Assembly (NCBI GenBank): GCA_000002445.1
Contig: AL929603.2
Span: 352,001 to 416,000, forward strand
Source of the DNA: Trypanosoma brucei
Lineage: Eukaryota
Direction of reading: 5' to 3'
Length of the DNA: 64,000 bases
Shown: one piece after another, positions 1 through 64,000 of the stretch
Numbering within the stretch: position 1 is the first letter of the stretch
Layout: each line of letters opens with the position of its first letter
Position numbers and translations under genes: made by a program
The notes under the pieces: generated by a model
What the model was told of the DNA's origin: nothing
What the model saw: only the letters and a program-made list of their open reading frames with translations
Databases searched by the model: none

Positions 1-2
1 CC

Positions 3-134
3 GTGAAGACTGGAGGTGTGAGCGTGAAGAAGGGAGCAACCAAAGACTTTAACGCGACATCTGCAAGCGCTAAGGGTTCGAGCGTTAGTGATGAGGCAAC
101 AGATAAACATTATGATGGTGAGGCGGAAGAGTGA
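3..134 (+). CDS. 3' end of an upstream gene (C-terminal fragment, frame 3: ...VKTGGVSVKKGATKDFNATSASAKGSSVSDEATDKHYDGEAEE*)
   Basis: Open frame runs from the window edge to TGA at 132-134, on the same strand as every downstream gene. It is too short to test for codon bias. Confidence 0.25.
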   Translation: MKTGGVSVKKGATKDFNATSASAKGSSVSDEATDKHYDGEAEE

Positions 135-1240
135 GTGTTGTGGCGGTGGCCACAGCAGGACTGTGGCGAAATGTGGGGCCTGTACGCCCACAAGAACAAT
201 GAAGGGCATCCTCCTCTCGCTTTTTTCATCATGGTTATAATAAAGAGGAGTGAAATTACAGCTGCGTCGTTCGTTCCTTCGAATAAGCTCTCCAGTCTCA
301 AGAAATGTTGTTCGTTTAACAATAGCGGAGGTGTAACCCTGTTGGTTACCCTGCTGCGTTTGTTATGTCATTTTGTGAAGCTAGGAAATGAGTAAACAAA
401 TAATGAAAAGGCGGAGGTGAACAAACGTGTAAAAATGTTTCTGAGTAAAGGAAAGGGAAACCTTATAACAGCGCACAATTTAAGTGTGTGGGTTTGTCAC
501 CCAGTGACGAGCAAATATTTTCGCTTCTCTTTAACATTGGTGTCCTTTCCCTTTTGCTGTGACACACAAACCGAACCGCTTACACTTCTTCAAAAATCCT
601 TCATCTTTCTTCTTTCTCTAGGGCGCCTTGTCAGCGGGATAGTTTTCTTCCGTGTATTGTTTGCGTCTCCGTAGCTGAACCCCTCTTTTTTGTAGTCCTT
701 CGTCCCTTTGTGTAACTTCCCTCATACTGTTGCGGTTGAGGAGACGTGATTCGGGTCCGTGTCCCCGTTTTTAGAAAACTGAGGCTGGAGGGGAATACAT
801 TTTTTTTGTTTTATATAGAAAGAGATTGGAGAAGAGGAGGAGAATATCTAAGAAAGAAAGAGGGCGAATTATCGCGGCCACACCCGCCGAAGTAACATCA
901 TCGCGCGGAAAGGGCATTGAGGACTTCAGAAGGAAGCAAAGAAAGTCAAATTCTACAGGAAGAGAACGGCTCTTTCTTAAATAAGAGGGGAGTGAAGAGT
1001 AGGAAGGAGTGGTTGGTGAGTGTGAGGGGGACGACAATTACAATTAGCCACTAAATAATAATAATAATATTAACAGCTACTGCGATCGCCTTAACGAGTG
1101 AATAGACAGTAAGGAAGAGGGATAGAAACAAGGGCCGAGGAAGGATAACCAGAAGAGAATAACAATCCTCGTTCTTCAGAGACAACAGTAACAAGTACAG
1201 GTGCGAGACTAAATATAGTTTTTTTTATTTCATCGTAGGG

Positions 1241-2962
1241 ATGTCAGAGCACTTTAAAAATGTCAAGTCTATGATTGCCAACCTCAGATCTGAAGATCCC
1301 GAGGCGAGGTTAAACAGCATGCGTGGCATTCACGTAATTGCGTCCACACTGGGACCTGAACGAACCCGTGAAGAGTTGCTACCGTACTTGACAGACTATC
1401 TAGACGAGAATGATGAGGTACTGCGGGTCTTCGCCAATGCACTCGGAACGATGCTGCATGAGGTTGGTGGACCAGCTCACGTGCAAAGCATATTGGGCCC
1501 ATTAGAGTTACTGTGTAGTTTGGACGAAGTAACTGTCCGCGATGAGGCGGTCTCATCGTTACAAACAGTTGGAAAGGCTCTATTTTGTGAGACGGGTGAA
1601 GCTGCTGTGCAAGCCAGAAGGGATTTTGTGGGTTTGGTGATGCGGTTGGGCCAGTCCACGCCACAATGTAGATCCAGTGTGACGTACGTAATTGCTACAG
1701 CGTACCCACATGTGGCTGCATCTGTGAAGACGCAGCTTTTCAACCTTTTTATTACGCTCTGTGGCGATGAAGAAATTATGGTGCGCCGCAGCGCATGTAT
1801 TTCGCTAGGGAAGCATATGGCTGGGGTCCCAGATACTCGGAGCTCGGAGCTTCTTAATGCACTCACAAAATTCTCGCGGGATGCAAGCGATGGTGTGCGG
1901 CTTCAGGCAGTCGAAGCGGCTGCGGCGCTTCTCACAGTGCTTCCTCCTGAAACCCATAGCAACATCGTAGGCGCCGTCAAAACCCTCGTGGGAGATGTTT
2001 CCTGGCGAGTGCGGTACATGGCGGCTGATCGCCTTGGCAAACTGGCGGGTGTTTTAGCGCCCCCACACGTAAAGCAAATCATGCCCTTCTTTCGTTTGCT
2101 CACTCAGGATTCTGAAGCAGAGATTCGTGCCTCTGCTGTGTTTAACATGGCTGGGGTACTTGCCGCCTGCCACGACGCCACCTCGAAACGAGAAGTACTT
2201 GCTGGTGGTTGCCGTTTGGTAAGCGACGACAATTCGCACGTGCGCATGTGTCTTGCGAGTGCACTCCTGAAGTCTGTGGAACACGTTCCGGTGGAGATGT
2301 GGAGCAGCACTGTAGTGCCCACTTGCACGCAGTTGCTTACGGACACTGAGGCGGATGTTAGATTGGCCCTCGTTTCTGGGTTTAGCTCTATGGGAAATAC
2401 CGCAGAGGCACGAGAACTAGCTCCCAAACTAATTCCTGTCGTTGTTGCGCTTGCGGAGGACCCGAAGTGGCGCATACGTGAAGTTGTTATATCGCAGATT
2501 CCGCATCTTATTACCTCTCTGGGTAGAAGCGCAGATGAAGTGGTGGAGATCTGCGTGCAGCATCTTGTAGACCGTGTGGCAGCGATACGCGATGCGGCGG
2601 TGCAGTCCTGCTGTTCACTTGTGTCGGAGAGCGGGCTCGCATGGTCCCGTGACACATTGTTCCCGAGGCTTAGTTTAATGGTAACCGCCAACAACTATCT
2701 TCACCGGGTCGCGTTGGCGCACTTCTATGAATCTCTGTCAGAAGTTCAGCAACTTGACCGTACAACGGTCTCACAGCTAGTGCTTCCAATGCTCCGTGTC
2801 CTTGCACGTGATAATGTACCTAATGTGCGACTTAGATGCGCGAGGGCAATTGTAGCGTTCAAGCGGAAGAAAATTCTCTTAGAGTCAGATGCGGAGCCCT
2901 TGCTAAGCCGATTGGTTAAGGACACCGATGTGGATGTGCGTTTTGCCGCCACAGAGAATTAA
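1241..2962 (+). CDS. Protein phosphatase 2A scaffold (A / PR65) subunit, HEAT-repeat protein
   Basis: ATG start. The N-terminus matches PR65 motifs (RLNSMRGIHVIASTLGPERTREELLPYLTD..DENDEVLRVFANALGTM..VGGP; later WRVRYMAADRLGKLA, DPKWRIREVV) in the same order as the human A subunit. The 573-aa length is typical. Confidence 0.85.
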   Translation: MSEHFKNVKSMIANLRSEDPEARLNSMRGIHVIASTLGPERTREELLPYLTDYLDENDEVLRVFANALGTMLHEVGGPAHVQSILGPLELLCSLDEVTVRDEAVSSLQTVGKALFCETGEAAVQARRDFVGLVMRLGQSTPQCRSSVTYVIATAYPHVAASVKTQLFNLFITLCGDEEIMVRRSACISLGKHMAGVPDTRSSELLNALTKFSRDASDGVRLQAVEAAAALLTVLPPETHSNIVGAVKTLVGDVSWRVRYMAADRLGKLAGVLAPPHVKQIMPFFRLLTQDSEAEIRASAVFNMAGVLAACHDATSKREVLAGGCRLVSDDNSHVRMCLASALLKSVEHVPVEMWSSTVVPTCTQLLTDTEADVRLALVSGFSSMGNTAEARELAPKLIPVVVALAEDPKWRIREVVISQIPHLITSLGRSADEVVEICVQHLVDRVAAIRDAAVQSCCSLVSESGLAWSRDTLFPRLSLMVTANNYLHRVALAHFYESLSEVQQLDRTTVSQLVLPMLRVLARDNVPNVRLRCARAIVAFKRKKILLESDAEPLLSRLVKDTDVDVRFAATEN

Positions 2963-4936
2963 TTGTGATGGGTGTTGGAATGATAAAGCGTCTTTGTTGT
3001 TTCTTTTTGTTATTGGGTGTGGAAGGGAGGCGGGGTGGGACGGGATGGGATGGGACGGAGGAAAAAAAAAAGGTGAGTGTGTTGTGGGCGGTGACGTGAT
3101 AATGTGGTTCGAAAATGAGCTCCATCATCTATCCGTGTCGATATATGCACATCCACACGCATATATATATATTATATTTGTGCATATAGAGTTTGCTACT
3201 CTCCTTCTTTTTTTTTGTATGTGTGTGCCTACGCACAACATACTATTAATCAGATGCCGCGGCCCCCTTTTTTTTAGTTTGTTTTTTCTTTCTTTTACGT
3301 TGTCGGCTTTGTTGATCACTGCAAACTACTCCACAGATAGATATGCACATCTTTAAGCGGCGCCAGGTTCGGGTGTGATTGCGTGCCGTGCTCAGGGGGT
3401 GACGTTTAAGCTGCTGCAGGAAAGTTGAGCGAAGGGATCATACCAAGAAAGGGAAAAGTGAACAGGAAAATAATATATATATATATAAAGAAAAAGAATG
3501 CCCCTATTTACTCACTTTTAAGAAATTTTTTCTGCTCGGTTTTGTCAGTGCATAGAATCGCCCCCTTTTTTTTTTTTTTGCTCCTTCTCACTTTTTTTTC
3601 TCTACGAGCCTCATCCCATTCTTTCTCCCCTTCCCCCCCCCGAACCGTACATGTATGATTTTTGTCCGTTTGTCTTTTCGTCCCCACACCATCCCGCCTA
3701 CTGGCACTGATAACTCGTGATTTGAATTTTGCCGCAATTCGAATGTTTTTTTTGTTTGTTTGTTTGTTTCATTCGGCACCACCTCGGTTGTGGTGGCGAC
3801 AATCTCGCCTCCCCCCCATTTTTTTCTTTTTTTTCTTTTTTTCTTTTTTTCTTTTTTTTCTTTTTTTCTTTTTTTCTCTTTTTTTTTGTGTGTTTTTTTT
3901 GTTTTTTTTTTTACTTTCTCGAGTGTGCGTTTGGACAGGTTCAGTGGATGGCCTTCTCGCGTTTACTGCTCCTGTCGTGGAATTGAGTGCTGCGTTACGT
4001 CATGTTTCAGTGCGTCAATGCATTTATGTGATGGGGAAATAAAGAGAGGTTGAGATCTGCCTCTTCACGGACGCGTTTATGGGTTGTCCTGGGACTTTGT
4101 AAGACACTCTTCAGATATACTGGGGAGTATCGTTATTGTTATCAATTCGTCATTTGAATTGTTTTCTTTTTCTTTTTTTCTTTTTTTCTCTTTTTTTATT
4201 TTTCTCTCTTTTGTGTTTGTTTCTGTTTCTCTTTGTGGCCCTGTGTCGGTGTGTGTTCATGTCTTTTTACACCTTTGTTGCTTTGCCGGGTCAAGTGTAA
4301 GGGTTTTTTTTTCTTTTTCTTTCCCGTCAGTATGGAGGTTGAAGAAAATAGATTCGTTATCTGTTAGAGTTGGTTCTTTCCTTCTGTGTTTTTGTTGTTG
4401 TTCTTGTTTGCTGATATTTGTTTCTAACTGTTTGGCGCCCGGTTTCTGAAAGCGAGAAGAAAAAAAAACACACACAAAGAATTGGGAGAATGATTAAAAA
4501 ATAAAGGAGTGAAAGATGAAAGGAAGAAACATTTTTGTGGGTATTTGCCCCATATGCTGCGTCCGAAAGCATGTTTATATATGCACACCGGCGCTATACA
4601 AGTAGATATATAGTTAAATAAACGTCTATATACATATATATATATATATATGTACTTGTATTCATACATGTAACGGTACTCCCTCAGGCGGAGCTATTTT
4701 ATTGCGATGCAATACAAGACCTATTATACATGTTTTTATTTTATTTTATTTTTTTGCTTCTGCCGCTTTATTTTGATTGTCCGTAGGTGTGTCCGCGTTT
4801 TCTCTTCTTTCCTTTTTTTTTCTTCTTTGTTTCCTCCTTCTCCACCTTAGTGCAGCAGTAACACAATCTGTTCTACCTTTTTGATTAGAATCTTTTTTTT
4901 TTTTGTTGTCGTTACGTCCTACTGGTACTTTTCCTC

Positions 4937-5674
4937 ATGCTGGTTCGAACATGGATGTTGCTCAATAGGCCAAAGGGGCCGCAGGGATTACGTCCTGGAA
5001 AAGAGTACCGCTTAACTGTCCCATACAGAAGTGAGGTGACAATGCTTCGCCTTGCAAATCATAAGGCTATTAACTCTAATATACGTGAACTTTTCAAAAA
5101 ACCACTGGTGATGAATAATATTAAAGCCATTCCCCGCGATTTGGGAGAAATTCCGCGCGACTACGTCCTCCGGCTGCTTTTCTTTCATCAGCCCATACGA
5201 CTCGTGGACTTGTGGACGATTTGTAAGGAGCACGATGACGTTCCACTGGATTCGGCGAAACATCTGCGATTAGTATTAAAAATAGCCAAACTTCAACGGT
5301 GGGTGTACGCGGAAAAGAATCAAACGAACAACCTTTACTACTACTACGTGCATCAGAGTAGAATACAAGAGGTACAGCAAATGGTTCGAGCCAGTGAGGT
5401 ACGAAAGAAAGAACAAGAAAGTTTACGGGAAATTGAAGCTGAAAAATTGCGTATGGAAGAGCAAGAACGTCGTAAGGTGGCACTTGACGAGAATATTGTA
5501 GCATTGCAAAATGCGCTCGTTTCAAATATTGCACAAATTCAGGAGTTTGACCCGGGGTTTGCACGATCGAAACCATATGTAACGGAAAGTGGTGCAGTGA
5601 ATGTAGGGTGGGGGTTGAATGATGGAGGTAGCGCTGCATGCAGTAGCGATTTGGATGGGCAGCAAGTGGCATAG
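4937..5674 (+). CDS. Hypothetical protein (245 aa), C-terminal coiled-coil-like E/K/R-rich segment
   Basis: ATG-initiated ORF on the array strand with coding-like composition and no recognisable family. The true start could be a downstream Met. Confidence 0.5.
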   Translation: MLVRTWMLLNRPKGPQGLRPGKEYRLTVPYRSEVTMLRLANHKAINSNIRELFKKPLVMNNIKAIPRDLGEIPRDYVLRLLFFHQPIRLVDLWTICKEHDDVPLDSAKHLRLVLKIAKLQRWVYAEKNQTNNLYYYYVHQSRIQEVQQMVRASEVRKKEQESLREIEAEKLRMEEQERRKVALDENIVALQNALVSNIAQIQEFDPGFARSKPYVTESGAVNVGWGLNDGGSAACSSDLDGQQVA

Positions 5675-5707
5675 TTACTGAATTCAGTGGCGCAGTTTAT
5701 GCGGAAT

Positions 5708-5744
<37 letters not shown>

Positions 5745-6354
5745 AAAAAAAAATAACAACAACAAAATGACGTCGTATGTGGTTGTTTAATCTGGAAGGT
5801 GCCATCTTCTCCATGTGAGCGATATCTCGGTGGTAGATGTTTCACCTTTTGCAAGTTACTGGGTTCGTGTTAAGTTACCGAGTCGTTTACATCCCGTCAA
5901 ACCTTTTTATGCTTATATCGTTTTGGCAGTGTGTGTGTGTATGTGTATGTGTGCGCAGTCTCCGTAGTCCATAGGTTTGTAGTGCTCAGATAGCGCTTAA
6001 CATAACATATTGTCTTCCTAACTCATTCACTGACTGCGTTTTTGTGTGTTAACTCTGTTTCATCTCGCATCATAGTCATCGTGGTCTTGCTTTTTCTTTT
6101 TTTTCTTCTCGCCCTTTTGTGGGTATTTTGTAAAAACTGAGTGGACCGCTTGAGGGGAACAATTCGCCCCAGCGAGTTAACTGCACCACTAGCAACTAAA
6201 AAAAAAAAAAGAAGAAACGGGTGGGGACAGTGGGCCTAAAACATACAAGTCCTTGAATTTACGCACGTGCGTCGGATTTTTTTTGTTTGTTTCATTATTA
6301 TTATTATTATTTTTCGTGAGCGTGTGCAAGCATCAACATCCATAGATATTTCAG

Positions 6355-6936
6355 ATGTGTGACACAGGCGTTCAGCCACCTCTTGCGGTTGTGGTCCCCG
6401 GAAGCCCCGTTATAACGCAGTTTCAGTGCATTGTTGAAGGTACCAACTGGATTGTACCCTTGGGTTTTGCTCCAGAGAGTATTGTAGTATTTCTCACATT
6501 CCCTACACTATTAAATCCCGGTACCGCACTGGGCATTTATCTCGCCCGAGAGGATGATAGGGCATTTGCATATGTTGGACATTTATCGAATACAGCACCC
6601 AGTGCCATATTGCGTGTTCCATCAACATTTATCAACATTGATTCTCCCGTACGTGTCTTACTGGGAGTCAGCACTGAGCGAGAGGTGGATATTGCGAATT
6701 TAGACGATGCAACAAAACAGCAACAGGAACAAGATAGAGCGGCTACAAAACTGGCCTTATCAGAGCGACTTGCGGAGGATTTGTATAATTTTGTGACTTC
6801 GTACGGCCGGGTGGTGCCCGCGGAGCAAAATGACGGGAAGTCGGAGGAGGCCGTGTTTCTTCCCATGTCATTTGTAGACCGCTGGCGTGAGCGTGTGATG
6901 AAAAGGATGCGGAAGGAACTGGCCTTTTGGAGTTGA
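6355..6936 (+). CDS. Hikeshi / OPI10 (DUF775) family protein
   Basis: ATG start. Motifs PLAVVVPGSPV, IVVFLTFP..PGTALGIYLA, APSAILRV and the C-terminal FLPMSFVDRWRERVMKRMRKELAFWS parallel human Hikeshi (FGCLVAGRLV.., [50 protein letters not shown]). Confidence 0.65.
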   Translation: MCDTGVQPPLAVVVPGSPVITQFQCIVEGTNWIVPLGFAPESIVVFLTFPTLLNPGTALGIYLAREDDRAFAYVGHLSNTAPSAILRVPSTFINIDSPVRVLLGVSTEREVDIANLDDATKQQQEQDRAATKLALSERLAEDLYNFVTSYGRVVPAEQNDGKSEEAVFLPMSFVDRWRERVMKRMRKELAFWS

Positions 6937-8099
6937 GATGCAAAAAAAAAAGAAAAAGCGGGGGAGGGGAAAATAATAATAATAATAATAATATCGTAAA
7001 GGTGCGAGAAAAGTGAAGGAGGAATCCTTGGGGTCTCTGCAGTTTTGATGTGCGGCCGGGAGATGTATTCATTCCGCCGCTACAACTTCAGTCGCAGTTC
7101 AATGCAGCCGCGGGTGTAGGGGTCGGAGAACTTCTGTGGTTATTTATGTGGCGGGTGGGGACTTCTATTCAGTTATGTGGAGTTCGCCCAACGCTAGCTA
7201 GTGATAGATAATCATTATTATTATTATTGTTATTACTATTACTATTATTATTGTTCTCACCGTGTTACTATTGTTATTATTACGTATTCTCTGAAACAAC
7301 AACTGTTTACAATCCTTTGGACTAATCGATTATTTTTCCGACATACGCTGTTGGATCAGCGTATGTTTAGCTCCTTATTTTCTTCCTTTACATTTAATCT
7401 TGTTGTCTCATGAGCTTTATCTTACATGATTTTTTCCTTCTTTTTTTTGTTAAATATAAAAAAAAATATTTCCACTATTTTTTTTTTTCCAGCAGCTGTG
7501 TACATTGGCTGAACCGCAGTATTTGTGCGAAGATTTAGCCACAGTTACCGAAAAGCGGAAGGGATAATAAAGGCAAAACCAACATATTGACCGCAGCAAA
7601 GGAAATAAAAAAGAACTAGAGTAGAGCCAAAGCGGTTGTGCTGTTGGGGATTGGAAGTGGGCAATCAATCACTGCGCTCGGAGGTTGTTGACGTTAATTT
7701 TTTTCTTTTTTTGGATACCCACAGTGGAAAAATATATATATTAAAAAAAAAAGGAAAGGAAGGGTGGATCAAAGCTGCAACAACAAAAACAACACCGAAA
7801 ACAAAAAACAAAAAATAACTGTGTAAGAGATTAATAAGATAGAAGAGAGGTAAGGGGGAAAATAAAAAATAAAAAATAAAGCACAACCAGTCTACCGTGG
7901 ATTGAGGGAGGGGAAATAAAATTAAAGTTAAAAAAACAAAAAGGGAACAAGAACGGAAAGTTAAAGAAAAAGAAAGAAGGGCAGTACGGAAGGTGGAGAA
8001 CTTAACGAAGAGAAAGAAAAAGGTGACATAAAGTTTTCCCGGTGGACGCGCAGCCGTATTTTCGTGTAAGCGGAAAGTGTGAGTTTGCCACCGTGGCAT

Positions 8100-8180
8100 T
8101 CACGCGTTCACGCATTGTTTTCTGTTATTTCTTTTAGTCGTTGCCTCACTTGTTGTGAGTTTTACTGTTCACTTTCAAGT
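8100..8180 (+). promoter_or_regulatory. Pyrimidine-rich tract upstream of paralogue A; candidate trans-splice acceptor/polyadenylation-coupling region
   Basis: cattgttttctgttatttcttttagtcgttgcctcacttgttgtgagttttactgttcactttcaag, with AG dinucleotides downstream before the ATG at 8261. Confidence 0.35.
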
Positions 8181-8260
8181 GCACGCATTGTCGCATATCG
8201 GTGGATATTCATTAGGGTTGGTAAAGTAAACAGCAGCGAAAGGATAGGAACAACTCAGAG

Positions 8261-10252
8261 ATGGGTGCCTTTCCGTCTCATGATGCCCCTGAGCTCATAT
8301 ACTCAATGTTAGTTCTGCGTCCATCGACAAATTCTCAGGTTGAGGTTTGCCTGGTGCCTCTTCTGCCGCGTTTCTTCAATGATGGGCACAAAAAGGCGAA
8401 GAAGAAGCTCAATGAACTTCTCGCCAGCAAAGGAGCGCATCAATCGTCACTAGCGGCGTCACTTGCCCCTCGAGCCCCAGCGACTATAGCTCCAGGGAAG
8501 GTTCCAGATCAGGGAATCGGTCACGCCTTAGTGGACTACTTCATTTCCAGTACGGAGGGATCCTTTTTTGTAACCACAAAGGATGCCGTAGTTAGTAAAG
8601 TGGCCATACAAGCGGAGCAAGGTCAAAGGGAGAGGTCTGACATCAGCACTACTGGAGGAAGATCCGCACCAGGTACCGCCTCCACAGGTGAGACACAACC
8701 CTCCAATGCACCATCTCATACGGCGCATCATTCGTCATCCCACCAGGCAATGTCCAACTCTGTGCGGCCGGTGCCATTTGCCGTTTGTATTGTGGATTCG
8801 GATGTCTCCACGGGAACTCCGGGCACCACTGGAGGGTCCGCACAAGCGGCAGCCGCTAAGCACCATCATGTACATGCCAATAATGTTGTCCTTATCAAAG
8901 GGCGGCGGCTGCAACTTGTTGGCTTTATTGCATGTTGTATGGATCGCCCTGTGCGACACATGACCACGGCAAATCCTGTCAAACCACATGGAGCTAGCGG
9001 TGGGGCGGGAGCAACCTCTGGAGAGGGAAAGAAGCAAGGAATCCCTGTCTGTCTGGATGTTATTTTTGATGATACAGAGGCACATGGGTTCCTTACCGAG
9101 TCTGTAGTGTTGTTGGCATCATTTGCCTTCCGCAAGCAATTCTTGAATTGTTGTGCTCTTCACTTTCGGGCCGGGGATCCCGATGTGGAATCATCATTTG
9201 GGCGCCACATGGACCCCTTGCAGCTTCGACTAGTGATGAGGCATGACAACTATCGCATTTTACGCCTGTTTCATAGCCGGTACCCCCTGTTAGACATGGT
9301 CAAAGAGCTTCGCGTAAGCGGGGGCTCGTCGGCCCCGCAGTTCTCTCTCTATGAAAACGATGGAAATGAGGTTGGTTTAGAAGTGACGTTTGGTATGAAT
9401 TTTTTAACGCGGTGGATGCGGTTTGTGGAGAAGATGATGCACGTTGAGACGGTGGTTGGTAACCACATCCGTTGCGGTACCACCGCCATAATGTCGGAGC
9501 GAGATAAACTAATACAGGAGCGCAGGGACAGTGGCGCATTCCTGGAGGAGGAGGAGGATGATGAGCGAATCTTTGGGGGAGCCGTGTACGCCGTGTCGCT
9601 GAGGCGGTGGACTGCTGCAGAGAAGCAGGCGGTTCAGCAACAACAGCAAGTTCCATTGAGTGGAGCATCTCCCATGTATGTGTATCCCACTACCGCTGCT
9701 CCTGGTCAGTACTGGCCACAGATGTCCGTGATGATGGGGCAACCTCCAGGGTGGCCCACTAGTGTTGTTCCTTTGAGTGCTGCTGCTGCTGCACCGACGG
9801 CCGTGGCACCGGTGATTGGGCAACAACAACCATTTGTTATTCAAGCATCAGGGACGCGACCGCAATTGTACTACGCGTCGCCGCAACCGACTGTAAGTGG
9901 GAACGCCACTTTTGTTACCCAGAGCGGTATTCCGATAGTACAGCAAGCAGCGACGGCGTCTCCATTTGGTGTTGCGGCAACACAACCCGCCTCTGGGCAG
10001 CAGATCGTATACGTCATGCAGGGCGCCCAGGCAACTTCCGCTAGTGTTGCAGCCCCTACAGTTTCGGCTATGGCGCCTGGCATGACTCCTCAAGCATTTT
10101 ATTATCCCCAAACTACCGCCTACGCTGTTCCCTACTCTCCATACGGCTTTCAGCAGCAACCACAGCAACAATTGGTAACACAAGCGACTCATATTGGCAC
10201 TCAACAACAACAACAGCAGGTGACATCGGCGGGGCAAGTAGCTCAACAGTAG
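8261..10252 (+). CDS. Paralogue A of an unnamed kinetoplastid protein family (MGxxPS N-terminus, Cys-containing core, long Q/P/A-rich C-terminal tail)
   Basis: ATG start MGAFPSHDAPEL. Core motifs RPVPFAVCIVD, LVGFIACCMD and FLTESVVLLASFAFRKQF are shared with the ORFs at 15865 and 22878. The C-terminal ~200 aa are low-complexity Q/P/A-rich. Confidence 0.75.
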   Translation: MGAFPSHDAPELIYSMLVLRPSTNSQVEVCLVPLLPRFFNDGHKKAKKKLNELLASKGAHQSSLAASLAPRAPATIAPGKVPDQGIGHALVDYFISSTEGSFFVTTKDAVVSKVAIQAEQGQRERSDISTTGGRSAPGTASTGETQPSNAPSHTAHHSSSHQAMSNSVRPVPFAVCIVDSDVSTGTPGTTGGSAQAAAAKHHHVHANNVVLIKGRRLQLVGFIACCMDRPVRHMTTANPVKPHGASGGAGATSGEGKKQGIPVCLDVIFDDTEAHGFLTESVVLLASFAFRKQFLNCCALHFRAGDPDVESSFGRHMDPLQLRLVMRHDNYRILRLFHSRYPLLDMVKELRVSGGSSAPQFSLYENDGNEVGLEVTFGMNFLTRWMRFVEKMMHVETVVGNHIRCGTTAIMSERDKLIQERRDSGAFLEEEEDDERIFGGAVYAVSLRRWTAAEKQAVQQQQQVPLSGASPMYVYPTTAAPGQYWPQMSVMMGQPPGWPTSVVPLSAAAAAPTAVAPVIGQQQPFVIQASGTRPQLYYASPQPTVSGNATFVTQSGIPIVQQAATASPFGVAATQPASGQQIVYVMQGAQATSASVAAPTVSAMAPGMTPQAFYYPQTTAYAVPYSPYGFQQQPQQQLVTQATHIGTQQQQQQVTSAGQVAQQ

Positions 10253-12121
10253 ACAGTGGTGGCACCGCGCAATTTTTTTTTTTTGTGGTAACGCCACACC
10301 TTATGGGTGTTGTTATGTACTTGTTGTTATCCCTATTTATTTATTTTTTTATTTATTTATCACGTGTGAAACGGGGTATTTTTGTCATTGCCCCATAACA
10401 CGTGTGAGTGTAAAGCGGCTGTGGCTCTGATTGTTTGATGCCAACGATGGAACATTTGGTGCGTATGTGGGGGGCAAAAAACAAACAAACAAACAAACAA
10501 ATAAACTAATTAACGGAGTAAATACGGGTGGGTCGAGAGGGTGAAGTGGGCAATCGGTAGGAATGGAAAAGGAAAAGAGACGAAGTACGTTTGTACATGC
10601 AACTTGCTTTCACATCATACCGATTCTCTATCCCCCGTAAATGAACTAATAATATAAATAAAATCATTAAAAAGAGAAGAAGCTAGCCAAAAAAAAAAAT
10701 GATATACATATATATATATATATATATATTTGAGGGGGGGGAAAAAAAAGTATATACATAAGTATATATGTGCGGTGGAGGTAAGTGCGTGTACTTCGTG
10801 TATATGTGTTTGTGTTTGTGTTTGTGTACATGCCCCTCTTCCCTCCCTCCCCCTCCCTCCAAAACAAACAAACAAACAAACTTATATATATTTTAGCTAA
10901 CATTGTTGTGAGTAACGAAGTGAAGGGTGCGAATAACGAATGGCCCGTCGTACAGAAGCGCGTGGAGGGGAGGCATATGAAATATATGATTAAGGGAAGG
11001 AACAGGAAAAGGAAAAGGAAAAGGAGGAGGAGGAGGAGGAGGGAAATAAGAAAAAAAAAGAAAAGGAAAAAAAAATAACTCAATGGTGAGATGTGGCGGT
11101 AATATTTCTGCATTGGCATGGGTGTTTGTGTGCATGTGACAGAGGGTTTAAGGTAAAGTTGCTGTTTTTTTTTTCTTCTGTTTTCTTTTATACAAAAGTG
11201 GAAAGGGACAGGAAGGAGAAATTAGTTTTGTGAGAACACCTGTAACATCCGGGCGCGTGCGTTTGTGTGTGTCTGTTTTGTGCGGAAAACAGAAAAAAAA
11301 AGATAATTGAGGTAAATGCACAAATATCAACTAATGGATATCTCACCATCATCATCATTATCATTACCATTTTCATTAGCAACGTTATCGCCATTTTTGG
11401 TAACACCCTCATTTGTAATGGCAGCTGTTTTCACTCTGAGTTGAGTTATTTCCTCCCTTTTCAATGGCGCATATATTAAAACCGCCGTTGCCATCGCCGT
11501 TGCCGTTGCCGCTATCATCATTGCTCTCTTTTTTTTTCTCTCTCTCTCTCTTTCTCTCTCTCTCTGCTTTTCGTAATGAACATTCCTCAAAATGTGATTA
11601 TAGCTGAATATTCGTGTGCCTTTTACCTCAGTGGGTGTCAAGCTTCCGTCACAAGTAAGAAAGTAAAAAAAAAAGAGAAGGAATACATCACTAATTTTCT
11701 TTTTTTCTTTTTTTTTCTTCTTCTTCTTCCTTTTATCGGGGTGGTGATGTTCACGACTTTCCGAATGTTTCTACTTTTTTAAAAAGAAAAAAAAACAACA
11801 ACAATATTTTATGTTCTTCAATCATGTTCTTTTTTTTTTTTCTCTCTCTCTCTCTCTCCCTCTCATCCTCTTTTTCGTTTGTTTTATCTTCTTTCGTTTG
11901 AATTGCTGCTTCTTCATTTATCCTATCTTCTTGTTTGTGTTTGTTTCGGATTTTTGTTTTGTTTGTTTGTTAAACAGAATCACACTTTTCAGCGGTTATG
12001 CATTTTTGTATCTCATTAAATTTCCTCTTTGTCTCCCTTTTGTCTCTCTTTTTCTTTTCTTTTGAATTTGGCTTCAGTACACACTTTATATTAGAACATA
12101 TCATATTACAAACACATACAA

Positions 12122-12156
<35 letters not shown>

Positions 12157-14696
12157 GTATTTATCAACTGAAACGAATTTCCCTTCCATCTTCTTGCGAA
12201 ACTTCCTCACATGGATGCAGCCTTTGTGCGTGGATGATAAATACGTGAATACGTTCGCTTATATTCAATACATAAGCGGGTGCAATTGTCGTTGTTGTTG
12301 TTGTTGTTTGTGCACGCGTACATGAAACATTTTCTCATTATTATGTGCTTATGTTTCCTTTCCTTTCCTTTTCTCTCTCCCTCTTTTCCGCACGCGCACA
12401 CAAACATGCACATGAATATGCGCAACATCTTATTAAATATGATTGCTGGAGTTGTTTTATATTAATAATTTTGGTCCCCTTCCTTTCTCTTCATCTCCTC
12501 CTTGAGTAAATGGATAAATTCCATTTTATACACTATGTAAGGTTTAATATATAAATATATAAATAAATATATATATATATATATATTAGAAAAAATGAAA
12601 GGAAGGAGAAGGCAGCGAAAATAAAAGAATAGAAGAGAAAAGATAGGAGAGGAGAGGAGGAGAAGGGGGGAAAAAAGAAGAAATTAAGAAAAAAAAAAGT
12701 AAAATGTGATAATTATAGAAGAATGAACAGTGGTGTCCGAGCCGGAATGTTAAATAGTCCAATTGATGTGAGAGAGAAAGTAAGAGAAAGAGAGAGAGAG
12801 AGAGAGAAGTCCTAGGATTTCAAACAACATCATTCATGGGATATATAGGAAGCCAAAAAAAGGAACATATTTGTCTTTTGTCTTTTGTCTTCTTTCTTTG
12901 GAAAAAAATAATAATTCATCATTGCCTTATATATATATATATCACTCAGTGATCACGTAAGCTAATGATGAAAAGGGAACAAATGCATTTCATCGGCACC
13001 TCGCCTACGAGAAACCCGGAAGGTTACGCATAACCCGACTCAAGAAATTACGGAATTATCCAGTGGGAAGGAAAAAGCAACAACAACAACAACAACAACA
13101 AAACAACCACATGTAACTCAGGACTCAATACTTTACAAGTGAGGAAAAAAAATAAAAATAATTACAAACTTAAGTTTTTATTGGAGGACCGGCTTTGGAA
13201 GCCGTCATATCGAAAGACCGCCATCTTTAGTTTTCCCCTTTTGTTTGTTTGTTTGTTTGTTTTTGTCCCTCGGAAAGATGAGTTGAAACTCACTTCAACA
13301 ATATCATGTGCCCAATACTTTCCATTACCATAAGAGAGAAAGAGTGAAAGAGAGAGAGAGGGTACTCTAAGTTATTATGCATTGTAGTTATATATTTATA
13401 TGTACATTAATATTAATATTAATATTTTTGTTATTTAATTTATATATTTATATATATTTATATATTCATGTTGGTCTGTTGGTATCCATGCAAAACCGAC
13501 CCGTGCATGAAATGTGGACTTTCATAACATAATATAAACTCAAATTCGGTACTGGTTGCTTGATATTACGGTAACGCATTTACTGCCAAAAGGCGAACAA
13601 TTCTCTGAAGGAAGAAACAAATATAGGCGCATGCATGCAAAAAAAAAAAAACAACAACACAAAAGAGGAAAATATGGCTTCAGGAAAAGAGGCACGGAAG
13701 CGAATCAAGAAGAAAAATAAAAATAAAAAATTAGAAAGTGGGTGGGAAGGGGCGAAGAGAAATATTTCTATTAGTGGTGAATGTTATGTAGATATGCACT
13801 CAGCAGAGACATTAATATAGACATGTGAAAAAATAAGTAGGTGTGTATACAATAAATATATATATATATGTGTGTGTATATGTATGTATATATATGTATA
13901 TAAATGTATATGGTGGTGCGTGTTATAAGAGGAGGAGGTTTAATAGTGTGGGATTTGTACAGTTGTTTCTCTCTTATCAATTCATTCGTCTGTTTCTGTG
14001 TTTTCCTCTCACCATGTATCGATAAGACGGGAATTGTCACCCGAAAGTTTGTTAATGCACTTGTTTTCTTTTTCTTTTTTTTTTTACTTTCTCGCATTTT
14101 CTGTAGCCCAGTGCCACTTCGACTACCATTACTATTATTATTATTATCAGTAGCAGTAATAGTAGTAGTAATATCAATATTTGCTTTGGTGTTATTAAAG
14201 TTGATATGTTATGAGTGTTGTGATTGTGACTGTTAAGATTTAATTTCTTGTTTCCCCTCTGTGAGTGTATTTTTATATATTATTATCATTGTTATTTTAA
14301 TCTGTAATCTCTTTGTTTTATTTATGTCTCTCTCTCTCTCTCCCTCTTTGTTTGTCTCTTTGTTTTACGTCCACTTCTTCAATTCGTTTCTTCTTTCACT
14401 TTCCCTTTTTTTTTTCGTAAAAAAATTGTGTCCCTTCCGTTTAACCACGCAATTTTCTGTTGTGTTTCACTGCATTGCATTCACATTTGACGGGGTTAGC
14501 CGGAAGGGAAGTGAAACACACAAGAAAACAAAAGAAAAAGGTAAAGTAAAACAGAAAAAAAGAGTAAAGGGAAGTTATTTATTTATTTTTATTTTATCTT
14601 CTGTTCGTATTTGTCGTCCGCGCGACATTCGGCGTTTGTTTTTGTGTGCGCGGTTTTGGCTGTTAGTTTCATATCCAGTCGGATCCGTTCAGTGGC

Positions 14697-14945
14697 GTGG
14701 CTGTGCGAAAAAGTTTAAGGAGGAGGAGGAGGAGGAGGGGAAGGAAAAAGAAGAAAAGAAAAATAAAAGAAGCAAGAACAAAAACAAAAAAGAAAAAGAA
14801 GAGGAAAGAAAAGGGGAAAGGGGCGCGGCTCATCTGCACTTTTACTCCATTGCATTCGCCCTTTAAAAGAAAAAAAAAGAAAAGAAGGGAAGGGAAGGGA
14901 AGGGAAGGGAAAAGAAGGAGGAAACAAAAAAGAAGAAAATTCCTT
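14697..14945 (+). repeat. Purine-only GA-rich block ((GGA)n, (AAGGG)n, A-runs) on the coding strand within a spacer
   Basis: gaggaggaggaggaggagg ... gggaagggaagggaagggaagggaaaag. It produces spurious K/E/R-rich ORFs on both strands. A similar block lies at about 26220-26345. Confidence 0.8.
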
Positions 14946-15864
14946 TATCCCTTTCTTGTGCCATCGTCATCGCAACACTATAAACAATAGGGAACGTGTG
15001 TAAACCTTTTCTCTATCTCTCTCTATCTCTCTCTTTTTTATTATTATTATTTTCTTTGTTCCATACAAACACACAAGCCGACTTAACATAAGGCAGTTGG
15101 GGCGGAAGCCGCGGGCACCACCACTGCTGTAGTTGTTTTTTTTTAGTTTTTCTTTGTTCTTTCGTGTCTTATCTTATTTTAATTTACTCTTGTTTTTTGT
15201 TTTAGTGCTTTTTTTCTTTGATTTATTGTTCTTGTCGGCACCGTTATTGTTATTGTTGGTGCTACTCCCAGTGGTGCATTACTTTGGACGAGGCAAAGTA
15301 GTCCATTTTTTTTTAAAAATTATTCCTCCTCTTTGTTCTCTTTCTTTTATTTAATTCATATTTTTTTTTACTATTTGTTACCGTTATTATTTGTTTATTT
15401 GTTGTTTCCATTTATTTTAATTTACTGTCCTGTCATTCACTTTCTTTACGAAGGTGTAAGTTGGGAAAAAACGTGCGCACGGGAGAGAAACAGAAATACA
15501 AATACATACAGAAGTTAGGGGAGAAATAAATTAAAGCAAAAAAGAAAAAAAAGAGAAGAAACAACAGAACGAAACAGAAGAAAAACGGAAGGGGAAAAAG
15601 AACAGAATTAAGTGACAACACAGTGAGAAGAAGGAGTGAAAGCGAAAAAGGGGGAAAACAAACAGTAACAAAGCAAAAGAAAAAAAGAGTGAAATTCTCT
15701 GCTTAATAAAAAGCAAGTGTATATAACATATATATCTGTATATATATATATATACCTATAATTTGTTTATTTATTTATATATTTGTCTTGTTATTGTTAT
15801 TGTTATTTTTTTTATTTTTGATTACTTTGCCATTGATATATATATATATATATATTTGTTAACA

Positions 15865-17622
15865 ATGGGTGGTATTCCTTCACGCGACGCGCCTACTACA
15901 TTGTTTTGCCTTCGGTACGGCACCCATGAGGTAGGACTCATTCCCCTCGTGTACCGCTACTTTCACAGTGATAACAAGGAGTTGCGAGAGCAGTTTGTGC
16001 GGGTGCGTAATGATCCGAGCATACGCTACAGCTTCATGCGTAGCCCCGAGTATCGTATGGATGAAATACCAAAGAAAGTGTATACAGAGAAGACTCTGGA
16101 CAAGTTCCTTGATGTTATCGATGAATCACTTTACGATTCCACAAGTGCGATGCTCGCAGATGAAGACGCGCCATTCCGGCCCGTTCCTTGCGCCGTTTGC
16201 TTCGTGTATGTTAATGGTCGTGAGGGATCTGATTGTTTTTCATTCTATGGCCGCCGCATTAATATCATTGGTCACTTTGGCTGTTACGAATCCGAGGATA
16301 GGGTTAGTGAAGGCCCATGCCTCCACGCCCGAAAAACTATTTTGAAGGCTGCGGGTGATCGCACGCTGGAGCGTGTTGTTACACTGGCCGCTATGATGCT
16401 CAAAGGGGAATTCTTCCGCGCCGTTCAAACGGTGTGCCCCACGCGGGACCCACTGGCAATGTTAAAGCGCCGACTGAATCCCTTGATACTTGTCGCCTCT
16501 ACACCATGGAACAGTTACCCCACCTTGAAGTTTGTTTACGATACCGCCGTTATTGCATGGGCGTATGGAAAGGAAGTCGTTGAGGCGGATCCGCCGCGCC
16601 TCTCCATGTACGAAATTGAACAAAGCGGTGAGGGTGGCTTATGTATGCGAGTCAGTGGCTCGGTGCTTTTGTGGGCTGTTATGCGCGTGTGTGAGACACT
16701 TACGCTTTCTGCAGTGCGTGGATCCTGGGAGCAGTACGTGCTGGATGACTTTGAGATGCAGCAGAAGGAAAAAATTGTCTCCCAGTGGCTTTCCACAAGC
16801 CCACATGTAAACAGTTTCCTCGGGTCAGAAACATTCACCGACCTCGTACAGAAACGACTGGCTACTCTTCTGCGGGAAGTTGTGCGCGCCCGTGAGACCC
16901 CGACAGAAGACACAACGCTGTGGGGTGAATCACAGGAGTATAGTCATGATGGAAAACTCTACCGTATCTTCAATTCCCCAACTTGCGGCCCTTTCCTTGC
17001 AACTGTGAAGAAGAAGGTGCCTAAGCGGGGAAGCAGCGCCAACACCGGCAATGCAAGTATTACAAGTGCAACTGGTGGTGACTCAGCGAGTGACCGGCGC
17101 TCCAGTGGTGTTCACCTCACGGACTCACCCAGCAGTGGTGGAGAAAATAAATCCCGCAGCTCCGGTCAGGGGAACCCCCGATCCAAAAACAATGGCAACC
17201 AACCTTCTGGTTTCCCCGCACACAACAATGCTGGTCAGCCCCCGCAGTACAAAGATGCTGTCAATAGTGTTCTCCAGTCGCAGTTCGCAACAGCTGCGCA
17301 GCGTGTCGTGTATCAAATGCCGCCTCCCGTCGGCAAAACCTCTCAGGGCCAAGTGTCCGTTTCCCCTCAGATGTCACCGCAGTTTGTACCGATGTTTCAA
17401 ACTGCACCTCCGCCACCCATGCAGCAATTTAGCGTTCCATATGTTGTAATGGCGCCACCCGAGTCACAGCCGCAGCCGCAGCCGCAACCTCAACCTCAAC
17501 CACAACCCCAAATGGGAATGGTGTTCCCAAGCACTGTTGCAAATTATGTGCTTTTGCCAGATGGGCGGGTCGGAATGATCAACGCACCAGCGCCCCCCAC
17601 TATGGGCTTCTGGGGTCAGTGA
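15865..17622 (+). CDS. Paralogue B of the same family
   Basis: The track ORF starts at a TTG at 15763, inside a TA repeat. The first in-frame ATG at 15865 gives MGGIPSRDAP, which aligns with the N-termini of paralogues A and C. Shared motifs are GLIPL, PVPCAVCFVY, IIGHFGC and GDRTLERV. The C-terminus carries a (QP)8 run and is P/Q-rich. Confidence 0.75.
   Translation: MGGIPSRDAPTTLFCLRYGTHEVGLIPLVYRYFHSDNKELREQFVRVRNDPSIRYSFMRSPEYRMDEIPKKVYTEKTLDKFLDVIDESLYDSTSAMLADEDAPFRPVPCAVCFVYVNGREGSDCFSFYGRRINIIGHFGCYESEDRVSEGPCLHARKTILKAAGDRTLERVVTLAAMMLKGEFFRAVQTVCPTRDPLAMLKRRLNPLILVASTPWNSYPTLKFVYDTAVIAWAYGKEVVEADPPRLSMYEIEQSGEGGLCMRVSGSVLLWAVMRVCETLTLSAVRGSWEQYVLDDFEMQQKEKIVSQWLSTSPHVNSFLGSETFTDLVQKRLATLLREVVRARETPTEDTTLWGESQEYSHDGKLYRIFNSPTCGPFLATVKKKVPKRGSSANTGNASITSATGGDSASDRRSSGVHLTDSPSSGGENKSRSSGQGNPRSKNNGNQPSGFPAHNNAGQPPQYKDAVNSVLQSQFATAAQRVVYQMPPPVGKTSQGQVSVSPQMSPQFVPMFQTAPPPPMQQFSVPYVVMAPPESQPQPQPQPQPQPQPQMGMVFPSTVANYVLLPDGRVGMINAPAPPTMGFWGQ
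17467..17512 (+). repeat. (CAGCCG)/(CAACCT) hexanucleotide repeat encoding (QP)8 in paralogue B
   Basis: Sequence: cagccgcagccgcagccgcaacctcaacctcaaccacaaccccaa. Confidence 0.8.
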
Positions 17623-19892
17623 GCGAAGCTTCTGCGCTGCGGAGAGTGGGGGAAGTGTTTTTCTTTTTTTTTTATTTTTTTACTCTTTTTATTTTTATGT
17701 TGTTGGTGTTGTGTTATTATTATTATTATTAATCACTGGCAGTGTAAATATGTGCCTGGTTACGTCGGTATTGGTGTACGTATATAAACATATATATATA
17801 TGTATTCGCTTTGTTACCCGCATTCTTCCACTTCAAGAAGGGCAAAAAGGAAGAGAAATAAAAGAAGAAATGTAACTTTGTGTTTTGGTTTTTATTTGCC
17901 CCCCCCCCTCCCGGTTTCTTCGCTTTGTCTCTCTTCTCCTGCATACACGTGCGCTATTGTGTTGCGGGCCAAAATGGTGTCATTTGTTTGTTTGTTTATT
18001 TGTTCAGTGTTAAAAAGTTTTCACTGCTTCATCATTTGTAGCTGTGGTGGTGCTTCTTTTTTTCTTTTTCTTGTGTGTGCATATATATATATATATATAT
18101 ATTGACGTTGTTTATTTTTGTTCCGTGCGGTGCCGAGTGACCGCTGTTGTTCCTAACTTTTGGGTAGACATCACTAAAACGCATTTCTACTTTGTAGTTG
18201 CTATCGTTGTTGTTTTTTTCAAAGAAAAATATTTGTTTATTATTACTATTTTTTAATAATATCTTCCAGCAACTGAAGAAAAAAAATAATAATTATAATA
18301 ATATATATTATAATTTAATTATTTATTGGGTTTGATAACTTGTTTGGTACATTTTCAAGGAACCAAAATTTTTTTGTAGAATTTATTTTATTTTATTTTT
18401 TTCGTTTTTTCCCCTTAAATTGAAGTAAGAAAGGGGACAAAGAGGAAGAAAAAGAAAATAAAATGAGGGATAAGGTCAAAATAAATAAGGGAGCGTTGAA
18501 ATTAAAGAAAAAAAATATGTATTTTTTCGATACCTCTCATAAGTCTTCTTTAAAAAAAACGAGACCCATGTTATTTAATAAAACAATTCAGAGAAAACGA
18601 AATGAGAGAAGAGGGGTAAAAAAAAGAGAAAGATACAAAACGCCATTTCATTGATGGCAATGTGTTGAGTGAATGGGACATTGCATTTTTATATTTTTTT
18701 TAAAAAATATATATATTAAATGAATGATAGTTAGCGAAATGAAGCAGAAAGAAAAAAAAGAAAAGAGAAGAGGAGGTAGAGGGAAGAGATGATATTAATA
18801 ACCGACCATTGTAAGAAAAGTGAAGAAAAAGGAAAAAGAAAAGGCATTGTGTTATTGCAGAAAAGACACAAACATGATGCCGTGTAGAGGAGGAAAATAT
18901 ACTCCAAAATAATAATTAAAAAAAAAAGGAAGAAGCGCTGTGGCACCTACGCAATCACATTTATAAATACCTAAATATTTAAATACAAGACAAATCAAGC
19001 GACACATGTATATTTGTATTTAATGTATTTATAATATATTTGTTTATTTATATATACGTATACATACATACACGAATGAACAAATAAACACAGAAATATA
19101 TATATATATATATATATTTATTTATATTTATATTTATATATATACACGCATACTTAATAACAAATACCCCAGAGGAACATGGTTTCACGATTGTCAGCCT
19201 TTTCCTCGTTATTTTATCTTTTTTTTTTTTTACTACCAAAATACTGAGAACCCCCGCCGATTTTGTATTTCTTTTTTAAAATTTCATGTTTACCATCGTC
19301 ATGATGTTTATTTATCACTGCTACTAATTATTATTGTTGTTGTTGTTGGTGTTGGTGCTGTTGGTTTTTTTTATTTTCTTTCGTTGTAGCTGCGTAACGC
19401 AAATCGTTTTGTTTGTTGATTGTGCCCCCATTTTAATATATTTTCTTTTTTCCCCTTTTTTACACTGTTTTTTTTTGTTTGTGCTCCCATAATTTTTTTC
19501 AATGATTGTTTTTTATTTTTAAATTTCTTGTTATTATTGTTGTTGTTACTATTTTTTCTAAATTTATTTTGCGGACATATTTATATTTCAATATTTAATG
19601 CGTCCATTATAATTATTATCACTGGTTTCATTATCACCTCGTCTTGTTTTTTGTCTTCGTCATGAATCTGCGGACGTATTTCTCATAATGTCCAAAATAA
19701 ATAAATAATAGTAATAATATTAATATATATATATTAATATTGTGTGATGCGTATTTCTATCTCTTATTTTCAACTTGTAAAGAGAAGGAAAAAGAAAAAA
19801 AAAGGCAACAAATCTGTAACATGCATTACTCCTCGTAGTAGTAGTAGTACTAGTAGTTTTTTTTCCCCCAACCAGCTCCCGTTTTTGGCCGT

Positions 19893-19901
19893 TATTTTTA
19901 A

Positions 19902-19954
<53 letters not shown>
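19893..19954 (+). repeat. (TTA)~20 microsatellite in an intergenic spacer
   Basis: Perfect ATT/TTA triplet run. Confidence 0.9.
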
Positions 19955-19956
<2 letters not shown>

Positions 19957-20355
19957 TTGCTCCTCATCTACATCTTTTGTCGTTGTTATTGATGTCTTTT
20001 TTTTTTGTCTCGTGGAGGGCAGCAAAATAATAATTAAAAAAAAAATAATAATTTTAAAAGAAAAAACAAAAACACAACACAGAGCAAAAAGGAAAAAAAA
20101 AGAAAGAAAATGGTAGCGGGGAATCGTGTTGGGGTTTAAGCGAGAAAAAAAAAATAATAATTCCAAGCAACAGCACCAACAATATTAGTAGTAGTAATAA
20201 AAACAAACAAAAAACAAATATCTCTTTTTTTTTTGTCTTCTTAAAAAGTTGTGTGTATAAAAAGTTCCTGCACGCGGATGTGGACCTCCTTCCTCGTCCC
20301 ACTTCTCGTATTTTATTACTATTATTATTGTTATGATTGCCATCATATATATTAC

Positions 20356-20393
<38 letters not shown>

Positions 20394-22199
20394 CCTGCAC
20401 ATATGCTCCGAAACATATATGAATAAATACAAAAAAAACTAAATATTTATTATATATTTATACATAATTGTTTTCATCATGTTTTAACACTTCCAATATA
20501 AATGTGAGTGATTTTATTTTATTTTTTTGACGTGTACGTGTACGTGTATTCAATTTCCTTCTAACGAAATGAAATGAATGCCCTTGAAAAAGAGAGAGAA
20601 GTGAAATAAAAAAAACAAAAAAATTGAAGTAAATGGGAGGGCTGAAGGGGTCGTGTACTCCTAATTTTAATTTTAATTTCTTTTGTTTTGTGACTTTTTG
20701 TTGTTGTTTTCGTCGTTTTCTTTCCTTTTCTTTTTTTTGTTAAAGCACCCGACGCCGCGTGTAATGACGCAGTGGGAAGCAGTGGTGTAAACAATTCCAA
20801 GAGAGCAAAGGAGTTGAAAAGTGGAGCAACAATAAATAAATATAATTTGTAAAATTATTGTGTGACGAAACAAAACAAAGCACAACAAAACGGAAATAAA
20901 ATATATATGTATGTAGATATATATATATATATATATTGAGTAAATGAGTGAATACCCCTCTTTTTTTTTATTTTATTTTTTTGAGTGTGAGGAGAGAGGA
21001 GAAGGAATATTAATGAAGGAGCGGATTGTTTTCTAGTTAAACAAAAAAAATTATATAGAAACTGGTAGAAAACACACGGGATGGAAATTGAGCGGTAAAA
21101 ACTTGAGAAGAGGACGAAGTTTTAAGAAGGATATGCGAGCGATGTACATTTCATTTTATTTTTTGATTCTCTTTTATTACTATTATTATTTTTACTTTAC
21201 TTTTTTTTCTTTTTCTTTCTCTTTTTATATCTTATATGATTATTAATATTTTGCCTCTTTTTAATAGAGGTTCATGCAGCGCATTCGCCTTCGTTGGTGC
21301 AGTTCTTCATGATCAATTCGTAAATCTCAACCCGCCGCGTCACTTTTTTCCTCCCATTTTGTTGTGTTTGATTTGAAAGGGGGGAATGGGGTAAAAATTA
21401 GAAGGAGAGCCATTGTGTTGTTCATTCGCAAGTGTGTTGTTATTAAAATTCAACTTATATATATTTCTTTATTTTTCTGTATATTTTTAACGCATTTTTA
21501 CTTTTAAATAAATAAATAATATATATATATATATATATGACTATTGATTTTCTCCTCCTTATTTGGTCGTTGTTGATACTTGTATTTCTTTTTTTTTTTT
21601 TGTGTGTGTGGTTTGTTCGTAAGTTTAACTCATCCTCTGTTACCATTACATATGTGTGTTTGTGTGAAGGAGTGCGATAGAGCGAGAAGGAAACAGAGAG
21701 TGTGTTTGTGTGCATTTGAAAGAAAGACAAAAATAAAAAGCAAAGCGAAGAGGGTGAGAGTATATATATATATTATTATTATTAAACCAACAATAAAAGA
21801 GGGAAAGTGGGGGAAGGTAATGGAAGTGTGAAATGTTGTCGTGCATGAAATTTCGAAGATATGCGTACGATCTAATTTTATGTATTTGTGTTTGTTTACA
21901 CGCGTGCGTGACATAAGTAAATGGAAGTGTGGGATGGGACATGGACAAATAATTGCCATTTGAAATATTCGTTAATTGCATCCCACCCTGTCCAATTCCT
22001 TTTGTGGCGCTCCGTGTCCTGCTCAACTCCATCCCCTTTATTTTATTTCTTTTTTGTCGTTTATTTTATTTTATTTCAGGCCCATTGTCAATTTCATTTA
22101 TGCTCTACGTGTTAGCTCTACTAATGACTTTGCAATGTCTTCATGTTTCATAACCCTTATTGGTTTTATCATTTTTACTGAATCACTTACTCGCTGTAC

Positions 22200-22262
22200 A
22201 TCACTCTGTTTCTTCTTCTGTTCTTATGTTTTTTCTTTTTTGTTTATTTATTTATTTATGAA
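22200..22262 (+). promoter_or_regulatory. Pyrimidine-rich tract in the spacer upstream of paralogue C
   Basis: tttcttcttctgttcttatgttttttcttttttgtttatttatttatttatg. It is one candidate among several, because the 5' UTR could also be long. Confidence 0.25.
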
Positions 22263-22877
22263 ACAACAACAACTACAATCATGAACAGGTCTTAAAGTCA
22301 CTCCAGGGGTGTGAAAAAAGACAAAGTAAAAGAGGGAAAGAGAAATAGGTCTTTTCGCTCTTTTTTTTACTTTTACTTTTGTTTATTTTTCTTTTTCCAT
22401 TTCCATAAAGGAAACTGTCATTTATACGAGAAAGACAGGGGAAACCCAAATAAAGGAGGGAAAAGAAACGTGATCATCGAAAAACAAAATAATAAATCTT
22501 TTTGTCATTGTTTCTGCCTAACCTTTAGCGAGGTTATATAACGCTAAAGTGCAGAATCAGAGAAGAGGCTGAGGGGGAAAAAAAAAGAAAAAAAATACCG
22601 AAACGGGGAAGACAAAAGAAAAGAAAGATAATAATAATAATAATAACAAGAACAAGAACAAAAACAGGGAAGCAAGAGAACCGAGTGAGGAAAAGGGTAA
22701 CTTTGTGACAGGAAGGACCTTACATCAAAGGGGAAACACCTTTAGAGAAGAAAACGTTGCTGTAATTTCGCATTTGCCACACGGAAAAGTGTAGCAGACA
22801 AGAAAACGAAACAAGCAACAACTACGAGCACAAACACAACAAACGGCAAACAGCGACGGTGACGGTGACGAACAAAT

Positions 22878-24872
22878 ATGGGAGGTGCGCCTTCTCGGGA
22901 GGCGACAGTTGTGTACTCGTATCTGCGAGGTACGTATGAAATTGGCCTCATTCCCCTTACAAGTGCTTTCTTTGGCCGGCCGTCAGGACGGGGGGAACAT
23001 GAAGGGGAAAATGTGCTACGGGGGCATTTCTTACAGATGCGGGAGGATCTCTTCGCGGCCTGTACACTCCCAACCCGAAACAAAGTGCTCTCATGGACAG
23101 AAATCGTGCCCAATCGATTTACGGGGGAGGACCTTGACGCGTTTTTGGAAATTGTGGACAAGCGGCTCTACCCAACAAATGCGGCAATGGTAGCAGATAA
23201 AAATTCTCCACTTCTCCCGGTCCCATGTGCTGTTTGTCTTGTCTGCAAAGATGGTCGGGAGCGCCGTGGCAGTTTTCGCTGGCGCGGGCGGAACATTGTC
23301 ATCATCGGTTACTTTGGATGCATGGATGAAAAGCTTGATGCGGCTTTCAAAACAGAGAAACGCACGCCACGCCAGGGGATGTACAGCATCACTGCCGCTG
23401 TATTTCCCTCTATTGGTGATCGTACGTTTGACCGCGTTCTTGCCTTAGCACCAGTGATGCTTCGGGGGCAGTTTGTGGGATCTGTGTTGCAACTCCGTAG
23501 GGGAGGAGGGGAATTCGCAACGCCCTTGAGTGAGCGTGGGGAAATGGTTGATGTCTCTAGTGAGGCTCCTTCGCTCGGAGCGGGAATTGGTGGAGTGGTA
23601 GGGCAATCAGATGGATTGATTCATGAGGATTCTGCAGTTGACAGCGCCTTCGAAATGTTCGTGGAGCGCGTCTCCCAGATGTCTGTATTCGTTGAGGTGG
23701 TCTCGGATAACTACTCGTCACTGAAGTCTCTAGTGGAAAATGTTGCCTTCATCCAGATTCATACACAGGCGGAACCTAAACAGTGTACGCTTGATCTTCC
23801 TCCAATCGTTCAGAACGCCTTTAATCGCACTACAACTGCGAGCAGTTGCGAGAAGAAAGCTGACGCGGAGGGTCACCATGCAGAAAAGTCGCCTCCACAA
23901 CGTTCATCTGCCATGGAACAGGGGTCTTCTTGTTGCACCGTGCAAGGAGTAAGCTGCTCGTTGGAGCGCGATGATTTAACCGATCTGTCCAGTGTGGAGC
24001 CTGAAGGTTCATCTCACTTAAGTAAAGTGCCAACGGAGGATGGTGGTAGTTTTCACTTCTGTACAGAGATAGTTCGTGTTCATTTCAACGAGAGATATGT
24101 GTCCCTAGCCATCCAGTGGCTCTCAAGTTTCTTCCGAAAACCAACCTTGCTTGAGAATGGTTATTGGGTACACTACTGCCTGAAAAAGGAAGAGGAAGTG
24201 ATACGCAGAATACTCTGCCATCGCGATACTATTGTCTCCGGTTGGCGAACGTCTCACCCCGAACTCGCTAATCAATACATGGGTGACGGCACGGACAAAC
24301 TACTGGAGCACGTACGGATCCTTCAGCACGAATTACAACAAGCCCGCAAGGCTGCAGAAGAACCTACACTGCGTAAAAAAGCCAGTACGCCTCCCACTCT
24401 GCCGTGTCCGAATACCACTTCAATGGCAGTGTTGGCACCACCCCCTCCGCCTCATGTGATGCCGTACGCCGTGCCTCCTCTTCCGTCACCGGTTTATTTT
24501 GTTCAACAGCAACCTGTGGGAAACCCCATGTTTGTGTCGTTGCTTCCTTTTCAGCAAGTGCAGCAGGTTCCACAAGTGCAACAGATCCCACAATTTCAGC
24601 AGGTGCCGCAAATTCAGCCACTGCAACAGATTTCGCATGTGCAGCAGATCCCTCAATTGCAGCAAACCCAACCGGTACAGTCGATATCGCATGTTCAGCA
24701 GATTTCGCATGTGCAACCGATTCATCAAGTGCAGCAAATCTCACATGTGCAACCGATGCCATTGTACCACCTCCAACCACCTGAATTACAACAGCCCTCG
24801 GTTTGTTATCTTCCCTTTGGGGATGGAGGAGCTCTACCCCCAAGTTATGTCATTCCAAGCTCGCTGTCGTAG
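22878..24872 (+). CDS. Paralogue C of the same family
   Basis: ATG start MGGAPSREATVVYSYLRGTYEIGLIPL. Shared motifs are PVPCAVCLVC, IIGYFGC and GDRTFDRV. The C-terminus has degenerate heptad-like repeats (QQISHVQ / QQIPQFQ). Confidence 0.75.
   Translation: MGGAPSREATVVYSYLRGTYEIGLIPLTSAFFGRPSGRGEHEGENVLRGHFLQMREDLFAACTLPTRNKVLSWTEIVPNRFTGEDLDAFLEIVDKRLYPTNAAMVADKNSPLLPVPCAVCLVCKDGRERRGSFRWRGRNIVIIGYFGCMDEKLDAAFKTEKRTPRQGMYSITAAVFPSIGDRTFDRVLALAPVMLRGQFVGSVLQLRRGGGEFATPLSERGEMVDVSSEAPSLGAGIGGVVGQSDGLIHEDSAVDSAFEMFVERVSQMSVFVEVVSDNYSSLKSLVENVAFIQIHTQAEPKQCTLDLPPIVQNAFNRTTTASSCEKKADAEGHHAEKSPPQRSSAMEQGSSCCTVQGVSCSLERDDLTDLSSVEPEGSSHLSKVPTEDGGSFHFCTEIVRVHFNERYVSLAIQWLSSFFRKPTLLENGYWVHYCLKKEEEVIRRILCHRDTIVSGWRTSHPELANQYMGDGTDKLLEHVRILQHELQQARKAAEEPTLRKKASTPPTLPCPNTTSMAVLAPPPPPHVMPYAVPPLPSPVYFVQQQPVGNPMFVSLLPFQQVQQVPQVQQIPQFQQVPQIQPLQQISHVQQIPQLQQTQPVQSISHVQQISHVQPIHQVQQISHVQPMPLYHLQPPELQQPSVCYLPFGDGGALPPSYVIPSSLS
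24590..24765 (+). repeat. Degenerate ~21-nt tandem repeat (consensus near CAGCAGATTTCGCATGTGCAA) inside the 3' end of paralogue C, about 8 copies, encoding QQISHVQ / QQIPQFQ units
   Basis: Repeating CAGCAGAT(T/C)(T/C)C(G/A)CA(T/A)(G/T)TGCA units are visible in the sequence, with a matching periodicity in the translation. Confidence 0.7.
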
Positions 24873-27800
24873 TGATACATAGTGAGGAAATAAGAAAAAC
24901 AAAAAAAATGGATGAACGTGTGTAGTTCCATACCATGACTAGAGGAGCTGGAACGGCTCGTTCTTGTTCTTTTGATTTTTTTTCTTCCTTTTTATAAAAT
25001 TTTTAATTTTGTTGTTTTCTTTTTCTTCCCTGTTCTTCCTCTTGAAATGGTTAATTACCTTCCACTAGGATTGCTGTTTTTTGCCCTCTCAGAAGGCGTT
25101 TTTTTTTCTTTGTGCGCTCTGCTCGCATATTCGACATGTCCATCCTTTTTAGTTTTGCTTATAAAATGAGGAAAAAAGAAAATGAAGACTCGTTTCTCTT
25201 TATGTTTTTGTTCCTTCTGTTTGTGTGTGTTTGTTGTTGTTGTTGTTTTTGCGTGATTTTATGTGTGTGTGGGTAGTTGTTTTTCTTTTTCTTTTTTTTT
25301 TGCTGCTTTCGAAGCATTACGACTTGTAGCTGAGCGTTAAAAGCGAATGATTATTATATTATTATTATTATTCCCTCCTCTTCCTACTTGTCTTTGTTCG
25401 GCGGGTGTGTTTCTCCGTCGTGTTTCCTACTTTTTTTTTTGTGTATGTGTCTGTGTGTGTCTTTTTTTTTTTCCTGCTTCAAATTTGCTGCAGACAAATA
25501 AACAGAGAAAATAAAAGAGATGGTCATCTTCTCTTGTTGTTGTTTATTGTGATTCATTTTTTGTTTGTTTGTTTGTTTGGGGGAAGTCCGCGGATATGTA
25601 GAACAATTATGTTTTTCTTTTTTTTTTTGCTTAAGAAGTGGGAAGTAGTTTTTTTTTTTTCTGCTTTTGGTTGTTTTGATTTCCTGTTTTTGGTTGTCTC
25701 AGCCTTGCGTCCATTTGGATCAAGATAACACACAACTTCTTATTTGTCTTGTTTTTTGTTACTTTTTCGTTTTTTTATACTTTTTTTTTTCTCTTTTACT
25801 ACTTTCTCTTCCTGTGTTCGACTTTTTTTTTTTTTAATCTTTGTTTTCTTTTTTTGTTTGTTTATTTATCAGTTGTGCTGTTCTGCTTCATCTCATTTCT
25901 GCGGCTTTTCACACTTTTTTCGGTCATTTTTTTTTTACTTTGATTTACTTTTTTTGTCTGTTTTTTTTTCCCCCTTTCCTCCCTCCCCCCCTTTTCCTTT
26001 TCGGTGTTTTTTATTATTGTTATTATCATTATTATTCTTACGCCTATGGCTTTCATTTATTACTGTTTCACTGTTATTCTACACAGTGTTCTGCTATATC
26101 CCTTGCGTCGCAGGGAGTGACAACACATTTATATATATATATATATATGAAATATACAAATAATTATAAATATATATATATATATATATGGTCGTGTCTG
26201 AAATTGTATGTGCCTGTTCAGGGAGGAGCGTGAAAAAAAGAAAAAAAAGAAAAAGAAGGGGGAGGGAGAAAGAAAAAAAAGAAATAAGGAAGGAAGGAAG
26301 GAAGAAACAGAGAAGGAACAGGAAAGAAAGGAAAAAGCAAATAAAAAATGTACACATAAATACGCACGTCTGCATGCGTTTGTTTTGTGGTTTGTTGAAT
26401 ATTGAGTGCTTGGTTGAGTTAGAAACAAAACAAAAATAAAAATAAAAGGTGATGGAGATGGAGATGGAGATGGGGTTGGAAACTACAAAACAGACAGACA
26501 TGCAATCATGCGTGTGGTGCGTATTTATATTTATTTATTTATATATATATAAATATATATTTATTGATATATATTTTGACTTATGCACTTAGGCATATTT
26601 ATGGTGAAAGAACAACAACAACAACAACAACAAAAACAAAGTACAAAAAAGTTCTTTTTTTTTTCTTTTACTTACTTACTTAATTTTTCCTTTTGAGACG
26701 CGCACGCACACATGCCTCGCGTGCAGAAAAGAGGTTGCTCCAGTCGCCCCACCCCGCTGGAATCCGTCTGTGAAGCTTCAGGCTGCTGTTTAAGTTCCTG
26801 GTCGTAATTTTTTTATTCGTGTCTCTTCTTCTTTTTGTTTTTCTTTTTTCTTTTTTTTAAATTCCATTTTATTCGGCTGGGCCGCGCATTGTTTTTGTTT
26901 GTTTTTTGTTTTCTTGTTTGTTTGTTTCGGGTCTTGTATAATTTTAGTTGTGTTGTTGTATCATTTGTTTGTTTGTTTTTCAAACCTCCAACACGTGTTC
27001 CTTTTTTTTTTATTTATTTTTGCGTCCTCATGAGACCCCGCACCGCACCGCCATCACACAAATAATAAATAATAACAATAATAATAAAAAAAGAAAGACA
27101 AAAAGAAAAAGAAAAAGGAAAAGAAAAGAAAAAATATATATCTTTTGACATGAACACACATGCCGGCGCACGGTCGCCTTATTCCAACATAAAGAGAGGG
27201 GAAAAGGAGGAAAAAAAAAAAGAAGAAGCGTATTCCCCACTGGGAGAAGTAAATCCAAGTAAAAACACGAATAAAAAAAATATAACAAATGAATGGGAAG
27301 TGGGAAAAAGAAAGGGAGGATGAGGAAAGTGAAGAAAGAAAGGAAGAAAAGAAATAATTTTCCTTTTTTTTAAAAAAAAAGGAAAAGGAAAGGAAAGGAA
27401 AGCGGAAGAAGAAGAAGAAAAAGGAAATGAAATTTAAGTTTAAATTTAAACGAAGAAAATGGAATGATATAAAGATGGAAGTGTAGTGTTTGTTGCGCAT
27501 ACGGCGGTATGGGAGAGAAATTTGAGAGGAAAATTGATTAAGTGAATTAAATAAGAAGAGAAGGATTAATAGATATATATATATATATATATACATATGA
27601 TGGAAGGGAATGATGTGAAACGTGAAACTCGTGCGTTTTTTTTGTGTGCTTGTTTATATGTCTTTCCTTGTTTTTCTTTTTGTTTTGACTTGTCTCGCTG
27701 TGGCGTGACGGGAGTTTGTAAAGGCACTTTTTCCCCGTCATTATTATTGTTATTATTATTATTATTATCTATTGTTATTAGTATTCCTATTCCTATTTCT

Positions 27801-29314
27801 ATTCCTACTACCGCTATCATTATTATTATTATTCATACTATTCCTATTGCTACTACTATGATTATTATTATTATTACTATTATTATTATTGTTATTGTTA
27901 CTATCATTACCCCTCGTTTGTATTTATACTCATGAGTACAAATACATCCACTATTCACACATTTATATATATTTATATATTTACATATATATATTTATAT
28001 ATAAATATATTTCTGCTTGTGTGCTCGTTTCTTGTGTACTGCACTGGAATAGGAGGAAAACAAAAAAAAGCTGCAGATAAAGTGAAGAAAAGAAATTTTT
28101 TTTATTATGGAGGGGAGAGGATAAAAATAGCAGTGATCATAATGAGAACAATTTTTTTTTCCTAACAGAACAAAGCAAAAAAAAAAGTGCGTAATTAGGA
28201 ACAGTGAAGAGGAGGGGGGGGGAAAATAAATAAATAAATAATAATAATAAATGAACAGCACCGCATGAAAACGTGTGAAATGTTGGTGTCTTTTTCTTCC
28301 TCCTTTTTTGGTAAAGGAGTGTTTCCACGTGTTCCATACTTCCTTTCCAATATTTTTCTTGCTTTTTCTTTTTTTTTCTTTTCTTTTCTATCCTATTTTA
28401 TGGTTCATGTTTGTTTTTTTCATTTTCATTTTCATTTTCTCTCTTTCTCTCTTTCTCTCTCCCTCTGCGTGTGTGCGCTCATTTGTGTGTTTGGACTTGG
28501 ACTTGGACTTGGATATGACGTTATTTTAAGTGCTTTTTTTTCTTTCTTTTCTTTTTTCTTTTAAAATATTTGGTTGGTTGCGGTGTTTTTTCGTTTTGAT
28601 AAATTGGGGCTTAAGTACGAAAAAAAAAAAGGATGACGATCAAGTAAGTGAATGAATTAACAAAAGAAAATAAAATGAAAATAAAATAAAATGTATCAAA
28701 CAATTTTAAAAAAAATGATCGGAATGGTGAATTCTTTTTCTTTTTTTTTTCTTGATATATACTTCACTTCGATTTCTTATTTTTATATCAGTTATTATTC
28801 ATACAAAAAAAAAGTGAAAATAAAAATGTCGAAAGGAGGAACCCTGAATGACGGGAGCAACTTCCGTGATTTTGTCTTTTTTTTTCCCACTTTTCGGGAA
28901 CAACAACAACAAAAAGGAGAACAGAAAATGAAAAAAATGAAAAATAAAATGCAAGTGATAGTGATAATGATGATGATGATGATGATAAACAATAGTGATC
29001 ATTAGATCTTTGATTTTGAATTTGAAAAGGAGAAAGAATTGGTAATTGCCAAGCAAAAGGTTGGGACATTGCCGGTTCAAGGGGGAGGAATAACAAAAGT
29101 AAGTTAAATTCAAATGAAAAAAAAAAGGAGGGGGGAAAAAGTTGAAAGGAAAAATATTGGAAACGTATCCACAAAGTTTTTTTTTGAAATTTCCTCTTCA
29201 TTTATCTTTTCACCATTTTATTTAATTTTTATTTTGTATCATTACTTCCTTTCTGTTGCCTCATTATCTCATCTCACATACACGTTTCTACTTTTCTGTA
29301 TTTTCATATTTAAA

Positions 29315-29352
<38 letters not shown>

Positions 29353-30376
29353 TATAAGCAGCTGAAAAAAGATATGTTTATAAATTAATAGATATAAAAT
29401 ATATATATATATATATATATTTGTATCCTTGTGTGTGTGCACGTGGATTTGTGTAAGTATGTATTTATTACTAAAACATATGAAATTTCAAAGAAAAAAC
29501 AAAAAAAAGAAGAGAAATGTAATACAGAAAATAAAATAAAATAAATAAAAGGGAGGCAACCCCCGGTGTGTTTTTGTGCACATAAAATTGTGAAATTTTG
29601 TAAAAAAAAAAAAGGAAATTAAATAGCGAATAGTCATGAATATATGGAAATTCGCACACATGAATACTATCAGCGATATCATTCTTCATAAATGTTGACG
29701 GCACTGAAACACTTTTGTAGTGTGAGATACAAGTTTTTTTTGTTTTTTTTTTATTTAAAGGGAAAACTGAAAAGGAGGAAAGCGAAGAAAAAAAAGAGAG
29801 AAGAAAGACGAGGCTGCAGAAACAATACTCGTCCGAGTGTGAATGTGATAGAAATGGATCAATTTATTGTTATTATTATTATTTCTATCTCTATGGTTGT
29901 TATCATTATTACGATGATGATGATGATTACTGTTATTGTTACTATTATTATTATTATTGCAGGCTGCATCGAACTGTCTCCTCCAGCACATGTGTTTGCA
30001 TTTGTTTCTTCTTTTTCTTCCTTTTTTTTTCTTCCTCTTTCTCCACTGCGCCGTCAGGTGAAGTGATATAATGAATGCACAGTTGTGCAAAGAAGTGTGA
30101 AATAGAGGTGGGGTGATTTTTTTTTTCCCTTTGAAAGCCATTTTTTTTTCCTTTTTGCTGTGTTTTATTTCCCTTTTCGTTTTGTTTATGTTCCTTCCCC
30201 TCCTTCATACTATCTTCAATTTTGTCTCTTTTTTTTTGCTTTTTTTTGTCTTTTCTTTTATTTTTATTTTCCAGTCTTTACTTCATTTAAAGTTGTTATA
30301 CTTTTGCTACGTGTTACACGTCTCTTGGCGGATGCCCACGCCTAATTTACAAAAAAAGAAGAGAATACAAAATATA

Positions 30377-30416
<40 letters not shown>

Positions 30417-33400
30417 TATTCAAAAAAATGTAAACAAAAGGACAAAGTTGTACAACTTGCTTAATTACATTATTTATATGTTGGTGCGGAATTTACAAAT
30501 TTGCTGCTAACTGAACGCAATACAAAAACATCGAATTCCTCAGAAAGAAGAAAAAAAACAAGGGAGTTAAGAAGAAGGAAATTTGTTGGGTTGGTTTGAA
30601 ATGAGACTAAAATGCTGCGAGTGGATTTTTTTTATTTTTATTAAATCCACAACTGGGTGTTTTGTTTTCTGCTGCTGTTCCTGTTGCGCCTCACATTTGC
30701 ATTTAAATGCATTTTATGAATGAGCCTTATTATGTTTGGCATATTCGATGTTTTATATGCTGAAGCTTTTCCTCTTTTATTTCATTTTATTTCATGCTTA
30801 TTTTCGCTTTTTATATATTTTTGTTCTACAACATGTGTTTATTTATATATAAATATTTATATTCATAGGTGATAAGCCTTAACCGTGCCGGGACAATTTG
30901 AGAATCGCCTTTTTTTTTCAAGTTGGTTTTTTTTTATTTAAAAAAAAAGTTGTTGACTCCGTTGGAGATCCTTACCCCGATGCCTTTGGGCTGTGGCGAG
31001 GGAAGAAGTGACAAATCACATTAATACAAATAGTTTATTTATTTATTTTTTTTGTAAAAGAATAAAAAATAAAAGAAGAAAGTGAACAAAAAAGAAACAG
31101 AAAAACCGAGGAAGTGGGTACTTCCGGGAAATAACAAAACACATAAAATTCAAACGAAGCACATAAAACACGACCATGTGTTTGTGTGTGTGTGCTTTCT
31201 TTCTTTTTTTCTTTCTTTTCTCTTTTTCTTTTTCTTTTCTCTTTTTCTTTTGTGATACTGTGTGGTTGACTTGGTTTTACAAATTAACACATGCTTATGC
31301 AACATTGCTATGCTGTCTATTTTGGTGGTGGGTGGGGAGATTTTTTTTTTTGGTTTTTTATGTATTTCAAATATTTTCTTCTTTTTCTTTTTCTTTTTTG
31401 CTTTTAATTATTCATCTGAACTCTTTGATGAATGGCGTGTATGCTTTTTCTTTTTTCTCTTTTTTTTTTCCTTCCTTATGTTGCGTGGGGTTGGAAAATA
31501 AAATAAAGAAAAAAGAAAAGGGACAAAAAGAAAACCATGAGTTTTACTGATGAAATAATAAATGGTGGCGATGAAAGTGCTGTGAGATATAAACAAACCA
31601 AACAAGCAAACAAATAAGTGAACGAATTAATGAAATGAATAGGGAAAAAAAAAGGAAAAAAAAACTAGAAAAAAATACGAGCAGATGATAAAAGTGTGAC
31701 GAATTTAAATAAATATATTATATTTATTTAAATGTATATTCATGCATTTTATGTTATTGTTGTCTGTCATGTGGCTGGATAAAAACTCCTATATTAAGAA
31801 TGCTTCCGGGCATATCTGTGTGTGGTTTTTTTTCTTTTTTCTTTTTCTTTTTCTTTTTCTTTACACCTTTTTAATGAGCGCTGTAACATTCCATTTATTC
31901 ACTTAAATTGTTACTTTTGATGTGTTTCTGTACTTCTTTTTTTTTTTTTTCCTCCTCCCCCTTCCTTCCTTCTTTTCTTTTTCACCCTTAAACTCATTTG
32001 TGCTGAAAGCGCAGCATAAACAAATAAAGGTAAAGATAAGGTGAGGTAAAGGAAGTGAAGAAAAAAGGAAAAGTGAGATTGAAGATCTTTTTTTAAAAAA
32101 AAAGATTGAGAGGGACACAAGAAGAAAAAAAAAATAGGTTGGAAGGAAGTGAGATACAAACTAAAAAAAGAATGTGTTAATGAATTTTTTAGGGTTGTAA
32201 ATTTTTTCTCTTTTTCTTTTCTTTTCTTTATTCTGTTGTTGTTGTTGTTGTTTTCCTGAAAGGAGCTTTGACGAATTTTGAACTCCGATGGGCCAAGCGT
32301 AAAAAAAAGGGGGAAGGGGAAATTAAACGTATATTTATGTGTAGTCACTACAATTTTTTCTTTTTCTTTTTTGTCTTCTTTTGCCTTGTTTTTTTTCTCT
32401 ATTTCTCATAAATATTCTTCAAAGATTTCTATTCTTCTTCATTTTCATTTTCTTTTGTTGGTTTAAACAAGCGAGAAACCAAAAAAAAATCAACGACTGT
32501 TGTTAATATTTTTCCGATTCTCTCTCTCTCTCTCTTTTTTTGTTTTTTTGAAAAGAAAACAAACACTTGTTTCATCTTCAATCTTCCCTTACTTTGTATT
32601 TTCTTCATTCAATTGAAAACTGCTCCCCCCCTTCCCCCCTTCATGAACGCTCTGTTGTTATTATATGAAGTGCTTTTTTTCTTTTTTTTTTCCTTGATTT
32701 AAAACTTCCTCATGTTTCCCACCCACCTCCTCCAAATTTTAATTTATTATGTTTATTCTGAAATGTTTCGTCCTGCGCTGATTGCTTGAAATGTTTTTGT
32801 TTTTGTTTTACTCCCCATATTCTTCAAATGTTCCATTCTTATCCCTTTTCCCTACTGTTTCTTTTTCTTTTTCTTCTTTCTCTCCCTCTCTCTCTCTCTC
32901 TTGTATTTGTAATATAACATTGCACATCATATATATTATATATATATGTATAATGTGTGTATGTGTTTCTGTACTTGTTCCTCGTATTAAAATATAACAA
33001 GATACGCTGCAGTACAATTTTTTTTTGGTGAGTGTAAACCAAAAAAAAAAAATAAAATAAAATAAAATAAAAGAAAGGGTGGAGGGAAATAATTATTTAG
33101 CGTGCCTTCCGTTAGCAAAGAAAAGTAATAGGTAGTAGAGACACAAGTACACAGTTCATATAAGCATATAAACATACACGTCACAAAAAGCTCAAAGGGA
33201 AAAGGATTTTTTTTAAAAAAAAAGAGAAAAGAGAAAGGGATTTATATTAAAGGAAAAGGTGAACAACAACAACAACAACAACAAAAAGGCGAAAGGAAAA
33301 GGGATCGGCCCTTCGACTCACGGGACTTGGAGTGGAGATAAAAGGAACTGCGGGATTTACGTATAAAACATTCGTTCCTTTTATTTTTTCCTTTTCCCCT

Positions 33401-33540
33401 TCACCCCCTCCTCCTCCTCCTCCTTGTGTATACGAACACAACTGCGAGGAATACTTATGGTTTAGTTGTTATAATTGTTGTCTTCGGTGTCGTTTGTTAT
33501 CATTATTTTTTTTATTGTTAGTTCGTTGTGAGCTTGATTG

Positions 33541-33542
<2 letters not shown>

Positions 33543-33579
<37 letters not shown>

Positions 33580-33586
33580 CGTATGT
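33543..33586. repeat. (TA)~22 microsatellite about 120 nt upstream of the kinase CDS
   Basis: Perfect TA dinucleotide run. Similar runs occur at about 5711-5742, 10707-10729, 12121-12155, 29328-29349, 30379-30413, 38977-39004 and 40426-40466. Confidence 0.9.
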
Positions 33587-33633
33587 GTGTTTCTTGTTTT
33601 TTGTAGCTTTGGACGGTGTTGTACATTTTCCGG

Positions 33634-33690
33634 ATCTTTTTTTCTTTTTTCTTTTTGTTTTGTCCCCTCCCCTCCAAAAAAAAAAGAAAA
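33634..33690 (+). promoter_or_regulatory. Polypyrimidine tract followed by an AG; candidate spliced-leader trans-splice acceptor region for the kinase mRNA
   Basis: ttttttctttttgttttgtcccctcccctcc, then A-rich sequence with an AG about 25 nt before the ATG. This is the typical kinetoplastid arrangement. Confidence 0.4.
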
Positions 33691-33709
33691 ATCGTGTTGG
33701 TGAATTACC

Positions 33710-36700
33710 ATGGTTTCTAAAGAGGAGAATGCGAACATCAAAAAGGGGGAGGAAAGCGACGCATATTTGCAGGAGCGTGGGATAAATAATATTATCGAGA
33801 ACCTTTTGCACGATATCACAAAATGTAGACCGGATGATCACTTGGAGTTTATGAAAGAGTGGTTGGCGACTCGAGAAACTGGAAAAAAAGAATTTTCTGA
33901 TGGGAATGAAGCGAAGCAGATGATCGAATCACCACTTGAACGCGAGGCGACAGTTGGGGAAACGAGTGAATTCATTTCGGAAACAGTTCCCGAATTTGCC
34001 TTTTTCCAACCCGTGAAGAAACCATCAACGGTGTCGTGGGCGCTGGGTGCACGCGGTGTTGACAGCAGTCGTGCATTATTTACCTCCTCCAGAAAATCTC
34101 CGCAACCAATCGACTCGGTTAACACCACATCATCATCTTCAGGCAGCTCGGCACTTCAAAACAATTTAAGTGTTGCTGCTCAAGGCGTTTCAATGTGGGT
34201 CCCTTCCGCTGCTCCTCTTAAGGCATCGCCAGCAATTCCATCCAATCCATTACCTTTATCACCCACAACATCAGAAGGGCTCGTGAGTTGTGGAGAGCTG
34301 CCGTCGTCAGTGAAAAAAATAATAGAAGGAGTGCGGGGACTGTCGCCAGCCGACCACACAGCAGTAATAGCGTTTATTGACGGTTTGGCTAACAGAGCAG
34401 CAACCACACGATTAGGAAGGAGAAAGTTGTCAAATACGCGGGGATCATTCGGGGTTAATTTCAACGTTGATAGTTGTGGTCCCACCATGAGCGAGGGAGC
34501 CGTGCCACCATGTATTAGTTTGTTAGTGGATGATGACGGTAATGTGGGAGGGGAACGTAAACTCTCTTCGGTTCAATTACAACAATTAGTTGGCGATGCC
34601 TTAACAACAAGCATGATTGCAACTGGGGAAATATTCATGGAGGAGGAAAGAGCGGGTCAGTTGTCGGCCTCCACCACCCAAGGGGCGAGCACATTAGGAA
34701 GGAGGGTGAAAAAAGGAAGTAACTTGCAATTGGCACGTTTTACCGATTGTTTTTCCATGAGTGATCAGATTCTTCCTGGTTCGAACGGCGGCGTCGGCAG
34801 CGGCTCGGGTCCCAATGACGGAGCAACGGATTTGTCGCAAATGTTTTCGAGTGTTGATGAGTTTGCTGCCGTTCCAGTTAGTTTTATTCAACAATATATG
34901 CAACACAGTCGGCTCTCCTCAACCGTTAGTAGGGTTGATAGCGAGTACTCTTCGGGGGCGACCGTCAGCAGTGAGGATGAGGTAAGTGTGTTGCGTAAAG
35001 CTTTTCGGGCATGTAAGCGCTTCTCCGACTATAGCGAAACAGAAATAGAGGTACTCGCTCGTAATGCGCAAAGGTTGGAACTGCTTGCTGGTCACACATG
35101 TAACTTCAAGGACTCCATTTTCTACGTGCATAGTGGTTTGCTCCGCGTAGAGAACAATGAAGGTGTTCTTCGTGAACTTCCGGCAGGAACCTTCCTTGAT
35201 GCTCAATCCTGCGAGCAGCTTAATGATGCTAGGGAGCCGCTCGAGGTGCGTGCAGTATCTGATGCACTAGTTTTGATGTTGAAGGACGAGGCATTGGGAA
35301 CCATTCAGGAGAACGAAAAAAAACTGAAAAAACGGATGTTCGTAAGATGCCTGCAGAAGTCACCGCTTTTTGCAACAGTCCCGCTGAAACTTCTGAAAAA
35401 CATAGCCAATTATATGCATGTGCGAACGGTGGTCCAGGGAAAGGTATTGTTACGGAAAGGAGAGCATGTGGATTGGCTTTCAGTAGTTATCAGTGGCACG
35501 GTTAGTAGAGTAGTAGCCGGTGGCAATGGGAATCATGAAGTATTGCCGCAGAATAAGCAGAAAGGTGGCCCATCATCCTGTGCTGCTCCGTACATTTTAC
35601 CACCCGAATCCCAGAGCGGATTTGAGTTTGGTGAGCTTGAACTTCTGTTTAACTCGCCGATGCTTACGGATGTTGTTGCAACGACACCGGTAACTCTGGC
35701 ACGAGTTTGCACAGCATTTGTACACTCACTGCTACCCCACCAAATAATCAACGATATGAAATACGCTGTTGCTACCAATCCATCAGCTGGACCTCTTTTG
35801 ACCATAGCACCGGATGCAGTTCGTCACTCAGTTAAGATGTTTATGGAGCATTACTGTCAGTCAAAACGGTTGGGTGGAAGCCGACTGCGCAAAAGAATTA
35901 GTGTTAGCTCAACCGGGACAAATTCTACAAGAGGATTTGCAGATAGCGTCAGATGTGGAGTACTCGCATCCGGAGCCAAAGCGAGTGGCGGAGCAAACAA
36001 TCTCAAAGTGAGTTCGGCGGGAGAGATTGTGTATGCTGGAAAATGTAATTATTACCGCTTTCCTATAGCTGCTCTTGGGTTGGGGAACACAGTAGTGGTT
36101 GCCGTTGTATCGGATGGTACAATTATCCGCTGGAATGATAGCGCCGAGCGCATCACGGGGTTTTCGAGGCAGCAAGTGCTTGGGCACAGCGTCTTCTCTT
36201 CACTCACTACCGATTCTGCCCGGCGCTCCATGCGTGAGCAGTTGAAACTCGTGCGAAACGTTGCTGGGAACTGGAACCAGTACGTCAGTGCGGGTCTTTC
36301 TTCTCCACAAGTGTATCGTTTTCGTCAGGCGTCTGGAACACACTCCGTTGGGTTACTTTTGAGTGTTATTCCTTCTTCTGCGGGGTCCAATGAAGATGTT
36401 TTGTTACTTGTCGGGCGTGAAGCGGATAACAATGCCATGACAAGTTACGTTGAGGATACCACCCGGTGGTTGAATGACGTTCTGCGGCCGCAGCTGTCGG
36501 CGTTCCGTAAACGTGTGTGTGAATATGAAGAAAGGAAGTGGAATATTACTTTGGAGGAAGGCGCAAAGCTTCATGGCTATGTGGAGGCGTGTAACCAACT
36601 TATGGACCGTTACATGCGCCTTGCTAACCTAAACAAACATTCAGTAGATGCTCTGTGGAAACCGGTGCGGATGCAAAATGTGTTACGACAGTTTCTGCAG

Positions 36701-38938
36701 GAGGTGACACCTCATGTACAGCGGGCTGGGAACAAGCTTACCACAGACGTTGTGGCAGGGCCCAAGGGCGAGGTATTTCTTCATGTGGAATACGTGCTGG
36801 ATGTACTGCGTGGAATGGTACTTGATGCTAACAAGAATAGACCCAACTATCATATGCATATCGTTGTTGAGGCTGTTTTGCCCACCACTATGCATCAGGA
36901 TAGTACAACAATGCCCTGCCAGGGTGAAAAGTCCACTTCCTGTGACTTGGCATTTCACTCCGTCTTGGATCAATCGCGAGTGAGTCTCGACACACCCCAC
37001 TGCACAACATCGCAAATAACCGCGAGTGAAGACAGCATTCGACAACGCTCTGCTCACTCTCCCCGGCAATTAAGTAAATGGCCCTCATATATGCAGCTTA
37101 TTCGGTTTATATTTACGATTAGCGAAAGTGAGTCCGGCCTTTCGATGGCGAATGATAACACCAGTGGTGGGGCAGCTACCACCCCAAGTGGTGAAGTCCC
37201 GCGTAGCAGCAAAATTCATCATAGTTTTTATGCAGGAAAGGAATGTGGAGACCTTGTTGCTGCGATGGGAGGTGAGGTTTTTTCCGAGCAACGTGGAATG
37301 AACGGTTCGGGTCATTGTGTTACGGTAGAACTACCGCTATTACCGACGCCTTGGGAAGAGGAGGACGACGAAGATGAGGCACCTACATCTTCTACTACAG
37401 GACCGCCATTTGCTGTTATTCTTGCTGACAAGAATGAGAAGGAGCGCAACAGTGTCTGTAAATTGTTGTGGGCACGTCGGCACCCTGTTTTTTCTGTATC
37501 GTCATTGTCGGAAGTGATGATGAGGATTGAAAGCCCGGACATTGGTCTTCTCATTATAGATCCGTGTCATTTAGATATGACAGAGGGGGAAAGCAAGACA
37601 TTTGCCAAAGCTCCCTACCCATTCAACATGGAACATGGGGGAAATCATTTCGTTGTCCTTATTTACACCGAAGACTTCGACGACTGGAGGGTGCAAAAAA
37701 TGAAGAAGTGCAGTCACGTGATTGAGTTGCCCAAGCCAGCAACTACTTCACTGCTTCACTCCACTTTGTATGAAGCGGAGCGTATGGTTATTCGTGTGCG
37801 AGAGTACGAGGAGCGTGTGGCTCAAATGAGGTCTGCCTTTCGTGAGTTCCAAGCTGAGAGGTATGAAATGGGTAAAGTATTGGGCAGAGGATCGTATGGT
37901 GAGGTTTATGAAGTCGTTGATCGACTCACAGGTGGAAAGTTAGCCGTAAAGCGCATGACTCTTAGCGATGGTTTATTGGCTGCAGATGTTGCTGAGGAAT
38001 TTCTGTCTGTGACATCTATGCGGCATAAAAACATGATTCATTACTTCTATTGTGAGCAAGAGAGTGAGACAGTGCTGCGGTTATATATGGAGTTGGCATC
38101 TGGTGGGACTCTTAAAGATAAGATCCGTCAACATGGTGGACCGCTTCCGCTCCCAACTGTTGTGCAATACCTTGAGGATCTTTGTGACGGACTCGCTTAT
38201 ATCCACTCCAATTTGTTCGTGCATGGGGATATTAAAACTGCGAATGCGCTAGTTGATCAATATGGTCGTGTTAAAATTGGTGATTTTGGTACCGCAAAGC
38301 GTCTCAAACGAAAATCGGAAAAACTTTACAAATTTGTCGGAACCCCGCGTTTTATGGCACCCGAGCTCATTAACGCGGACGCCACACAGGGACATGGCTA
38401 CGATCAAAAGGGAGATATTTGGTCACTTGGATGTGTTGCTTTGGAGTTAGCGACGGGGAAACCACCATTTTGGCATATTGAAGAGGCACAAGGTATAGGT
38501 ATATTCAACTTCCTGATTAATTTGAAGGAAACACCAGATTTGTCGATAATCGAACATAGCGATCCTGACTTTTATGCATTTGTGAGGAGGTGCCTCCATG
38601 TTGATCCCAAGGAGCGACCAACAGCGCAGGAGTTATTGACAAGTAATCTCTTTCAGCGTGCGGGGACGAGTGTGAGGGATATGAGGTTGGCGCAGCAAAT
38701 ACAAGCTGCAACGAAGTTACATGAATATGCGGCGCTTAAGGAAGACAATAGTGACGATGAGAATGACGATGACGATGACGATGAAGATGATGATGATGAC
38801 GATATGTTCGTGGAGTGTGATTTTCCGTTAGTGTTCTCTGGAGTTGGCACATTTCCAAATGGCGACCAAAATGTTGCGACGAGTAACCGTGGCAATATTG
38901 ATAACGAAAAGAAAGGAACTGCAAAATTGAGTGGGTGA
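33710..38938 (+). CDS. Giant multidomain Ser/Thr protein kinase (1742 aa): RIIa-like docking domain, two cNMP-binding-like folds, PAS, histidine-kinase-like core, receiver-like domain, STE-type kinase, poly-Asp tail
   Basis: ATG start. Kinase subdomains are clear: LGRGSYGEV (Gly loop), LAVKRM (VAIK), HGDIKTAN (catalytic loop, non-RD), KIGDFGTAK (DFG), GTPRFMAPE (APE). Other domains are listed below as separate features. Confidence 0.9.
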   Translation: MVSKEENANIKKGEESDAYLQERGINNIIENLLHDITKCRPDDHLEFMKEWLATRETGKKEFSDGNEAKQMIESPLEREATVGETSEFISETVPEFAFFQPVKKPSTVSWALGARGVDSSRALFTSSRKSPQPIDSVNTTSSSSGSSALQNNLSVAAQGVSMWVPSAAPLKASPAIPSNPLPLSPTTSEGLVSCGELPSSVKKIIEGVRGLSPADHTAVIAFIDGLANRAATTRLGRRKLSNTRGSFGVNFNVDSCGPTMSEGAVPPCISLLVDDDGNVGGERKLSSVQLQQLVGDALTTSMIATGEIFMEEERAGQLSASTTQGASTLGRRVKKGSNLQLARFTDCFSMSDQILPGSNGGVGSGSGPNDGATDLSQMFSSVDEFAAVPVSFIQQYMQHSRLSSTVSRVDSEYSSGATVSSEDEVSVLRKAFRACKRFSDYSETEIEVLARNAQRLELLAGHTCNFKDSIFYVHSGLLRVENNEGVLRELPAGTFLDAQSCEQLNDAREPLEVRAVSDALVLMLKDEALGTIQENEKKLKKRMFVRCLQKSPLFATVPLKLLKNIANYMHVRTVVQGKVLLRKGEHVDWLSVVISGTVSRVVAGGNGNHEVLPQNKQKGGPSSCAAPYILPPESQSGFEFGELELLFNSPMLTDVVATTPVTLARVCTAFVHSLLPHQIINDMKYAVATNPSAGPLLTIAPDAVRHSVKMFMEHYCQSKRLGGSRLRKRISVSSTGTNSTRGFADSVRCGVLASGAKASGGANNLKVSSAGEIVYAGKCNYYRFPIAALGLGNTVVVAVVSDGTIIRWNDSAERITGFSRQQVLGHSVFSSLTTDSARRSMREQLKLVRNVAGNWNQYVSAGLSSPQVYRFRQASGTHSVGLLLSVIPSSAGSNEDVLLLVGREADNNAMTSYVEDTTRWLNDVLRPQLSAFRKRVCEYEERKWNITLEEGAKLHGYVEACNQLMDRYMRLANLNKHSVDALWKPVRMQNVLRQFLQEVTPHVQRAGNKLTTDVVAGPKGEVFLHVEYVLDVLRGMVLDANKNRPNYHMHIVVEAVLPTTMHQDSTTMPCQGEKSTSCDLAFHSVLDQSRVSLDTPHCTTSQITASEDSIRQRSAHSPRQLSKWPSYMQLIRFIFTISESESGLSMANDNTSGGAATTPSGEVPRSSKIHHSFYAGKECGDLVAAMGGEVFSEQRGMNGSGHCVTVELPLLPTPWEEEDDEDEAPTSSTTGPPFAVILADKNEKERNSVCKLLWARRHPVFSVSSLSEVMMRIESPDIGLLIIDPCHLDMTEGESKTFAKAPYPFNMEHGGNHFVVLIYTEDFDDWRVQKMKKCSHVIELPKPATTSLLHSTLYEAERMVIRVREYEERVAQMRSAFREFQAERYEMGKVLGRGSYGEVYEVVDRLTGGKLAVKRMTLSDGLLAADVAEEFLSVTSMRHKNMIHYFYCEQESETVLRLYMELASGGTLKDKIRQHGGPLPLPTVVQYLEDLCDGLAYIHSNLFVHGDIKTANALVDQYGRVKIGDFGTAKRLKRKSEKLYKFVGTPRFMAPELINADATQGHGYDQKGDIWSLGCVALELATGKPPFWHIEEAQGIGIFNFLINLKETPDLSIIEHSDPDFYAFVRRCLHVDPKERPTAQELLTSNLFQRAGTSVRDMRLAQQIQAATKLHEYAALKEDNSDDENDDDDDDEDDDDDDMFVECDFPLVFSGVGTFPNGDQNVATSNRGNIDNEKKGTAKLSG
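33758..33880 (+). other. RIIa-like dimerisation/docking domain (aa 17-57)
   Basis: The stretch LQERGINNIIENLLHDITKCRPDDHLEFMKEWLATRE resembles the PKA RII N-terminal DD helix pair (e.g. ..[30 protein letters not shown]). Confidence 0.5.
34982..35749 (+). other. Two tandem cyclic-nucleotide-binding-like folds (aa 425-680); the second retains FGELELL but lacks the phosphate-binding Arg
   Basis: Domain 2 reads FEFGELELLFNSPMLTDVVATTPVTLARV. It has a canonical beta-barrel/PBC layout with Glu present, but the PRAAT Arg is replaced by PMLTD. Domain 1 is more degenerate (FLDAQSCEQL). Confidence 0.55.
36032..36409 (+). other. PAS domain (aa 775-900)
   Basis: The stretch VVVAVVSDGTIIRWNDSAERITGFSRQQVLGHSVFSSLTTDS ... 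VGLLLSVIP...DVLLLVGRE shows the classic PAS sensor pattern. Confidence 0.65.
36443..37348 (+). other. Degenerate histidine-kinase core: DHp-like helix with His replaced by Asp, plus HATPase_c-like N-box and G2-box (aa 912-1213)
   Basis: WLNDVLRPQLSAF matches the H-box sHELRTPLnAi, with Asp where the phospho-His sits. VRMQNVLRQFLQEV matches the X-region. HVEYVLDVLRGMVLDANKNRPNYHMHIVVE matches the N-box (RL.QVL.NLl.NAiKyT..G.I.V). GDLVAAMGGEVFSEQRGMNGSGHCVTVELPLLP matches the G2/G3 region (GLGLaIv..lve.hGG.i.v.S..G.Gs.F.f.lPl). These are by-eye matches only. Confidence 0.45.
37400..37744 (+). other. Receiver (CheY-like REC)-like domain (aa 1231-1345)
   Basis: FAVILADKNE matches beta1 and the acidic pocket. 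GLLIIDPCHLDMTEG matches beta3 with a phospho-acceptor-position Asp. VVLIYTED matches beta4 with the conserved Thr. HVIELPKPA matches beta5 with the conserved Lys-Pro. Confidence 0.45.
37862..38659 (+). other. STE/MAP3K-like Ser/Thr kinase catalytic domain (aa 1385-1650), followed by a poly-Asp tail at 38747-38803
   Basis: All core kinase motifs are present. GTPxxMAPE is typical of the STE group. HGD replaces HRD. The acidic run DDENDDDDDDEDDDDDD is encoded by GAT/GAC repeats. Confidence 0.8.
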
Positions 38939-38974
38939 AATGGACGATATCGTATGACTTGGTGTACATAAATA

Positions 38975-39006
<32 letters not shown>

Positions 39007-40423
39007 GCGTGTGTGTGTTTGTGTCGTTTCTGTCTTTAGGGGTCCCGCAATGAACGAGGGAAATTTTAGCAACATGTCCTCATGTTTTTTTTTATTATTT
39101 GACTCTGATAATTGTGAAAAGATGCAACCGCGGAAGCGGCGCAACTTGTGCTTTACTTTTTTTAATTCTCCCCTCCTTTGTCTTTCCTCAATTTTTTTTG
39201 TTTATTTATTTAATAACTTATTTACTTGTTTGGGCTTTTATGCAGGGCAATGGTGGAGCAAACATTGAATAAAAAGTAATTGTTAATTAGTCAAATGAGG
39301 CACGCGTATGTACATTTGTGTTTTTATATATTATGAAGGAGTAATATGTTGCTTAGAGAGAAAAAAAAAAAGAGAGAGAGAGAGAGAGGCCTCTTACATG
39401 CAGGTTCCAAGCAAATTAAAAAGATTTTCCACATATGAAAAAAGAAAAAAGAAAAAAGAAAGAAAGGAGAAAACTTCGCAGTTATGCGTAGGTGGTATAA
39501 TTTATTTACGTGAGTGCGTGGGGAAAGCGGAGGGGGGGGAAGGGAAAATAATAAAAAGAATGAAGTTTTTTTTTTAGCTTTTGTCTTTTTTCCCCCGTTA
39601 TCGTTTAGTTATTTACGGGATTGAGCGATTACATTTTCCTAGTTGCGCTCGCTTACACAAATAAATGAAGGGATGTAAAACAAAACAAAACAAAAAAGGA
39701 AAAATAATAACAAAAAAATAGAATAGTAGAGGAAGTCAAACATGTGGTGGATGGTTATGCGGTGTCTTTTTGTTTTTAATTTTTACCTACACGGTGGTTA
39801 TTATAAGTTTTTTCGTTTGCTTTGTTGAACCCCATGTGAAATGATCGCAACATGCGGGCGTAATATATAAATACATAAATATAAATAAAAAATAAATGAA
39901 AAAAAATGGTTTTGGAGTGTTTGCGTTTATATATAAAATGCGGATATCATATTGTCCGGAAACACAGAACTTTCTTTTATATATATATATATATCTTTTT
40001 TTTTTGTAAAGAAAAAAAATTGTATGGGAGCTAAAAGGAGAAGGTTGACCCCGTGAGATCGCGTTATTTTAAACATAAATGAGCGAAACCGGAATGAAAG
40101 AAACATGTGTAACAATAAATTATAATGAGCGGAGCTGAACACATCCAAAAGTCCTTTTTTTTAAAAAAAAGGGAGGGAAGAAGAGTAAATAAATAAAATT
40201 ATTTATTTATATAAAAAAATGTAAACATGTAAATAGATAGGAATAAAAGAGCGAAAAGGGAAGAATTAAGAGAAGACAGAACAGAACACATTTCGGGTTG
40301 TATATATTTTTTAGACGTGAGTTTCGCACCTTTGAAAGGTATTTTTAAATAGGAAATTGCTTTGTTTGTTTGTTTGTATGTTTTTTTTCTTTTTTTTAAT
40401 ACCCCCCTTTGAAAGAAACATAA

Positions 40424-40469
<46 letters not shown>

Positions 40470-42805
40470 GAAGAAGGAGAAGTTATATAGGTGAAAAATG
40501 TTATGAATTTATGTGCGGATATTTGGAAGAAAAAAAAAGAAAGAGCTGGGAACGAGCGAAAGCAATGCCCCCAAACGGTAACTTATAAAAGAAAGAAGAT
40601 GATTAACAACAAAAGAAAAAAACTGTAAGGGGGGGGGGTAAAGGCGAAATAGAATGGAAAAAGGAAAGGTGAAGAGAGGGGGGGGAAGTTATAATATCAT
40701 TTTTTTTTTTTGAAAAAAATTAAAACTGAAAAAGCATTAAGAAAAAAAAATCCTCTTTACGCACAGAGCGTACGTTTCTTTCCCTTTTTTTTATAAGAAA
40801 AAAAACTTATTTCCTCATTCCTTTTTTTTTTCTCTCTTCCGTTTCGTTTCACTGCCTTCTGTTTTCTGGGCTGAGGATTTGTAGTTGATTGCGACATGTA
40901 AATGAATATACATAACATACGCATACTAATGTAAATGTACGAATTTTAAAAAAATTATAATTTATCATTATTACATAACTAAGCACATGCTTAAATAAGA
41001 AATTTACGGGAGAAGAGTAATAAATGATGAGTTGATGAACCTCAAAAGAAAAATCAAATAAAATAAAGGGGCAGCGGTACGGTGATGTTTTTGCTAAATG
41101 CACTTATAAATAAAAATTTATATTCTTATTTACACTCATGTTTCCAGTTTTAGGCACTTATTTATGAACCTATGTATTTTTTGTTAGGTTTATTCATTCA
41201 CTTATCGAGTTACTAATTTCATTTTCATCATGATCATGACAATAACGGTTTTTAGGTGAATTTTTAAGATTATTTTTGTCGTTGCATATTTCGTTTGGAT
41301 TTTTTTTTACCGTTTTCCACTTTTTTCGCTTGTTTGTTTGTTGCTGTTCCTTTCGACTTTCTTACATTTGAGCAATTCATTAGAAAAAAAAAGGAAAATG
41401 GATCACTGTGGATTGCCAACCAGTGGGATGGGATTGCTACATAACTTTGCCCATTACTCCTTTCTTTTTCTTTTTTTTTTAACTCACTCCCTCCTTTCAT
41501 TTCCGCTCCAATTGTAATTACAACTGCGGTTCAGTACTTTTACTATTATTATTATTATTATTGCCTTTGAAGTTATACGTTCCAGTTTTTATACATGTAT
41601 TTATACTCAATACCTCCTTTTTTCCTTTTTTTTCTTTTGTGTGCGTGTTTTAGTTGTGCTAACTGTTATTAGTTGTGTCTCTTTCTTCTTGTCCTTTATT
41701 ACAACTGCTTCATCTTTTTCTCTTTTTGGCTTTCTCTCTCTCTCTTTCTCTTTCTTTCTTTGTTTTTGCCTCTTTAATTAGTTTTCTTTGTGTGTTAATG
41801 TTAGGTCTAGTCTATTATTATTATGTCATCTTATTAGTGCTGGTGCTATAAGTAACTGAGGATTCCTCACTTCATTTTCTCGCACTCATTCCATTTACCA
41901 CAGTTTTTAAACACACATGTTAATATTTACACACACACCTACAGAAGGAAAAGGAAGGAATAGGAAGGAAAGAGAGAAATGAAGGGGAAATTTGCACCCC
42001 GTAGCGATGCATATGTGAAATAATCGCATCATTAAAAATACAATAATAATAATTATTATTATTATTTTCACTATGAGGTATAAAAAATGCAGGATTACCG
42101 CTGTTGTTGTTTTACCTTTCTCAGGGGGTTTGTGCACTCGTCACTGCATTTATGAGTTGTAGTCCCATAAACCTCTTGTGAAGAGGTAATGCGACAGGAA
42201 CTAAGGGATACGAAAGAAATATTATCGATAGTGATGTTAATATTACTGTTATTACCCTTAAGTATATTTATTTATTTATTTAAAAAAAAGAAATGGTGAA
42301 CAAATGGCGGAAACTATTGAATAAGTTGTGATGTGCGGGATATTTGCTACTTAATTGTCTTTTATTTTCTAGTTGCATTGTCGTTACATTCCACGCATGG
42401 TTAAAAGGGCTCGGCAAATCTTCATATATATATATATATCATTCTGTCTTATGTGTTTCCCTTTTTTTCTTTTAATATTTTTGTGTCATAGTTTATTTTT
42501 TTTTCCCGTGCTTGTCTCCCTATTTTCATTTTTTTTTGTTTTGGTTCTGAGCGCACGTGGTGGTAGTTGAATGTTTTGTGTTCTTTCGAACTTTGTTGGG
42601 CCCTTCTTTCATTTCTTTGTAACTTCTTTTTTCTCAAAAAAAAAAATGTATGCATAATAATATAATACCCTGTGCTGAAGTGTAAGTAGGTTGCAACGAT
42701 TCACATGTTTCGACGTAGGAGAGCATTTCCACTCTTTTTTTTTCTCTCTTTTGCATATATAATTAACGGGATCACTCAAGGCTTTGCGTGAGAAGGTTAT
42801 TGAGA

Positions 42806-44761
42806 ATGACAGAAAGAGAGCTTGTCACGTTGGCACTGGGAAATTACGCCACTTTGGTCGCCGCTCAATGGGCTAATGGTACAACAAGTTATGACGTGGC
42901 TCACAACACGCTTTACACCGAGCGACACCTCCGAGCCGTCTGCGGTGGGGCGGTTGATAATAACCGGAGTGAATTGCAAAGTGGCACGGATGGTTTGATA
43001 CGAGTGCCGCGATTGGTTCTTTTGGATGCGCCACACGCCACACGATTGCGGTGTAAACCATCACTCAATGCAGCTGCTGCTGTACAGAACGAGGAGAGCG
43101 AGGGGGAGCATGAGCAGAATGAAACTAGAATTTATGATGATGATGATGATGATGATGATGACGATGAAAGTGAAAGTGAAAAGGATGCGGGTGGCGATGA
43201 TGCAGAGTCTCGGTATTATACACGAGGTGAGGTGGGGACAGGAGTTTTCCTTCAAGGCGATTCATTGGCAATGAACTCTGAAACACATGAAACGGGGGCG
43301 TTTGATGCACAGAGAAGCACCTCGGAAACTGCTGTTTCGTCCTTTCAAAAATCACAACCTTCACTGAAAGCCATAAAAAGACGGTTATTCCGTGAGAAGG
43401 ATGATCTCATTCCATGGTGGCAGTACATTTGCAGTGGTGTCGCCTCCGATGCGGTACATGTGTTACATCCGCTGCATCGCATTGGCGGTATCCCCACAGC
43501 TGGTGGCAACGACATACCGCTGCTTCATAACTTTGGCTTTGGAATGAGCCACCTTCGCTCCTCCGTGAGTAGTAATGTTGCGGACGTAGTGGAGAGCCTT
43601 CGAAGGCAGTTGGAAGATGCAGATTTATTGCAAGGACTTCAATGTTTTGTTGATGGGGACTCCGCCTTCGGTGGGGCTGCATGCAACATCATGGAGGAGT
43701 TCTGGGAAGATGCCGGTTCAAAGGTGCCTGCAACGTTTTTTTGCTGTTTTCAGACACTTCCGGAGGAAGTTGCCGCGGCGCATAGTGATGTGGACTTTGC
43801 GGATAGGCGGAAGGACGAGCAGTGCCTTAATCGGCTTCTCGCCACCGCGAAGTTATCGAGCCACGATAGCGCCGTGTATGTGCCAATGGAGCTGGCGCAG
43901 TGGCGAACATCTTTTGCCTCTTCTTCTTCCTTGAATGGATCCACTCATTTGGCTCCCAAAGCTGCTGCCTGGCTTCAGGATGATACAGCCACAGCACAAG
44001 TGGTTGCATCGTTTGCTGATACCACCCTTTACGGGACTCGCGACGAGGGAAAACTAAACACAGGGGGGTGTGGTGGCCCAGCTTTTTACATGCAAGATTG
44101 GCAAGCCGCCGTCAGGCCCACAAGATGCCTGAGAGTCGCATCAGCCCTTACTTCCATGCCCATGCCTGTACATGACGTACGATTACCTCGAGGGGACTTG
44201 TGGGACTTCCTCCAGCGGAATCCGTTGCTTCAAACGAGTTGTGGCGAGGGCGGCGGCTATTTTGCACCACTAACACATGCTGTAAGCTCGGGACCAGAGA
44301 AAGAGTCGGGCCGCGTTCTGGGCCACGCGGTTACGCTCCGCGGTGCGGGTCAATTGCACGACTTGACATACCCACGCCAGGAAGCCCTTTTGCGTTATGC
44401 GCTTCCGCTGCGATCGGGGAATTATCTGCCACTTATCACTGACAATAGTTATCCCATATCATCCACATTCCCCCGTGACTTTGTGCTCCCTAATGAGTTA
44501 GTGTCATCAGGAGCTCTGCAGGGCATTGATATGGGCTCGCACATCGTGTCTACATACGACTCGGCACCCATGTTACAGTCTATAGTTGCTCAGGCACAAA
44601 AAGTGGTAAGGCGAAGCCGTCACCTCCACGAAGCGTCGTATGAGATGGACGGTGATGAGTGGAAGGAGGTGCTGGAGGATGTCATGGTCATTCGCGATGA
44701 CTATTATCACCCAGCTGATGAGGATTATGCCGATAACGGTGATGATATTAGCATGAACTGA
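42806..44761 (+). CDS. Misato/DML1 family protein (tubulin/FtsZ-like, mitochondrial distribution and morphology)
   Basis: The track start at 42788 is a GTG. The first ATG at 42806 gives MTERELVTLALGNYATLVAAQWAN..DVAHNTLYTERHL..PRLVLLDAPHA, which aligns with the Misato N-terminus ([47 protein letters not shown]). An internal poly-Asp insertion is encoded by (GAT)n. Confidence 0.7.
   Translation: MTERELVTLALGNYATLVAAQWANGTTSYDVAHNTLYTERHLRAVCGGAVDNNRSELQSGTDGLIRVPRLVLLDAPHATRLRCKPSLNAAAAVQNEESEGEHEQNETRIYDDDDDDDDDDESESEKDAGGDDAESRYYTRGEVGTGVFLQGDSLAMNSETHETGAFDAQRSTSETAVSSFQKSQPSLKAIKRRLFREKDDLIPWWQYICSGVASDAVHVLHPLHRIGGIPTAGGNDIPLLHNFGFGMSHLRSSVSSNVADVVESLRRQLEDADLLQGLQCFVDGDSAFGGAACNIMEEFWEDAGSKVPATFFCCFQTLPEEVAAAHSDVDFADRRKDEQCLNRLLATAKLSSHDSAVYVPMELAQWRTSFASSSSLNGSTHLAPKAAAWLQDDTATAQVVASFADTTLYGTRDEGKLNTGGCGGPAFYMQDWQAAVRPTRCLRVASALTSMPMPVHDVRLPRGDLWDFLQRNPLLQTSCGEGGGYFAPLTHAVSSGPEKESGRVLGHAVTLRGAGQLHDLTYPRQEALLRYALPLRSGNYLPLITDNSYPISSTFPRDFVLPNELVSSGALQGIDMGSHIVSTYDSAPMLQSIVAQAQKVVRRSRHLHEASYEMDGDEWKEVLEDVMVIRDDYYHPADEDYADNGDDISMN
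43136..43175 (+). repeat. (GAT)n trinucleotide repeat encoding a poly-Asp tract inside the Misato-like CDS
   Basis: Sequence: gatgatgatgatgatgatgatgatgacgatgaa, encoding DDDDDDDDDDDDE. Confidence 0.85.
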
Positions 44762-45189
44762 TCGGTTGCCCTATGTCCAAGGGAAACGCTAAATTGTCGT
44801 TTAAAGGATTAGCTTCTAACTTTAGCCAGTGCGGGTAAGGGTTTGTTGGGCATGCCCATGAGAGTCACAGGGGCAAGATATATGGCCTCAATGCCAAGTC
44901 TGAGGTGTTTTATTCTCCTTTTTTTTCCCCCCTTCAGCACCTCTTTGAATTTGACATTTTGCGTGTTGTTTTTTTTTCAGTTCGTACTGCCATTATTGTT
45001 CCGACATTTTCCTTTCCCCTCCGTTGCGCCCGTCTTTTCTATTCGTTTGGATTATGTGTTATGCAGTATCAAGACTTAACACCTACGCTTGCCTCAGATT
45101 ATCCACAGCGTATCGTGTTTATTTGCATTCATTTTCCCTATTTTCACCTCCGCTACTGTTGTGATAACTTCGCAACTTAAGGTACAGAA

Positions 45190-47262
45190 ATGACAGACGG
45201 CGTTACATTACATGGAGAAACCGATGTGACGGTACAACGGCAGCAGCAGGAGCGGAACAAACGCATTGGAGGTGGTGCTTTCCACCCCACAACCCCTTCA
45301 GTGTACCGGTTTGAAAGCAGGGATGATTGTACAGTTTGGGAGACAACAAGTGCTCCACACACCCAGAAGCGCAGTGCTGCTGCGGACGAATATGTTACCG
45401 TATGTCTCAGCCCATTTCACGGTAGAAGACCCACAATACTATTTAAACCGTTTGATCGACCGTGTGACGATGATTTACTTGGAGCTGATAAACACATCTA
45501 TATTGAACCCTCACCACTGCCAAGGCTTCAAAGTGATGCAACTGAAGAAAGGAGTCAGGAAGAAGGTGTGTTTATTAAATGCCAGAGGACGGAGCAAATT
45601 GCCCGAACTGGACCGTACGGCACGCTCAGCTTTACGATGCCTGCCCCCGCAGTCCGCTTTTCTGCTGTTATGTGCGCTCTGGAGCGTGCGGGCTTTGTGG
45701 AAGACACAAGTTTACTCTCCAAATCCTGGTTGCTTAAATGGTGCAAACGCCCCGTACGCAGCGATTTTTCAAAACTGAGATTGTTTCAACGTATCAATCA
45801 CTTCCCGGGAACGTGGCGCCTCGGTAAGAAGGATGAGTTGCATCGGCACCTAGTCGCTGCAAGAGTGAGGTGGAACGCACAAATTGCTTCGGATAGTGGA
45901 GGCTACGGGGAAAGGCACCGCAGTAGCACTAACAGTAATGGTGACTGCTGTGAAGGAGGGAATAGCGAACATATGAATTTTTTCCCGGAAGCTTGGGTGT
46001 TGCCAGACGAACAGGAGGAACTGAATCGTGTACTGTGTGCGAAAGAAGAGCGTGGTAACGTGTTTATCGCTAAGCCCACAACAGCCGCATGTGGGCGAGG
46101 TATTCAACTCTTGGTAGCTGGGGAGCCTTCTCATTCCAGTTTAATGCGGCGACTAAATGGTGTACACAATAATTCGGATAGTACGCAGAGAGGACGTGGG
46201 GAAAACAACACACCCAACTTTCAATGTAGTAACGGTGCCGACATTCGTAGGTCATCTAATCGAATGATAGTGCAGCGCTACGTTTCGGATCCACTGTTAG
46301 TTGAAGGCTATAAGTTTGATTTGCGCCTCTATGTTGTTGTAACGTCATATGTACCTTTGCGCGCGTACCTCTACACGGAAGGGTTGGTGCGGTTCGCAAC
46401 TTCTCCATACCCAAACGACCCCGCCGGAGTCCGTGCTGAGGCGGTGATGGGTGAGAGGACGCTTACGGCACATCTTACAAATTTTACCATCAACAAGAAA
46501 TCGGAGGATTTCTTTTCGCCTGCCGGCGTGCACACCAACGATGCCGACGTTGAAGACACCGCGTCTGTAAACAGCGCTTCAAAGTGGACCCTTAGTGCTC
46601 TTGAAAGTCATTTTAACAAGCATGGTTTGGATTGGGATGGGACAATGAAACAAATACACGATATTCTCGTAAAAGTACTCCTTTCTGTGCAGCCCCACGT
46701 GAAGGCAGAAATGGACTCTATAGCCAGTGGCGGCAGTGGGAGCCGTGTGAGGGACAGTTGTTTTGAAGTTTACGGAGTGGATGTTTTGCTGCGCAGGCCA
46801 CCATCCTCGAAAGTAATACCGATTCCAGTTCTAATGGAAGTGAATATTATGCCGTCCCTCAGTACGCACTACTCGTTGCTTGATCAGTGTGTAAAGGGCA
46901 ATTTTGTTGCAGATATGCTCACGTTAGTTGGTCTTACTGCTGGTTCATCGCCTGTTAGCGCTGGTGGTACGCGCTGCAAAGGCAATGGCGACGGCAATAT
47001 GTCTCCGAGTGAAATTTACGGACATGCATTTCTTGATTCTTTGAATGATGTAACGGAGCGGGAGGCGTGTGTGAGAGCGGAGGAAGAGCAATTGCGAAGT
47101 AGGAACTTCATACGAATATGCCCAACATCAGAGTCATACAACCGCTATTGTGCTTTGTTTAGCGAGCCGGAAGGTGTGGGAAACAGATGCCGCTCGCTGG
47201 ATGAAGTGTTAAGCGCATGGGAACAGGCCAGACGTGACAACCCCCCATCGTGGGCTTCTTAA
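45190..47262 (+). CDS. Tubulin-tyrosine-ligase-like (TTLL) protein
   Basis: TTL-fold motifs: FIAKPTTAACGRGIQL, IVQRYVSDPLLVEGYKFDLRLYVVVTSYVPLRAYLYTEGLVRFATSPY, HLTNFTINKK, FEVYGVDVLL...PVLMEVNIMPSLS. Confidence 0.85.
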   Translation: MTDGVTLHGETDVTVQRQQQERNKRIGGGAFHPTTPSVYRFESRDDCTVWETTSAPHTQKRSAAADEYVTVCLSPFHGRRPTILFKPFDRPCDDDLLGADKHIYIEPSPLPRLQSDATEERSQEEGVFIKCQRTEQIARTGPYGTLSFTMPAPAVRFSAVMCALERAGFVEDTSLLSKSWLLKWCKRPVRSDFSKLRLFQRINHFPGTWRLGKKDELHRHLVAARVRWNAQIASDSGGYGERHRSSTNSNGDCCEGGNSEHMNFFPEAWVLPDEQEELNRVLCAKEERGNVFIAKPTTAACGRGIQLLVAGEPSHSSLMRRLNGVHNNSDSTQRGRGENNTPNFQCSNGADIRRSSNRMIVQRYVSDPLLVEGYKFDLRLYVVVTSYVPLRAYLYTEGLVRFATSPYPNDPAGVRAEAVMGERTLTAHLTNFTINKKSEDFFSPAGVHTNDADVEDTASVNSASKWTLSALESHFNKHGLDWDGTMKQIHDILVKVLLSVQPHVKAEMDSIASGGSGSRVRDSCFEVYGVDVLLRRPPSSKVIPIPVLMEVNIMPSLSTHYSLLDQCVKGNFVADMLTLVGLTAGSSPVSAGGTRCKGNGDGNMSPSEIYGHAFLDSLNDVTEREACVRAEEEQLRSRNFIRICPTSESYNRYCALFSEPEGVGNRCRSLDEVLSAWEQARRDNPPSWAS

Positions 47263-47475
47263 CATTATCGTGCGAAGGTTGCAAAGGGAAGGGGATGTAG
47301 CCGTTGTGGTGTTGGGCTCAAAAGTAGGCGAATCGGTTCAAACACAGAAAGAAATTACACAAGATTTTTTTTTACTTGGGGGGAGGGGGAAGGCGCGCTT
47401 CTTTTTTTTGTGTGTGTGTGTGAAACTTTTGTTGCTTTTGATGGTGCCGTCAGCGCTCATTTACGTAGATATGTG

Positions 47476-47580
47476 ACCGCATTTTTTTTCATTTTGATCA
47501 TTGTCGTTATTGTTGCGTGGCTATTTATTCCCTCAGCATCAATTTTACTGTTTTCTCGACACAATTTCTGCCTTGCACAA
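47476..47580 (+). promoter_or_regulatory. Pyrimidine-rich tract upstream of NSF; candidate trans-splice acceptor region
   Basis: ttttttttcattttgatcattgtcgttattgttgcgtggctatttattccctcagcatcaattttactgttttctcgac, followed by AG dinucleotides before the ATG at 47676. Confidence 0.35.
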
Positions 47581-47675
47581 GCACGCGCCGTGTGGAAGAT
47601 TTAAATAGACGGATAAATATAATAGGGAACAGACTACTTCCAAACAAAAACAAAAAAGAAAAGAGAAAAATAAAC

Positions 47676-49853
47676 ATGGGGAAAAGTTTTGTCGTACGGT
47701 CGGTCCTCACCGACGAGGATTCTTACGCCAACCGGATATACCTTAATCCCGCGGATAAGGCATTGTACAAACACCCTGATGGTGTTGTGATGATTAAAAA
47801 TTATCCCTTTACGATTGATGTCCGTGGCCCTATTGAGCGCGGGGAGGTCGCAATGAACAGCATTCAGCGCCGTTTAGTGGGCGTGACAACTACCGCAGGA
47901 AGCGTTGTGGAATTAGAGGATTATGTTGGCAGTGTAAGTTGCATTACAACCATGCATGTTTTGGTTGAACATGTTGCGGCATCCAAGAGGGGAGGAACCC
48001 TTGACTGTGATCTGTTCATTAAGACCTTCCGCAGACAATATAACTTTCAGTGCTTCCGCGATAAACAAGCTCTCGCTGTAAAGGTTGCAGACATGAAACT
48101 CTTGGTTACGATAACGAAGTTGGTCGTTGAAAATGACGGAACGGTTGGTCAAGTTTCTGAAAATATGGGTTTGATTGTGCGTGTTGGTGAAAAGAGTGAG
48201 ATAACGCTTAACAACCTGCCAGACGACCAGATAGACGCTCAGCAGCCACAAATACTGCAGACATTCAATCTTGAGGGACTTGGCATTGGTGGGCTTTCAA
48301 GTGAGTTTGCGCAGATATTCCGCCGTGCTTTTGCCAGCCGTCTGTTCCCGCAATCGTTTGTGAAAAAAGTTGGGGTGAAGCATGTCAAGGGTGTGTTGCT
48401 GTATGGGCCTCCTGGAACTGGTAAAACTCTTATTGCACGCAAAATCGGTGAAATTCTTAACTGTCGGCCTCCCAAAATAGTGAATGGACCTGAAGTGTTC
48501 AGCAAGTACGTTGGTGCAACTGAGGAGAATGTGCGAAAGTTGTTTGCTGATGCTGAGGCGGAAGCAGCTGCCAAAGGTGATCAATCGCAGTTGCATCTCA
48601 TCATTTTCGATGAGTTTGACTCCATTTGCAAACAGCGTGGAGCAACACGAGACTCCACAGGTGTCAACGATAATGTTGTAAATCAGCTTCTTTCCAAGAT
48701 TGATGGTGTTAATTCGCTAAACAACGTGTTGCTTATTGGAATGACAAACCGTATCGACCTTATCGACGAAGCGATTCTACGGCCAGGGCGATTTGAGGTC
48801 CACGTGGAAATTGGGTTGCCAAATGAAAAGGGTCGTGTGGAGATTCTCCGTATTCATACTCGCGGTATGCAGGAGAATAAAGTGCTGGGGAAGGATGTAG
48901 ACATTGAAAAACTCGCGGCGCTAACCAAAAACTACTCGGGTGCTGAGTTGGAGGGTGTTGTGCGCTCTGCTTCTTCCAATGCGTTCAACAGGCACATCAA
49001 CCTAGAAGATCCAAGTGAGATTATCAATCCACAAGACGTCTTTGTTACCCAAAACGATTTTCTGACAGCTATTGAAGAGCTGAAGCCGGCGTTTGGGCAA
49101 GCTAAGGAGGAATGCAACAATCTAAAGCGTGGTGGTATCATCAACTATGGCAAGGAATGGGTTGGTGTTGAGGATCGCTGCAGGCAATATGTGGATCAAC
49201 TGAAAAGTGAAGGTAAGCGAATCAACACCCTCACCGTTCTTATTGATGGGCGACCGGGCAGCGGCAAGTCTGCAGTGGCAGCTCATCTCGCAGATATGGC
49301 GGGTTTCCCGTACGTCCGTGTTATATCCAATGAGGATATGGTGGGATACGGTGAGGCACAAAAGGTGAACATCATTCGCAAAGCCTTTGACGACGCGGGC
49401 AAATCCCCGTTCAGTACCGTTATATTAGATGACGTGGAGCGCATTATTGAATTCTCTTACATGGGTGGGCGTTATAGCAATGCTATTCTCCAGGCTCTTT
49501 TAGTACTAATTAAGCGGCCACCACCAAATGAACGAAAGTTACTTGTTGTTGCGACTACCTCAATGTCTGAAGTGATGGACACTTTGGAACTCACTTCGTG
49601 TTTCTCGGTTAAAATGCATGTGCCGTGTGCCCCACAGAGTGCATTGGAGAAGATTGCACAGGAGATGGGACTGCAGTGGATGGATGAGCAAACCAAAGTA
49701 ACCTGCAAGACGGCCATAACGGAACCGATGCCCATCAAGCAGATGATGTTGTTGCTGGAAATGTCGGCGGAAAAGTGTGGAACGGGGCAACTTACAATAA
49801 TGGCTCAAACGTTCAGCCAAGCTCTCGATTCCATTGCGGGAAGGTCAGAGTAG
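47676..49853 (+). CDS. NSF: N-ethylmaleimide-sensitive factor (NSF) vesicle-fusing AAA ATPase
   Basis: The first ATG that fits is at 47676 (MGKSFVVRSVL..); upstream track residues are intergenic read-through. Two AAA domains are present: D1 Walker A GVLLYGPPGTGKT with DEFDSI (Walker B), and D2 GRPGSGKS. The total length is as expected. Confidence 0.9.
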   Translation: MGKSFVVRSVLTDEDSYANRIYLNPADKALYKHPDGVVMIKNYPFTIDVRGPIERGEVAMNSIQRRLVGVTTTAGSVVELEDYVGSVSCITTMHVLVEHVAASKRGGTLDCDLFIKTFRRQYNFQCFRDKQALAVKVADMKLLVTITKLVVENDGTVGQVSENMGLIVRVGEKSEITLNNLPDDQIDAQQPQILQTFNLEGLGIGGLSSEFAQIFRRAFASRLFPQSFVKKVGVKHVKGVLLYGPPGTGKTLIARKIGEILNCRPPKIVNGPEVFSKYVGATEENVRKLFADAEAEAAAKGDQSQLHLIIFDEFDSICKQRGATRDSTGVNDNVVNQLLSKIDGVNSLNNVLLIGMTNRIDLIDEAILRPGRFEVHVEIGLPNEKGRVEILRIHTRGMQENKVLGKDVDIEKLAALTKNYSGAELEGVVRSASSNAFNRHINLEDPSEIINPQDVFVTQNDFLTAIEELKPAFGQAKEECNNLKRGGIINYGKEWVGVEDRCRQYVDQLKSEGKRINTLTVLIDGRPGSGKSAVAAHLADMAGFPYVRVISNEDMVGYGEAQKVNIIRKAFDDAGKSPFSTVILDDVERIIEFSYMGGRYSNAILQALLVLIKRPPPNERKLLVVATTSMSEVMDTLELTSCFSVKMHVPCAPQSALEKIAQEMGLQWMDEQTKVTCKTAITEPMPIKQMMLLLEMSAEKCGTGQLTIMAQTFSQALDSIAGRSE

Positions 49854-51774
49854 GTCAGTATTTGGTGTCGGATCGTGCTTTGTTTTACTCGTGTTTAGTT
49901 GCAATGCTCCTTTGTTGCTGTTGTTGTTGCTGCTGCTTTTCATTTTCGTGTTCCTGTGATTTCGTTTCCAAATGTGTGGTGGGTTAACTTATCACCTCCT
50001 TGATAGGTTGTGGGTATGTCAGAAAAGGGTGGTGGAGAGTATGTGGTGCTGAAGGCTTGTATAAGATATCTCGCAAAATAGACAACAATATATGAGTGAT
50101 GGTACTGTTTTGTCAGTGGTTATTATTACCATGATGTTACTTGCTCTCCATACCTCAGGACTTGTTTAATTGGGCGATTTAATTATACAGCCCCCTTCGC
50201 ATTCTTCTCCCCTGTTTTTTTTTTCATTCTCTGCGCGGTACTCAACCTGGTCTGTTGCTTTCTCTAACGGGAGGAGCCCGTGATGCATTCGACACTCATA
50301 ATGTGTTGCCCTACATTTTACTGTTACTGTTTCTTTCGTTCTTTGGATGCGTCGTTTTTCTCATATGTGATTTCTGTTTTCCCTTTTTTGCCGTCGGATT
50401 ACCGTGGTTCAACTTATTTTCCCCTTTATTTTCTTTTCATTCACCCCACAATGCTGGGAGTACCGTACGGACGAGGGAGAAAAGAACAAGCACCAGCAAA
50501 AAAAAAACAAAAGAAAGGAAAGAGGATTGCGTGGAATACCGTTACAAACTTAAGGAACAAACATGGAAGGGGATCGTGATGGTCGACACCGCATGTATCA
50601 TATTAAAATAAACACGATGGCATGAAGCAGCACGTGCCGTGACAGCAATAACAGCAGTAAAAAAAAAAAAAAGCATATTTGCTTATATTTTGCTGTTTTA
50701 AAAAAAATGATAAAGGAGCGAATTCATGAGCCTAGTGTTTTGGAGGCATATTGGGGCGCATGTTCCTCTCTCATGCACGGTCAAGTAAAAATCTGCGCTT
50801 ATCTCTCCTTCCCTTAACTTTGCACTCCTCTTTTTCATTCATGAAGGTGAAAAATTACGGAGAAAATGCTTTTTTTTTTCTTTTCTGCGGTCAACTCGTA
50901 TTTTGTATGTGATACCTTACAATCTTTTTTTTGATGACAAAATTTCATTTCTTTCCTTCCTTCTCTTTTGTCTCTTACTCCTCATACGATGTGTTGTTGT
51001 TGTTTTTTTCGTATGGTACCACCTCATTGCAAAAGGGATATGGAATGATATTTTGGGAAATAACATAGTTTGATATGAAATAGTAGCAAAAAGGTAAGAA
51101 GGGTGAAAAATCGTTACTCCCCCCCTTTAAAAAAAAAAAAAGAACACACGTTTACTTTAGTTTCCTTTAGTTAATTTGTTCCACTGCTGACGATCGGTGA
51201 TGATCGTGTTGATCTGTTGTGACTTCCCTTCACTCGCCTCTGGTAGCACATGTTCCTGCGGTTAAGCTGCAGTTTTTTTTTTGTTGTTAAAGGTGAAAAG
51301 TTTAGCTTCCATTGTGAATGTAAGTGCGCGTGGGAAACAGACTGTCCCAAATGCCGCATCAACGGTAATCGTGAGAATTCTCCCACATGTGCTTTGAAAT
51401 GCTATTTTTTTTTTAAAAGCAAATATGCAAAAGTTACACTTTTCAGCCGGTGGGGTGTTAATATATTTGGACAAATACTCACATATATATATACGCATAT
51501 TCGCGGGGATATTGATGTGTGCATGAAGGGGAGAAAGGATTATTTTCTGCATTGTTACCATGAAATACAGGCAATTTTAGTGCAGAAGCCCGCACTTTTT
51601 CCTCTTAAAAAGTAGTGTTACGGCCCTTTCTGATTCCTTCATTCCCAAACAAATACAAAAACATGTAAGTGTGCAAGTATTAACATTCCTTTCGAGTGCC
51701 TTCTTTCTTTCTTTGTTGTTGTTTCTTTTTTATCGCTCCTATCACGATGACAGAAGAGGTTGAACAAATTTGAC

Positions 51775-52680
51775 ATGTCACTTCGGCGCCACGTGATTAC
51801 TCGGAGCATTTCAGTCCACAACCGCTTTATTTCTTCCAGTGGAGAACAAAAAACTGGAGGGTCGCGGGGTGGTTTCTTTTCGGTTCTTCGCTACGGACCT
51901 CGCAATCGAGCTGAACTATTCGGTCTCTGCCTCGGTTGTGCCATGTGCCCTTTATCGATTTATTTGATTAACTGGTGTGAAGGCTGCAGCAACAGGAATA
52001 ACAACACGCAACCGGAGTTGGTACTCGGTAATGAAACATTTGTAACTCATGGGGTTGCAGCTCCCGACAAGGGATCCAAATATCCTCTGGGAGGACCCTT
52101 TAGATTGCGCGAGAGCCGTACGGGAAATTATATCACCGATAAGGAACTCTTTCAGGATCATTGGACGCTATTATACTTCGGCTTCTCCAAGTGTGCGGAG
52201 GTGTGTCCATCTACGTTGCGTTTTATTACAGATGTCATGAAGGCATGTGATGAGAAACTGGCGGGTGACAAAAACTTATCGACAGAGGCTGCGAGGTTGC
52301 AGGCGGTGTTTCTTAGCGTTGATTCACGGCGTGACACGCCTGAGGTTCTTGAAGGGTTTGTTTCAAAATACGACCCTCGAGTCCGAGGACTTACCGGAAC
52401 CTCAAAGGAGATTGAGCAGGCGGCGAGGGCGTGGCGTGTGTATTATTCATCAATTGACGAAACGGATGAAGAAAAATCGGCGCGTGAGGCGAAGGGAGTG
52501 CCGATGGTGGGCGCCGATGATGATACGTACCAACTGGATCACAGTAGTGCAATATATCTTGTTGGAGTGGATGGAAAGTTGAAAGATTTCTTTTTCAAGG
52601 AAATGGGCGTTGCCGATGCCGTTGGAAGGTTGGAGGTGCATCTTCAAGATGTCTATGGATTTAAGGACACACGCGGTTGA
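51775..52680 (+). CDS. SCO1: SCO1/SenC family cytochrome-c-oxidase assembly copper chaperone (thioredoxin fold)
   Basis: The track start is a TTG; the first ATG is at 51775. The CxxxC motif is in HWTLLYFGFSKCAEVCPSTL. The conserved His is in DHSSAIYLVGVDGK. The N-terminal region looks like a mitochondrial presequence. Confidence 0.8.
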   Translation: MSLRRHVITRSISVHNRFISSSGEQKTGGSRGGFFSVLRYGPRNRAELFGLCLGCAMCPLSIYLINWCEGCSNRNNNTQPELVLGNETFVTHGVAAPDKGSKYPLGGPFRLRESRTGNYITDKELFQDHWTLLYFGFSKCAEVCPSTLRFITDVMKACDEKLAGDKNLSTEAARLQAVFLSVDSRRDTPEVLEGFVSKYDPRVRGLTGTSKEIEQAARAWRVYYSSIDETDEEKSAREAKGVPMVGADDDTYQLDHSSAIYLVGVDGKLKDFFFKEMGVADAVGRLEVHLQDVYGFKDTRG

Positions 52681-53677
52681 AATAAATATATTTATTTATT
52701 TATTTATATTTCTCTTTATTATTTGAGGAAGGGAAGATTTTTTTTAGGGGGGAAGTAATCATCCGGTGAGCGGCGAAAACACGTGAAACTTTTCTTTTTT
52801 TTTTCTTCACAGTTCAAACACCACTGTTGTTCATTGTAGTTGCTTCGGTGTTTGTCTCCACTGTTTTCCTTCCTCCCGCATCTATTCTAGTCGTGGGATA
52901 CACGGTCGTGGGTGCTATCGTTTTTTTGTAAATGTTACATGAAGTTTCTTTTCTTTAGCTTATCTTTTCCTTTATTCTTTTGCATGTGTTGCTTTTGTTT
53001 TTCCTCTTATTATATTTTTTGCCCTTGTGTTGTTTGCGAAATTCCACTAGATTTGGAAGGAGACAGCGACTTATTGCGGCGGTGCTACGGATGGGATGGA
53101 CGAGTTAACGGAATACATGATGAGAGTATAATGAAGAAAGAGGCAACAGAAGGGTGTTTTTTTTCGCTTTTTTTTCTTATTTGTTTGTTCTCTCCACTTG
53201 AATGAAGAGATTGATATAATTGAGATTTATGAGGCTTGCTGCATCGGATGTTACTCACTCTTTTTATGTAGGTGCTGCATTGTTTTTTCCTCTTCTCTTG
53301 TTCTGTCTAATTTTTATGGATTTGTTTTTTTTTTTGTTACTTTAAAACAACTTTTGCTTCAGATTTTTTTTCTTTGTGTGTGTTTGTGTGTGTGTGTGCA
53401 CGCGTTTTCGTGGCAAATAATCCATCTGGGAGGTTTTGCTTCCCACTTGTGAGCCACCAAAAGGCGGCAGTGACGCTCGCGTGTGGTGGAGGTAACCTCT
53501 CTCCCGTTTCAGTATTTGGCCAGCAGCTCGTGTCAGTTGTTGGATCTGGTTGAGGCGCGGGGGAGAGGAGGATAAAGGGACATAGACATTTTCAAGAGAG
53601 GGAACTGCGTGACAGCTAACGGCCCTGCTGCGGTTGCTGCTGTCCAACAGGCCTCTAACGCATAGAATAGGGAGAAC

Positions 53678-56600
53678 ATGAAAAAGACGCTTTCATGTCG
53701 GAGGCGGCTAATTCTTGGAATGAGCATTGAAGATGCACAAAGTAAGTTTGATTCTCCCGAATCCCGCGTAGCCCTGCGACTTGCTCATGAGCGACATAAT
53801 CAAGGGGTTTACCACGAGCTCAACCTCGCACAACGACTGCGTAATAGGCTCCCAAGTGAGCGTAAGTACCATTTAGTTCGTCACACGAAACCTAGCGTCA
53901 AAGGCTTCCAGGCTTATATTAAATCCAGCCCAGACGACTACGTTGTGAAGGAGCTTTGGTATGGAAAGAAGGCAACTTTACCGAAACTAGCGGGGGATGT
54001 GGGCGCTGCCGCCGCCATTACCAGCGGACAGAGTGTTGTGGACAGTAGCCCAAATGTTATTCCTTCTATCATTCAAGAGAAGGGGGTTGGCGGTCCTGTG
54101 CCTTGCGATCCACTTTATAATGGTTATTCAAACCCTAGTGGGGTTGGTGCTGTGGTGGATAACCAAACTGGGCCTGTGTGTGGTGTTAATTCAAGTGACG
54201 AATGCGCGAGGGATGATACCAGCGCGGCCTCTGTGGAAGGCAGCAGCATGAGTAGTCAGGCGTCGGTGGAAGCTTATATAGGACCTCAGCTTGGCGAGGA
54301 GATGGACGCGTATTCACGACACCGTACCATATTTATGGCAGAATTGAAACGGGTTGCAAAAACACTAAGTAACGAAGCAAAGCGGCAGCTCCTTATACGA
54401 CGTAGCAAAGGAGCCGCACCATCTGCCAGGCAAATGTCTGTTGTCGACCGACTAGTTGAGGAGGTACGGGAGGCAGAGGAAAAAGGTTACACAAGCCTCT
54501 CATCCTCCTCGCATTTGTTGGAGCCGCTGGGGCTCTCCCTTAACGTCTGCACAAAAAGGGACAAACGAGTGCTGGAGGCATTCCGTAGTCCACTGCTTTG
54601 CGTTCCTGCGGAGGAGAACTACATCTCCATCTCACTATGGGTTGCAGGCGCTCTCATAGAGAATAACGAACTAGCGACAGAGTTTCCATACTACATCGCG
54701 AAACATGCGAGCCCTGATTTGGATGAGTGTGACGTCATCACGTCGCCTAACAGTGTCCCGAGGGCGAGCATAGACGTGTATTTTTCTCTGGAACTGTACA
54801 AGCTGCAGCAAAGCATAGGGGTTGATGGTGTTTTGGCGCTTCGACGATTTATTGGTAGGGCAATGATACGTCAGCACGATCCGTTGCCGACGACGCCGTC
54901 TATTGCGTTTAACATGCGATTAAAGCAGCGCGAATGTGGTGGGTTGTGCTCAGGGGAATCTACACAAATTCCTTGGTTGCATGTAATTAAGGCAAAGGTT
55001 GCCTCGATATCAGGCACGGTATTGGAAGTTTCCTCCGACGACTCACCATCTACTACTGTTATGCGAGAGGCAATAGGACATGTTTGGAGGACATGGGGGA
55101 ACCTCGTAAAGGATCTGCATGTACACGGTGATCTTGACTACCTCTATGTTTCCGTGCGACCGGAGGTAGATGTGCAAGTAGGAATGCCACTGCTGGGGGA
55201 TTCGACCGGGGGAGTGCTTAACTGTAGTAAAGGGAAAGTATTGTCAACGTCGACGTCGCTGGGGAATTCCTCTCAACAGCTACTTCAGGGTCAGGATGGT
55301 CAGGATTGGAAGGGTCAAAATGGTGGGTCGAACGGTGCTAATTTGGGTAGGGCAATTTCTGGAAAAGGAGGGAAAAACGGTTCCCTTTGGAATGGTTTTA
55401 ACTCTCGTAAAACACGAGCAACAAACGTCATTCTGCCAACAGATTTTGTTGTTGTTGAGTGTTTGCTTGAGAAAAGGGGGCTGCCTCATCGTCTAGTTGT
55501 TGAAGACATTACCGAAAGTCTTACGGAAATGCAAAGACAAGCAATGGAAGTGCAGCGCCTGGCTGTTATTGATGAGGCACATCAACAAAGCCAGCAGTAT
55601 GTTACTGAGAATGAGGAGGATGAGTCATGTGACGAAGGGATTGCCCAATTTCCCGTCGATGTGCGTCCAGTTCTGTACGCGCCAACGATAACGGTGTCTC
55701 ACGCGGGTGTGATCGACTCAGCATCACACAGTTTCCAGCGGATTCGTATCCGTGGGAGTTGCCTCGCACACATTGAGGCGCTTGCGAAGGCTTTGGGCAG
55801 CGGAGAACACTTCGTGGAACGTGAAGGAATACACTTGTACGCAACCAAAACTAGTAGCCAGGGTACTTCTTTACCTCAGCTTCCACCAAACCTTCATTTT
55901 TCCAGGACTCACGCGGATGTCAATGAACACGCAGCAACTAAGAGGCTGATTGGTCATCACGCTTCATCTAGTCATGCTGTAATGGAGCAACGTGCAGCGA
56001 GTGGATACTTTCATCCTTACCAAACGCTGAAACCAATGCAATATATGATCGCTGATCACGACGAAAGGGAGTTTTGGCGGGAGCACTTTTATAAACTATC
56101 AGATATTACACTTGTATTTCATGATCGTGTATGTGCTGCAGACATCAACAATTCGCGTCAGTGGTCTTCTACGCTGAAGTCTCAGTTGCTATCAATCGGC
56201 CGGCAGCGTAGTGGACAGATGGGACTGGAAGATGAGTCGGACGACACCGCGGTGAATGGACCGAAAGATGAAGAAGGTGATTCTGCTGGACGTGCGCGAA
56301 AGAAGAAACCGAAGAAAGGAAGAGGTAAGCGAGCAGCGCAGGGAGATCTGGAAGACGTAGTCTCCACCATGAGCCCTGAGAAGATATTTGAATACCTATG
56401 CTTTGACATGGAGGTTACTAGTGCATCGTATGATCTCCGTATGGGAGATAATGACGGTTATGATTATCGTGTAAAGCTGCGTCGAATTCCGCAGAGCCAC
56501 TTTCCACTTGTAAAACCAGCCATGGTCTCTCTTCAGAAGCATGGTTTCATCAATTACTTTGGACCGCAGCGATTTTCTTCATACACCAGATATAACATGC

Positions 56601-58249
56601 ATCCCGGCTTGCACCTGCTGAAAGGCGAGTTTCACGCCGCAGCCAGTATCATCGTACAGCAATTCTACATGGACTCTGACCTTGCAGCTGAGAAGAGACG
56701 AAACGGTCACACCATCGAGAAGATGTACAGCTCGAAGGGAGCAGGGTTCCGGTTGCCGGATATAGATCGCTCGTTTGGTGGCAGACGGTCCGTTACTGAA
56801 AATGGATCCGCTCTGCAATCTGTTCTCAGCAATGCACTCCAGGCATCGTCACTTCTTGGGCTAAATGAAAATTCGGCTGAAATGGAAAGTTATAGCTCCT
56901 CACCAAAAGACCAGCAGATCATGAACGTAACTAATGGTGCTTCGGTGTTAGACCCCTGTGGGGAAGCGTTTCTACGCGTTGTTGGACCCAAAGCATGTTC
57001 CATGCTCGTGCATGAGTTCCTTGCCTTCCTCTGGAATGACATCGTCAATCAGAGGTTGCAGCGGTACGGCACATTCGCCATTCTCCCCGGCGATCTCGTG
57101 CGCTTAAATCCATTAGCATCGCCCCACTCGAATGAATTCGGCCGCGTTGTATATGCTTCAAAGAACAGCATTGAGAAGGGTAAATACACGTGCTATGACG
57201 TAGTCCTACCGGTCCCTGGTGCCGGTGTTGAGCTTCCTGATAATCACACAGCTGACCTATACGTTGTTACACTGAAGCGCATGGGCATTCTGTTTAACCC
57301 TGAGTCCAAACAGTGGGATATTTTCCGATCGCGAAGCAACTTTGGTAACGATGGTGCTTTACATGACGGTGAAGCGGCCTTTGCATCGTCACCATACAAC
57401 CGTTTTTCAACTTCTTTTGCCCTCATGGAGGAGGAATTGGGCGGCGAAACAAGCGTGATGAATTTTGCACACGAAAGCCAGGTAGGCGAGGAGGGGGATG
57501 CCGGCGGTATGGTAACAGAAGGAGTTTTGTCGGACGGTCGAGGGCTCCGGCGCGACTTACGACATGAGGGAAACATGGGTAATCTTCTGGGAGTAAATAT
57601 ATGGTGCTCCTACAGGCATATGCTCGTCAACCCGTCCTCGCAACTACGCTGGAGATTTCAGTCAGGTCGCACCGGTGATCCATACCAGCGATGGGCATTC
57701 GGAGTTCGTAACACCTTCATGGGAAGGGAGACCAATGTTTCGTCCCTCTCTGGGGCTTTGTTGGATAAGGGCACTCTCGGTCGCAGTGCTGAGCAACCTC
57801 AGCAGCAACTGTTACTTTTAGGAAATGGCGCACCAGGGAGGTCAGGGAAGGACTCCAGGGGAGGAAAAAGACGAGCGCGTACATTACCGGCTGCACCGTA
57901 CTGGTTGCCGGAAAAGAATAATGGTTGTCTCGAGTTGTCCTTCCAACTCCCCTCTAGCGTCTACCCCAGCATGTTGTTGCGGGAGGTAACAAAAAGTGAC
58001 GTTAATAGCCCTGACGTGGTAGATCTCGACCGCCCGCTGATTGACACGCGCGCGGAGTCGTGGAACGGACTTACGGCGGACCAGCAGCAAACATACAGAC
58101 GATACCTGGCTAAGAAGCGGCAAAAGCTGTTTACAGAGGCACCACGAGCTATCAATATAGCACTTCTGCATCAGCACATCTTCCGTAGTGGCGGCATGAG
58201 GCGAGGCCTAATACCCTCCATGCGTGGCTATGATAATGTCTCGAAATGA
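53678..58249 (+). CDS. Large (1523 aa) protein with a C-terminal TruD/Pus7-like pseudouridine-synthase domain and a ~900-aa N-terminal extension of unknown function
   Basis: ATG start. TruD-family motifs appear in order: FHDRVCAAD (a possibly degenerate GxKDxxAxT catalytic motif), YDYRVKLRRI (NxFxIvLRxv), GFINYFGPQRF (PNYFGxQRFG), FLAFLWNDIVNQRL (SALFNQIVAERL). Confidence 0.75.
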   Translation: MKKTLSCRRRLILGMSIEDAQSKFDSPESRVALRLAHERHNQGVYHELNLAQRLRNRLPSERKYHLVRHTKPSVKGFQAYIKSSPDDYVVKELWYGKKATLPKLAGDVGAAAAITSGQSVVDSSPNVIPSIIQEKGVGGPVPCDPLYNGYSNPSGVGAVVDNQTGPVCGVNSSDECARDDTSAASVEGSSMSSQASVEAYIGPQLGEEMDAYSRHRTIFMAELKRVAKTLSNEAKRQLLIRRSKGAAPSARQMSVVDRLVEEVREAEEKGYTSLSSSSHLLEPLGLSLNVCTKRDKRVLEAFRSPLLCVPAEENYISISLWVAGALIENNELATEFPYYIAKHASPDLDECDVITSPNSVPRASIDVYFSLELYKLQQSIGVDGVLALRRFIGRAMIRQHDPLPTTPSIAFNMRLKQRECGGLCSGESTQIPWLHVIKAKVASISGTVLEVSSDDSPSTTVMREAIGHVWRTWGNLVKDLHVHGDLDYLYVSVRPEVDVQVGMPLLGDSTGGVLNCSKGKVLSTSTSLGNSSQQLLQGQDGQDWKGQNGGSNGANLGRAISGKGGKNGSLWNGFNSRKTRATNVILPTDFVVVECLLEKRGLPHRLVVEDITESLTEMQRQAMEVQRLAVIDEAHQQSQQYVTENEEDESCDEGIAQFPVDVRPVLYAPTITVSHAGVIDSASHSFQRIRIRGSCLAHIEALAKALGSGEHFVEREGIHLYATKTSSQGTSLPQLPPNLHFSRTHADVNEHAATKRLIGHHASSSHAVMEQRAASGYFHPYQTLKPMQYMIADHDEREFWREHFYKLSDITLVFHDRVCAADINNSRQWSSTLKSQLLSIGRQRSGQMGLEDESDDTAVNGPKDEEGDSAGRARKKKPKKGRGKRAAQGDLEDVVSTMSPEKIFEYLCFDMEVTSASYDLRMGDNDGYDYRVKLRRIPQSHFPLVKPAMVSLQKHGFINYFGPQRFSSYTRYNMHPGLHLLKGEFHAAASIIVQQFYMDSDLAAEKRRNGHTIEKMYSSKGAGFRLPDIDRSFGGRRSVTENGSALQSVLSNALQASSLLGLNENSAEMESYSSSPKDQQIMNVTNGASVLDPCGEAFLRVVGPKACSMLVHEFLAFLWNDIVNQRLQRYGTFAILPGDLVRLNPLASPHSNEFGRVVYASKNSIEKGKYTCYDVVLPVPGAGVELPDNHTADLYVVTLKRMGILFNPESKQWDIFRSRSNFGNDGALHDGEAAFASSPYNRFSTSFALMEEELGGETSVMNFAHESQVGEEGDAGGMVTEGVLSDGRGLRRDLRHEGNMGNLLGVNIWCSYRHMLVNPSSQLRWRFQSGRTGDPYQRWAFGVRNTFMGRETNVSSLSGALLDKGTLGRSAEQPQQQLLLLGNGAPGRSGKDSRGGKRRARTLPAAPYWLPEKNNGCLELSFQLPSSVYPSMLLREVTKSDVNSPDVVDLDRPLIDTRAESWNGLTADQQQTYRRYLAKKRQKLFTEAPRAINIALLHQHIFRSGGMRRGLIPSMRGYDNVSK

Positions 58250-59410
58250 GAATGCCTCACGCGGGGGAACCCTTAAGTGTAATTTCGTGTAAAAAGCTAA
58301 CAAAAGAAAAAAAAAGGAGAGTTATTCACATACTAAGGTAAGAGAGAGTGAGAAAAAAAAAAGGAGTATCAATCAGGGAGAGACACTTAATTCCTGCCTC
58401 TTGGTTCATCCGAACGCGGCCCTCCGGGGAGCTGTGTTAAGTTTGGCTCTGAAGCATTGTAGGTACTGCGCTGTGAGCGTAAAAGCGTATCGCAGTTTGG
58501 GGGGGGAGAAGGAAAGGTTCCGCAATGCTGCGTTTGCGCTCGTTTCACATACAGTCGCGTCATATGGTGCTGTACGCATTTAGATGGGAGATTGGACGGC
58601 TGATGCTACAGCGAAAGCCCCATTTTGCGTTGCTATACACATGTGTGCACCGAGCGCACTTCTCCTTTTTTAAAAAAAAGCGGTAGGGTGAAGGCTGGGA
58701 GAAGTGCCCTGTTTGATGGGTGCCTCATGTCAACGGTGGGTTCTAGCGCAGCTGAAGTGGGTTGGTGATCTCAGCTTATAAAACAATATGTTTCTTATTC
58801 ACTGTGGAAGCTTTATTACCCTCCGCATGTTCTTCCTTTTAAAATTTAACTGTTATTATTGTTGTTATTATTATCAATTTTGGTGACTTCCAGCATTCAT
58901 AGAACACTGTGTATATGTGACGACATCTAGTTCACCGTGCTACGGTTTGGAGGAGATGATGCAGCCACCCCACTTGGAGGTTGAGTGAGTGTGCTGCCCC
59001 ACGTTTGAACCCGATCCATGAGCATTCACTAATCAATCAACCATCAGGTTATTGTTTATCATGTCGTGCCCCTCGGTAGCTCTCTGAATGTTTCAGCACG
59101 TTGTCTTCTCTCTTCCCTTCAATGGTTCTCTATGTTTTTCCCATACGCTGCGCACGCTTGTGAATTTCGCACTTCAAATAAGCGGTAACGCGGTAAAATA
59201 GGGGAGAAAGTGAAAAGGGGCGGAGAGGACACCCAGGGACCAAGTTGTATCCGTGCATGGTGGTTTGTTAAAACCAGTGATAACCGACTGACCGTGTGTT
59301 CATAAGGATAGCAAAGTGACTTCGTCGATATACGGACAGACAAAAGCGCACGCAGTTAGGCTAAAATAGGTGATAACTATTAGTGGCAGGTGACCAAGAA
59401 AGTACCACCA

Positions 59411-60223
59411 ATGCAGCGCGATGTGTACGCGTCGCTCATTAAGAAGCGGCACAAACAAATGGTCCCGCTGTTGATCCACCAGGTCTCCGGCGACATCACC
59501 CGTGAGAATATTTTTGACGAAGTCTTTCATGGCTACAAACTTCGTCGGATTGTTCTGATGACGCACATGGCTGCAACACCTGCTACGCTTCCGAGACTCC
59601 CGCGTGATATCATTGTGTCCGACTTTGACAAGCTGAAAGCCATTCACCAACCACACTTTCACTACAAACTACTTCCCCTTCTGTGCACTGACTTTGAAGC
59701 GTTTTCTGCGCTTCAGGGAATTTGTGCGAGCGCCAACTCACCCTTTACAATAGAAGACCGCAAGGACCCTCAGGGGCTAACGCATCGGCTCTCCAATGGC
59801 TGTTCGGAGCGTCAAGCGTTGTGCGAATTTTTTGACCCCCATATCGCACCAGCAGAGAAGCTTGTGCCGGTGTTCTCACGCAAACTCCCTATTTCCGCCG
59901 TCGTATTTGATGGTTTGCTCCTCAAGCAAAACTATCCTAAGGTGGCCGCATTGCTCACAGTCCATGAGGCCGCTTCAGAGAAAAGTATAATAGAACGTGC
60001 TATCATGAGAGACTTCTTTGTGTCACCGCTGTATACCAAGGTGAGTGGTAACAGCGACGTGGCTCAGTCACTCCGCCTGGTGCATCATTGCACGCACTTC
60101 ATGGCTCTTAAGCGTGCGGTAGGTAGCGATGCTCCCAGTAGGCAGTCACTAATGCGACTCGCTGCGGAGAAGAAGTTGTTTATGTACGAAAAAATCGGCG
60201 ACGAGTACCAATTCGTTCACTGA
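59411..60223 (+). CDS. Hypothetical protein (270 aa)
   Basis: The track start at 59390 is a GTG; the first ATG at 59411 gives MQRDVYASLIKK. It lies on the array strand with coding-like composition and no recognisable family. Confidence 0.55.
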   Translation: MQRDVYASLIKKRHKQMVPLLIHQVSGDITRENIFDEVFHGYKLRRIVLMTHMAATPATLPRLPRDIIVSDFDKLKAIHQPHFHYKLLPLLCTDFEAFSALQGICASANSPFTIEDRKDPQGLTHRLSNGCSERQALCEFFDPHIAPAEKLVPVFSRKLPISAVVFDGLLLKQNYPKVAALLTVHEAASEKSIIERAIMRDFFVSPLYTKVSGNSDVAQSLRLVHHCTHFMALKRAVGSDAPSRQSLMRLAAEKKLFMYEKIGDEYQFVH

Positions 60224-60959
60224 GCAGCGACTTGACCAATGAAAAGGGACCAGCTGGTTGAGGGGAAGTGCATATAGCGGCTGCAGTGGTATGAGGCAAT
60301 GCCTCGATTATTGTGTTTGGTACGGATGTTTGCGTCATTGGTTATGCATACATAAGTAGTTTGTCACAGATATTTTAAAGAAAGCAGCGCAGATGCGTTT
60401 CTACATGCTTACCTATCTGACGAAACGGTGGAGCGGCGGTGTGTGAACAGCGCATACGGGTCTGTTTCCGCCGCATTGAACTGTGTGTCTGCAAGTTGGG
60501 ATAAAATGAGCGGGGAAGTGCGTGGCTCACCAACCCTTACAAAATAACCCTTCGAAGTATTATGAACTTTCAAACATTTGTTACAACCCTTTCTCATCAA
60601 ATTGTGCTGTGCAGCTTTCCCTATTTATTTGAGTTAAACCGGACAATCTCACTAGTCCCTATTTGTTTCTGCGTTGTTATATTTCGGATGGAAGAGTAGG
60701 GGGAGCCCTTAAGTGGTGTGGAAAATTGAGATAACTGGTGCCCAAAGTTTTTTTTTAAGGGGCTGAAAGAATATATCTATATACATTCAAAAGGCGTTTG
60801 TGGCATCACATTACCACAGCAGGGTGCGAGGACTACATCTCGGCGAGGCGGAAGAAGCTACGGAGAAGTCCTGCAGTTGCGGCCCAGTAGTTAAAAACTT
60901 GTAAGTGATAGTAAGAAAGGGAGAGGGCTGTTGTTACTTGGCTGTTCATAATCTCTTAC

Positions 60960-63179
60960 ATGCTAAGTCCCTGGAATGATTGTGTGGGAGATGATCATCA
61001 ATGGATTCTTAAACCGCTGCAAAACCGACTTCGCTATGAAAGGCCGCTACCCGTCCAGCAGGCGGTGGTTCCAACGGTTCGGCGGGCATTGCTGAGTGGA
61101 TTGCCGATGGATGTTTGCCTCACCGCTCCAACTGGCAGTGGAAAGACCCTGTGTTATCTCCTTCCTCTCTTACAAATGATTACCGAGGCTAAGAAGGGCA
61201 CCAACCACACACGTCTTCTCGCATTGGTGCTGGTACCCACAAAGGCCTTAGGCCAGCAGGTAACGCACGAACTGCAACGACTTACCCGTGGAACAACCAT
61301 AACTACTGTCTCGCTCTGTGATGAAATGAGTGTAAAAGAGGAGGCTGCAGCGTTAGTACGGACTGTTCGTCTTGTGGGAAGCGGTACACATCAAACACAG
61401 GGCCACTACAGAAATGTGCCCTACATGAACATCTACAATGGCGATAGTGTTTCCCTCCCGAGCAACGCCGCTGGTGTGGCACACAATGAAGATGAATCTG
61501 AGGATGGTGCAAGTAGTAGTGACGGTGGTAATGGTGAGGAAGTGGGATATGACTCCATGGTGGACTCTTCTCTTCACTACTACTCACGTGCAGATATTGT
61601 AATATCAACGCCACAGCGTCTGCTTCGCCATCTTGATGGCACTCCCGGCTTCACACTCCTGCACCTCCGTCTATTAGTTATCGATGAGGCAGATCAAGTT
61701 CTCTCCGGGAACTTTGCCAACTTCGTGGCGAAAGTGGTTGAACGATTCGAGGAGGAGCAAGCGTCACGCGTTGGTAGCACCGGAGACCGACGGCGGCTTA
61801 CGCAATTAACATATAGTCTCCATAAATTCCTCTGTTCTGCAACATTGTCGTCGCATATTACGCGAATTTCGGAGGTTCGTCTGCGAAATTGCCGGCATTT
61901 CACATTGGACAGTTTCGGGACCGAAATTCAGCGGGAGGATGAAGGAGAACCCCTTCCACTTCCATCAACGGATGACACAGGGAGTAGAAAGAAGAACAAG
62001 CGGGATCAGGAGAGAGGAAACGCCAACACTAAGAATAAAAGAGGGGACGATGTGGGTAAAGGGGGCGAGGAAGACTCTTGTGAAGATGGCAATGAGGAAG
62101 TGAAACTGCCACTTTCTCGGCAGCAACTGGTGCGCACTTCGTTTGCACTTCCACCACGTCTTCAAGAGCACGTTGTCTTTGTGGAGGATTGGTACCGACA
62201 CGCTGTTTTACTAAAACTCGTCCGGGCAATTGTCGACAAGCAAAAGAAGGCTGAAGCCCTTGTTAAAGAACATAAGAGGCGGGAAGAAGGTCTAGCGGCG
62301 CAAGATGATGAAAGTGAAGGCACTGGCCTCGGAAGCAATGGTTACGGTACTTTTAGTCGTGAAAATGTCAGGGAGTGCGAAAGCACCGAGTTTCGGGCTT
62401 TGCCACATCGAAGGCGTGGAGCCTCAAAACTTGTCGGAGCATCTGATCCTTCCTACCCATCATGTGATGATGACGCTGGTAGGCGCATTGTCATTTTCTG
62501 CCGCTCTGCTGATGAGGCACGTGTGATGGGTCACTTTCTTCTCTCGGCAGGGGTTCAGGCGACGGAGTTCACGACTCTCGCCACCGAAAGTGAGCGGCGC
62601 CGTGCACTTCTTAAATCCCGTCCCGATTCGTGTGTTGTTGCCTCTGATGCCCTCATGCGTGGTGTGGATGTGCCAAATGTCGGCCATGTGATTATGTACA
62701 ATCCTCCGGAAACCCTTTCCCAATACGTCCATCGCGCGGGGCGTACTGCCCGGGCTATGCGGGCCGGTCACTTACATTTACTTTTACAAAAGCTTGGACC
62801 TAGTGGAACCATGAAGGATGGGGAGGTGGCTATGTTTAAAGCAATTAGTGCCGCCGTGTCTCGGATGCAACCAGTGCGGTACGAACGCCACTTTTTTATG
62901 TTTGATGTTGCACCCACTCAGTTGGGTAAAGTCGCGATTGAGTCCAGTCCTGAAGGTGGAAATAATGGGGAGGGTCGTGGTTTGGTGAAGGACAAGGCAC
63001 GATTACTCATTGAGGAAGCGGATAGATATCTGAAGGAAACGCAATTGCGGTTAACGGGTCGCTGGGTGTCGGCACTTGAAAGCGCTCGGAGGGGTGACGC
63101 CGTGGGAAATAAGCCGTCGTCAGCGACGTTTGGTGGCTCGAGGAGGTTTATATCACAAACAAAGAGAGAACGTGGCTGA
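60960..63179 (+). CDS. DEAD-box ATP-dependent RNA helicase with large acidic/basic insertions
   Basis: Motifs: Q-motif region PLPVQQAVVP, motif I LTAPTGSGKTLCYLLP, motif II VIDEAD, motif III CSAT, motif V MRGVDV, motif VI HRAGRTAR. Confidence 0.9.
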   Translation: MLSPWNDCVGDDHQWILKPLQNRLRYERPLPVQQAVVPTVRRALLSGLPMDVCLTAPTGSGKTLCYLLPLLQMITEAKKGTNHTRLLALVLVPTKALGQQVTHELQRLTRGTTITTVSLCDEMSVKEEAAALVRTVRLVGSGTHQTQGHYRNVPYMNIYNGDSVSLPSNAAGVAHNEDESEDGASSSDGGNGEEVGYDSMVDSSLHYYSRADIVISTPQRLLRHLDGTPGFTLLHLRLLVIDEADQVLSGNFANFVAKVVERFEEEQASRVGSTGDRRRLTQLTYSLHKFLCSATLSSHITRISEVRLRNCRHFTLDSFGTEIQREDEGEPLPLPSTDDTGSRKKNKRDQERGNANTKNKRGDDVGKGGEEDSCEDGNEEVKLPLSRQQLVRTSFALPPRLQEHVVFVEDWYRHAVLLKLVRAIVDKQKKAEALVKEHKRREEGLAAQDDESEGTGLGSNGYGTFSRENVRECESTEFRALPHRRRGASKLVGASDPSYPSCDDDAGRRIVIFCRSADEARVMGHFLLSAGVQATEFTTLATESERRRALLKSRPDSCVVASDALMRGVDVPNVGHVIMYNPPETLSQYVHRAGRTARAMRAGHLHLLLQKLGPSGTMKDGEVAMFKAISAAVSRMQPVRYERHFFMFDVAPTQLGKVAIESSPEGGNNGEGRGLVKDKARLLIEEADRYLKETQLRLTGRWVSALESARRGDAVGNKPSSATFGGSRRFISQTKRERG

Positions 63180-63684
63180 AGAAGAAAATGAAGGGGGAAA
63201 ATCGGAGAAGGTGCCTGTTTTTCCGCTACGCACGTGAGAACCTGACCTGAAATTGCCATCAAGGTCCCTGGAGCATGAAGGGCAACCCCACCGGAAAAGG
63301 GAGGGTGTTTTGTGTTGGTGTGGTTATCGTTTAAATTACCAGGGCAAGCAGGTGCAGATAAATACGTTATAAAAAAAAAAAACAGTCTAAAAGGAAACAG
63401 AAAGGAAAAAACATTCAGTAAATTTGTTACACGCTACACCCGAAAAAAGTACGTGGGAAAATAGCACCGTGGAACATCATGTCGTCACATTTTTGTTTCA
63501 TATGCTTTGAAAAACGTCACTTCCTGTGTTTTCCCGGTACTTTCCCTTTTCTTTTTTCCTTATCTTACCTTCGCACCGTTGAGGCTCCGGTAGGCTGATC
63601 TCTTTCTTGTTGATTTACGTGGAGTTTTTTTTTAAATTATTTTGTATACGCGTGTATATAAACATATACGTTTTTCTGATTGCA

Positions 63685-64000
63685 ATGGGTGGAACAAAGA
63701 AAAAGGCAACGGTACCTATTAAGAAGGAAAGTAAATACAAGATTCCTTCTCATTTTGATTGTCCCTTTTGCGACGCAAAGAAATCCATTGCCGTGAGGTT
63801 GAAACGCAGCGATGGCTTGGCGTCGGTGCACTGCCGTGTGTGTCGTGTTGGGGAAAATAGGCATTATAACTTCTCACCGTTGGAAAAACCTGTGGACGTT
63901 TTTTTCCGCTTTCGTGAAGAATTGATGGAAAAGGATCACGAACTTTTGCGGGCACACAACGTTGAAACGGGAGCTATGGCCGCCCGCACTGGCCTTGCAC
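63685..64000 (+). CDS. Transcription elongation factor Elf1/ELOF1-like zinc-finger protein (partial; runs off the window end)
   Basis: ATG at 63685: MGGTKKKATVPIKKESKYKIPSHFDCPFCDAKKSIAVRLKRSDGLASVHCRVCRVGENRHYNFSPLEKPVDVF. This matches the Elf1 layout (basic N-terminus, then a CPFC...CxxC C4 zinc ribbon). There is no stop codon in the window. Confidence 0.7.
   Translation, partial: MGGTKKKATVPIKKESKYKIPSHFDCPFCDAKKSIAVRLKRSDGLASVHCRVCRVGENRHYNFSPLEKPVDVFFRFREELMEKDHELLRAHNVETGAMAARTGLA

Follow-up and report, generated by a model that had tools for sequence, protein, structure and literature searches.

CARP3 (Tb927.7.5340), a myristate-only substrate of N-myristoyltransferase (NMT), is described as an alpha-helical domain whose loops are disordered; three glycines open its sequence, and its localisation requires these N-terminal residues together with a protein partner (PMC9481589). 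The dually acylated calpain-like SKCRP/CAP5.5/HASPB-type proteins also come from kinetoplastids and begin with MG, and some of them are encoded on the chromosome studied here (Tb927.1.2160; PMC1885993). The RimJ/RimL/NAT9/PseH GNATs (acyl-CoA N-acyltransferases, Acetyltransf_3-like branch) have a loop with a Gly where beta4 meets alpha3. Annexin A11, epsin/AP180 and Hrs place a long P/Q-rich disordered tail with short motifs after a folded membrane-associating module. Three Trypanosoma brucei genes, here called copies A, B and C and located in a 64,000-nucleotide window of chromosome 1, share features with each of these systems.

The trio resembles CARP3 in being lineage-restricted, N-myristoylated (as judged from orthologues, below) and free of a palmitoylation Cys, which makes CARP3 a plausible functional analogue; CARP3 has neither a GNAT-like core nor a P/Q tail, and it was not among the relatives found for the superfamily to which the trio belongs. 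Unlike the SKCRP/CAP5.5/HASPB-type proteins, the trio lacks Cys at positions 3–5 and any calpain/DUF1935 Pfam match and has another predicted fold; the calpain/DUF1935 relationship considered in the preliminary description can be dropped. With the RimJ/RimL/NAT9/PseH enzymes the predicted core appears to share the Gly-containing beta4-alpha3 loop, but there is no detectable sequence similarity, motif A is non-canonical, and the trio is eukaryotic, named from trypanosomatids only, and equipped with a putatively myristoylated N-terminus, low-complexity loop insertions and, across the family, a helical/beta C-terminal extension followed by a P/Q-rich tail of 170–600 aa. The arrangement of a head and a low-complexity tail is that of annexin A11, epsin/AP180 and Hrs, although the folds are unrelated. 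Acidic clathrin/AP-type motifs are absent from or unlikely in the tails of A and C, because acidic residues number none in the former and very few in the latter.

All three genes (Table 1) are annotated as "hypothetical, conserved". The gene IDs of B and C were taken from PMC1885993, in which Tb927.1.1470 and Tb927.1.1500 are the listed T. brucei counterparts of LmjF20.0700 and LmjF20.0705, respectively. The N-terminus of LmjF20.0700 (MGATPSREAR) is of the B type. Copy C shares 97% identity with the T. b. gambiense protein that represents the cluster containing Q4GZ71, and the TREU927 protein Q4GZ71 has the same length as copy C. For copy B the mechanical ORF opens at a TTG (15763) upstream of the first ATG; orthologues of this copy extend from T. 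congolense (74% identity) through Leishmania and Phytomonas.

Table 1. Features of the trio locus (window positions; a dot marks features without strand).
Feature	Position	Strand	Basis or remark
Copy A = Tb927.1.1420	8261..10252	+	ORF, 663 aa; UniProt Q4GZ77
Copy A N-terminal octapeptide MGAFPSHD	8261..8284	+	NMT substrate motif
A tail (aa 456-663), uncharged and rich in Q/A/P	9626..10249	+	Composition
A-B spacer, 5612 nt	10253..15864	.	GC 0.34, low-complexity, no credible ORF
Copy B = Tb927.1.1470	15865..17622	+	ORF, 585 aa counted from first ATG
Copy B N-terminal octapeptide MGGIPSRD	15865..15888	+	ORF, homologue comparison
B GNAT-like alpha/beta core, aa 13-293	15901..16743	+	Predicted structure
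B KAAGD, aa 161-165	16345..16359	+	Predicted beta4-alpha3 junction (GNAT motif A position), from DSSP string
B helical extension (aa 295-344) and three-stranded beta module (aa 353-384)	16747..17016	+	Model DSSP
B tail, aa 386-585, P/S/Q/G-rich	17020..17619	+	Composition
B PPQY (PPxY motif)	17239..17250	+	Also at this place in the tails of Trypanosoma B orthologues
B-C spacer, 5255 nt	17623..22877	.	GC 0.30
Copy C = Tb927.1.1500	22878..24872	+	ORF, 664 aa; UniProt Q4GZ71
C tail, aa 498-664, Q/P/V-rich	24369..24869	+	Composition
C tail imperfect tandem repeat, 18-nt (6-aa, QQ[IV][PS][HQ][VL]-like)	24543..24757	+	
Stretch 3' of C, 8837 nt	24873..33709	.	No + strand ORF of at least 180 aa; GC 0.31

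The three genes had been proposed to be paralogues, and comparison bears this out. B and C match with a BLASTP E value of 4e-37 (37% identity across aa 1–200) and a Smith–Waterman z score of 55 over 300 shuffles, far above the shuffled controls. A and B as single sequences gave E = 1e-5 and z = 7.7 (300 shuffles), with most of the signal in the first ~40 aa and z of ~2 once these were removed, and A against C by single-sequence BLASTP (E = 0.07) fell below significance; B and C are closer to each other than either is to A, as previously described. Comparison of family profiles decided the matter: those of A and B aligned with a probability of 98.7% (E = 1.5e-16) over 330 collinear columns, and the match stayed significant without the N-terminal 40–45 aa (97.2%, E = 2.8e-11, 228 columns). 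The profiles of A and C, also without the N-terminus, matched over 94 columns (E = 1.6e-5). The core signature reported for all three copies is exact in B and C and partial in A, where PVPFAVCIV and GRRLQLVGFIAC are present and the GDRT motif is absent.

The spacers are gene-free at 5.2–5.6 kb, as reported: the only ORFs of at least 150 aa within the two are 10667-11119 (-) and 14261-14866 (+), both simple-repeat translations, and Rfam returned no match in either. They have nothing in common beyond AT/AG/TC low-complexity repeats, also in line with the earlier account, and the A-B spacer probably consists of a long UTR and intergenic DNA. T. vivax has the three genes in this order too, with Hikeshi before A and gaps of 5.1 kb from A to B and 5.2 kb from B to C, and in L. 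donovani the orthologues are the consecutive LdBPK_200750, LdBPK_200760 and LdBPK_200770, with N-termini of the A, B and C types, respectively. The duplication is therefore ancient, as had been supposed. The description as a three-gene family proved too narrow, as further T. brucei paralogues lie on other chromosomes. A superfamily profile search collected 92 representatives at the 50% identity level, of which 39 reached E ≤ 1e-30; every representative bearing an organism name is trypanosomatid, and the family is conserved across trypanosomatids, with multiple paralogues in a genome. The three ORFs form an ancient tandem trio within this superfamily, whose named members so far are all trypanosomatid.

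The N-terminal sequences GAFPSH, GGIPSR and GGAPSR (the start of copy C being MGGAPSRE) all match PROSITE PS00008, G-{EDRKHPFYW}-x(2)-[STAGCN]-{P}, by inspection, in agreement with the MGxxPS N-termini noted before, and the octapeptides are conserved at the protein level since synonymous codons differ among the copies. The N-terminal Gly, whose absence from orthologues would have spoken against conserved acylation, is present in 28/28 close homologues. Across the superfamily, 104 of 112 sequences start with M-G-[AG]-x-P-S-[RH]-[DE]; the other eight have no recognisable start, several being visibly truncated or starting upstream. Among the 104, Gly2 and S6 are invariant (104/104 each), followed by E/D8 (102/104), P5 (99/104) and R/H7 (89/104). 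All three T. brucei genes were predicted NMT substrates already in 2007 (PMC1885993). Chemical proteomics in orthologues now supports the prediction for the A and C types. In L. donovani, LdBPK_200750 and LdBPK_200770 were YnMyr-tagged and significantly lowered by an NMT inhibitor (PMC4372256 Table S5); the latter is classed "High confidence myristoylation", the former passed the t-test at 7 uM inhibitor, by that paper's definition the mark of high-confidence NMT substrates, and the B orthologue LdBPK_200760 was detected without quantification (PMC4372256). In T. cruzi, the C orthologue K4DTI6 was enriched with azidomyristate and lowered by DDD85646 (H/L -1.19, significant; PMC4974623).

The term "membrane-anchored" is nevertheless too strong. 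Positions 3–5 hold no Cys in A, B or C (Cys first occurs at residue 30 in A and residue 15 in B, and C has none ahead of residue 30), no basic cluster was seen beside the N-terminus by inspection, and TrypTag reports Tb927.1.1500 as "cytoplasm (reticulated)" (PMC7568655).

Each tail is P/Q-rich and nearly uncharged at 167–208 aa, with repeats that differ per copy, as first described. The A tail (208 aa) contains 20% Q, 16% A and 12% P and 0% charged residues; the B tail (200 aa; P16/S12/Q12/G10 %) includes a (QP)8 run and a conserved C-terminal motif, NYVLLPDGR[IV]G; and the C tail (167 aa) contains 20% Q, 20% P and 11% V. The Q-run of the A tail differs in length from that of T. b. gambiense, whose C copy is 12 aa shorter at the tail repeat. 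Tails of the family range from 167 to >600 aa and vary in repeat type. From their composition the tails are predicted to be disordered. "Prion-like" is a loose term for them: charge is low (0–10%), but Q+N reaches only 18–22%, and Pro at 12–20% disfavours amyloid.

The cores, ~330–450 aa per protein and in B including the beta module, had been described as matching no named domain. This holds for Pfam, which gave no match at E ≤ 5 for 24 family members, but predicted structures of A and B both look GNAT-like. The AF2 models, built from shallow MSAs of 25–27 sequences (that for A also including B and C sequences), reached pTM values of 0.88 and 0.75. GNATs alone filled the top 60 Foldseek matches of both, with most of each GNAT domain aligned, all E values >0.008 and RimJ/RimL/NAT9/PseH-type enzymes closest. 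The DSSP string of the B model fits the GNAT order beta1-alpha1-alpha2-beta2-4-alpha3-beta5-alpha4-beta6-7, and the first strand has an L-x-P-L pattern, which may correspond to the "LRP" strand of the RimJ/RimL/NAT9/PseH branch. The core is hence predicted to be a divergent GNAT alpha/beta domain with a helical extension, into whose loops superfamily proteins carry large low-complexity insertions. At the DSSP-inferred motif A position, K-[SA]-A-G-D-[RHQ] compares with the canonical Q/R-x-x-G-x-G/A, K/G being kept and the last G/A lost (K57, S52/A22, A75, G80 and D69 among 98 sequences); the A clade has E-A-H-G-[FY]-L there, after a one-residue shift. The superfamily also shares an Asn (or Asp) two residues ahead of an invariant Tyr in helix alpha4 and several invariant Pro/Gly/Cys. 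Residues 1–10 have a pLDDT of 88 in the B model and 82 in the A model, and each model places beta-bridges at residues 3 and 6. A WW domain was considered for the beta module of B and rejected: four family segments had no Pfam match at E ≤ 10, only the first signature Trp is present, and the likeness is visual only.

Sequences and models together incline us, if by a small measure, to regard these proteins as reversibly membrane-bound, with the core acting as a GNAT-like ligand-binding or pseudoenzyme scaffold. NMT would attach myristate to Gly2, as shown for orthologues. As a Cys for palmitoylation and a neighbouring basic patch are both lacking, myristate alone would confer weak, reversible membrane affinity, consistent with the reticulated cytoplasmic signal of Tb927.1.1500. 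The N-terminal peptide, conserved well beyond what NMT needs, appears in the models to pack onto the core, so that exposure of the lipid may be linked to the core's state. The tail, with its conserved PPxY and short aromatic motifs in P/Q-rich sequence, would provide multivalent, low-affinity contacts. Because the CoA pyrophosphate loop of the core seems to be kept only in part, we rate such a scaffold as likelier than a canonical acetyltransferase. Active, membrane-recruited acyltransferases, in which myristate serves placement only and the core, with acetyl-CoA or an acyl-CoA of greater length bound, modifies targets at membranes (a lysine, a protein N-terminus, or the amine of a lipid or small molecule), are an unlikely but serious alternative. 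The nearest structural neighbours are bona fide enzymes, the motif A Gly occurs in 80/98 sequences within a strongly conserved K-[SA]-A-G-D, the Asn/Asp before the alpha4 Tyr and the invariant Pro/Gly/Cys are strongly conserved too, and between Trypanosoma and Leishmania conservation of the B core is high; however, the last position of the canonical loop is R/H/Q, the A clade is more divergent, and neither Pfam nor hhalign against RimJ and RimL detects similarity to GNAT families. We give little credence to a variant in which GNAT-fold pseudo-N-terminal-acetyltransferases keep their own myristoylated N-terminal peptide, G-[AG]-x-P-S-[RH]-[DE], bound in what was ancestrally the peptide/acyl-CoA groove.

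That the GNAT resemblance is spurious, being an AlphaFold artefact of shallow alignments or convergence on a common alpha/beta sandwich, with the core a new fold family of unrelated function, strikes us as very improbable. The shallow alignments, the Foldseek E values and the sequence methods speak for it (Pfam was empty, hhalign of the family against E. coli RimJ and RimL gave probabilities <1%, and a PDB hmmsearch with the family profile returned a single artefact and no GNAT), whereas the high model confidence, the exclusive retrieval of GNATs by two distinct queries and the secondary-structure order argue against it. Tb927.1.1500 is also placed in the category "Gene Expression" in the PMC7568655 listing, on the basis of an mRNA-binding/regulation study (PMID 26784394), a hint of another role that we counted against the scaffold reading. 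Together with the reticulated signal and the uncharged Q/P-rich tails, this listing would fit post-transcriptional regulators or RNP-granule components, the tail serving as an activation or condensation domain and the folded head and lipid tethering RNPs to endomembranes as annexin A11 does. We consider this improbable, as Pfam found no RNA-binding domain and conservation is highest in the head and N-terminus, while the tails vary in length and repeat type.

[quoted passage not shown] The superfamily supplies several of its substrates: the A and C types in L. donovani, and the C type and another clade in T. cruzi. Were the groove reading true, it would constitute a new kind of myristoyl switch, in which occupancy of the core by a ligand (e.g. 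acyl-CoA) would control lipid exposure and, through it, recruitment of the multivalent P/Q-rich tail to membranes. The predicted GNAT-like fold would give these "hypothetical proteins" a concrete biochemistry to probe (whether they bind acyl-CoA, act as transferases or work as a myristoyl switch), and the GNAT superfamily would gain a lineage-specific and very divergent branch or an offshoot of pseudoenzymes.

Copies A, B and C, three paralogous ORFs with MGxxPS N-termini, were compared as single sequences and as family profiles, one per copy, each made from that copy's orthologues alone. As single sequences, B and C were clearly related (BLASTP E = 4e-37; Smith–Waterman z = 55, 300 shuffles), A matched B with E = 1e-5 and z = 7.7 through a signal mainly from the first ~40 residues, and A versus C gave no significant match. 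At the level of sequence profiles, the distant homology of A with B and C is settled: A versus B yielded a probability of 98.7% and E = 1.5e-16 over 330 collinear columns, and B versus C yielded E = 4e-53. After removal of the N-terminal 40–45 residues, A still matched B (E = 2.8e-11, 228 columns) and C (E = 1.6e-5, 94 columns). The shared motifs in the preliminary description are therefore collinear and significant also outside the N-terminus, with its core signature exact in B and C and inexact in A.

The window belongs to T. brucei chromosome 1. The genes appear in databases, like all relatives encountered, as 'hypothetical protein, conserved'. Copy A shares 99% identity with its cluster's representative, and that cluster also includes T. 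b. brucei TREU927 Q4GZ77 of the same length (663 aa); C is 97% identical to the T. b. gambiense protein in a cluster that includes TREU927 Q4GZ71, likewise of equal length (664 aa). The N-termini of LmjF20.0700 and LmjF20.0705 are of B and C type, respectively (PMC1885993 supplement). The neighbors are unrelated housekeeping genes (PP2A-type HEAT protein, Hikeshi, PAS/cNMP kinase, TTL, AAA ATPase, SCO1, TruD and DEAD helicase), and A, B and C look to lie inside one polycistronic unit. Across the window, every long ORF is on the plus strand and cumulative GC skew climbs steadily from 0.15 to 3.13, as expected of a single trypanosomatid polycistronic transcription unit. A 1742-aa protein in which cyclic-nucleotide-binding and PAS domains are combined with a protein kinase domain at the C-terminus is encoded at 33710–38938, followed by a 3.8-kb gap.

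Coordinates of the family genes, their sequence features and further ORFs in the window
Feature	Position (nt)	Strand	Description
Copy A, Tb927.1.1420	8261-10252	+	ORF, 663 aa; gene matched by N-terminal sequence in PMC1885993 supplement
Copy B, Tb927.1.1470	15865-17622	+	ORF, 585 aa from first ATG; counterpart of LmjF20.0700 in PMC1885993
Copy C, Tb927.1.1500	22878-24872	+	ORF, 664 aa; counterpart of LmjF20.0705 in PMC1885993
B beta module	16921-17016	+	aa 353-384; three-stranded; W..QEYSHDGKLYRIFNSPxCGPFLxTVK
B PPxY	17239-17250	+	aa 459-462; tail
B C-terminus	17560-17619	+	last ~20 residues; NYVLLPDGR[IV]G..N.P..P..GFW
C-tail repeat	24543-24757	+	imperfect tandem repeat, 18 nt (6 aa)
C PPxY	24837-24848	+	aa 654-657; near C-terminus
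245-aa ORF	4937-5674	+	Pfam, no match
657-aa ORF	42788-44761	+	Pfam, weak sub-threshold Tubulin_3 match only
277-aa ORF	59390-60223	+	

The duplication had been judged old, and comparison with other species bears this out. The T. vivax locus reads Hikeshi, A, 5.1 kb, B, 5.2 kb, C (gaps at L003:4920-10000 and L003:11894-17109), with order and spacing as in T. brucei. L. donovani carries the consecutively numbered LdBPK_200750, 200760 and 200770 with N-termini of A, B and C type, so the triplication is older than the Trypanosoma–Leishmania split. The trio is not a closed three-gene family, as first proposed: a core profile search returned 92 cluster representatives, 39 of them with E ≤ 1e-30, and T. 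brucei has at least two additional paralogues on other chromosomes. Further clades among these matches begin MGAAPSAE, MGALPSRE, MGAVPSRES or MGGAPSRET, and all organism-named representatives are trypanosomatid (Trypanosoma, Leishmania, Phytomonas and Angomonas). A, B and C belong to a real, ancient and uncharacterized gene family.

The N-terminal octapeptides are MGAFPSHD (A), MGGIPSRD (B) and MGGAPSRE (C). The consensus drawn from 104 superfamily sequences reads M1, G2, Ala (71) or Gly (28) at position 3, any residue at 4, Pro at 5 (99), Ser at 6 (104), Arg (71) or His (18) at 7 and Glu (78) or Asp (24) at 8, and Gly2 is found in every close homologue. On this consensus, conservation goes far beyond the requirement of N-myristoyltransferase (NMT); synonymous codons differ among the three T. 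brucei copies, which places the constraint on the peptide. All three loci are among the high-confidence predicted N-myristoylated proteins of Mills et al. 2007 (PMC1885993 supplement). The proposed N-myristoylation finds support in T. cruzi, where K4DTI6, the orthologue of C, showed azidomyristate enrichment that DDD85646 significantly lowered, and where TCSYLVIO_002913, from another clade of the superfamily, was azidomyristate-enriched too (PMC4974623). In L. donovani, proteins significantly lowered by an NMT inhibitor are by the paper's definition high-confidence NMT substrates; for the B-type LdBPK_200760, few peptides were detected and no quantification was given (PMC4372256). By orthology, A, B and C would be bona fide NMT substrates. 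Dual acylation is not expected, as no copy has a Cys at positions 3–5. The AlphaFold2 models of A and B both position residues 1–10 with confidence and show beta-bridges at residues 3 and 6; considered alongside the hyper-conservation, this placement suggests an N-terminal peptide packed against the core, the conserved domain between octapeptide and tail.

Modeling of B residues 1–390 from a 27-sequence alignment gave a confident structure (pLDDT 89, pTM 0.88). Foldseek against the PDB returned weak matches only, the best of which were acyl-CoA N-acyltransferases (GNATs). RimJ/RimL/NAT9-type GNATs are nearest by predicted fold, although the core has no sequence-level match to them: Pfam scans of A, B, C, 24 family cores and small beta-module segments found nothing relevant, and aligning the family profile with E. 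coli RimJ and RimL (from NC_000913.3) in hhalign gave no signal. In GNATs, the CoA pyrophosphate is held at the beta4–alpha3 junction by motif A, Q/R-x-x-G-x-G/A. The DSSP string of the model places K-[SA]-A-G-D (B aa 161–165) at this junction; its Gly is present in 80 of 98 sequences, and the motif is non-canonical relative to motif A. Because sequence-based GNAT membership fails and the loop agrees with motif A only in part, the core is filed as a GNAT-like fold whose descent from the GNAT superfamily is unproven. Residues that hardly vary include L25-x-P27-L28 in the first strands, P106-V-P-C-A110, G129-R, G136, A175 and Y218-x-x-L221, the last preceded two residues earlier mostly by Asn or Asp. 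Helices follow the GNAT-like part, and B adds the beta module.

Other relationships were discarded. The calpain/DUF1935 connection suggested as a control was not borne out, with no Pfam family matching the core, and CARP3 is ruled out by its description as alpha-helical with an MGGG start. TALE-repeat matches in a PDB profile search (E about 1e-11) are an artefact, each single repeat being sub-threshold (i-Evalue 39–960) and the E value arising from summed 'VLCQAHGLTPEQVVAIAS'-like repeat matches. The region involved is profile positions 152–202 of the family alignment (B aa ~150–190), where many 34-aa repeat matches to 'VLKAAGDRTLERVVLLAA' were added up, a warning on repeat-inflated E values.

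Every B orthologue retains the beta module, as do the C proteins of T. cruzi and T. vivax (T. vivax L003:17110-19752), whereas the C proteins of T. brucei and T. congolense have lost it and A lacks it; assignment as a WW domain was rejected, the likeness being visual only and Pfam giving no support. Rich in P and Q and almost without charge, the tails nevertheless contain 12–20% Pro, so the label 'prion-like' holds only loosely. T. b. gambiense C has 12 aa fewer in the tail repeat and the A tails differ by three Gln, indicating repeat-number polymorphism within T. brucei. Most Trypanosoma B orthologues have 'PPxY[KQE][DE]A[VI]NSV' at a constant place in the tail, and Trypanosoma C orthologues carry PPxY close to the C-terminus. 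A WW-type module may bind these motifs, or they may have arisen by chance in P-rich sequence. Though within the low-complexity tail, B's final ~20 residues show conservation throughout Trypanosoma and, in part, in Phytomonas; they resemble a short linear motif, or a strand that may pack back onto the core.

The genes and their lipidation are already published in lists. The searchable literature contains no earlier description of the family-level view, of the hyper-conserved octapeptide or of the GNAT-like fold; it yielded no link between the family and GNATs, nothing on the function of A, B or C and, for the gene and UniProt IDs, a single incidental mention. For Tb927.1.1500, one source gives 'cytoplasm (reticulated)' in TrypTag and 6-fold over-representation in a melarsoprol gain-of-function screen, and flags the gene 'Gene Expression', citing an mRNA-binding/regulation study (PMC7568655).

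Homology, age, conservation of the N-terminus, NMT dependence of orthologues and the predicted fold stand as results; ligand binding, the switch, tail behavior and the localization of A and B are inferred. We lean modestly towards a reversibly membrane-associated protein: the NMT-dependent lipid would give reversible membrane association, the head, GNAT-like in fold, would bind a ligand or act as a pseudoenzyme and be coupled, as a switch, to the protein's own N-terminus, and the P/Q-rich tail would supply multivalent contacts. Active acyltransferases, set beside the predicted fold on one side and the non-canonical motif A on the other, seem rather unlikely. That the proteins are RNP regulators or tethers, to be read next to the 'Gene Expression' flag on C, is improbable, and that the GNAT resemblance is meaningless, with weak Foldseek matches and a confident model to weigh, is very improbable indeed.

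Long gaps of GC 0.30–0.34 lie downstream of A (10253–15864, 5612 nt), B (17623–22877, 5255 nt) and C (24873–33709, 8.8 kb), whereas the window's other gene pairs are mostly 0.25–2 kb apart; in L. mexicana, at least 10 kb upstream of B contain no credible ORF (L005:1-10000). The A–B and B–C spacers share simple repeats only. Rfam gave no match in the whole window, and blastn of T. brucei against the T. vivax locus for conserved spacer elements returned no alignment, coding regions included, and is thus uninformative on the spacers. The gaps are probably very long UTRs and, if so, a hint that A, B and C are heavily regulated after transcription.

Follow-up and report, generated by a model that had tools for sequence, protein, structure and literature searches.

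The 8.8-kb gene-free stretch between Tb927.1.1500 and a downstream kinase gene is best read, with a probability of roughly 65%, as a very long Tb927.1.1500 3'UTR followed by a processing zone and the kinase 5'UTR, all within one polycistron. Most likely it represents something already known from regulatory genes in trypanosomes, as opposed to a hidden gene or a novel element. The gap lies in the 64,000-nucleotide stretch of T. brucei TREU927 chromosome 1 analyzed here (the window), and extends over 8837 bp from the Tb927.1.1500 stop (24872) to the kinase ATG (33710). Tb927.1.1500 is the third of three related genes, A, B, and C (Tb927.1.1420, Tb927.1.1470, and Tb927.1.1500), and the spacer that follows it is called gap C below. 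The order of A, B, C and the kinase is that of the Fadda 2014 tables. The main features of the region are as follows.

22878 to 24872, + strand: coding sequence of C, Tb927.1.1500; 664 aa, identical to XP_001218852.1 / CAJ16128.1
24873 to 32750, + strand: putative Tb927.1.1500 3'UTR, ~7.7-7.9 kb; 31% GC, low-complexity, distal end predicted
27597 to 27935, + strand: ORF annotated as "hypothetical protein, unlikely"; 112 aa, XP_001218854.1 (exact look-up), an (AUU)n-rich pseudo-ORF within the putative 3'UTR
33710 to 38938, + strand: coding sequence of the STE-group kinase Tb927.1.1530; 1742 aa, with cNMP-binding, PAS, and kinase domains (Pfam)

The kinase translation contains the published phosphopeptide AGQLSApSTTQGASTLGR (PMC2716717). 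Tb927.1.1500 encodes a conserved protein of unknown function that is enriched in the bloodstream-form mRNP proteome (FDR 0.0076); a Pfam search of the protein finds no domain, and it has no recognizable RNA-binding domain. The first-pass annotation called A, B, and C paralogues. The term is apt for B and C, which share 37% identity across ~200 N-terminal residues, but it is loose for A, whose similarity to B is limited to its first ~50 residues (tblastn, E=4e-4).

The spacers that follow A and B are also long.

10253 to 15864, + strand: spacer after A (Tb927.1.1420), 5.6 kb; putative long 3'UTR plus the 5'UTR of B, which starts at a real ATG at 15865
17623 to 22877, + strand: spacer after B (Tb927.1.1470), 5255 bp; putative long 3'UTR plus the 5'UTR of C

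Gap C exceeds both by 3.5 kb. The nine gaps not bordering the paralogues or the kinase measure 254-1974 bp, which bears out the earlier contrast between spacers of 8.8, 5.6, and 5.3 kb and the short ones elsewhere; the post-kinase gap is 3849 bp. An assembly artefact is ruled out as the origin of gap C, because the independent assembly of T. equiperdum OVI has a collinear gap of 8813 bp with 97-99.7% identity.

Gap C has no coding potential. As the first-pass annotation stated, it holds no credible ORF, and every ORF of at least 50 aa is low-complexity. The GC content is 0.31 overall and at most 0.40 in every 300-bp window, compared with gene medians of 0.44-0.54. Scored over 100 codons, codon usage in gap C reaches at best -3 bits in any of the six frames. 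Nearly every in-frame window of the real genes scores 21-86 bits, although one gene goes down to 2. Among the ten most complex six-frame segments, none approaches a Pfam cut-off. The additional 3.5 kb of gap C, and the length of only 5.2 kb of its T. melophagium orthologue, would fit a decayed gene or old insertion that is now essentially junk; a fourth member of the paralogue family and a degenerate retroposon are examples. This option, raised in the first-pass annotation, finds no support in our searches and is highly improbable. Using six paralogue sequences from T. brucei, T. cruzi, and T. melophagium, tblastn finds no match in any gap, and no window shows gene-like GC or codon usage. Six-frame comparison of gap C with the orthologous gaps of other species detects no similarity, and the repeats are of simple kinds only, namely (TA)n, (ATT)n, polypurine, and polypyrimidine tracts. 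Furthermore, the orthologous position is a gene-free spacer of several kilobases in T. melophagium and also in T. cruzi.

A snoRNA cluster like that within the grumpy lncRNA, or other small structured RNAs, could in principle be excised from the polycistronic precursor. In T. brucei, snoRNAs are encoded between the genes of polycistrons, and Rfam lacks many of them. In gap C, 25% of 150-nt windows fold with z below -2 relative to shuffles, but this signal is accounted for by low-complexity tracts, which are self-complementary. A covariance scan against Rfam returns nothing at gathering thresholds, and a tRNA search finds none. With permissive settings, the scan adds no more than hairpin matches that lie 23-93 bits (mostly more than 60) under the cut-offs, in (TA)n or pyrimidine:purine palindromes. 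The long-period tandem units typical of trypanosome snoRNA clusters are absent, and no blocks are shared with T. congolense, T. vivax, T. cruzi, or T. melophagium. The structured RNA option thus finds no support in these searches, and we assign it a very slim chance.

RNA from the middle of gap C is polyadenylated and nearly free of ribosomes. The pseudo-ORF at 27597-27935 begins 2.7 kb and ends 3.1 kb past the Tb927.1.1500 stop, and corresponds to Tb927.1.1520, an identifier that we assigned by accession order. In the Jensen bloodstream data (raw counts, Antwi 2016 Table S4), it has 133 poly(A)+ fragments and 4 ribosome footprints, compared with 925 and 3460 for Tb927.1.1500. Its density relative to the Tb927.1.1500 coding sequence is thus ~0.85 for poly(A)+ RNA and ~0.007 for footprints. 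Tb927.1.1500 itself is developmentally regulated and translated mainly in bloodstream forms. Raw footprints in procyclic versus bloodstream cells number 73 versus 3460 (Jensen) and 129 versus 4757 (Silicotryp), with corresponding poly(A)+ fragments of 288 versus 925 and 51 versus 348. Neighbouring rows indicate that library size accounts for only ~3-fold of the stage difference. Of the explanations offered in the first-pass annotation, the long regulated 3'UTR is the best supported, given the ribosome-poor mid-gap RNA, the regulation and mRNP association of the gene, and the short reach of the kinase mRNA into the gap (below); the continuity of the UTR to ~32.7 kb, the position of the poly(A) site, and a regulatory role are what we infer beyond these data.

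The same RNA could arise from a mosaic, in which a shorter Tb927.1.1500 3'UTR of a few kilobases is followed by one or more independent spliced-leader-capped, polyadenylated lncRNAs of the kind described by Guegan et al. 2022. Use of the internal tracts could then be constitutive or reflect stage-specific alternative processing. Gap C contains 49 + strand pyrimidine runs of at least 12 nt (21 of at least 20 nt), each with an AG nearby downstream, so internal processing is physically possible. A total of 1428 T. brucei lncRNAs have been reported, mostly intergenic and low-GC with normal splicing and polyadenylation motifs. ORF-less processed intergenic RNAs are a recognized result of alternative site use in the literature, and such fragments arise from long 3'UTRs upon loss of DRBD18. 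The ratio of mid-gap to coding-sequence reads also varies by stage and dataset. In Silicotryp procyclic cells, the mid-gap ORF is relatively read-richer than the coding sequence (26 vs 51 raw). Either a separate RNA or mapping noise from low-complexity sequence could lie behind this. However, the Jensen bloodstream poly(A)+ density at 27.6-27.9 kb is near that of the coding sequence, as for a shared transcript, good polypyrimidine tracts within 3'UTRs are reported to be normally unused, and structured or conserved elements were not found in gap C. We consider the mosaic possible but doubtful.

The distal boundary of the putative 3'UTR is predicted from landmarks of the kinase transcript.

32858 to 32902, + strand: 45-nt polypyrimidine tract, the nearest long pyrimidine run upstream of the acceptor
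33000 to 33001, + strand: AG splice acceptor of the kinase mRNA
33002 to 33709, + strand: kinase 5'UTR, published length 708 nt
38939 to 42635, + strand: presumed kinase 3'UTR, ~3.7 kb, from the published mRNA length; GC 0.31

The published 5'UTR length (Antwi 2016 Table S2, TriTrypDB data) places the first nucleotide of the mRNA at 33002 (33710-708), directly after the AG and in exact agreement with it. Because this start is only 708 nt before the ATG, the kinase mRNA cannot explain gap C; it occupies only the final 8%. The 45-nt tract has low predicted pairing (0.07), and the next AG after it is 97 nt downstream. Three shorter pyrimidine runs (19-22 nt) follow within the kinase 5'UTR. The tract likely directs trans-splicing of the kinase mRNA and, as the two processes are usually coupled, would also fix the poly(A) site upstream. 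According to PMC9380746, it is the trans-splicing signal downstream that determines where an mRNA is polyadenylated, which is why the distal end of the Tb927.1.1500 3'UTR is predicted near 32750. The published filtered mRNA length of Tb927.1.1530 is 9634 nt (708 + 5229 + 3697). We used the resulting 3'UTR as an internal reference for the appearance of a long T. brucei UTR, and it resembles gap C in its low-complexity repeats.

The + strand had been described as pyrimidine-rich throughout, consistent with continuous transcription. This does not hold: the pyrimidine content of gap C is 53% overall and 39-71% among 500-bp windows, with 49 runs of at least 12 nt on the + strand versus 37 on the - strand, and purine runs outnumber pyrimidine runs in the A-B and B-C gaps. 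The direction of transcription is better supported by the cumulative GC skew, which climbs almost monotonically along the window, and by the strand-specific 4-mer profile of gap C, which correlates with the post-kinase spacer at r=0.95 and with the reverse complement of that spacer at 0.85. Since that spacer is the presumed 3'UTR of the kinase, the match in composition also favours the 3'UTR reading of gap C.

Long spacers at this locus recur across Trypanosoma. Multi-kilobase spacers without called or detectable genes occupy matching positions in T. equiperdum, T. vivax, T. congolense, T. melophagium, and T. cruzi. The A-B gap is 5081 bp in T. vivax. The B-C gap measures 5216 bp in T. vivax, 5102 bp in T. 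melophagium, 5093 bp in T. cruzi, 2691 bp in T. rangeli, and at least 6966 bp in T. congolense. Comparison with T. congolense, T. vivax, T. cruzi, and T. melophagium yields no alignable spacer sequence and hence gives no support to any particular regulatory element. Copies of the RBP10 destruction motif UAUUUUUU number 3, 9, and 1 after A, B, and C, respectively. The single copy in 7.9 kb of gap C compares with 5.7±2.1 expected, a depletion of only ~2 sd that fits bloodstream expression weakly.

The closest known systems are RBP10 (Tb927.8.2780), with a 7.3-kb 3'UTR, and DRBD12, with an mRNA of ~8.4 kb. As with gap C, these are multi-kilobase, low-complexity regions with many internal polypyrimidine tracts that follow developmentally regulated genes for mRNP or RNA-binding proteins. 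RBP10 and Tb927.1.1500 are both bloodstream-specific, and in both cases regulation is stronger for protein or translation than for RNA. Full-length RBP10 and DRBD12 mRNAs are proven by Northern blot and single-molecule FISH, their regulatory fragments are mapped, and DRBD18 dependence is demonstrated, whereas the Tb927.1.1500 UTR is putative and its regulatory role is proposed by analogy; unlike RBP10 and DRBD12, its protein has no recognizable RNA-binding domain. ZC3H20, ZC3H21, and ZC3H22 (Tb927.7.2660-2680) likewise form a set of three related tandem genes, with more than 4 kb of spacer or 3'UTR behind each, and their RBP10 motif numbers differ with developmental timing; a link between motif count and expression at the A/B/C locus is tentative. 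The ZC3H proteins are CCCH zinc fingers, whereas A, B, and C encode domain-less, Q/P-rich proteins with an N-terminal MGxxPS. The lncRNAs of Guegan et al. 2022, such as grumpy, resemble gap C RNA in being low-GC, non-coding, ribosome-poor, and located between polycistron genes, but they are discrete and shorter, each having separate spliced-leader and poly(A) sites, in contrast to one continuous putative UTR. Grumpy also carries a snoRNA, whereas the Rfam scans of gap C give no snoRNA match at gathering thresholds.

On the long-UTR reading, gap C would be ordinary transcribed non-coding sequence within a single RNA polymerase II polycistron. The precursor would be trans-spliced at the AG at 33000-33001, with the upstream mRNA polyadenylated shortly before the 32858-32902 tract, as established trypanosome biology predicts. 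The many internal polypyrimidine tracts would normally go unused or be masked, the part that DRBD18 plays for RBP10 and DRBD12. 3'UTRs of at least 5 kb are reported to be concentrated among mRNAs of RNA-binding proteins and kinases, and Tb927.1.1500, as a regulated and mRNP-associated gene, would by analogy belong to the class with reported multi-kilobase 3'UTRs. Its long UTR, rich in (UA)n, poly(U/C), and poly(A/G) tracts, may serve as a platform for RNA-binding proteins that would confer bloodstream-form-specific translation and stability on the mRNA, and UTR length may hold its abundance down. The 5.6- and 5.3-kb spacers after A and B and the 3.7-kb kinase 3'UTR would be of the same nature.

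The gap between the third paralogue and the kinase gene (gap C, 24873-33709) is best explained as a long, regulated 3'UTR of Tb927.1.1500 followed by the kinase 5'UTR. It begins at the Tb927.1.1500 stop codon, on the same strand and within a single polycistronic unit; all of the credible genes in the window lie on the + strand. The window belongs to chromosome 1 of T. b. brucei TREU927, and seven of its proteins match TREU927 entries exactly (1,064,672-bp record). Published tables give the gene order as Tb927.1.1400 (Hikeshi-like), Tb927.1.1420, Tb927.1.1470, Tb927.1.1500, Tb927.1.1530, Tb927.1.1540 and Tb927.1.1550, and paralogues A, B and C are therefore Tb927.1.1420, Tb927.1.1470 and Tb927.1.1500. 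A Tb927.1.1530 phosphopeptide from the literature, AGQLSApSTTQGASTLGR, is found within the 1742-residue kinase translation.

Genes and spacers at the locus
8261-10252, + strand: paralogue A, Tb927.1.1420, followed by a spacer of 5.6 kb
15865-17622, + strand: paralogue B, Tb927.1.1470
17623-22877: spacer between B and C (B>C), 5255 bp
22878-24872, + strand: paralogue C, Tb927.1.1500, followed by gap C of 8837 bp
33710-38938, + strand: kinase of 1742 aa, Tb927.1.1530, followed by a spacer of 3849 bp

None of the three paralogues contains a Pfam domain. B and C form the only clearly related pair, with 37% identity over about 200 residues, and the similarity between A and B is limited to the first ~50 residues. 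All three start with MG(A/G)xPS(H/R)(D/E) (8261-8290, 15865-15894 and 22878-22907), a glycine-2 motif compatible with N-myristoylation, and end in long low-complexity Q/P-rich tails. The mechanical ORF call opens B with a TTG (15763); its conserved start codon, from which all of the orthologues align, is the ATG of MGGIPSRD at 15865. The T. cruzi CL Brener orthologue of B (2349-4907) is annotated with 852 residues and aligns to T. brucei B only from about residue 191; the alignment suggests that its annotated start is over-extended. The C-terminal coding region of Tb927.1.1500 includes an 18-nt tandem repeat (24555-24751) that encodes QQ(I/V)(P/S)(H/Q)V-type repeats. The protein has 664 residues, compared to 652 in T. 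b. gambiense and T. b. equiperdum, a difference consistent with varying repeat copy number.

The first-pass annotation placed spacers of 5.6, 5.3 and 8.8 kb after A, B and C, in agreement with the measured 5.6 kb, 5255 bp and 8837 bp. The nine other gaps of the window range from 254 to 1974 bp. T. equiperdum OVI, an independent assembly, has a collinear 8813-bp gap with 97-99.7% identity to gap C, which rules out an assembly artefact. The shorter gap of T. b. gambiense (5.3 kb) is mostly explained by a 100-N assembly gap standing for 26214-29378. In addition, T. b. gambiense DAL972 lacks a distal segment of gap C (31858-32425, ~568 bp) that T. equiperdum OVI has. The indel polymorphism lies inside the putative 3'UTR, and its breakpoints fall in polypyrimidine tracts.

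Gap C shows no protein-coding capacity, and most likely conceals neither a hidden gene nor a new element. Its GC content is 0.31, with every 300-bp window at or below 0.40 versus gene medians of 0.44-0.54. Across all six frames, no 100-codon stretch scores above -3 bits in codon-usage log-odds; for genuine genes, nearly all in-frame windows reach 21-86 bits, and one gene dips to 2. Pfam searches with the ten most complex stop-free segments of gap C return nothing near the curated cut-off. Compared in six frames with its counterparts in other species, gap C shows no similarity; the A>B and B>C spacers give just two matches, both short (16 and 30 aa), low-complexity and non-syntenic. The original description of an 8.8-kb stretch with no credible ORF holds by all of these measures and by tblastn. 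Its pseudo-ORFs are indeed low-complexity, every ORF of at least 50 aa being a translation of T-, A- or TA-rich low-complexity DNA. The idea that gap C is a decayed gene, pseudogene or degenerate retroposon lacks any support. With the three paralogues and their orthologues from T. cruzi and T. melophagium as queries, tblastn detects no decayed copy in any gap, and the only repeats in gap C are (TA)n, (ATT)n, polypurine and polypyrimidine tracts. These tblastn and repeat searches, like the Pfam and six-frame searches, are all negative; a very degenerate ingi, RIME or SIDER copy might escape searches of this kind.

Likewise, a snoRNA cluster or structured small RNA hidden within gap C lacks any support. 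The covariance-model check on the proposed structured non-coding RNAs or snoRNAs was run and came back negative, with no Rfam match in gap C at gathering thresholds and an empty tRNA scan; there are also no long-period tandem repeats in gap C. A permissive Rfam scan gives only far sub-threshold hairpins, and the best of these all derive from 31444-31521. In this segment a 34-nt polypyrimidine tract and a polypurine tract downstream of it fold into a hairpin (-31.3 kcal/mol) that none of 200 shuffles equals in stability (z = -4.4). Gap C contains 49 polypyrimidine tracts of at least 12 nt, and masking of the internal tracts by polypurine pairing was considered and rejected: the mean paired fraction is 0.43 for 20 internal tracts versus 0.38 for nine presumed functional ones (Mann-Whitney p = 0.90). 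In these folding predictions, pairing as in the 31444-31521 hairpin is not general among the internal tracts. Local folding along gap C has a mean z of -1.1, with 25% of windows below -2. These scores are uninformative as a structure signal, as (TA)n and segregated pyrimidine and purine tracts trivially out-fold their shuffles.

The + strand was initially described as pyrimidine-rich throughout gap C, and this does not hold. The pyrimidine share is 53% over the whole gap and varies from 39% to 71% between 500-bp windows, and purine runs occur about as often as pyrimidine runs. GC skew and 4-mer composition give better support for the direction of transcription than pyrimidine content does. The cumulative GC skew climbs almost steadily along the whole window, and the strand-specific 4-mer profile of gap C correlates with that of the long spacer downstream of the kinase, a presumed 3'UTR, at r = 0.95, versus 0.85 for the reverse complement of that spacer and 0.26 for coding sequence.

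Published tables list the Tb927.1.1530 mRNA at 9634 nt and its 5'UTR at 708 nt. Counting back 708 nt from the kinase ATG at 33710 leads to 33002, with an AG at 33000-33001 that lies 97 nt after a 45-nt polypyrimidine tract (32858-32902). The kinase transcript therefore covers only the last 708 nt of gap C, and the two published lengths leave a kinase 3'UTR of ~3.7 kb, which is nearly the whole following spacer. We note that the kinase 5'UTR (33002-33709) is much longer than is typical of kinetoplastids, for which the literature gives under 100-250 nt, and has upstream AUGs at three positions (33457, 33575 and 33583).

According to PMC9380746, the place where a trypanosome mRNA is polyadenylated is defined by the trans-splicing signal downstream of it, and by default the Tb927.1.1500 mRNA is thus expected to end near 32.5-32.8 kb. 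The predicted 3'UTR would be roughly 7.7-7.9 kb long, with its distal end set by the kinase polypyrimidine tract (32858-32902) and AG (33000-33001). An internal ORF at 27597-27935, annotated as 'hypothetical protein, unlikely' (XP_001218854.1; named Tb927.1.1520 here by accession order), provides a sampling point within this region. In the Jensen bloodstream data (Antwi et al. 2016, raw counts) it has 133 poly(A)+ fragments and 4 ribosome footprints, compared to 925 and 3460 for Tb927.1.1500. Per nucleotide, this corresponds to ~0.85 of the Tb927.1.1500 CDS for RNA and ~0.007 for footprints in one bloodstream dataset; the relative read density elsewhere is lower or inconsistent, and counts are low. 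Poly(A)+ reads with near-zero footprints point to untranslated RNA 2.7-3.1 kb past the stop codon, and lend indirect support to a single mRNA that would run from the CDS to a distal poly(A) tail.

The main rival explanation is that internal tracts are in use, so that part of gap C would be made into separate capped, polyadenylated non-coding RNAs. As a form of alternative processing, this is partly compatible with a long Tb927.1.1500 3'UTR. The weak coding signal and scarce ribosome footprints of gap C fit such RNAs and 3'UTRs alike, and so do not discriminate between the two. The literature describes good internal polypyrimidine tracts as normally idle, with silencing that requires DRBD18. 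Of the three explanations offered by the first-pass annotation, the long regulated 3'UTR is the best supported, and neither a decayed insertion nor a structured non-coding RNA has gained support.

Tb927.1.1500 is an mRNP protein gene under developmental control, as in the long-3'UTR class, for which the literature states a trend towards regulators such as RNA-binding or mRNP proteins and kinases. The bloodstream mRNP proteome shows enrichment of its product (FDR 0.0076), and its raw footprints number 73 in procyclic versus 3460 in bloodstream cells, and 129 versus 4757 in a second dataset; mRNA reads show a smaller bloodstream/procyclic skew than footprints. Counts of the RBP10 destruction motif UAUUUUUU add a weak extra signal: the 7.9 kb that follow the bloodstream-expressed Tb927.1.1500 (24873-32800) contain a single copy (5.7 ± 2.1 expected), and the spacer after Tb927.1.1470 (17623-22877) contains nine (5.1 expected). 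In Fadda 2014 Table S1 (two sheets), raw counts suggest that Tb927.1.1470 and Tb927.1.1500 are oppositely regulated relative to the neighbouring kinase. Tentatively, relative counts of Tb927.1.1470 may be higher in the life-cycle stage opposite to that of Tb927.1.1500.

The order Hikeshi-A-B-C-kinase is kept across Trypanosoma, and the spacers at the locus are gene-free and long in most of the species examined.

Orthologous spacers in Trypanosoma
A>B: T. vivax 5081 bp; T. rangeli 3356 bp; T. conorhini 2370 bp; T. cruzi about 2-2.6 kb
B>C: T. brucei 5255 bp; T. vivax 5216 bp; T. melophagium 5102 bp; T. cruzi 5093 bp; T. congolense at least 6966 bp; T. rangeli 2691 bp
C>kinase: T. melophagium 5215 bp; T. 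cruzi at least 6864 bp, with N-runs

A synteny comparison with T. cruzi had been proposed in case extra genes occupy the gap there; none is detected in its C>kinase spacer of at least 6864 bp, which includes N-runs. The T. vivax orthologue of C (SOPI01000403.1, 17110-~19000) is found by tblastn with 36% identity over 490 aa and is missing from the called genes of that assembly. Homology searches with paralogue B give matches restricted to Trypanosoma species, and the N-terminal 1030 residues of the kinase match only the kinase itself.

The sole mildly unusual point is that spacer lengths persist without sequence conservation. Sensitive blastn of the T. brucei gaps against T. congolense, T. vivax, T. 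cruzi and T. melophagium finds only non-collinear low-complexity matches. The T. brucei and T. congolense spacers share no detectable DNA or six-frame similarity, even though their B proteins are ~73% identical over the full length and 89% identical over the N-terminal two-thirds. Because B>C lengths are similar and no similarity is detectable, the paralogues could carry sequence-free, length-tuned tails. We consider it quite improbable that length, not sequence, is the selected trait on these three ancient paralogues. Such tails would attenuate expression kinetically, either because the RNA decays co-transcriptionally or because its 3' end forms late, and would set low, differentially timed expression of an mRNP protein family.

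To our knowledge, trypanosomes have no gene-specific transcriptional control, and their mRNAs for regulators bear very long regulatory tails. The long-3'UTR phenomenon is already well described in T. brucei, and the current understanding is unchanged by this locus. Literature examples include RBP10 (7.3 kb), the 8.4-kb DRBD12 mRNA, and the tandem ZC3H20/21/22 genes with over 4 kb each. Like ZC3H20/21/22, the locus comprises three tandem related genes, here with 5.3-8.8-kb spacers, and next in line is a kinase whose presumed 3'UTR measures 3.7 kb; the putative Tb927.1.1500 tail of ~7.8 kb would be comparable to that of RBP10 and among the longest. If the 3'UTR reading is true, the locus would be a further clear case of the known class, in which three ancient tandem paralogues each have a multi-kb 3'UTR. 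It would also offer a compact test bed of some practical use: its three related genes differ in RBP10-motif load, and B and C seem to be regulated oppositely between stages. Such a locus would suit work on how a long UTR makes translation stage-specific and on what keeps dozens of internal splice signals silent.

Follow-up and report, generated by a model that had tools for sequence, protein, structure and literature searches.

What might a histidine-kinase module be doing inside a trypanosome Ser/Thr kinase? Recognisable receptors are few in trypanosomatids, and canonical two-component signalling is not known there, so that environmental sensing by their roughly 170 kinases is largely obscure; we know of no HPt protein or canonical histidine kinase (HK) in the group. 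The question is raised by an open reading frame in a 64,000-nucleotide window of the Trypanosoma brucei genome (the whole stretch of DNA that was analysed). The original prediction, made from the sequence alone, read the encoded protein as a giant Ser/Thr kinase with PAS and cyclic-nucleotide-binding (cNMP) domains in front and, between these and the kinase, a degenerate hybrid HK module followed by a receiver.

The gene, Tb927.1.1530, lies on chromosome 1, and an identical protein is found in NCBI and UniRef (XP_001218855.1, annotated as 'protein kinase, putative'). Primers published for its RNAi map at 36284-36303 (+) and 36667-36686 (-), and a published phosphopeptide, AGQLSApSTTQGASTLGR, corresponds to aa 315-331 of the protein (Table 1). 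Expression and phosphorylation of the protein are documented for bloodstream forms (PMC2716717), and it has been classed as STE both in that phosphoproteome (PMC2716717) and in a published RNAi study. Published RNAi in cultured bloodstream forms did not reduce fitness. The domain order that had been read by eye was borne out: RIIa-like helices, two cNMP-type folds, PAS, DHp, GHKL/CA, receiver, STE kinase and acidic tail follow one another, and all of the motifs quoted for them were found in the 1742-aa translation where they had been placed.

Table 1. Features of the Tb927.1.1530 reading frame, with positions counted from the first letter of the window.
Feature	Residues	Position in window	Strand	Basis
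Complete ORF, T. brucei Tb927.1.1530	1742 aa	33710..38938	+	ATG-to-stop
RIIa/DPY-30-type dimerisation-docking helix pair	17-56	33758..33877	+	Family profile
Phosphorylated Ser321, in low-complexity linker (aa ~60-425)	321	34670..34672	+	Bloodstream-form phosphoproteome (PMC2716717)
cNMP-binding fold A	~430-545	34997..35344	+	Pfam cNMP_binding; alignment with relatives and RI-alpha landmark
cNMP-binding fold B	~550-690	35357..35779	+	Pfam cNMP_binding, three stretches; alignment
Fold B cassette GELELLFNSPMLT	641-653	35630-35668	+	
PAS domain	~780-900	36047..36409	+	Pfam PAS_9, PAS
DHp-like hairpin (two helices)	907-941, 948-973	36428..36628	+	AF2, Foldseek, hhalign
Degenerate CA domain (GHKL/Bergerat)	~984-1210	36659..37339	+	
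CheY-like receiver	~1235-1345	37412..37744	+	
Helical linker, receiver alpha5 into kinase	1346-1384	37745..37861	+	AF2 (helix 447-480 of the models)
STE-group (MAP3K/STE20-like) kinase	1385-1647	37862..38650	+	Pfam Pkinase, PDB matches, motifs
Acidic (poly-Asp) tail	1679-1698	38744..38803	+	Sequence

The kinase domain matches Pfam Pkinase with an E-value of 1e-58 over profile positions 1-262 of 263, and its best PDB matches are ASK1/MAP3K5, MST3/4, MEKK2 and HPK1. All of the kinase motifs are present (GRGSYG, K1414, HGD at 1505-1507, N1512, DFG1525 and APE1550). Judged by these motifs the domain is catalytically complete, and we call it a predicted active STE-group kinase. The label 'non-RD' fits T. 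brucei, T. vivax, T. congolense and T. melophagium, which have HGD, but not T. rangeli and T. conorhini, where the motif is HRD. The poly-Asp tail that had been reported behind the kinase is also present. Orthologues carry acidic runs of different composition at the matching place.

Searching Pfam with the translated protein, the check that had been proposed for these domains, recovered Pkinase, cNMP_binding and PAS but left RIIa under its cut-off. HisKA, HATPase_c and Response_reg gave no match at E<=10 in aa 901-1380, whether the whole protein or any of six sub-fragments was used. Because Pfam is silent on the T. brucei sequence, the assignment of this region to the HK and receiver folds rests on transitive homology and structure prediction. 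From the T. brucei protein, phmmer reaches relatives that carry recognisable HATPase_c domains, with E-values of 6.8e-40 for P0018 and 1e-55 for the Bodo protein P0017. Taken individually, 6 of 15 relatives match Pfam HATPase_c and 8 of 17 match Response_reg (best 8.4e-6). Profiles built from the family reach solved structures: they match histidine kinases (GacS, E 1.8e-9), and the receiver profile matches RpfC REC (E 1.5e-5) and other solved receivers over the full length. A CA profile made from the six Trypanosoma orthologues only had no PDB match at E<=10, and the sequence signal for this domain is seen only via bodonid, diplonemid and environmental intermediates. With the receiver profile, de novo designed TIM barrels came out on top; these we rejected as artefacts arising from short repeated matches of the 'ADILIVD' type, worth about 10 bits each.

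Two independent AF2 models were made of aa 900-1380, one of them a control that used only the six Trypanosoma sequences. Two methods match the models to structures of HKs and receivers, and the control gives the same result. The best Foldseek match for both models is ShkA (PDB 6qrj), with 449-466 columns spanning DHp, CA and receiver, and RetS, DivL (a tyrosine kinase by its PDB title) and plant phytochrome HK-related modules are near the top of the list. Domain orientations in the models are poorly defined (pTM 0.40-0.44), and disorder is predicted for about 130 of the 481 residues. This disorder, the silence of Pfam and the failure of the Trypanosoma-only CA profile are what one would expect if aa 900-1350 were a coiled-coil or disordered linker in which HK and receiver motifs had arisen by chance. 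However, such a linker would account neither for the phmmer ties to proteins bearing HATPase_c, nor for the family profiles that match solved HKs and receivers, nor for the agreement of both models with such structures. We find it scarcely credible, and the profiles and AF2 matches together effectively rule it out. The same evidence supports the view that aa 900-1350 form a DHp-CA-receiver cassette without a phospho-acceptor His.

The predicted cassette begins with a DHp hairpin, which is followed by a CA domain of the GHKL/Bergerat fold. An H-box-like stretch, WLNDVLRPQLSAF, occupies aa 920-932, with NDVLRPQLSAF at aa 922. The T. brucei protein has no His at all in aa 907-941, and in a family alignment of 13 diverse members none of the columns of aa 900-990 is a conserved His; position 923, where the His is inferred to belong, reads D/E/D/D/D/N/G/S/S/D/S/L/D in these members. 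Alignment of the family profile to HK853 by hhalign gave a probability of 94.7% from DHp helix alpha2 through the N-box and left helix alpha1 unaligned, so that it is only the likeness of the motif and the heptad register that equate Asp923 with the His position. The proposed replacement of the H-box His by Asp is therefore firm as regards the missing His, both in T. brucei and in the family, but its placement at Asp923 depends on motif and heptad.

The CA domain is degenerate and carries two predicted disordered inserts (aa ~1059-1129 and 1143-1172). The N-box had been read in VLDVLRGMVLDANKNRP, which does lie at aa 1029, but the canonical Asn position within it is D1039 and not N1041. This position is D or S across Trypanosoma, and in the family alignment it is N only in diplonemids and P0037. 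In T. brucei the G1 box (DxGxG) reads E-S-E-S-G (aa 1139-1143), the G2 box (GxGxG) is lost, with F-Y-A-G at 1173-1176, and the G3 pair GG1187-1188 is kept; the stretch GDLVAAMGGEV... at aa 1180 had been mislabelled as the G2-box and is a helix plus the GG (G3) region. Both G1 and G2 are lost throughout the six Trypanosoma species, G1 being E-S-E-S-G or absent.

Might the CA domain still bind nucleotide and phosphorylate Ser/Thr, as in PDK/BCKDK or phytochromes, and so give the protein two kinase activities? Artemidia, Hemistasia, P0018, P0037 and P0044 keep N, G1 and G2 though the His is missing, and these distant relatives reach Pfam HATPase_c with E-values down to 2.4e-19. For Tb927.1.1530 we regard such an activity as highly improbable: the N-box Asn is Asp or Ser in all six Trypanosoma species, their G1 and G2 boxes are gone, roughly 100 residues of disordered insert break up the domain, and the Trypanosoma-only profile has no PDB relative. 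In the diplonemid, P0018 and P0037 relatives, all three boxes are intact yet the His is missing, which suggests that the CA domain once had a nucleotide-dependent role and may still have one in some lineages. A bolder conjecture is that the CA domain of such relatives phosphorylates something other than His.

The receiver region has a (beta-alpha)5 fold. The Asp, Thr and Lys-Pro expected at beta3, beta4 and beta5 are present as D1284, T1320 and K1342-P1343, with D1240 on beta1. Comparison with orthologues, which had been advised for the H-box and receiver residues, gave a divided answer: D1284 and K1342 are unchanged in 17 of 17 diverse members, whereas the H-box Asp and the beta4 Thr vary across the family, with T, C, A, V or S at position 1320. 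The receiver also retains a single beta1 acidic residue (1240, D or E in every member) rather than the usual pair, the first position of which (1239) is A, V or L.

A near-complete receiver active site is usually read as phosphorylation competence. If that applied here, only the histidine-kinase half of the cassette would be dead, and the receiver would be a real phospho-switch in which D1284 controls the STE kinase after receiving its phosphate from a small molecule, for instance acetyl phosphate, or from another protein in trans. The invariant D1284 and K1342, the constant acidic residue on beta1 and the Thr at 1320 in T. brucei would fit such a switch, and the paralogue DAK likewise retains its receiver Asp (PMC8519429). 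The switch is nevertheless unlikely in our judgement, as the acidic pair has lost its first residue to Ala, Val or Leu, the beta4 position is variable, and a donor His occurs in no family member.

Beyond the receiver a predicted helix leads into the kinase, and in the relatives checked about 30 residues separate the end of the receiver from the beginning of the kinase. Across aa 900-1380 the six Trypanosoma species have a mean column identity of 56%, with 66 invariant positions outside the inserts, and W920, G1188, P1209, R1256, H1258, D1284 and K1342 are constrained in Trypanosoma and beyond. This degree of identity and invariance favours a function and disfavours a spacer. The loss of the catalytic motifs, the tolerance of large disordered inserts and the RNAi result without a growth phenotype could all be taken to mean that the cassette is an evolutionary relic, a mere spacer or dimerisation stalk that carries no signal. 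We consider this decidedly unlikely in view of the strong constraint on the structured parts and the fixed length of the linker, and because the upstream sensors would otherwise have no route to the kinase.

These sensors begin with the RIIa-like helices. The T. brucei sequence alone scores 12.8-13.6 bits against the Pfam RIIa cut-off of 22.4, and 6 of 12 relatives match Pfam RIIa. A profile built from the protein family matches the PKA RI-alpha D/D (E 1.5e-5), EFCAB10 (9e-6), SP17, RII-beta and DPY30, and among the PDB matches listed for it essentially all are RIIa or DPY-30 folds. Pfam cNMP_binding matches aa 421-700 with 48.5 bits (cut-off 27.5) in three stretches, which correspond to two folds with an insert (aa ~603-636) dividing the second. 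The PAS sub-sequence gives E-values of 5e-9 for PAS_9 and 2e-8 for PAS.

Alignment with relatives and RI-alpha indicates that the binding cassette of fold A is degenerate, with GTFLDAQS... where FGELAL..PRAA would be expected; in T. brucei FGE is absent too and the cassette is lost altogether. The cassette of fold B keeps E642 and has a second Glu, E644. That the second fold lacks the phosphate-clamping Arg had been claimed already and proved correct, Met651 replacing the Arg in FGELELLFNSPMLTD at aa 640; by alignment, this Arg is missing from both folds in all family members.

Taking these elements together, we think that Tb927.1.1530 is probably a multi-sensor STE kinase in which an ancestral hybrid-HK cassette has been kept as a non-catalytic allosteric and dimerisation scaffold, with no phosphorelay. 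The mechanism that we infer from the domain anatomy would start from a dimer held together by the DHp hairpin and by the RIIa-like helices. Binding of ligand to the PAS domain and the second cNMP-type fold would alter the packing of the DHp bundle, pseudo-CA and receiver, and the change would be relayed through the alpha5-linker helix to the kinase N-lobe. The STE kinase would be the sole catalytic output, and the receiver would act as a conformational switch element that is probably not phosphorylated from a His of the same molecule.

Set against this scaffold are the retained D1240, D1284, T1320 and K1342, which make up a nearly complete receiver active site. A nucleotide-dependent role of the CA domain in relatives is likewise left unexplained by it. 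Since bloodstream-form RNAi costs no fitness, the scaffold is without a phenotype anchor. A Leishmania knockout described below is reported to impair sand-fly colonisation (PMC7618733), and this, together with the silent bloodstream RNAi, suggests a tsetse-stage phenotype.

What ligand might the second cNMP-type fold sense? TbPKAR, the kinetoplastid PKA regulatory subunit, is a nucleoside-binding CNB protein whose cNMP-type folds also lack the clamping Arg and have a second Glu (GELE...) (PMC10959531, PMC6440977). The cassette of fold B, GELELLFNSPMLT, aligns without gaps to the ribose-binding cassettes of TbPKAR, GELELMYQTPTVA in RBC-A and GELEFLNNHANVA in RBC-B (PMC10959531). This PKAR-like ribose-binding signature, as read from the sequence, is a new element here and provides a concrete ligand hypothesis, namely nucleosides. 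Neither cAMP nor cGMP is a likely ligand of the fold, which may bind a nucleoside instead. In TbPKAR, affinity comes from a capping Tyr and an alphaD lid, and the comparison with fold B covered the cassette. TbPKAR also controls a separate catalytic subunit, whereas the folds described here share one polypeptide with a pseudo-HK and an STE kinase. A bolder proposal, which for now we hold to be doubtful, is that the family consists of nucleoside-gated (not cyclic-nucleotide-gated) MAP3K-like kinases, the second fold binding a purine nucleoside through its PKAR-like cassette and the dead hybrid HK relaying this to the STE kinase. If true, trypanosomatids would have a second class of nucleoside receptors, and the fusion would be older than the kinetoplastid-diplonemid split.

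Among known systems, signalling that dispenses with canonical His-Asp chemistry is found in the HK-like scaffolds RetS, DivL and plant phytochrome HK-related modules. Together with ETR1, they are pseudo or non-canonical HK modules of which none is fused to an ePK, and their sensor ends are other than those found here. ShkA, a full-length hybrid histidine kinase of Caulobacter, shares DHp, CA and receiver with the cassette at a sequence identity of 15-16%. It differs in that it is an active enzyme, has its phospho-His and all its ATP-binding boxes, carries two receiver domains and lacks an ePK output.

The front end of the protein resembles that of LmjF15.1200, a very large STE kinase in which a PAS domain likewise accompanies two cNMP-binding domains (Parsons et al. 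2005, PMC1266030). Its knockout (LmjF15.1200 / LmxM.15.1200) is reported to impair sand-fly colonisation (PMC7618733), and its published descriptions, which report no HK cassette, call it 'unique to Leishmania' and without a T. brucei orthologue (PMC1266030, PMC7618733). Giant proteins of Leishmania, Leptomonas and Phytomonas (3000-4500 aa), among them L. donovani XP_003860418.1, which we liken to LmjF15.1200 by type and not by locus tag, have the same RIIa-like, cNMP, PAS, DHp, CA, receiver and kinase blocks as the window protein, the Leishmaniinae-type giants being 2-2.5 times its length. LdBPK_151260 was considered as the L. donovani counterpart and rejected, since it encodes a nucleoside transporter. 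Tb927.1.1530 and the Phytomonas gene lie in the same gene order (kinase, TTL, NSF-like AAA), and this synteny with a Phytomonas-type giant kinase contradicts the absence of a T. brucei orthologue. As judged from gene order, the giant Phytomonas/Leishmania-type kinases have a positional orthologue in T. brucei, namely Tb927.1.1530, which is new here and corrects the record that nothing in T. brucei corresponds to the giant Leishmania-type cNMP/PAS STE kinase.

The cassette itself finds its parallel in DAK ('dual ancestor kinase', Tb927.9.3120), in which PAS, DHp, CA and receiver precede an ePK, a mutation has removed the His, and the receiver still has its Asp (Jensen et al. 2021, PLoS One, PMC8519429). 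By this published description the window protein has the same order, has lost the His and keeps the receiver Asp. The two proteins differ in size, DAK being about 1000 aa long with its kinase domain at aa 737-980 (PMC8519429) and the window protein 1742 aa. DAK has predicted transmembrane domains and an ER location (PMC8519429), whereas the window protein is predicted to be soluble, with no credible transmembrane segment along its length (19-residue hydropathy maximum 1.62). A DAK-like, membrane-bound protein was considered and rejected, as the sole hydrophobic peak sits within the PAS core. DAK is also without reported cNMP or RIIa domains, whereas RIIa-like helices and two cNMP folds stand in front here. 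The window gene, Tb927.1.1530, is not an orthologue of Tb927.9.3120, and Bodo has distinct counterparts of the two (A0A0S4J2G9 for the window protein, A0A0S4IKM7 for DAK). Further DAK orthologues are A0A2V2UQT0 and Q4Q920. A word-index protein search with aa 1-1380 retrieved the protein itself only, and one with the receiver profile a single 90-aa fragment; within the set of PAS matches of about 1000 aa, only P0034 (environmental, 1157 aa) is DAK-like in size and layout.

The unusual signalling architecture of the original prediction is thus real as a module, but its novelty was overstated, given DAK in 2021 and the LmjF15.1200 front end in 2005: the arrangement is a further example of a DAK-like system and no new kind. 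What is new here is a second, soluble lineage of the cassette that reaches the diplonemids. If these findings hold, the HK-plus-receiver cassette is not unique to DAK but recurs in Euglenozoa, in kinetoplastids and diplonemids alike, as an ancient regulatory chassis, which is without the His throughout the sampled family and which in the Tb927.1.1530 lineage has been wired to PAS and cNMP-type sensors.

Our analysis began with the identity of the gene. As originally claimed, the kinase ORF runs without interruption from ATG to stop over 1742 codons, and each motif quoted for it was found at its stated residue. Its product is identical to XP_001218855.1 / CAJ16132.1 (NCBI, 'protein kinase, putative', Trypanosoma brucei TREU927), carried by a 1.06-Mb record that we take to be chromosome 1. 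The name Tb927.1.1530 is backed by two independent links: a published phosphopeptide detected in the bloodstream form, AGQLSApSTTQGASTLGR (Ser321), is aa 315–331 of the ORF (PMC2716717), and the published RNAi primers have unique sites within it (PMC3894213). The kinome-wide RNAi screen scored the gene as 'No LOF' in cultured bloodstream forms (PMC3894213). Eight amino acid differences (aa 68, 345, 426, 580, 619, 873, 1069 and 1293) separate the window protein from a Logan-assembled copy; they presumably reflect strain polymorphism and leave every motif residue discussed here unaffected. A 163-aa antisense ORF was rejected as a gene: it is an artefact of low-complexity sequence, with poly-Ser encoded across from the poly-Asp tail and IYIYIY arising in a TA-rich intergenic repeat. 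An AT-rich stretch lies directly 3' of the kinase stop codon, and GC content is ~47–52% in coding blocks and ~27–34% in intergenic blocks.

Coordinates of Tb927.1.1530, its elements and neighboring ORFs in the window.
Feature	Position	Strand	Remark
HEAT-repeat PP2A-A-like protein	1241–2962	+	neighbor ORF
ORF, 619–664 aa	8261–10252	+	no Pfam match at E ≤ 0.001
ORF, 619–664 aa	15763–17622	+	no Pfam match at E ≤ 0.001
ORF, 619–664 aa	22878–24872	+	no Pfam match at E ≤ 0.001
Tb927.1.1530	33710–38938	+	1742 codons
cNMP fold B binding cassette GELELLFNSPMLT	35630–35668	+	aa 641–653; sequence alignment
RNAi primer site	36284–36303	+	
RNAi primer site	36667–36686	-	
Receiver motif Arg1256/His1258	37475–37483	+	aa 1256–1258
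Antisense 163-aa ORF	38653–39144	-	rejected
Weak Tubulin_3 (Misato-like) match	42788–44761	+	neighbor ORF
TTL (tubulin-tyrosine-ligase family)	45190–47262	+	E 6e-124
Double-AAA ATPase, NSF-like in our reading	47517–49853	+	61% identity to Phytomonas neighbor gene
1523-aa protein with TruD pseudouridine-synthase segment	53678–58249	+	neighbor ORF
DEAD-box helicase	60960–63179	+	neighbor ORF

Searched against Pfam as a single sequence, the protein gave Pkinase (aa 1385–1647, E 1e-58), PAS (E 5e-9), cNMP_binding over three stretches (48.5 bits, from a sub-fragment) and RIIa at 12.8–13.6 bits against a cut-off of 22.4. Residues 901–1380 gave no HisKA, HATPase_c or Response_reg match even at E ≤ 10, and the Pfam check proposed for the histidine-kinase (HK) and receiver part, taken literally, fails there. 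Among solved structures, the kinase domain is closest to ASK1/MAP3K5, MST3/4, MEKK2 and HPK1, which places it in the STE group. It had been called complete and non-RD; the full set of catalytic motifs is present, but of the six Trypanosoma species four have HGD and two have HRD. No transmembrane segment was predicted.

Structure prediction for the HK and receiver region yielded a DHp/CA/receiver-type fold in two AlphaFold2 models, in line with the original prediction. The first, of aa 900–1380 from an alignment of 13 family sequences, has a mean pLDDT of 66.8, with structured blocks at 72–91 and three inserts predicted to be disordered. Helices at aa 907–941 and 948–973 are followed by an alpha/beta domain and then a (beta-alpha)5 domain with a final helix that continues into the kinase. 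In a Foldseek search of the PDB the top match was ShkA, a full-length hybrid kinase (E 2.6e-10, 449 columns), and the remaining 49 matches listed were modules of HK or HK-related type, RetS, DivL and plant phytochromes among them. Because this alignment held relatives with intact HK motifs, the prediction was repeated with six Trypanosoma sequences only. The topology was the same (pLDDT 61.3) and ShkA was again the top match (E 2.5e-9, 466 columns), ahead of HK modules, so the fold assignment is robust.

When 1.84 billion representatives were searched exhaustively by phmmer with aa 440–1380, the relatives fell into four groups. The first comprises full-length orthologues with 38–42% identity, from T. 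vivax, T. congolense, T. rangeli, T. melophagium and T. conorhini; the second, giants of 2300–4500 aa in Leishmania donovani, L. tarentolae, Leptomonas and Phytomonas; the third, A0A0S4J2G9 of Bodo saltans; and the fourth, diplonemid (Artemidia and Hemistasia) and Papus proteins together with several from environmental eukaryotes. In these proteins, HMMs built from the Trypanosoma orthologues picked up blocks corresponding to the DHp, the CA domain, the receiver-like domain and the N-terminus. Among the 150 matches listed, all 33 with a kinase domain carry the receiver-like block upstream of it, and the gap between the two is ~30 residues in the relatives checked. Pfam directly matched distant members to cNMP_binding, PAS, HATPase_c and Pkinase, in the same order as in Tb927.1.1530; HATPase_c E-values on whole proteins went as low as 3e-18. 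The best non-euglenozoan match, a 4799-aa Paulinella micropora protein (E 8e-103), was rejected as a member, its score coming from 31 PAS-like stretches.

A 15-sequence profile of aa 900–1230 matched solved histidine kinases, led by GacS (1.8e-9) and followed by CheA, ZraS, WalK, ShkA, RetS and ETR1, and six of the 15 members matched HATPase_c in Pfam (best 2.4e-19). A control CA-region profile from the six Trypanosoma sequences alone found nothing in the PDB; the trypanosome copies are too degenerate for direct detection, and the argument from sequence for their HK homology is transitive. There is no conserved His column across the family in aa 900–990, and helix alpha1 of T. brucei has no His at all. 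The absence of His was correctly anticipated, but the equivalence of Asp923 with the phospho-His position is more tentative: it follows from LR(T)P.L similarity and a heptad register matching L921, L925, L929 and F932 to I258, L262, L266 and I269 of HK853, since hhalign to HK853 (94.7% probability) aligned from alpha2 to the N-box only. Position 923 is D, E, N, G, S or L across the family. The canonical N-box Asn position is D1039, two residues before the N1041 first assigned, and is Asp or Ser in Trypanosoma and Asn only in diplonemids and one further match, P0037. G1 (DxGxG) reads E-S-E-S-G in T. brucei and is absent or different in other trypanosomes, while the supposed G2 box is in fact the G3 region, comprising the conserved M-G-G and the helix before it. 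In trypanosomes, where M-G-G persists and the true G2 box is lost, the CA domain is unlikely to have any residual nucleotide-dependent role. The N, G1 (DTGxGI) and G2 boxes are intact in P0018, P0037, P0044, P0052 (Artemidia) and P0065 (Hemistasia), and these too lack a His at the H-box position, as does every other member. Their CA domain is apparently nucleotide-competent, and in the diplonemids it may still have a nucleotide-dependent role.

The receiver profile aligned end to end with solved receivers, namely the RpfC REC domain (E 1.5e-5), several response regulators and NtrC1; de novo TIM barrels that ranked above the receivers were discarded as short repeated matches. Response_reg was matched individually by eight of 17 members in Pfam, and not by the T. 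brucei receiver alone. In the 17-sequence alignment (aa 1222–1363), the predicted D1284 and K1342 are invariant, but the Thr at 1320 in T. brucei is variable elsewhere; position 1240 is acidic in all members and preceded by a non-acidic residue. The main rival to our reading is genuine phosphorylation of this invariant Asp by a donor other than His. We infer instead that phosphotransfer is absent. The motif LW-x-R-x-H-A-V, which lies in the alpha1-beta2 region, facing away from the Asp pocket, and outside the usual receiver signature, has Arg1256 and His1258 invariant in 17 of 17 diverse receiver-like domains and Trp1254 nearly so, and may be a docking surface.

At the N-terminus, the RIIa-like block (aa 17–56) is conserved in the family. 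Its profile matched almost exclusively PKA RI-alpha D/D (1.5e-5), EFCAB10, SP17, RII-beta and DPY30, supporting a putative dimerization/docking helix pair. The phosphate-clamping Arg, expected to be missing from the second cNMP fold, is absent from both folds in every member, and T. brucei fold A has lost FGE as well. The fold B cassette GELELLFNSPMLT aligns without gaps to GELELMYQTPTVA and GELEFLNNHANVA, the experimentally defined ribose-binding cassettes of the nucleoside-binding kinetoplastid PKA regulatory subunit TbPKAR (PMC10959531). It has Met in place of Arg, and it shares with them the specificity-determining second Glu (E644); in this cassette type that Glu stands where an Ala would be and clashes with a cyclic phosphate (PMC10959531). 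Relatives carry GELEFLF.H.(T/A)VADVVA. The cassette suggests that fold B binds nucleosides rather than cNMPs.

In Phytomonas EM1 (HF955061.1:793813-825737), genes for a TTL and an NSF-like double-AAA protein come, in that order, after a 3974-aa member of the family, and the window (33710–49853) has the same arrangement. Tb927.1.1530 is therefore the positional orthologue of this giant kinase. The giants are putative equivalents of LmjF15.1200, for which Parsons et al. (2005; PMC1266030) noted the same combination of a very large STE kinase, two cNMP domains and PAS. The shared gene order runs counter to published statements of a missing T. brucei orthologue of the large cNMP/PAS STE kinase. 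Deletion of LmxM.15.1200, 'unique to Leishmania' according to a 2022 review, is reported there to cause a sand-fly colonization defect (PMC7618733). The AAA ORF is listed with a GTG start; its alignment to the Phytomonas gene begins at Met54 (MGKSFVV), probably the true start. Neighboring ORFs all lie on the forward strand, typical of a polycistronic unit.

The best-supported reading is that Tb927.1.1530 is a soluble, multi-sensor STE kinase, probably dimeric. The hybrid-HK cassette would be retained as a non-catalytic scaffold, allosterically coupling the kinase, via the receiver and a fixed-length helix, to its PAS and cNMP-type sensors. Domain folds and order, motif states, conservation and the constant linker length are shown here; dimerization, allostery and the lack of phosphotransfer are inferred. 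No description of the cassette in Tb927.1.1530 or LmjF15.1200 was found in the main texts of the literature searched. New here are the recognition of the cassette in this lineage, the extension of the lineage to diplonemids, the lack of the His in every member, including those with intact ATP-binding boxes, the orthology of the T. brucei gene to the giant kinase, and the PKAR-like ribose-binding signature in fold B. The domain architecture originally proposed is supported, with its motif labels corrected. Its claim to be unprecedented is not, as the gene was already catalogued as an STE kinase and the kind was first described in 2021, when HHpred identified PAS, DHp, CA and receiver regions ahead of the ePK in the T. 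brucei membrane kinase Tb927.9.3120, named DAK, in which the conserved His is mutated and the receiver Asp kept (Jensen et al., 2021; PMC8519429). Tb927.1.1530 is a second, differently equipped lineage of this DAK-type kind.

Follow-up and report, generated by a model that had tools for sequence, protein, structure and literature searches.

In yeast and in plants, receiver (REC) domains control MAPKKKs in trans. The yeast Sln1-Ypd1-Ssk1 pathway acts on Ssk2/Ssk22, and plant ETR1, which combines a histidine kinase (HK)-like module with a REC, acts on the Raf-like CTR1. In trypanosomes, cyclic-nucleotide effectors and environmental sensing are still poorly understood. A survey based on the presence of two Pfam-detectable domains reported 0 histidine kinases in Trypanosoma brucei and Leishmania infantum (Kabbara et al., 2018; PMC6324907), in agreement with the remark of the initial annotation that this lineage is thought to lack two-component signalling. 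The Tb927.1.1530 family described here fails to provide the two Pfam-detectable domains on which that survey relied. No earlier description of such a CheY-like receiver, or of its union with an HATPase, in trypanosomatids was found in the literature covered, with subscription journals and InterPro/TriTrypDB annotation lying outside it.

The gene and its relatives

The T. brucei DNA analysed was a single window of 64 kb (contig AL929603.2, positions 352,001 to 416,000), to which all nucleotide positions refer. The open reading frame of Tb927.1.1530 (Table 1) is exactly identical in sequence to XP_001218855.1/CAJ16132.1 of T. brucei TREU927, and it contains the phosphopeptide AGQLSApSTTQGASTLGR reported for this gene (PMC2716717). 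The kinase has been classed as STE, and the accompanying supplement pairs Tb927.1.1530 with the orthologue LmjF20.0770 (Parsons, 2005). Given that pairing, LmjF15.1200, a cNMP- and PAS-containing STE kinase in the same work, was ruled out as the orthologue. It stands for a paralogous group that T. brucei lacks. The null mutant of the L. mexicana orthologue is depleted at pH 5.5 (bioRxiv 10.64898/2026.09.15.751656). For this orthologue, LmxM.20.0770, and for the paralogue LmxM.15.1200, Leishmania fitness phenotypes have been recorded under low pH and in the sand fly. Since these phenotypes are known, the prediction made below can be tested in existing mutant collections.

An exhaustive search of representative proteins yielded 30 homologues, which make up the profile and alignment A1. 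Relatives of the module occur in kinetoplastids and diplonemids. Pfam recognizes three cyclic-nucleotide-binding stretches (cNMP_binding) in the T. brucei protein, the best-scoring of which is listed in Table 1.

Table 1. Features of Tb927.1.1530, with nucleotide positions in the 64-kb window.
Feature	Residues (aa)	Positions	Strand	Basis
Whole gene, STE-group protein kinase	1742 aa	33710..38938	+	ORF
cNMP_binding, best-scoring stretch	468-530	35111..35299	+	Pfam E=5.7e-10
PAS domain core	796-855	36095..36274	+	Pfam PAS_9 and PAS, E about 1e-7
DHp-like helical hairpin	911-972	36440..36625	+	AF2 helices 22-52 and 59-83, profile alignment
Degenerate HATPase_c-like (CA) domain	983-1212	36656..37345	+	AF2 α/β sandwich, Foldseek, profile
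REC core β1-β5	1235-1343	37412..37738	+	A1 profile match to PDB RECs, AlphaFold2, residue alignment
REC key codon	D1240	37427-37429	+	
REC key codon	K1241	37430-37432	+	
REC key codon	D1284	37559-37561	+	
REC key codon	T1320	37667-37669	+	
REC key codons	K1342-P1343	37733-37738	+	
REC helix α5, 34 residues	1346-1379	37745..37846	+	AF2 helix 127-160
Protein kinase catalytic domain	1385-1647	37862..38650	+	Pfam Pkinase E=9.9e-59

Detection and fold of the receiver domain

The initial annotation placed a receiver-like domain at 37400-37744, directly upstream of the kinase domain, and the peptide it quoted is in frame there as residues 1231-1345. Searched as a single sequence, the T. brucei segment had no match to Response_reg in Pfam, even at E ≤ 10, and no sequence match in the PDB. 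The sole match in single-sequence searches of residues 1198-1378, to SBDS_N (E = 0.05), was discarded as noise. The relatives are more informative. Searched singly, half of them (15/30) matched Response_reg at E ≤ 1, the best at 1.2e-5, and every other Pfam family was matched by at most four. Neither the T. brucei segment nor this best relative reached the Pfam gathering threshold for PF00072 (30.2 bits). Profile A1 matches PDB receiver domains over the full domain, with 3m6m_D at E = 7.7e-8, 8phn_A at E = 1e-7 and many more response regulators at about 1e-6. The homology is visible only at the profile level; the T. brucei sequence by itself is too divergent for Pfam.

The AlphaFold2 (AF2) model is a (βα)5 domain with a pLDDT of 86 and a pTM of 0.80. 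The CheY-like (βα)5 spacing claimed for the segment is borne out by this predicted structure, a CheY-like flavodoxin fold whose structural neighbours include DgcR, PleD, NtrC1, RssB, RitR and FrzS, with modest Foldseek E-values of about 6e-4. The β1-β5 core lies inside the interval first proposed, but the fifth helix extends past its end. Fold prediction and residue register, the two checks on which the receiver reading could have foundered, both favoured it.

A chance resemblance to CheY by some other flavodoxin-like or Rossmann-like domain would fit the lack of single-sequence matches in Pfam and the PDB, and also the modest Foldseek values. It is nevertheless very improbable in view of the strength of the profile matches specifically to REC domains, the recognition of Response_reg in half of the relatives, and a position right after DHp and CA-like domains, exactly the order of hybrid histidine kinases. 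Judged from profile and model, the receiver signal is far above chance, and the predicted fold and homology together show the segment to encode a true CheY-type receiver domain.

Signature residues

The profile alignment puts D1284 at the position of the CheY phospho-acceptor, D57, directly after β3, as had been proposed. This position is Asp in 29/30 relatives and Asn in Papus. The question of whether Asp is replaced by Glu in orthologues is answered by the absence of Glu from all 30; a substitution of the plant PRR type is thereby ruled out, and the C-terminal partner is a kinase, not a CCT domain. The Lys-Pro pair on β5 is also in register, K1342-P1343 corresponding to CheY K109-P110, with Lys in 30/30 relatives and Pro in 21/30.

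Two other elements of the proposed signature stood in part. D1240 aligns with CheY D12, a position that is D or E in all 30 relatives, but a complete acidic pocket was overstated: K1241 occupies the position of D13, the second metal-binding Asp, which has been lost in T. brucei. The Mg2+-binding acidic pair that follows β1 in CheY (D12, D13) thus reads D1240-K1241. The D13-equivalent is Lys (or Arg) in Trypanosoma orthologues, and the orthologue group as a whole has K (in T. brucei), R, N, S or G there. Across the family, 21/30 have K, R, N, S, G, T, P or Q, one has a gap and only 8/30 have D/E. The β4 Thr, T1320, aligns with CheY T87 and with the S/T of RpfC and 8phn, and it ends β4 in the model. 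Its column is weakly conserved, however, with T/S in 13/30, and in many of the outgroup sequences a Thr stands in the column before it, leaving the register uncertain by one residue.

In the LmjF15.1200-like paralogues (P0028, P0033, P0054, P0073), a PhoB-like 'ED' pocket combines with the Asp and the Lys in a chemically complete site. A near-invariant acceptor Asp and Lys would be expected if phosphorylation still mattered, and this complete ED/D/K site is a second counterpoint to a phosphorylation-independent reading. Together with the Thr of T. brucei and the constantly acidic D12 position, these residues make the case for a working phospho-acceptor. D1284 would then receive its phosphate from a non-canonical donor, and the phospho-Asp would switch the STE kinase on or off, much as phospho-Ssk1 controls the MAPKKK Ssk2 in yeast. 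The phosphate might come from the neighbouring HATPase-like domain with no His intermediate, from an unrecognized HPt or histidine kinase encoded at another locus, or from an acyl phosphate of low molecular weight. The basic residue at the Mg2+-ligand position in Trypanosoma speaks against this proposal, as does the state of the upstream module.

The upstream module

The hairpin that precedes the CA-like domain contains a degenerate H-box, RWLNDVLRPQL (residues 919-929), in which Asp923 takes the place of the phospho-His. In the profile comparison the family consensus 'LsdvlkpqL' aligns with 'LSHEFRTPL' of the hybrid kinase 6qrj. Alignment A2 has D or E at the phospho-His position in every family member and contains no conserved His in the DHp; HisKA had no Pfam match in T. 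brucei or its relatives. A His near 'HVE' in α2, seen in T. vivax and T. rangeli, was rejected as an alternative, the position being unconserved and Tyr in T. brucei.

The CA-like fold is most similar in Foldseek to ShkA 6qrj (9.3e-9), GacS, ZraS, RetS, HK853 and DivL. The family profile matches PDB histidine kinases at 1e-9 to 1e-8 (6qrj 1.2e-9, ZraS 2.6e-9). In A2 and in the model the REC is C-terminal to the CA domain, the order found in hybrid histidine kinases, and the top match, ShkA, is a full-length hybrid kinase. HATPase_c scores above its Pfam gathering value in five relatives (P0056, P0028, P0033, P0035, P0041) and has no match in the T. brucei protein. Compared with the N, G1, F and G2 boxes of a Bergerat-fold ATP-binding domain, the T. 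brucei domain has kept only the N-box Asn and an 'MGG' motif. It has lost the G1 and G2 boxes of the ATP lid, and carries two large disordered inserts in the AF2 model. By sequence and model alike, it appears clearly to be decaying.

For the working phospho-acceptor, the near-canonical HATPase_c of the diplonemid P0056 (56.7 bits) is a further point in favor. Set against it are the absence of an H-box His from every member, the loss of the ATP-lid motifs and of a Pfam-detectable HATPase_c in the T. brucei copy, and the failure of the survey to find any histidine kinase in these genomes (PMC6324907). We regard it as unlikely. A more specific form, in which kinetoplastids and diplonemids have kept a functional His-less phospho-Asp switch, is distinctly unlikely. 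The phosphate would come from the neighbouring HATPase-like domain or an unrecognized donor, and the phospho-Asp would directly gate a MAP3K-like kinase when cyclic nucleotides or PAS ligands are sensed. Such a switch would be most plausible in the LmjF15.1200-type paralogues, with their complete pocket. If true, this would give eukaryotes a new two-component pathway contained in a single chain, and would do so in a lineage to which none has been ascribed.

Helix α5 and the kinase domain

In the AF2 model α5 is extended and leads almost straight into strand β1 of the kinase. Its heptads are coiled-coil-like, with 11 of 13 a/d positions hydrophobic in one register. In 30/30 relatives exactly 50 aa separate the REC Lys from the Gly-loop of the kinase, in contrast to the spacing from D57 to K109, which varies from 48 to 80. 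The kinase motifs are intact (GRGSYG, LAVK, HGDIKTAN at residue 1505, DFG at residue 1525 and MAPE), and the kinase is of the non-RD type (HGD).

R1256, H1258, K1342 and E1357 are invariant from diplonemids to trypanosomes, and C1250, W1254, V1260, D1284, L1340 and R1374 are nearly so. This pattern speaks for strong purifying selection on the REC segment. A decaying relic, that is, a folded spacer left from an ancestral fusion, with no regulatory role and with kinase control lying elsewhere, would suit a REC too divergent for Pfam next to a CA-like domain that has lost motifs and gained disordered inserts. The strong selection, the absolutely invariant spacing to the kinase, and the presence of the REC in relatives ranging from 1,500 to 4,500 aa render it improbable.

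Proposed mechanism and significance

The best reading, and a reasonably probable one on the alignments and models, is that a fossil hybrid-HK module has retained its REC as a phosphorylation-independent dimerization or allosteric relay ahead of the STE kinase. The REC itself has probably been put to a new use, as a switch that does not depend on phosphorylation. The module (PAS, DHp, HATPase-like, REC) sits before the Ser/Thr kinase domain, with the REC as its last part. The T. brucei REC would be an atypical receiver that has dropped out of His-to-Asp phosphotransfer. A putative salt-bridge cluster of Lys1241, Asp1284 and Lys1342, suggested by the AF2 monomer model, may lock it in one conformation. 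A doubly substituted CheY, D13K-Y106W, has been described as constitutively active (bioRxiv 10.1101/781468), and Lys1241 may be a natural analogue of constitutively active CheY D13K. A change at the cNMP-binding and PAS domains would pass to the DHp-like bundle and the α4-β5-α5 face of the REC. The signal would then run along a rigid α5 coiled coil to alter the relative position of two kinase domains, and with it their activity. REC dimerization and the coiled coil are both suggested by the same monomer model. The pseudo-receiver role put forward in the initial annotation is the better supported, because D13 has been replaced (K/R/N/S) in the orthologues and the upstream module has D/E in place of the phospho-His, though the Asp-to-Glu change of plant PRRs is absent.

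A whole hybrid-HK module, with its receiver well preserved, thus appears to survive inside STE kinases across Euglenozoa. In structural terms, it suggests a concrete way in which a trypanosome MAP3K-like kinase could be governed by cNMP-binding and PAS sensors, with K1241, D1284, K1342 and the length of α5 as named targets for mutation. It would also be a natural case in which a receiver and a histidine kinase have both undergone 'pseudo-isation', with a D13K-like change built in.

Comparison with known systems

The best profile and fold matches are to the RECs of hybrid histidine kinases, including RpfC (3m6m), Chaetomium HK3 (8phn) and Caulobacter ShkA (6qrj). The T. brucei protein shares with these the DHp-CA-REC order and has the Asp and Lys-Pro, and to within one residue the Thr, in register. 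It differs in having Asp923 for the phospho-His, Lys at D13 and eroded ATP-lid motifs, and in joining the module in cis to cNMP-binding domains before it and an STE-group kinase after it. Matches of the upstream module include the pseudo-histidine kinases DivL and RetS and the HK-related domains of phytochromes, which likewise have an HK fold but no canonical phospho-His relay. Those are found in a bacterial or plant context, and in none of them does a REC connect the fold to an ePK domain.

As in the atypical or pseudo-receivers whose signalling does not need phosphorylation (plant PRR/APRR/TOC1, RitR, FrzS), the REC fold has been kept and the phosphorylation chemistry appears compromised, and the Lys at D13 would mimic the activating change of the CheY D13K mutant. 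In plant PRRs it is the acceptor Asp that has changed, to Glu, and a CCT domain is present, whereas T. brucei has kept the acceptor, lost a metal-binding Asp and has a protein kinase as output. DgcR, PleD, NtrC1 and RssB, among the top structural matches, also have a long α5 that continues into the output domain, and REC dimerization alters the register or proximity of their outputs. Those outputs are GGDEF, AAA+ or PP2C-like domains, and the regulators are activated by Asp phosphorylation; in T. brucei the output is a protein kinase. The REC of Ssk1 (5kbx) and the CA and REC domains of ETR1 (4pl9, 1dcf) are among the matches, and in these systems, too, a two-component-type receiver governs a STE11/MAP3K-like Ser/Thr kinase. 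The yeast and plant components are separate polypeptides, with real His-Asp phosphotransfer in yeast, whereas the T. brucei protein carries sensor, HK-like module, REC and kinase on a single chain, with a predicted helical linker of fixed length.

Identity and surroundings of the gene

The peptide quoted in the initial annotation, which had placed a CheY-like receiver (REC) domain directly upstream of a kinase domain, is the in-frame translation of 37400-37744 and corresponds to aa 1231-1345 of a 1742-aa ORF (33710-38938, + strand). The protein is identical to T. brucei TREU927 'protein kinase, putative' (XP_001218855.1/CAJ16132.1), which is encoded on a 1.06-Mb contig, and the gene is Tb927.1.1530. 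The phosphopeptide AGQLSApSTTQGASTLGR, assigned to Tb927.1.1530 in bloodstream forms (PMC2716717), is present in the ORF. In the kinome supplement Tb927.1.1530 is entered as an STE-group kinase with LmjF20.0770 as its orthologue (PMC1266030). Pfam identified cNMP-binding, PAS and kinase domains (see the table); HisKA, HATPase_c and Response_reg were not found in the T. brucei protein even at E≤10. No T. brucei cNMP-binding kinase appears in Table 2 of the 2005 kinome paper (PMC1266030), and Tb927.1.1530 is, from its domains, a possible cyclic-nucleotide effector. The order in the family is cNMP x2, PAS, DHp (without His), HATPase-like, REC and STE kinase.

Every one of the 12 ORFs of at least 250 aa in the window lies on the + strand, the arrangement expected for a trypanosome polycistronic unit. 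Three of about 620-660 aa had no Pfam match; those at 8261-10252 and 22878-24872 both begin MG..PS, a possible N-myristoylation signal, and resemble each other only marginally (BLASTP E=0.07). Pfam neighbours include a HEAT-repeat (PP2A-A-like) protein, a tubulin-tyrosine-ligase family protein, a double AAA ATPase, SCO1/SenC, a large TruD-domain protein (1523 aa), a DEAD-box helicase and a protein with a weak, sub-threshold Tubulin_3 match (24.1 vs 30 bits).

Features of Tb927.1.1530 and its surroundings
Feature	Window position	Residues (aa)	Strand	Basis or remark
Neighbouring genes	1241-2962, 42788-63179		all +	Pfam
Three ORFs	8261-10252, 15763-17622, 22878-24872		+	
(AT)17	33543-33576			upstream of CDS
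cNMP_binding, three stretches	one at 35111-35299		+	Pfam, E=5.7e-10
PAS		796-855	+	Pfam
Degenerate H-box RWLNDVLRPQL	36464-36496	919-929	+	6qrj alignment
REC Lys-to-Gly-loop span	37733-37885	1342-1392	+	spacing count, 30-homologue alignment
Pkinase		1385-1647	+	Pfam, E=9.9e-59
Non-RD motif HGDIKTAN	38222-38245	1505-1512	+	T. brucei kinase
(TGACGA)7.5	38752-38796			inside CDS; encodes acidic D/E tail
(TA)13.5	38980-39006			downstream of CDS

Homology of the receiver

As a single sequence, the T. brucei receiver segment matched nothing in Pfam or the PDB. An exhaustive HMMER search with aa 760-1390 against 1.84 billion representatives returned 488 proteins at E≤0.001, about 35 of which extend through the receiver-like region. 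Named relatives are from T. vivax, T. congolense, T. rangeli, T. melophagium, Phytomonas, Bodo saltans, the prokinetoplastid Papus and the diplonemid Artemidia. A word-indexed homology search, with segment and profile queries, missed the query's own entry and all orthologues; its negatives are no evidence of absence for eukaryotic proteins rich in low complexity.

When the profile of 30 aligned receiver regions was searched against all PDB sequences, it matched full-length receiver domains, among them those of RpfC (3m6m_D, E=7.7e-8) and a Chaetomium hybrid histidine kinase (8phn_A, E=1e-7), as well as response regulators and NtrC1 (1e-6 to 1e-3). In individual Pfam scans Response_reg was found at E≤1 in 15 of the 30 relatives (best 1.2e-5) and not in the T. 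brucei sequence itself; each other family was matched by at most four of the 30. That the domain is not a receiver at all is, at most, very improbable.

The relatives are named in their sources only as 'protein kinase', 'PAS fold' or 'CRP-like cAMP-binding protein'. The orthologues P0011-P0018 (Phytomonas P0015 and other large, presumed Leishmaniinae proteins, including EukProt entries) are giant, 2,292-4,541 aa vs 1,742 aa in T. brucei, and long low-complexity inserts interrupt their CA-like domain. Residue 1293 (37586-37588), where REC helix α3 begins, is Gly (TEGESK) in the window and Glu (TEEESK) in P0002, a 90%-cluster representative from a Logan assembly, evidently a polymorphism within Trypanozoon.

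A probable fossil hybrid histidine kinase

The PAS-to-REC region is alignable across the family. Its profile matches the DHp-CA cores of the hybrid kinase ShkA (6qrj, 1.2e-9), 7p8e (1.9e-9) and ZraS (2.6e-9), and also 5c93/4u7n, GacS, the WalK and ETR1 CA domains, RetS, DivL and phytochrome A; its C-terminal part also matches REC domains. The family motif LsdvlkpqL aligned onto the 6qrj H-box LSHEFRTPL, which puts Asp923 of T. brucei where the phospho-His would be. That position is D/E in every aligned family member, and Asp923 might serve as a phosphomimic.

Pfam HATPase_c exceeds its gathering threshold in five relatives: the diplonemid P0056 (56.7 bits), P0035 (39.9; also with a sub-threshold Response_reg match at the expected place), P0041 (38.7), P0028 (33.4) and the T. 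rangeli paralogue P0033 (31.9). In the T. brucei CA domain the N-box Asn and 'MGG' survive, the G1 (DxGxG) and G2 motifs are gone, and two long disordered inserts are present. An AF2 model of aa 890-1387 (pLDDT 65; ordered parts 70-90) consists of a helical hairpin, an α/β sandwich and REC, with best PDB matches to ShkA (9.3e-9), GacS, ZraS, RetS, HK853 and DivL. The module before the kinase is best read as a fossil hybrid histidine kinase.

The initial annotation described this lineage as one believed to lack two-component signalling, in agreement with the count of Kabbara et al. (2018), who reported zero histidine kinases for both T. brucei and L. infantum (PMC6324907). To be counted, a protein had to show two or more of HisKA, HATPase_c and REC in Pfam (PMC6324907), a filter that the Tb927.1.1530 family would fail. 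The literature searched contains no account of a receiver or an HK-like module in the kinases of trypanosomatids. The arrangement seen here is a REC/hybrid-HK remnant joined in cis to an STE kinase, and it is confined to Euglenozoa.

Coupling to the kinase

From diplonemids to trypanosomes, exactly 50 residues separate the REC Lys from the first Gly of the kinase Gly-loop in all 30 aligned sequences, whereas the D57-to-K109 distance (CheY numbering) ranges from 48 to 80 and loops within the REC vary by up to 32 residues. In one heptad register α5 is hydrophobic at 11 of 13 a/d positions, a coiled-coil pattern, and structural neighbours with an equally long α5 leading into an output domain are DgcR, PleD, NtrC1 and RssB. 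The receiver could be an inert relic, a doubtful reading against which the invariant residues and this invariant spacing both count. All kinase catalytic motifs are present, but the enzyme is of the non-RD type: where T. brucei has HGD, most relatives from kinetoplastids have HCD and those from diplonemids HRD.

Active site and proposed mechanism

The active-site register was taken from HMM alignments, model strand ends and a column table of the 30 relatives. The claim of an acidic pocket in register held for D1240 at CheY D12 (D/E in 30/30) but not at D13, a Mg2+ ligand in CheY, where T. brucei has K1241 and only 8/30 have D/E; five other Trypanosoma-clade orthologues have R, T. congolense G, and the Phytomonas and large (presumed Leishmaniinae) orthologues N/S. 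The acceptor D1284 (D57), for which replacement by Glu had been raised, is Asp in 29/30, Asn once and Glu never. The proposed β4 Thr, T1320, is aligned with T87, but T/S occupies that column in only 13/30, and the register is uncertain by ±1 because in many outgroups the Thr sits in the preceding column. The β5 Lys-Pro was borne out as K1342-P1343 at K109-P110 (Lys 30/30, Pro 21/30).

Trypanosomatids have two groups, that of Tb927.1.1530/LmjF20.0770 with this degenerate pocket and a second with a PhoB-like 'ED' pocket, which has T. rangeli P0033 and Phytomonas P0073 among its members and which we infer to be the LmjF15.1200 group. LmjF15.1200 has no T. brucei orthologue according to Parsons (2005) (PMC1266030). 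Null mutants of LmxM.20.0770 become depleted at pH 5.5 (bioRxiv 10.64898/2026.09.15.751656) and the sand fly stage requires LmxM.15.1200 (PMC7618733), phenotypes that provide functional hints. The Asp/Lys conservation and the complete pocket of the paralogue group would suit a D1284 that is still phosphorylated, which we regard as unlikely. A phosphorelay-free module, taken as a whole, is moderately favoured. His-to-Asp transfer would have been lost, because the His and D13 are missing and the ATP lid has decayed. REC would be an atypical receiver locked by the K1241/D1284/K1342 cluster and, with the DHp-like bundle, would form a dimeric relay; cNMP- or PAS-induced changes may pass through it to the fixed-length α5 coiled coil, which would set the position of the two kinase domains. 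The classic CheY variant with constitutive activity is D13K (with Y106W; bioRxiv 10.1101/781468), and the T. brucei protein carries the D13K change naturally.

Follow-up and report, generated by a model that had tools for sequence, protein, structure and literature searches.

Tb927.1.1600 of Trypanosoma brucei, a probable mitochondrial Pus7-derived pseudoenzyme with a split and expanded TruD fold

The best reading of Tb927.1.1600 is that of a nuclear-encoded mitochondrial paralogue in the Pus7 branch of the TruD pseudouridine-synthase family, whose fold, as judged from alignments and predicted structures, has been opened by two large insertions, and which has probably lost catalysis. The gene lies in a window of 64,000 nucleotides, the whole stretch of DNA analysed, as a complete ORF of 1523 aa plus stop (53678..58249, + strand; UniProt Q4GZ59; XP_001218862.1), exactly as an earlier sequence-only reading had delimited it. 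We consider it reasonably probable that the product is a kinetoplastid-type mitochondrial RNA-binding pseudoenzyme derived from Pus7 and comparable to mt-LAF4 and mt-LAF3. Its relatives come from kinetoplastid-type organisms, and the conservation counts given below compare 27 family members with 19 Pus7 sequences.

Family membership and the catalytic loop

The protein is a divergent Pus7-like member of the TruD family, an assignment far beyond chance. The Pfam TruD profile (PF01142), a search that the sequence-only reading had called for, matched it with 59.8 bits (E = 2.8e-16; cut-off, 27 bits), and a profile of the family itself matched yeast Pus7 (7mzv; HMMER, 90.6 bits, E = 4.8e-25), 5kkp (E = 2.4e-19) and mt-LAF4 (33.2 bits, E = 1e-7). 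By hhalign, aa 916-1450 aligned with residues 294-673 of fungal Pus7 (99.6 %, E = 1.5e-23), and Foldseek with the predicted structure returned TruD-family matches only, namely 5kkp and 7mzv (E = 4e-12) and, more weakly, mt-LAF4 (E = 1.4e-7) and E. coli TruD (E ~0.02, probability 1.00). The divergent Pus7-like protein of the earlier reading is recovered by Pfam, family profile, hhalign and Foldseek alike. The NCBIfam TruD equivalog models all scored far under their cut-offs (44 bits versus 172).

The TRUD domain and the C-terminal half of the catalytic domain occupy aa 916-1450 (56423..58027, +) and keep the motifs GFINYFGxQRF, W-N...R, PxPG, YR and MxxRE; invariant within the family are GFINYFGxQRF, W1119, N1120, R1126, P1178, P1180, G1181, Y1312, R1313, M1432, R1435 and E1436. 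All three motifs quoted previously, GYDYRVKLRRI (aa 927-937), GFINYFGPQRF (aa 956-966) and LWNDIVNQRL (aa 1118-1127), are present in the right order, and disordered lineage-specific loops are found at aa ~1013-1029, 1071-1088, 1223-1285 and 1349-1403. A basic C-terminal tail follows (aa 1451-1523; 58028..58246, +; pI 10.9), which is missing from Pus7; two helices are predicted at aa ~1467-1503, the terminal ALLHQxIFRSxGxRxSLxPxxRxYDxVSK is almost invariant and predicted to be disordered, and the tail is likely to be a partner- or RNA-binding element.

On the basis of alignments and of codon and column counts, the true counterpart of the catalytic loop is SHAGVIDSASHSFQRIRIRGS (aa 674-694; 55697..55759, +), the loop proper being SHAGVIDSASHSFQRIRI (aa 674-691). 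Three independent alignments (HMMER, hhalign and MAFFT) place the Pus7 loop YAGTKDRRaVTcQR without gaps on SHAGVIDSASHSFQR (aa 674-688), and in the joint MAFFT alignment G677 and Q687 are invariant in the 27 family members and the 19 Pus7 sequences. Asp680 (codon GAC, nt 55715-55717) aligns with the universal catalytic Asp. Whereas this column is D in 19/19 Pus7 sequences, the family shows E in 22 members, D in 4 and M in 1; the Lys of GxKD (column 679, K in 19/19 Pus7) is Ile679 in T. brucei and L, I or V in 27/27 members; columns 681-682, RR in 19/19 Pus7, are variable; and column 928, the Asn of GNEF (N in 19/19 Pus7), is Y in 27/27. Asp and Glu are exchanged even within pairs of near relatives (Asp in T. 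brucei but Glu in T. vivax, Asp in T. cruzi but Glu in T. theileri), T. conorhini also has Asp, and one member, P0154, carries a 12-residue insertion immediately past the Asp. PUS enzymes are reported to have this Asp universally, and RPUSD3, in which it is missing, is considered a pseudoenzyme (PMC12710931); Drosophila Pus7 D274E has been reported as a catalytically dead allele in vivo (bioRxiv 10.1101/2025.05.12.653498). This pattern of residues suggests that catalysis has probably been lost. The protein had been called possibly inactive before, a suspicion that now gains support, but from a motif other than the one then named; that reading had also looked to a non-acidic residue at the catalytic position in all orthologues as the mark of a pseudoenzyme, and the residue is in fact acidic in 26/27 members, but Glu, the dead-allele substitution of the fly enzyme, in 22 of them.

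The alternative that survives best, although we think it rather unlikely, is a mitochondrial pseudouridine synthase that is still active, with substrates such as imported tRNAs (positions 13/35-like), 9S/12S rRNA or mRNAs, with Asp680 (Glu in orthologues) as catalytic base and with insertions that confer substrate specificity. It would fit the Asp of T. brucei, T. cruzi and T. conorhini, the invariance of the catalytic-loop G, S/T, Q and R and of the NYFGxQRF, WN, R, YR and RE motifs, and the presence of RNA substrates in the mitochondrion, but it has to contend with the loss in every member of the GxKD Lys and of the Arg-Arg past the Asp, the uniform Tyr at the GNEF Asn, the free alternation of D and E with Met in one member, the inactivation of Drosophila Pus7 by D to E in vivo, and the insertion right behind the Asp in P0154. 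The Asp kept by T. brucei, in a column acidic in nearly all members, was counted against a pseudoenzyme, as was the strong purifying selection on almost every TruD motif, the catalytic loop included, which is expected of an active enzyme too.

N-terminus and mitochondrial import

The N-terminal extension (aa 1-59; 53678..53854, +) is conserved in all family members. Its first 16 residues, MKKTLSCRRRLILGMS, are basic and devoid of acidic residues, with three short helices next in the predicted structure; a basic, acid-free N-terminus is kept in 26/26 aligned members and suggests a mitochondrial presequence, which both TargetP and MitoFates predict (PMC5436138, Suppl. Data 6). According to the ImportOmics data (PMC5436138, Suppl. 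Data 1, 4 and 6), the abundance of the protein after RNAi against ATOM40 was 0.28-fold in mitochondria purified on gradients (p = 2.2e-4, 4/4 replicates) and 0.39-fold in fractions enriched for organelles, the value for the neighbouring SCO1/2, a bona fide mitochondrial protein, being 0.29 in the same knockdown. These published proteomic data show that the protein is imported into the mitochondrion in an ATOM40-dependent manner.

It is accordingly very improbable that Tb927.1.1600 encodes a Pus7-like factor of the nucleus, nucleolus or cytosol whose mitochondrial proteomics signal is indirect. The K/R-rich loop that would then serve as NLS, GRARKKKPKKGRGKRAA (aa 871-887; 56288..56338, +), does look like a classical one, with a basic stretch conserved here in all orthologues, and Pus7 and PUS7, the nearest relatives of solved structure, are enzymes of the nucleus or cytosol; however, gradient-purified mitochondria contained the protein, ATOM40 knockdown depleted it 3.6-fold, much as SCO1/2, its acid-free N-terminus is conserved and called as a presequence by two predictors, and the canonical T. 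brucei PUS7 orthologue is a separate gene, Tb927.10.9050. The loop is disordered and corresponds to the K-rich stretch rightly noticed earlier behind VFHDRVCAAD; its NLS-like appearance was counted against a mitochondrial pseudoenzyme.

Architecture of the fold

Three segments match Pus7 collinearly: aa 60-99 (Pus7 40-79), aa 660-725 (Pus7 237-306) and aa 916-1450. The N-terminal strand region of TruD/Pus7 (beta1) is found at aa 60-94 (53855..53959, +) by HMMER (domain 1), by hhalign (P = 0.007, collinear) and by column counts; GFQAYIKSSPDDYVVKELW (aa 76-94) is the counterpart of Pus7 GFrGqIKQRYTDFLVNEI, and G76, F77, Q78, Y80, D87, E92 and W94 are invariant across the family. TruD core part 1 (aa 580-719; 55415..55834, +; pLDDT ~90 in model 2) comprises, in order, beta2 (DFVVVECLLEKRG), the long helix alpha1, the catalytic-loop beta-hairpin and a further helix, and the AlphaFold2 secondary structure (strand 591-598, helix 604-645, hairpin 672-694) fits a TruD core. 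The scores of the beta1 and catalytic-loop placements are weak when taken alone (P ~0.007-0.008), and the placements are based on the collinear order of the segments, a motif register without gaps and the predicted secondary structure.

Between beta1 and beta2 lies insertion A (aa 95-579, ~485-490 residues), at the site where eukaryotic Pus7 bears an insertion of its own. It consists of an acidic linker of variable length and sequence, predicted to be disordered (aa 95-202; 53960..54283, +), a well-conserved orphan alpha/beta domain of 293 aa (aa 203-495; 54284..55162, +; pLDDT ~90), and a disordered, low-complexity linker rich in G, S, N and Q (aa 496-579; 55163..55414, +). A search of 1.84 billion proteins with the orphan domain gave 10 matches, all from the same family; no relative was found in the PDB, and comparisons with the insertion of Pus7 (hhalign P = 0.08) and with the remainder of the protein showed no similarity either. 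Insertion B (aa 720-915, ~200 residues; 55835..56422, +), past the catalytic-loop helix, is disordered at aa 720-784, folded as helix, long strand and helix at aa 789-849, and continues through the disordered basic stretch into helices leading to the TRUD domain; hhalign of aa 700-925 gave no match to Pus7. VFHDRVCAAD (aa 813-822; 56114..56143, +), taken at first for the catalytic motif, does exist, but its long beta-strand (aa 806-818), confidently predicted, belongs to this insertion; as a counterpart of GxKD it is ruled out, the Pus7 loop aligning to aa 674-688.

The additional residues between beta1 (aa 60-94) and the beta2-alpha1-beta3/catalytic-loop unit (aa 580-719) are thus inserted within the fold, and the first ~900 aa, previously thought to match no family, contain two pieces of Pus7. 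As the fold begins at ~aa 60 and is broken by insertions A and B, alignments and models together show a split and expanded Pus7 fold and not an N-terminal fusion. Hardly any credence is left to the earlier model, in which an unrelated ~900-aa scaffold had recruited a Pus7 domain at the C-terminus and VFHDRVCAAD was the altered catalytic motif: the strongest profile matches do fall at aa 913-1450 and the VFHDRV Asp (column 816) is D in 21/27 members, but it is N in 4, S in 1 and H in 1, the motif sits in a strand of insertion B, and the C-terminal part alone would be without the catalytic-loop half of the fold, which is found, collinear with Pus7, upstream.

Proposed role and comparison with known systems

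Since the catalytic residues have decayed across the relatives, the protein is most likely an RNA-binding scaffold that no longer modifies RNA. The Pus7 fold, whole but enlarged by insertions A and B, disordered loops and a basic C-tail, has kept its RNA-binding and cleft-lining motifs while its catalytic dyad has decayed (Lys lost in all, Asp changed to Glu in most, Arg-Arg lost). We infer that the protein binds RNA: its cleft may grip an unpaired segment of mitochondrial RNA, in which a base might be flipped out, but would not isomerise it, and other proteins or RNA could dock on the insertion domain, the basic loop and the C-tail. By analogy with mt-LAF4 and mt-LAF3, it may have a part in mitochondrial RNA metabolism, with mitoribosome biogenesis as the most plausible process, and serve there as RNA chaperone or scaffold.

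Bacterial and archaeal TruD (E. coli 1SB7, 1SI7, 1SZW; archaeal 1Z2Z) share the core fold and TRUD domain but, at ~350 aa, are without the eukaryotic insertions and have GxKD intact. The closest match by sequence and structure is eukaryotic Pus7/PUS7 (yeast 7MZV, human 5KKP), with which the protein shares, collinearly, beta1, the catalytic loop, a GNEF-like strand, NYFGxQRF, WN...R, PxPG, YR, MxxRE and the TRUD domain. Pus7 has its own insertion between beta1 and beta2 (~aa 75-220 in the fungal alignment); in contrast, Tb927.1.1600 encodes a protein 2.3 times longer, with ~485 aa and the orphan domain at this site, a second insertion, the basic C-tail and a mitochondrial presequence, and with K-D-R-R degenerate across the family and the GNEF N changed to Y.

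The mt-LAF3/RPUSD4-like proteins and human RPUSD3 are likewise mitochondrial PUS folds with a role in rRNA and mRNA expression that does not need catalysis, and mt-LAF3 D211A complements fully, so that its catalytic Asp is dispensable (bioRxiv 10.1101/2023.02.23.529727); they belong, however, to the RluA family and not to TruD, and have no large intra-fold insertion. In Diplonema, a mitochondrial PUS of the TruD superfamily was recovered together with mtLSU baits (PMC10325924). A PDB search gave no identical or near-identical chain, and Tb927.1.1600 is in no solved kinetoplastid mitoribosome or assembly-intermediate structure, a point counted against the proposed reading. mt-LAF4, an assembly factor of the T. 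brucei mitoribosomal LSU (6YXX/6YXY/7AOI; L. tarentolae 7AM2), is also kinetoplastid and mitochondrial with a TruD/Pus7-type fold; its active site is disrupted, and it is considered an inactive TruD-family member that serves as an RNA-binding scaffold of the pre-mtLSU (PMC7957421). Unlike Tb927.1.1600, it has 616 aa, is without insertion A and has a degenerate NYFGxQRF (NYFWLDRF in the aligned segment), a motif intact here, and the sequence of Tb927.1.1600 is nearer to Pus7 (90.6 against 33.2 bits); as a functional analogy, mt-LAF4 nevertheless appears to be the best.

Identity, neighbours and TruD/Pus7 kinship of the gene

The ORF at 53678..58249 (+), on T. brucei chromosome 1, has exactly the coordinates and the length (1523 aa) given for it in the sequence-only reading, and its product matches XP_001218862.1 / UniProt Q4GZ59 (identical, 90 % cluster). 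The gene is Tb927.1.1600 (168.3 kDa), annotated "pseudouridine synthase TruD, putative"; the gene was identified from the adjoining SCO1/2 gene (Tb927.1.1580) and from a published table that lists the UniProt accession. The sequence motifs on which a TruD/Pus7-like domain had been proposed were all located (aa 813-822, 927-937, 956-966 and 1118-1127), as was a K/R-rich stretch (aa 871-887) corresponding to the K-rich insert described with them. The proposal itself held when searched against Pfam, since TruD (PF01142) is matched at 59.8 bits, against a gathering cut-off of 27 bits (E=2.8e-16), and the same family is carried by all orthologues.

Structure-linked searches gave the same picture. 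With phmmer against PDB sequences, the single protein retrieved yeast Pus7 (7mzv, 5e-11), human PUS7 (5kkp, 1e-10) and the T. brucei mitochondrial large-subunit (mtLSU) assembly factor mt-LAF4 (1.6e-4), and a profile built from 22 orthologues retrieved the same three at 4.8e-25, 2.4e-19 and 1e-7, respectively. Alignment of the family with 20 fungal Pus7 sequences by hhalign placed aa 916-1450 on Pus7 294-673 with 99.6 % probability, and when aa 570-1523 were modelled with AlphaFold2 (pTM 0.63), Foldseek returned TruD-family structures only (5kkp and 7mzv, 4e-12; mt-LAF4, 1e-7; E. coli TruD, 0.02). Tb927.1.1600 is thus a TruD/Pus7 protein, well beyond chance. The bacterial tRNA Psi13 synthase equivalog TIGR00094 of NCBIfam scored 44.4 bits, below its 172.2-bit cut-off, and the remaining TruD equivalogs 19-33 bits against cut-offs of 413-654; scores so far under the cut-offs place the protein in the eukaryotic Pus7 branch rather than among bacterial-type TruD enzymes. 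In T. brucei, the role of canonical PUS7 orthologue belongs to another gene, Tb927.10.9050 (bioRxiv 10.1101/2023.02.23.529727). Tb927.1.1600 is an extra paralogue.

The protein has orthologues of 1316-1639 aa in Trypanosoma, Leishmania, Porcisia, Leptomonas, Novymonas and Phytomonas, with lengths of up to about 2500 aa among more distant family members (P0024 and P0026, both from run SRR22803254, the latter encoded at 961-8466 of locus L001). The T. b. gambiense copy (XP_011771333.1) carries the automatic label "T. brucei spp.-specific protein", which is wrong because orthologues occur throughout the trypanosomatids. The family and the existence of the gene were already known, through the putative TruD annotation and a 2017 listing as a mitochondrial candidate. 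In the searchable literature, Tb927.1.1600 was not named in the main text of any paper and no interaction data were found for it; nor did it appear in the TrypTag supplements searched. No description was found there of the split fold and its orphan 293-aa domain, of the correct catalytic loop, or of the family-wide decay from Asp to Glu and from Lys to hydrophobic residues, all of which are set out below.

An operon-like context was ruled out, the neighbours being unrelated genes of a polycistronic unit. Three genes in a row (51760..52680, 53678..58249 and 59390..60223) encode mitochondrial proteins, namely SCO1/2 (Tb927.1.1580), Tb927.1.1600 and the hypothetical, uncharacterised Tb927.1.1610, which was assigned to the third ORF by gene order and size (277 aa versus 30.7 kDa). 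The last of these belongs to the mitochondrial reference set and has a ratio of 0.107 upon RNAi against the import pore ATOM40 (PMC5436138). This run is probably a coincidence within the polycistronic unit. Elsewhere in the window, three ORFs of 663, 619 and 664 aa (8261..10252, 15763..17622 and 22878..24872, all +) belong to no Pfam family and share the N-terminus MG(A/G)xPS(H/R)(D/E)A...EV(C/G)L(V/I)PL. They look like divergent tandem paralogues from their sequences (BLASTP E=1e-5 between the 663- and 619-aa products, about 0.1 to the 664-aa product), and their Met-Gly start suggests N-myristoylation; translation of the 619-aa ORF, listed with a TTG start, probably begins 34 codons further in, at an ATG. 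The stretch that follows (24873..33709) is an 8.8-kb AT-rich segment (GC 0.29-0.40) devoid of + strand ORFs of at least 180 aa and containing only simple TTA/ATT and purine-rich repeats, which is long for an intergenic region inside a T. brucei polycistron. Next to it, at 33710..38938 (+), lies a gene for a 1742-aa protein kinase with an N-terminal cyclic-nucleotide-binding domain and a PAS domain, an unusual sensor-kinase-like mix. Rfam and tRNA searches found no RNA genes within the window.

A Pus7 fold split by two insertions

The protein had been described as a TruD domain preceded by a large unexplained N-terminal half; the alignments place the extra mass inside the fold instead. Three segments are collinear with Pus7: beta1 (aa 60-99 on Pus7 40-79; HMMER and hhalign), the catalytic loop with the helix that follows (aa 660-725 on Pus7 237-306; HMMER and hhalign), and the aa 916-1450 region, which comprises the TRUD domain and the C-terminal half. 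The beta1 motif (K..P/Y.DF.V.E) is found without gaps at aa 76-92, where GFQAYIKSSPDDYVVKE aligns with GFrGqIKQRYTDFLVNE of Pus7 and K82, D87, Y88 and E92 are conserved. By score the first two matches are weak (hhalign P about 0.007-0.008); they are gap-free, in the correct order and adjoin the strong third match, and a MAFFT joint alignment recovered both independently, with G677 and Q687 invariant in 46/46 sequences. The predicted secondary structure agrees as well, with a strand (591-598), a long helix (604-645), a hairpin (672-681/684-694) and a further helix (696-708) at pLDDT about 90 (model 2).

Based on the three collinear matches and the predicted secondary structure, the protein can be laid out in seven elements: a presequence with N-terminal helices (aa 1-59), beta1 (aa 60-94), insertion A (aa 95-579), beta2-alpha1-beta3 with the catalytic loop (aa 580-719), insertion B (aa 720-915), the TRUD domain together with the C-terminal half of the catalytic domain, in which there are disordered loops (aa 916-1450), and a basic, conserved C-tail (aa 1451-1523). 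In the family alignment, aa 1-94 and most of both aa 205-500 and aa 585-715 are as conserved as the C-terminal half.

The core of insertion A (aa 203-495) is predicted to be a compact alpha/beta domain (pLDDT about 90) with disordered linkers on either side. When 1.84 billion representative proteins were searched exhaustively by HMM, all 10 matches were to members of the family, and this core is an orphan, lineage-restricted domain without detectable sequence or structure relative. Two origins for it were tried and rejected. Derivation from the Pus7 insertion domain by expansion was not significant (hhalign P=0.078, with a "..AF.." patch alone in common), and descent from the TruD core by internal duplication and degeneration was ruled out (hhalign P=0.42); the resemblance of PTDFVVVE (aa 587-594) to the beta1 motif PDDYVVKE arises because the former is beta2 of the fold. 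As to position, eukaryotic Pus7 has an insertion of its own where beta1 gives way to beta2 (in the fungal alignment, about aa 75-220), and it is this site that is enlarged in the kinetoplastid protein.

The catalytic loop and its decay across the family

The segment VFHDRVCAAD, put forward earlier as the counterpart of the catalytic GxKD motif, does not occupy that place: it falls within a beta-strand of insertion B that is long and predicted with confidence (aa 806-818), in a region without Pus7 match (aa 700-925), and six members have N, S or H at column 816. The actual counterpart is SHAGVIDSASHSFQRIRI (aa 674-691), which aligns with YAGTKDRRaVTcQRlSI of Pus7 and sets Asp680 in the catalytic-Asp column, as judged by sequence alignment and predicted secondary structure rather than by coordinate superposition. 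Comparison of 27 family members with 19 fungal Pus7 sequences showed that G677, S/T685, Q687 and R688 are common to both sets, while the catalytic residues differ. The Lys column (679) is hydrophobic in 27/27 members (L12/I11/V4) versus K in 19/19 Pus7 sequences; the catalytic column (680) is E22/D4/M1 versus D in 19/19; the Arg-Arg pair (columns 681-682) is variable versus R19/R19; and the Asn of GNEF (column 928) is Tyr in 27/27 versus N in 19/19.

The four of the 27 members with Asp at column 680 are T. brucei, T. cruzi, T. conorhini and the distantly related P0154, the last of which has a 12-residue insertion directly after the Asp; the single Met belongs to P0025, another distant member. 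Close relatives switch between the two acidic residues (T. brucei D versus T. vivax E; T. cruzi D versus T. theileri E), and the T. brucei codon, GAC, lies one third-position change away from Glu. An Asp-to-Glu exchange (D60E) reportedly inactivates E. coli TruA. The catalytic Asp is universal among pseudouridine synthases, and RPUSD3, which is devoid of it, is considered a pseudoenzyme (PMC12710931). In Drosophila Pus7, Asp274-to-Glu is a catalytically dead allele that does not rescue the mutant (bioRxiv 10.1101/2025.05.12.653498).

The surroundings of the active site are kept. The NYFGxQRFG motif is represented by GFINYFGPQRF (aa 956-966), with N959, Y960, R965 and F966 invariant in both the family and Pus7, and the family shows no variation in GFINYFGxQRF, W1119-N1120, R1126, PxPG, Y1312-R1313 or M1432..R1435-E1436. 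A preserved cleft with decayed catalytic residues, as in these alignments, is the usual signature of a ligand-binding pseudoenzyme. By the same comparison, the active site is degenerate at the family level; T. brucei itself keeps the Asp.

Mitochondrial import and probable role

Published proteomics show that the protein is imported into the mitochondrion. Peikert et al. (2017) placed it among "new mitochondrial candidate proteins" by ImportOmics, and upon ATOM40 knockdown its abundance fell to 0.28-fold in gradient-purified mitochondria (log2 -1.84, p=2.2e-4, 4/4 replicates), as compared with 0.29-fold for the adjoining, bona fide mitochondrial SCO1/2 in the same experiment, and in fractions enriched for organelles it fell to 0.39-fold; TargetP and MitoFates were both positive (PMC5436138 and its supplements). 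In our alignment, 26/26 members begin with a basic stretch of ~16 residues that contains no acidic ones.

We regard a scaffold or pseudoenzyme as the likeliest reading, more probable than not but with appreciable room for doubt. The Pus7 cleft would then hold an unpaired segment of mitochondrial RNA without isomerising it, and insertion A, the basic loop at aa 871-887 and the C-terminal peptide, which is near-invariant yet predicted to be disordered, may dock partners. That Tb927.1.1600 is instead a still-active enzyme seems rather unlikely to us; in its favour, T. brucei keeps the Asp and the catalytic loop is under strong constraint, on a background of family-wide loss of the Lys and frequent replacement of the Asp. 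Quite improbable is an active RNA-modifying enzyme dispensing with the Lys-Asp dyad, either a Glu-for-Asp pseudouridine synthase or a Pus7 fold acting in another reaction on mitochondrial RNA, in which case substrates would be selected by a new module, the orphan 293-residue domain of insertion A. With Asp and Glu both occurring naturally at a universal catalytic position, the family lends itself to a clean genetic test. The product name probably overstates the activity of the protein, which looks like a PUS-fold pseudoenzyme or a Pus7 paralogue and not a categorically new system.

For the scaffold or pseudoenzyme reading, the closest functional precedents are mt-LAF4 and mt-LAF3, which work in the same organelle. 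The former, of the TruD family, has a disrupted active site and caps rRNA in the pre-mtLSU (PMC7957421), and the catalytic Asp of the latter is dispensable (bioRxiv 10.1101/2023.02.23.529727). Tb927.1.1600 has in common with them its mitochondrial localisation, from published data, and, at the family level, a degenerate or dispensable active site. Among 177,635 distinct PDB sequences, no identical or near-identical chain placed it in a pre-mitoribosomal particle, and only its paralogue mt-LAF4 was hit there. Both mtLSU baits used in Diplonema brought down a mitochondrial protein of the TruD superfamily (PMC10325924), and the distant members P0024, P0025, P0026 and P0154 might include it. By analogy with these PUS-like factors, a role in mitoribosome biogenesis may be proposed, and a step in the biogenesis of mitochondrial RNA so far not captured by cryo-EM has a concrete candidate in this protein. 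The ribosomes and RNA-processing machines of kinetoplastid mitochondria use many repurposed dead enzymes, such as mt-LAF3, mt-LAF4, RESC5, RESC14 and GAP1/2 (mt-LAF4: PMC7957421; mt-LAF3: bioRxiv 10.1101/2023.02.23.529727); Tb927.1.1600 seems to add another, uncharacterised case to these, the largest with a PUS fold seen here.
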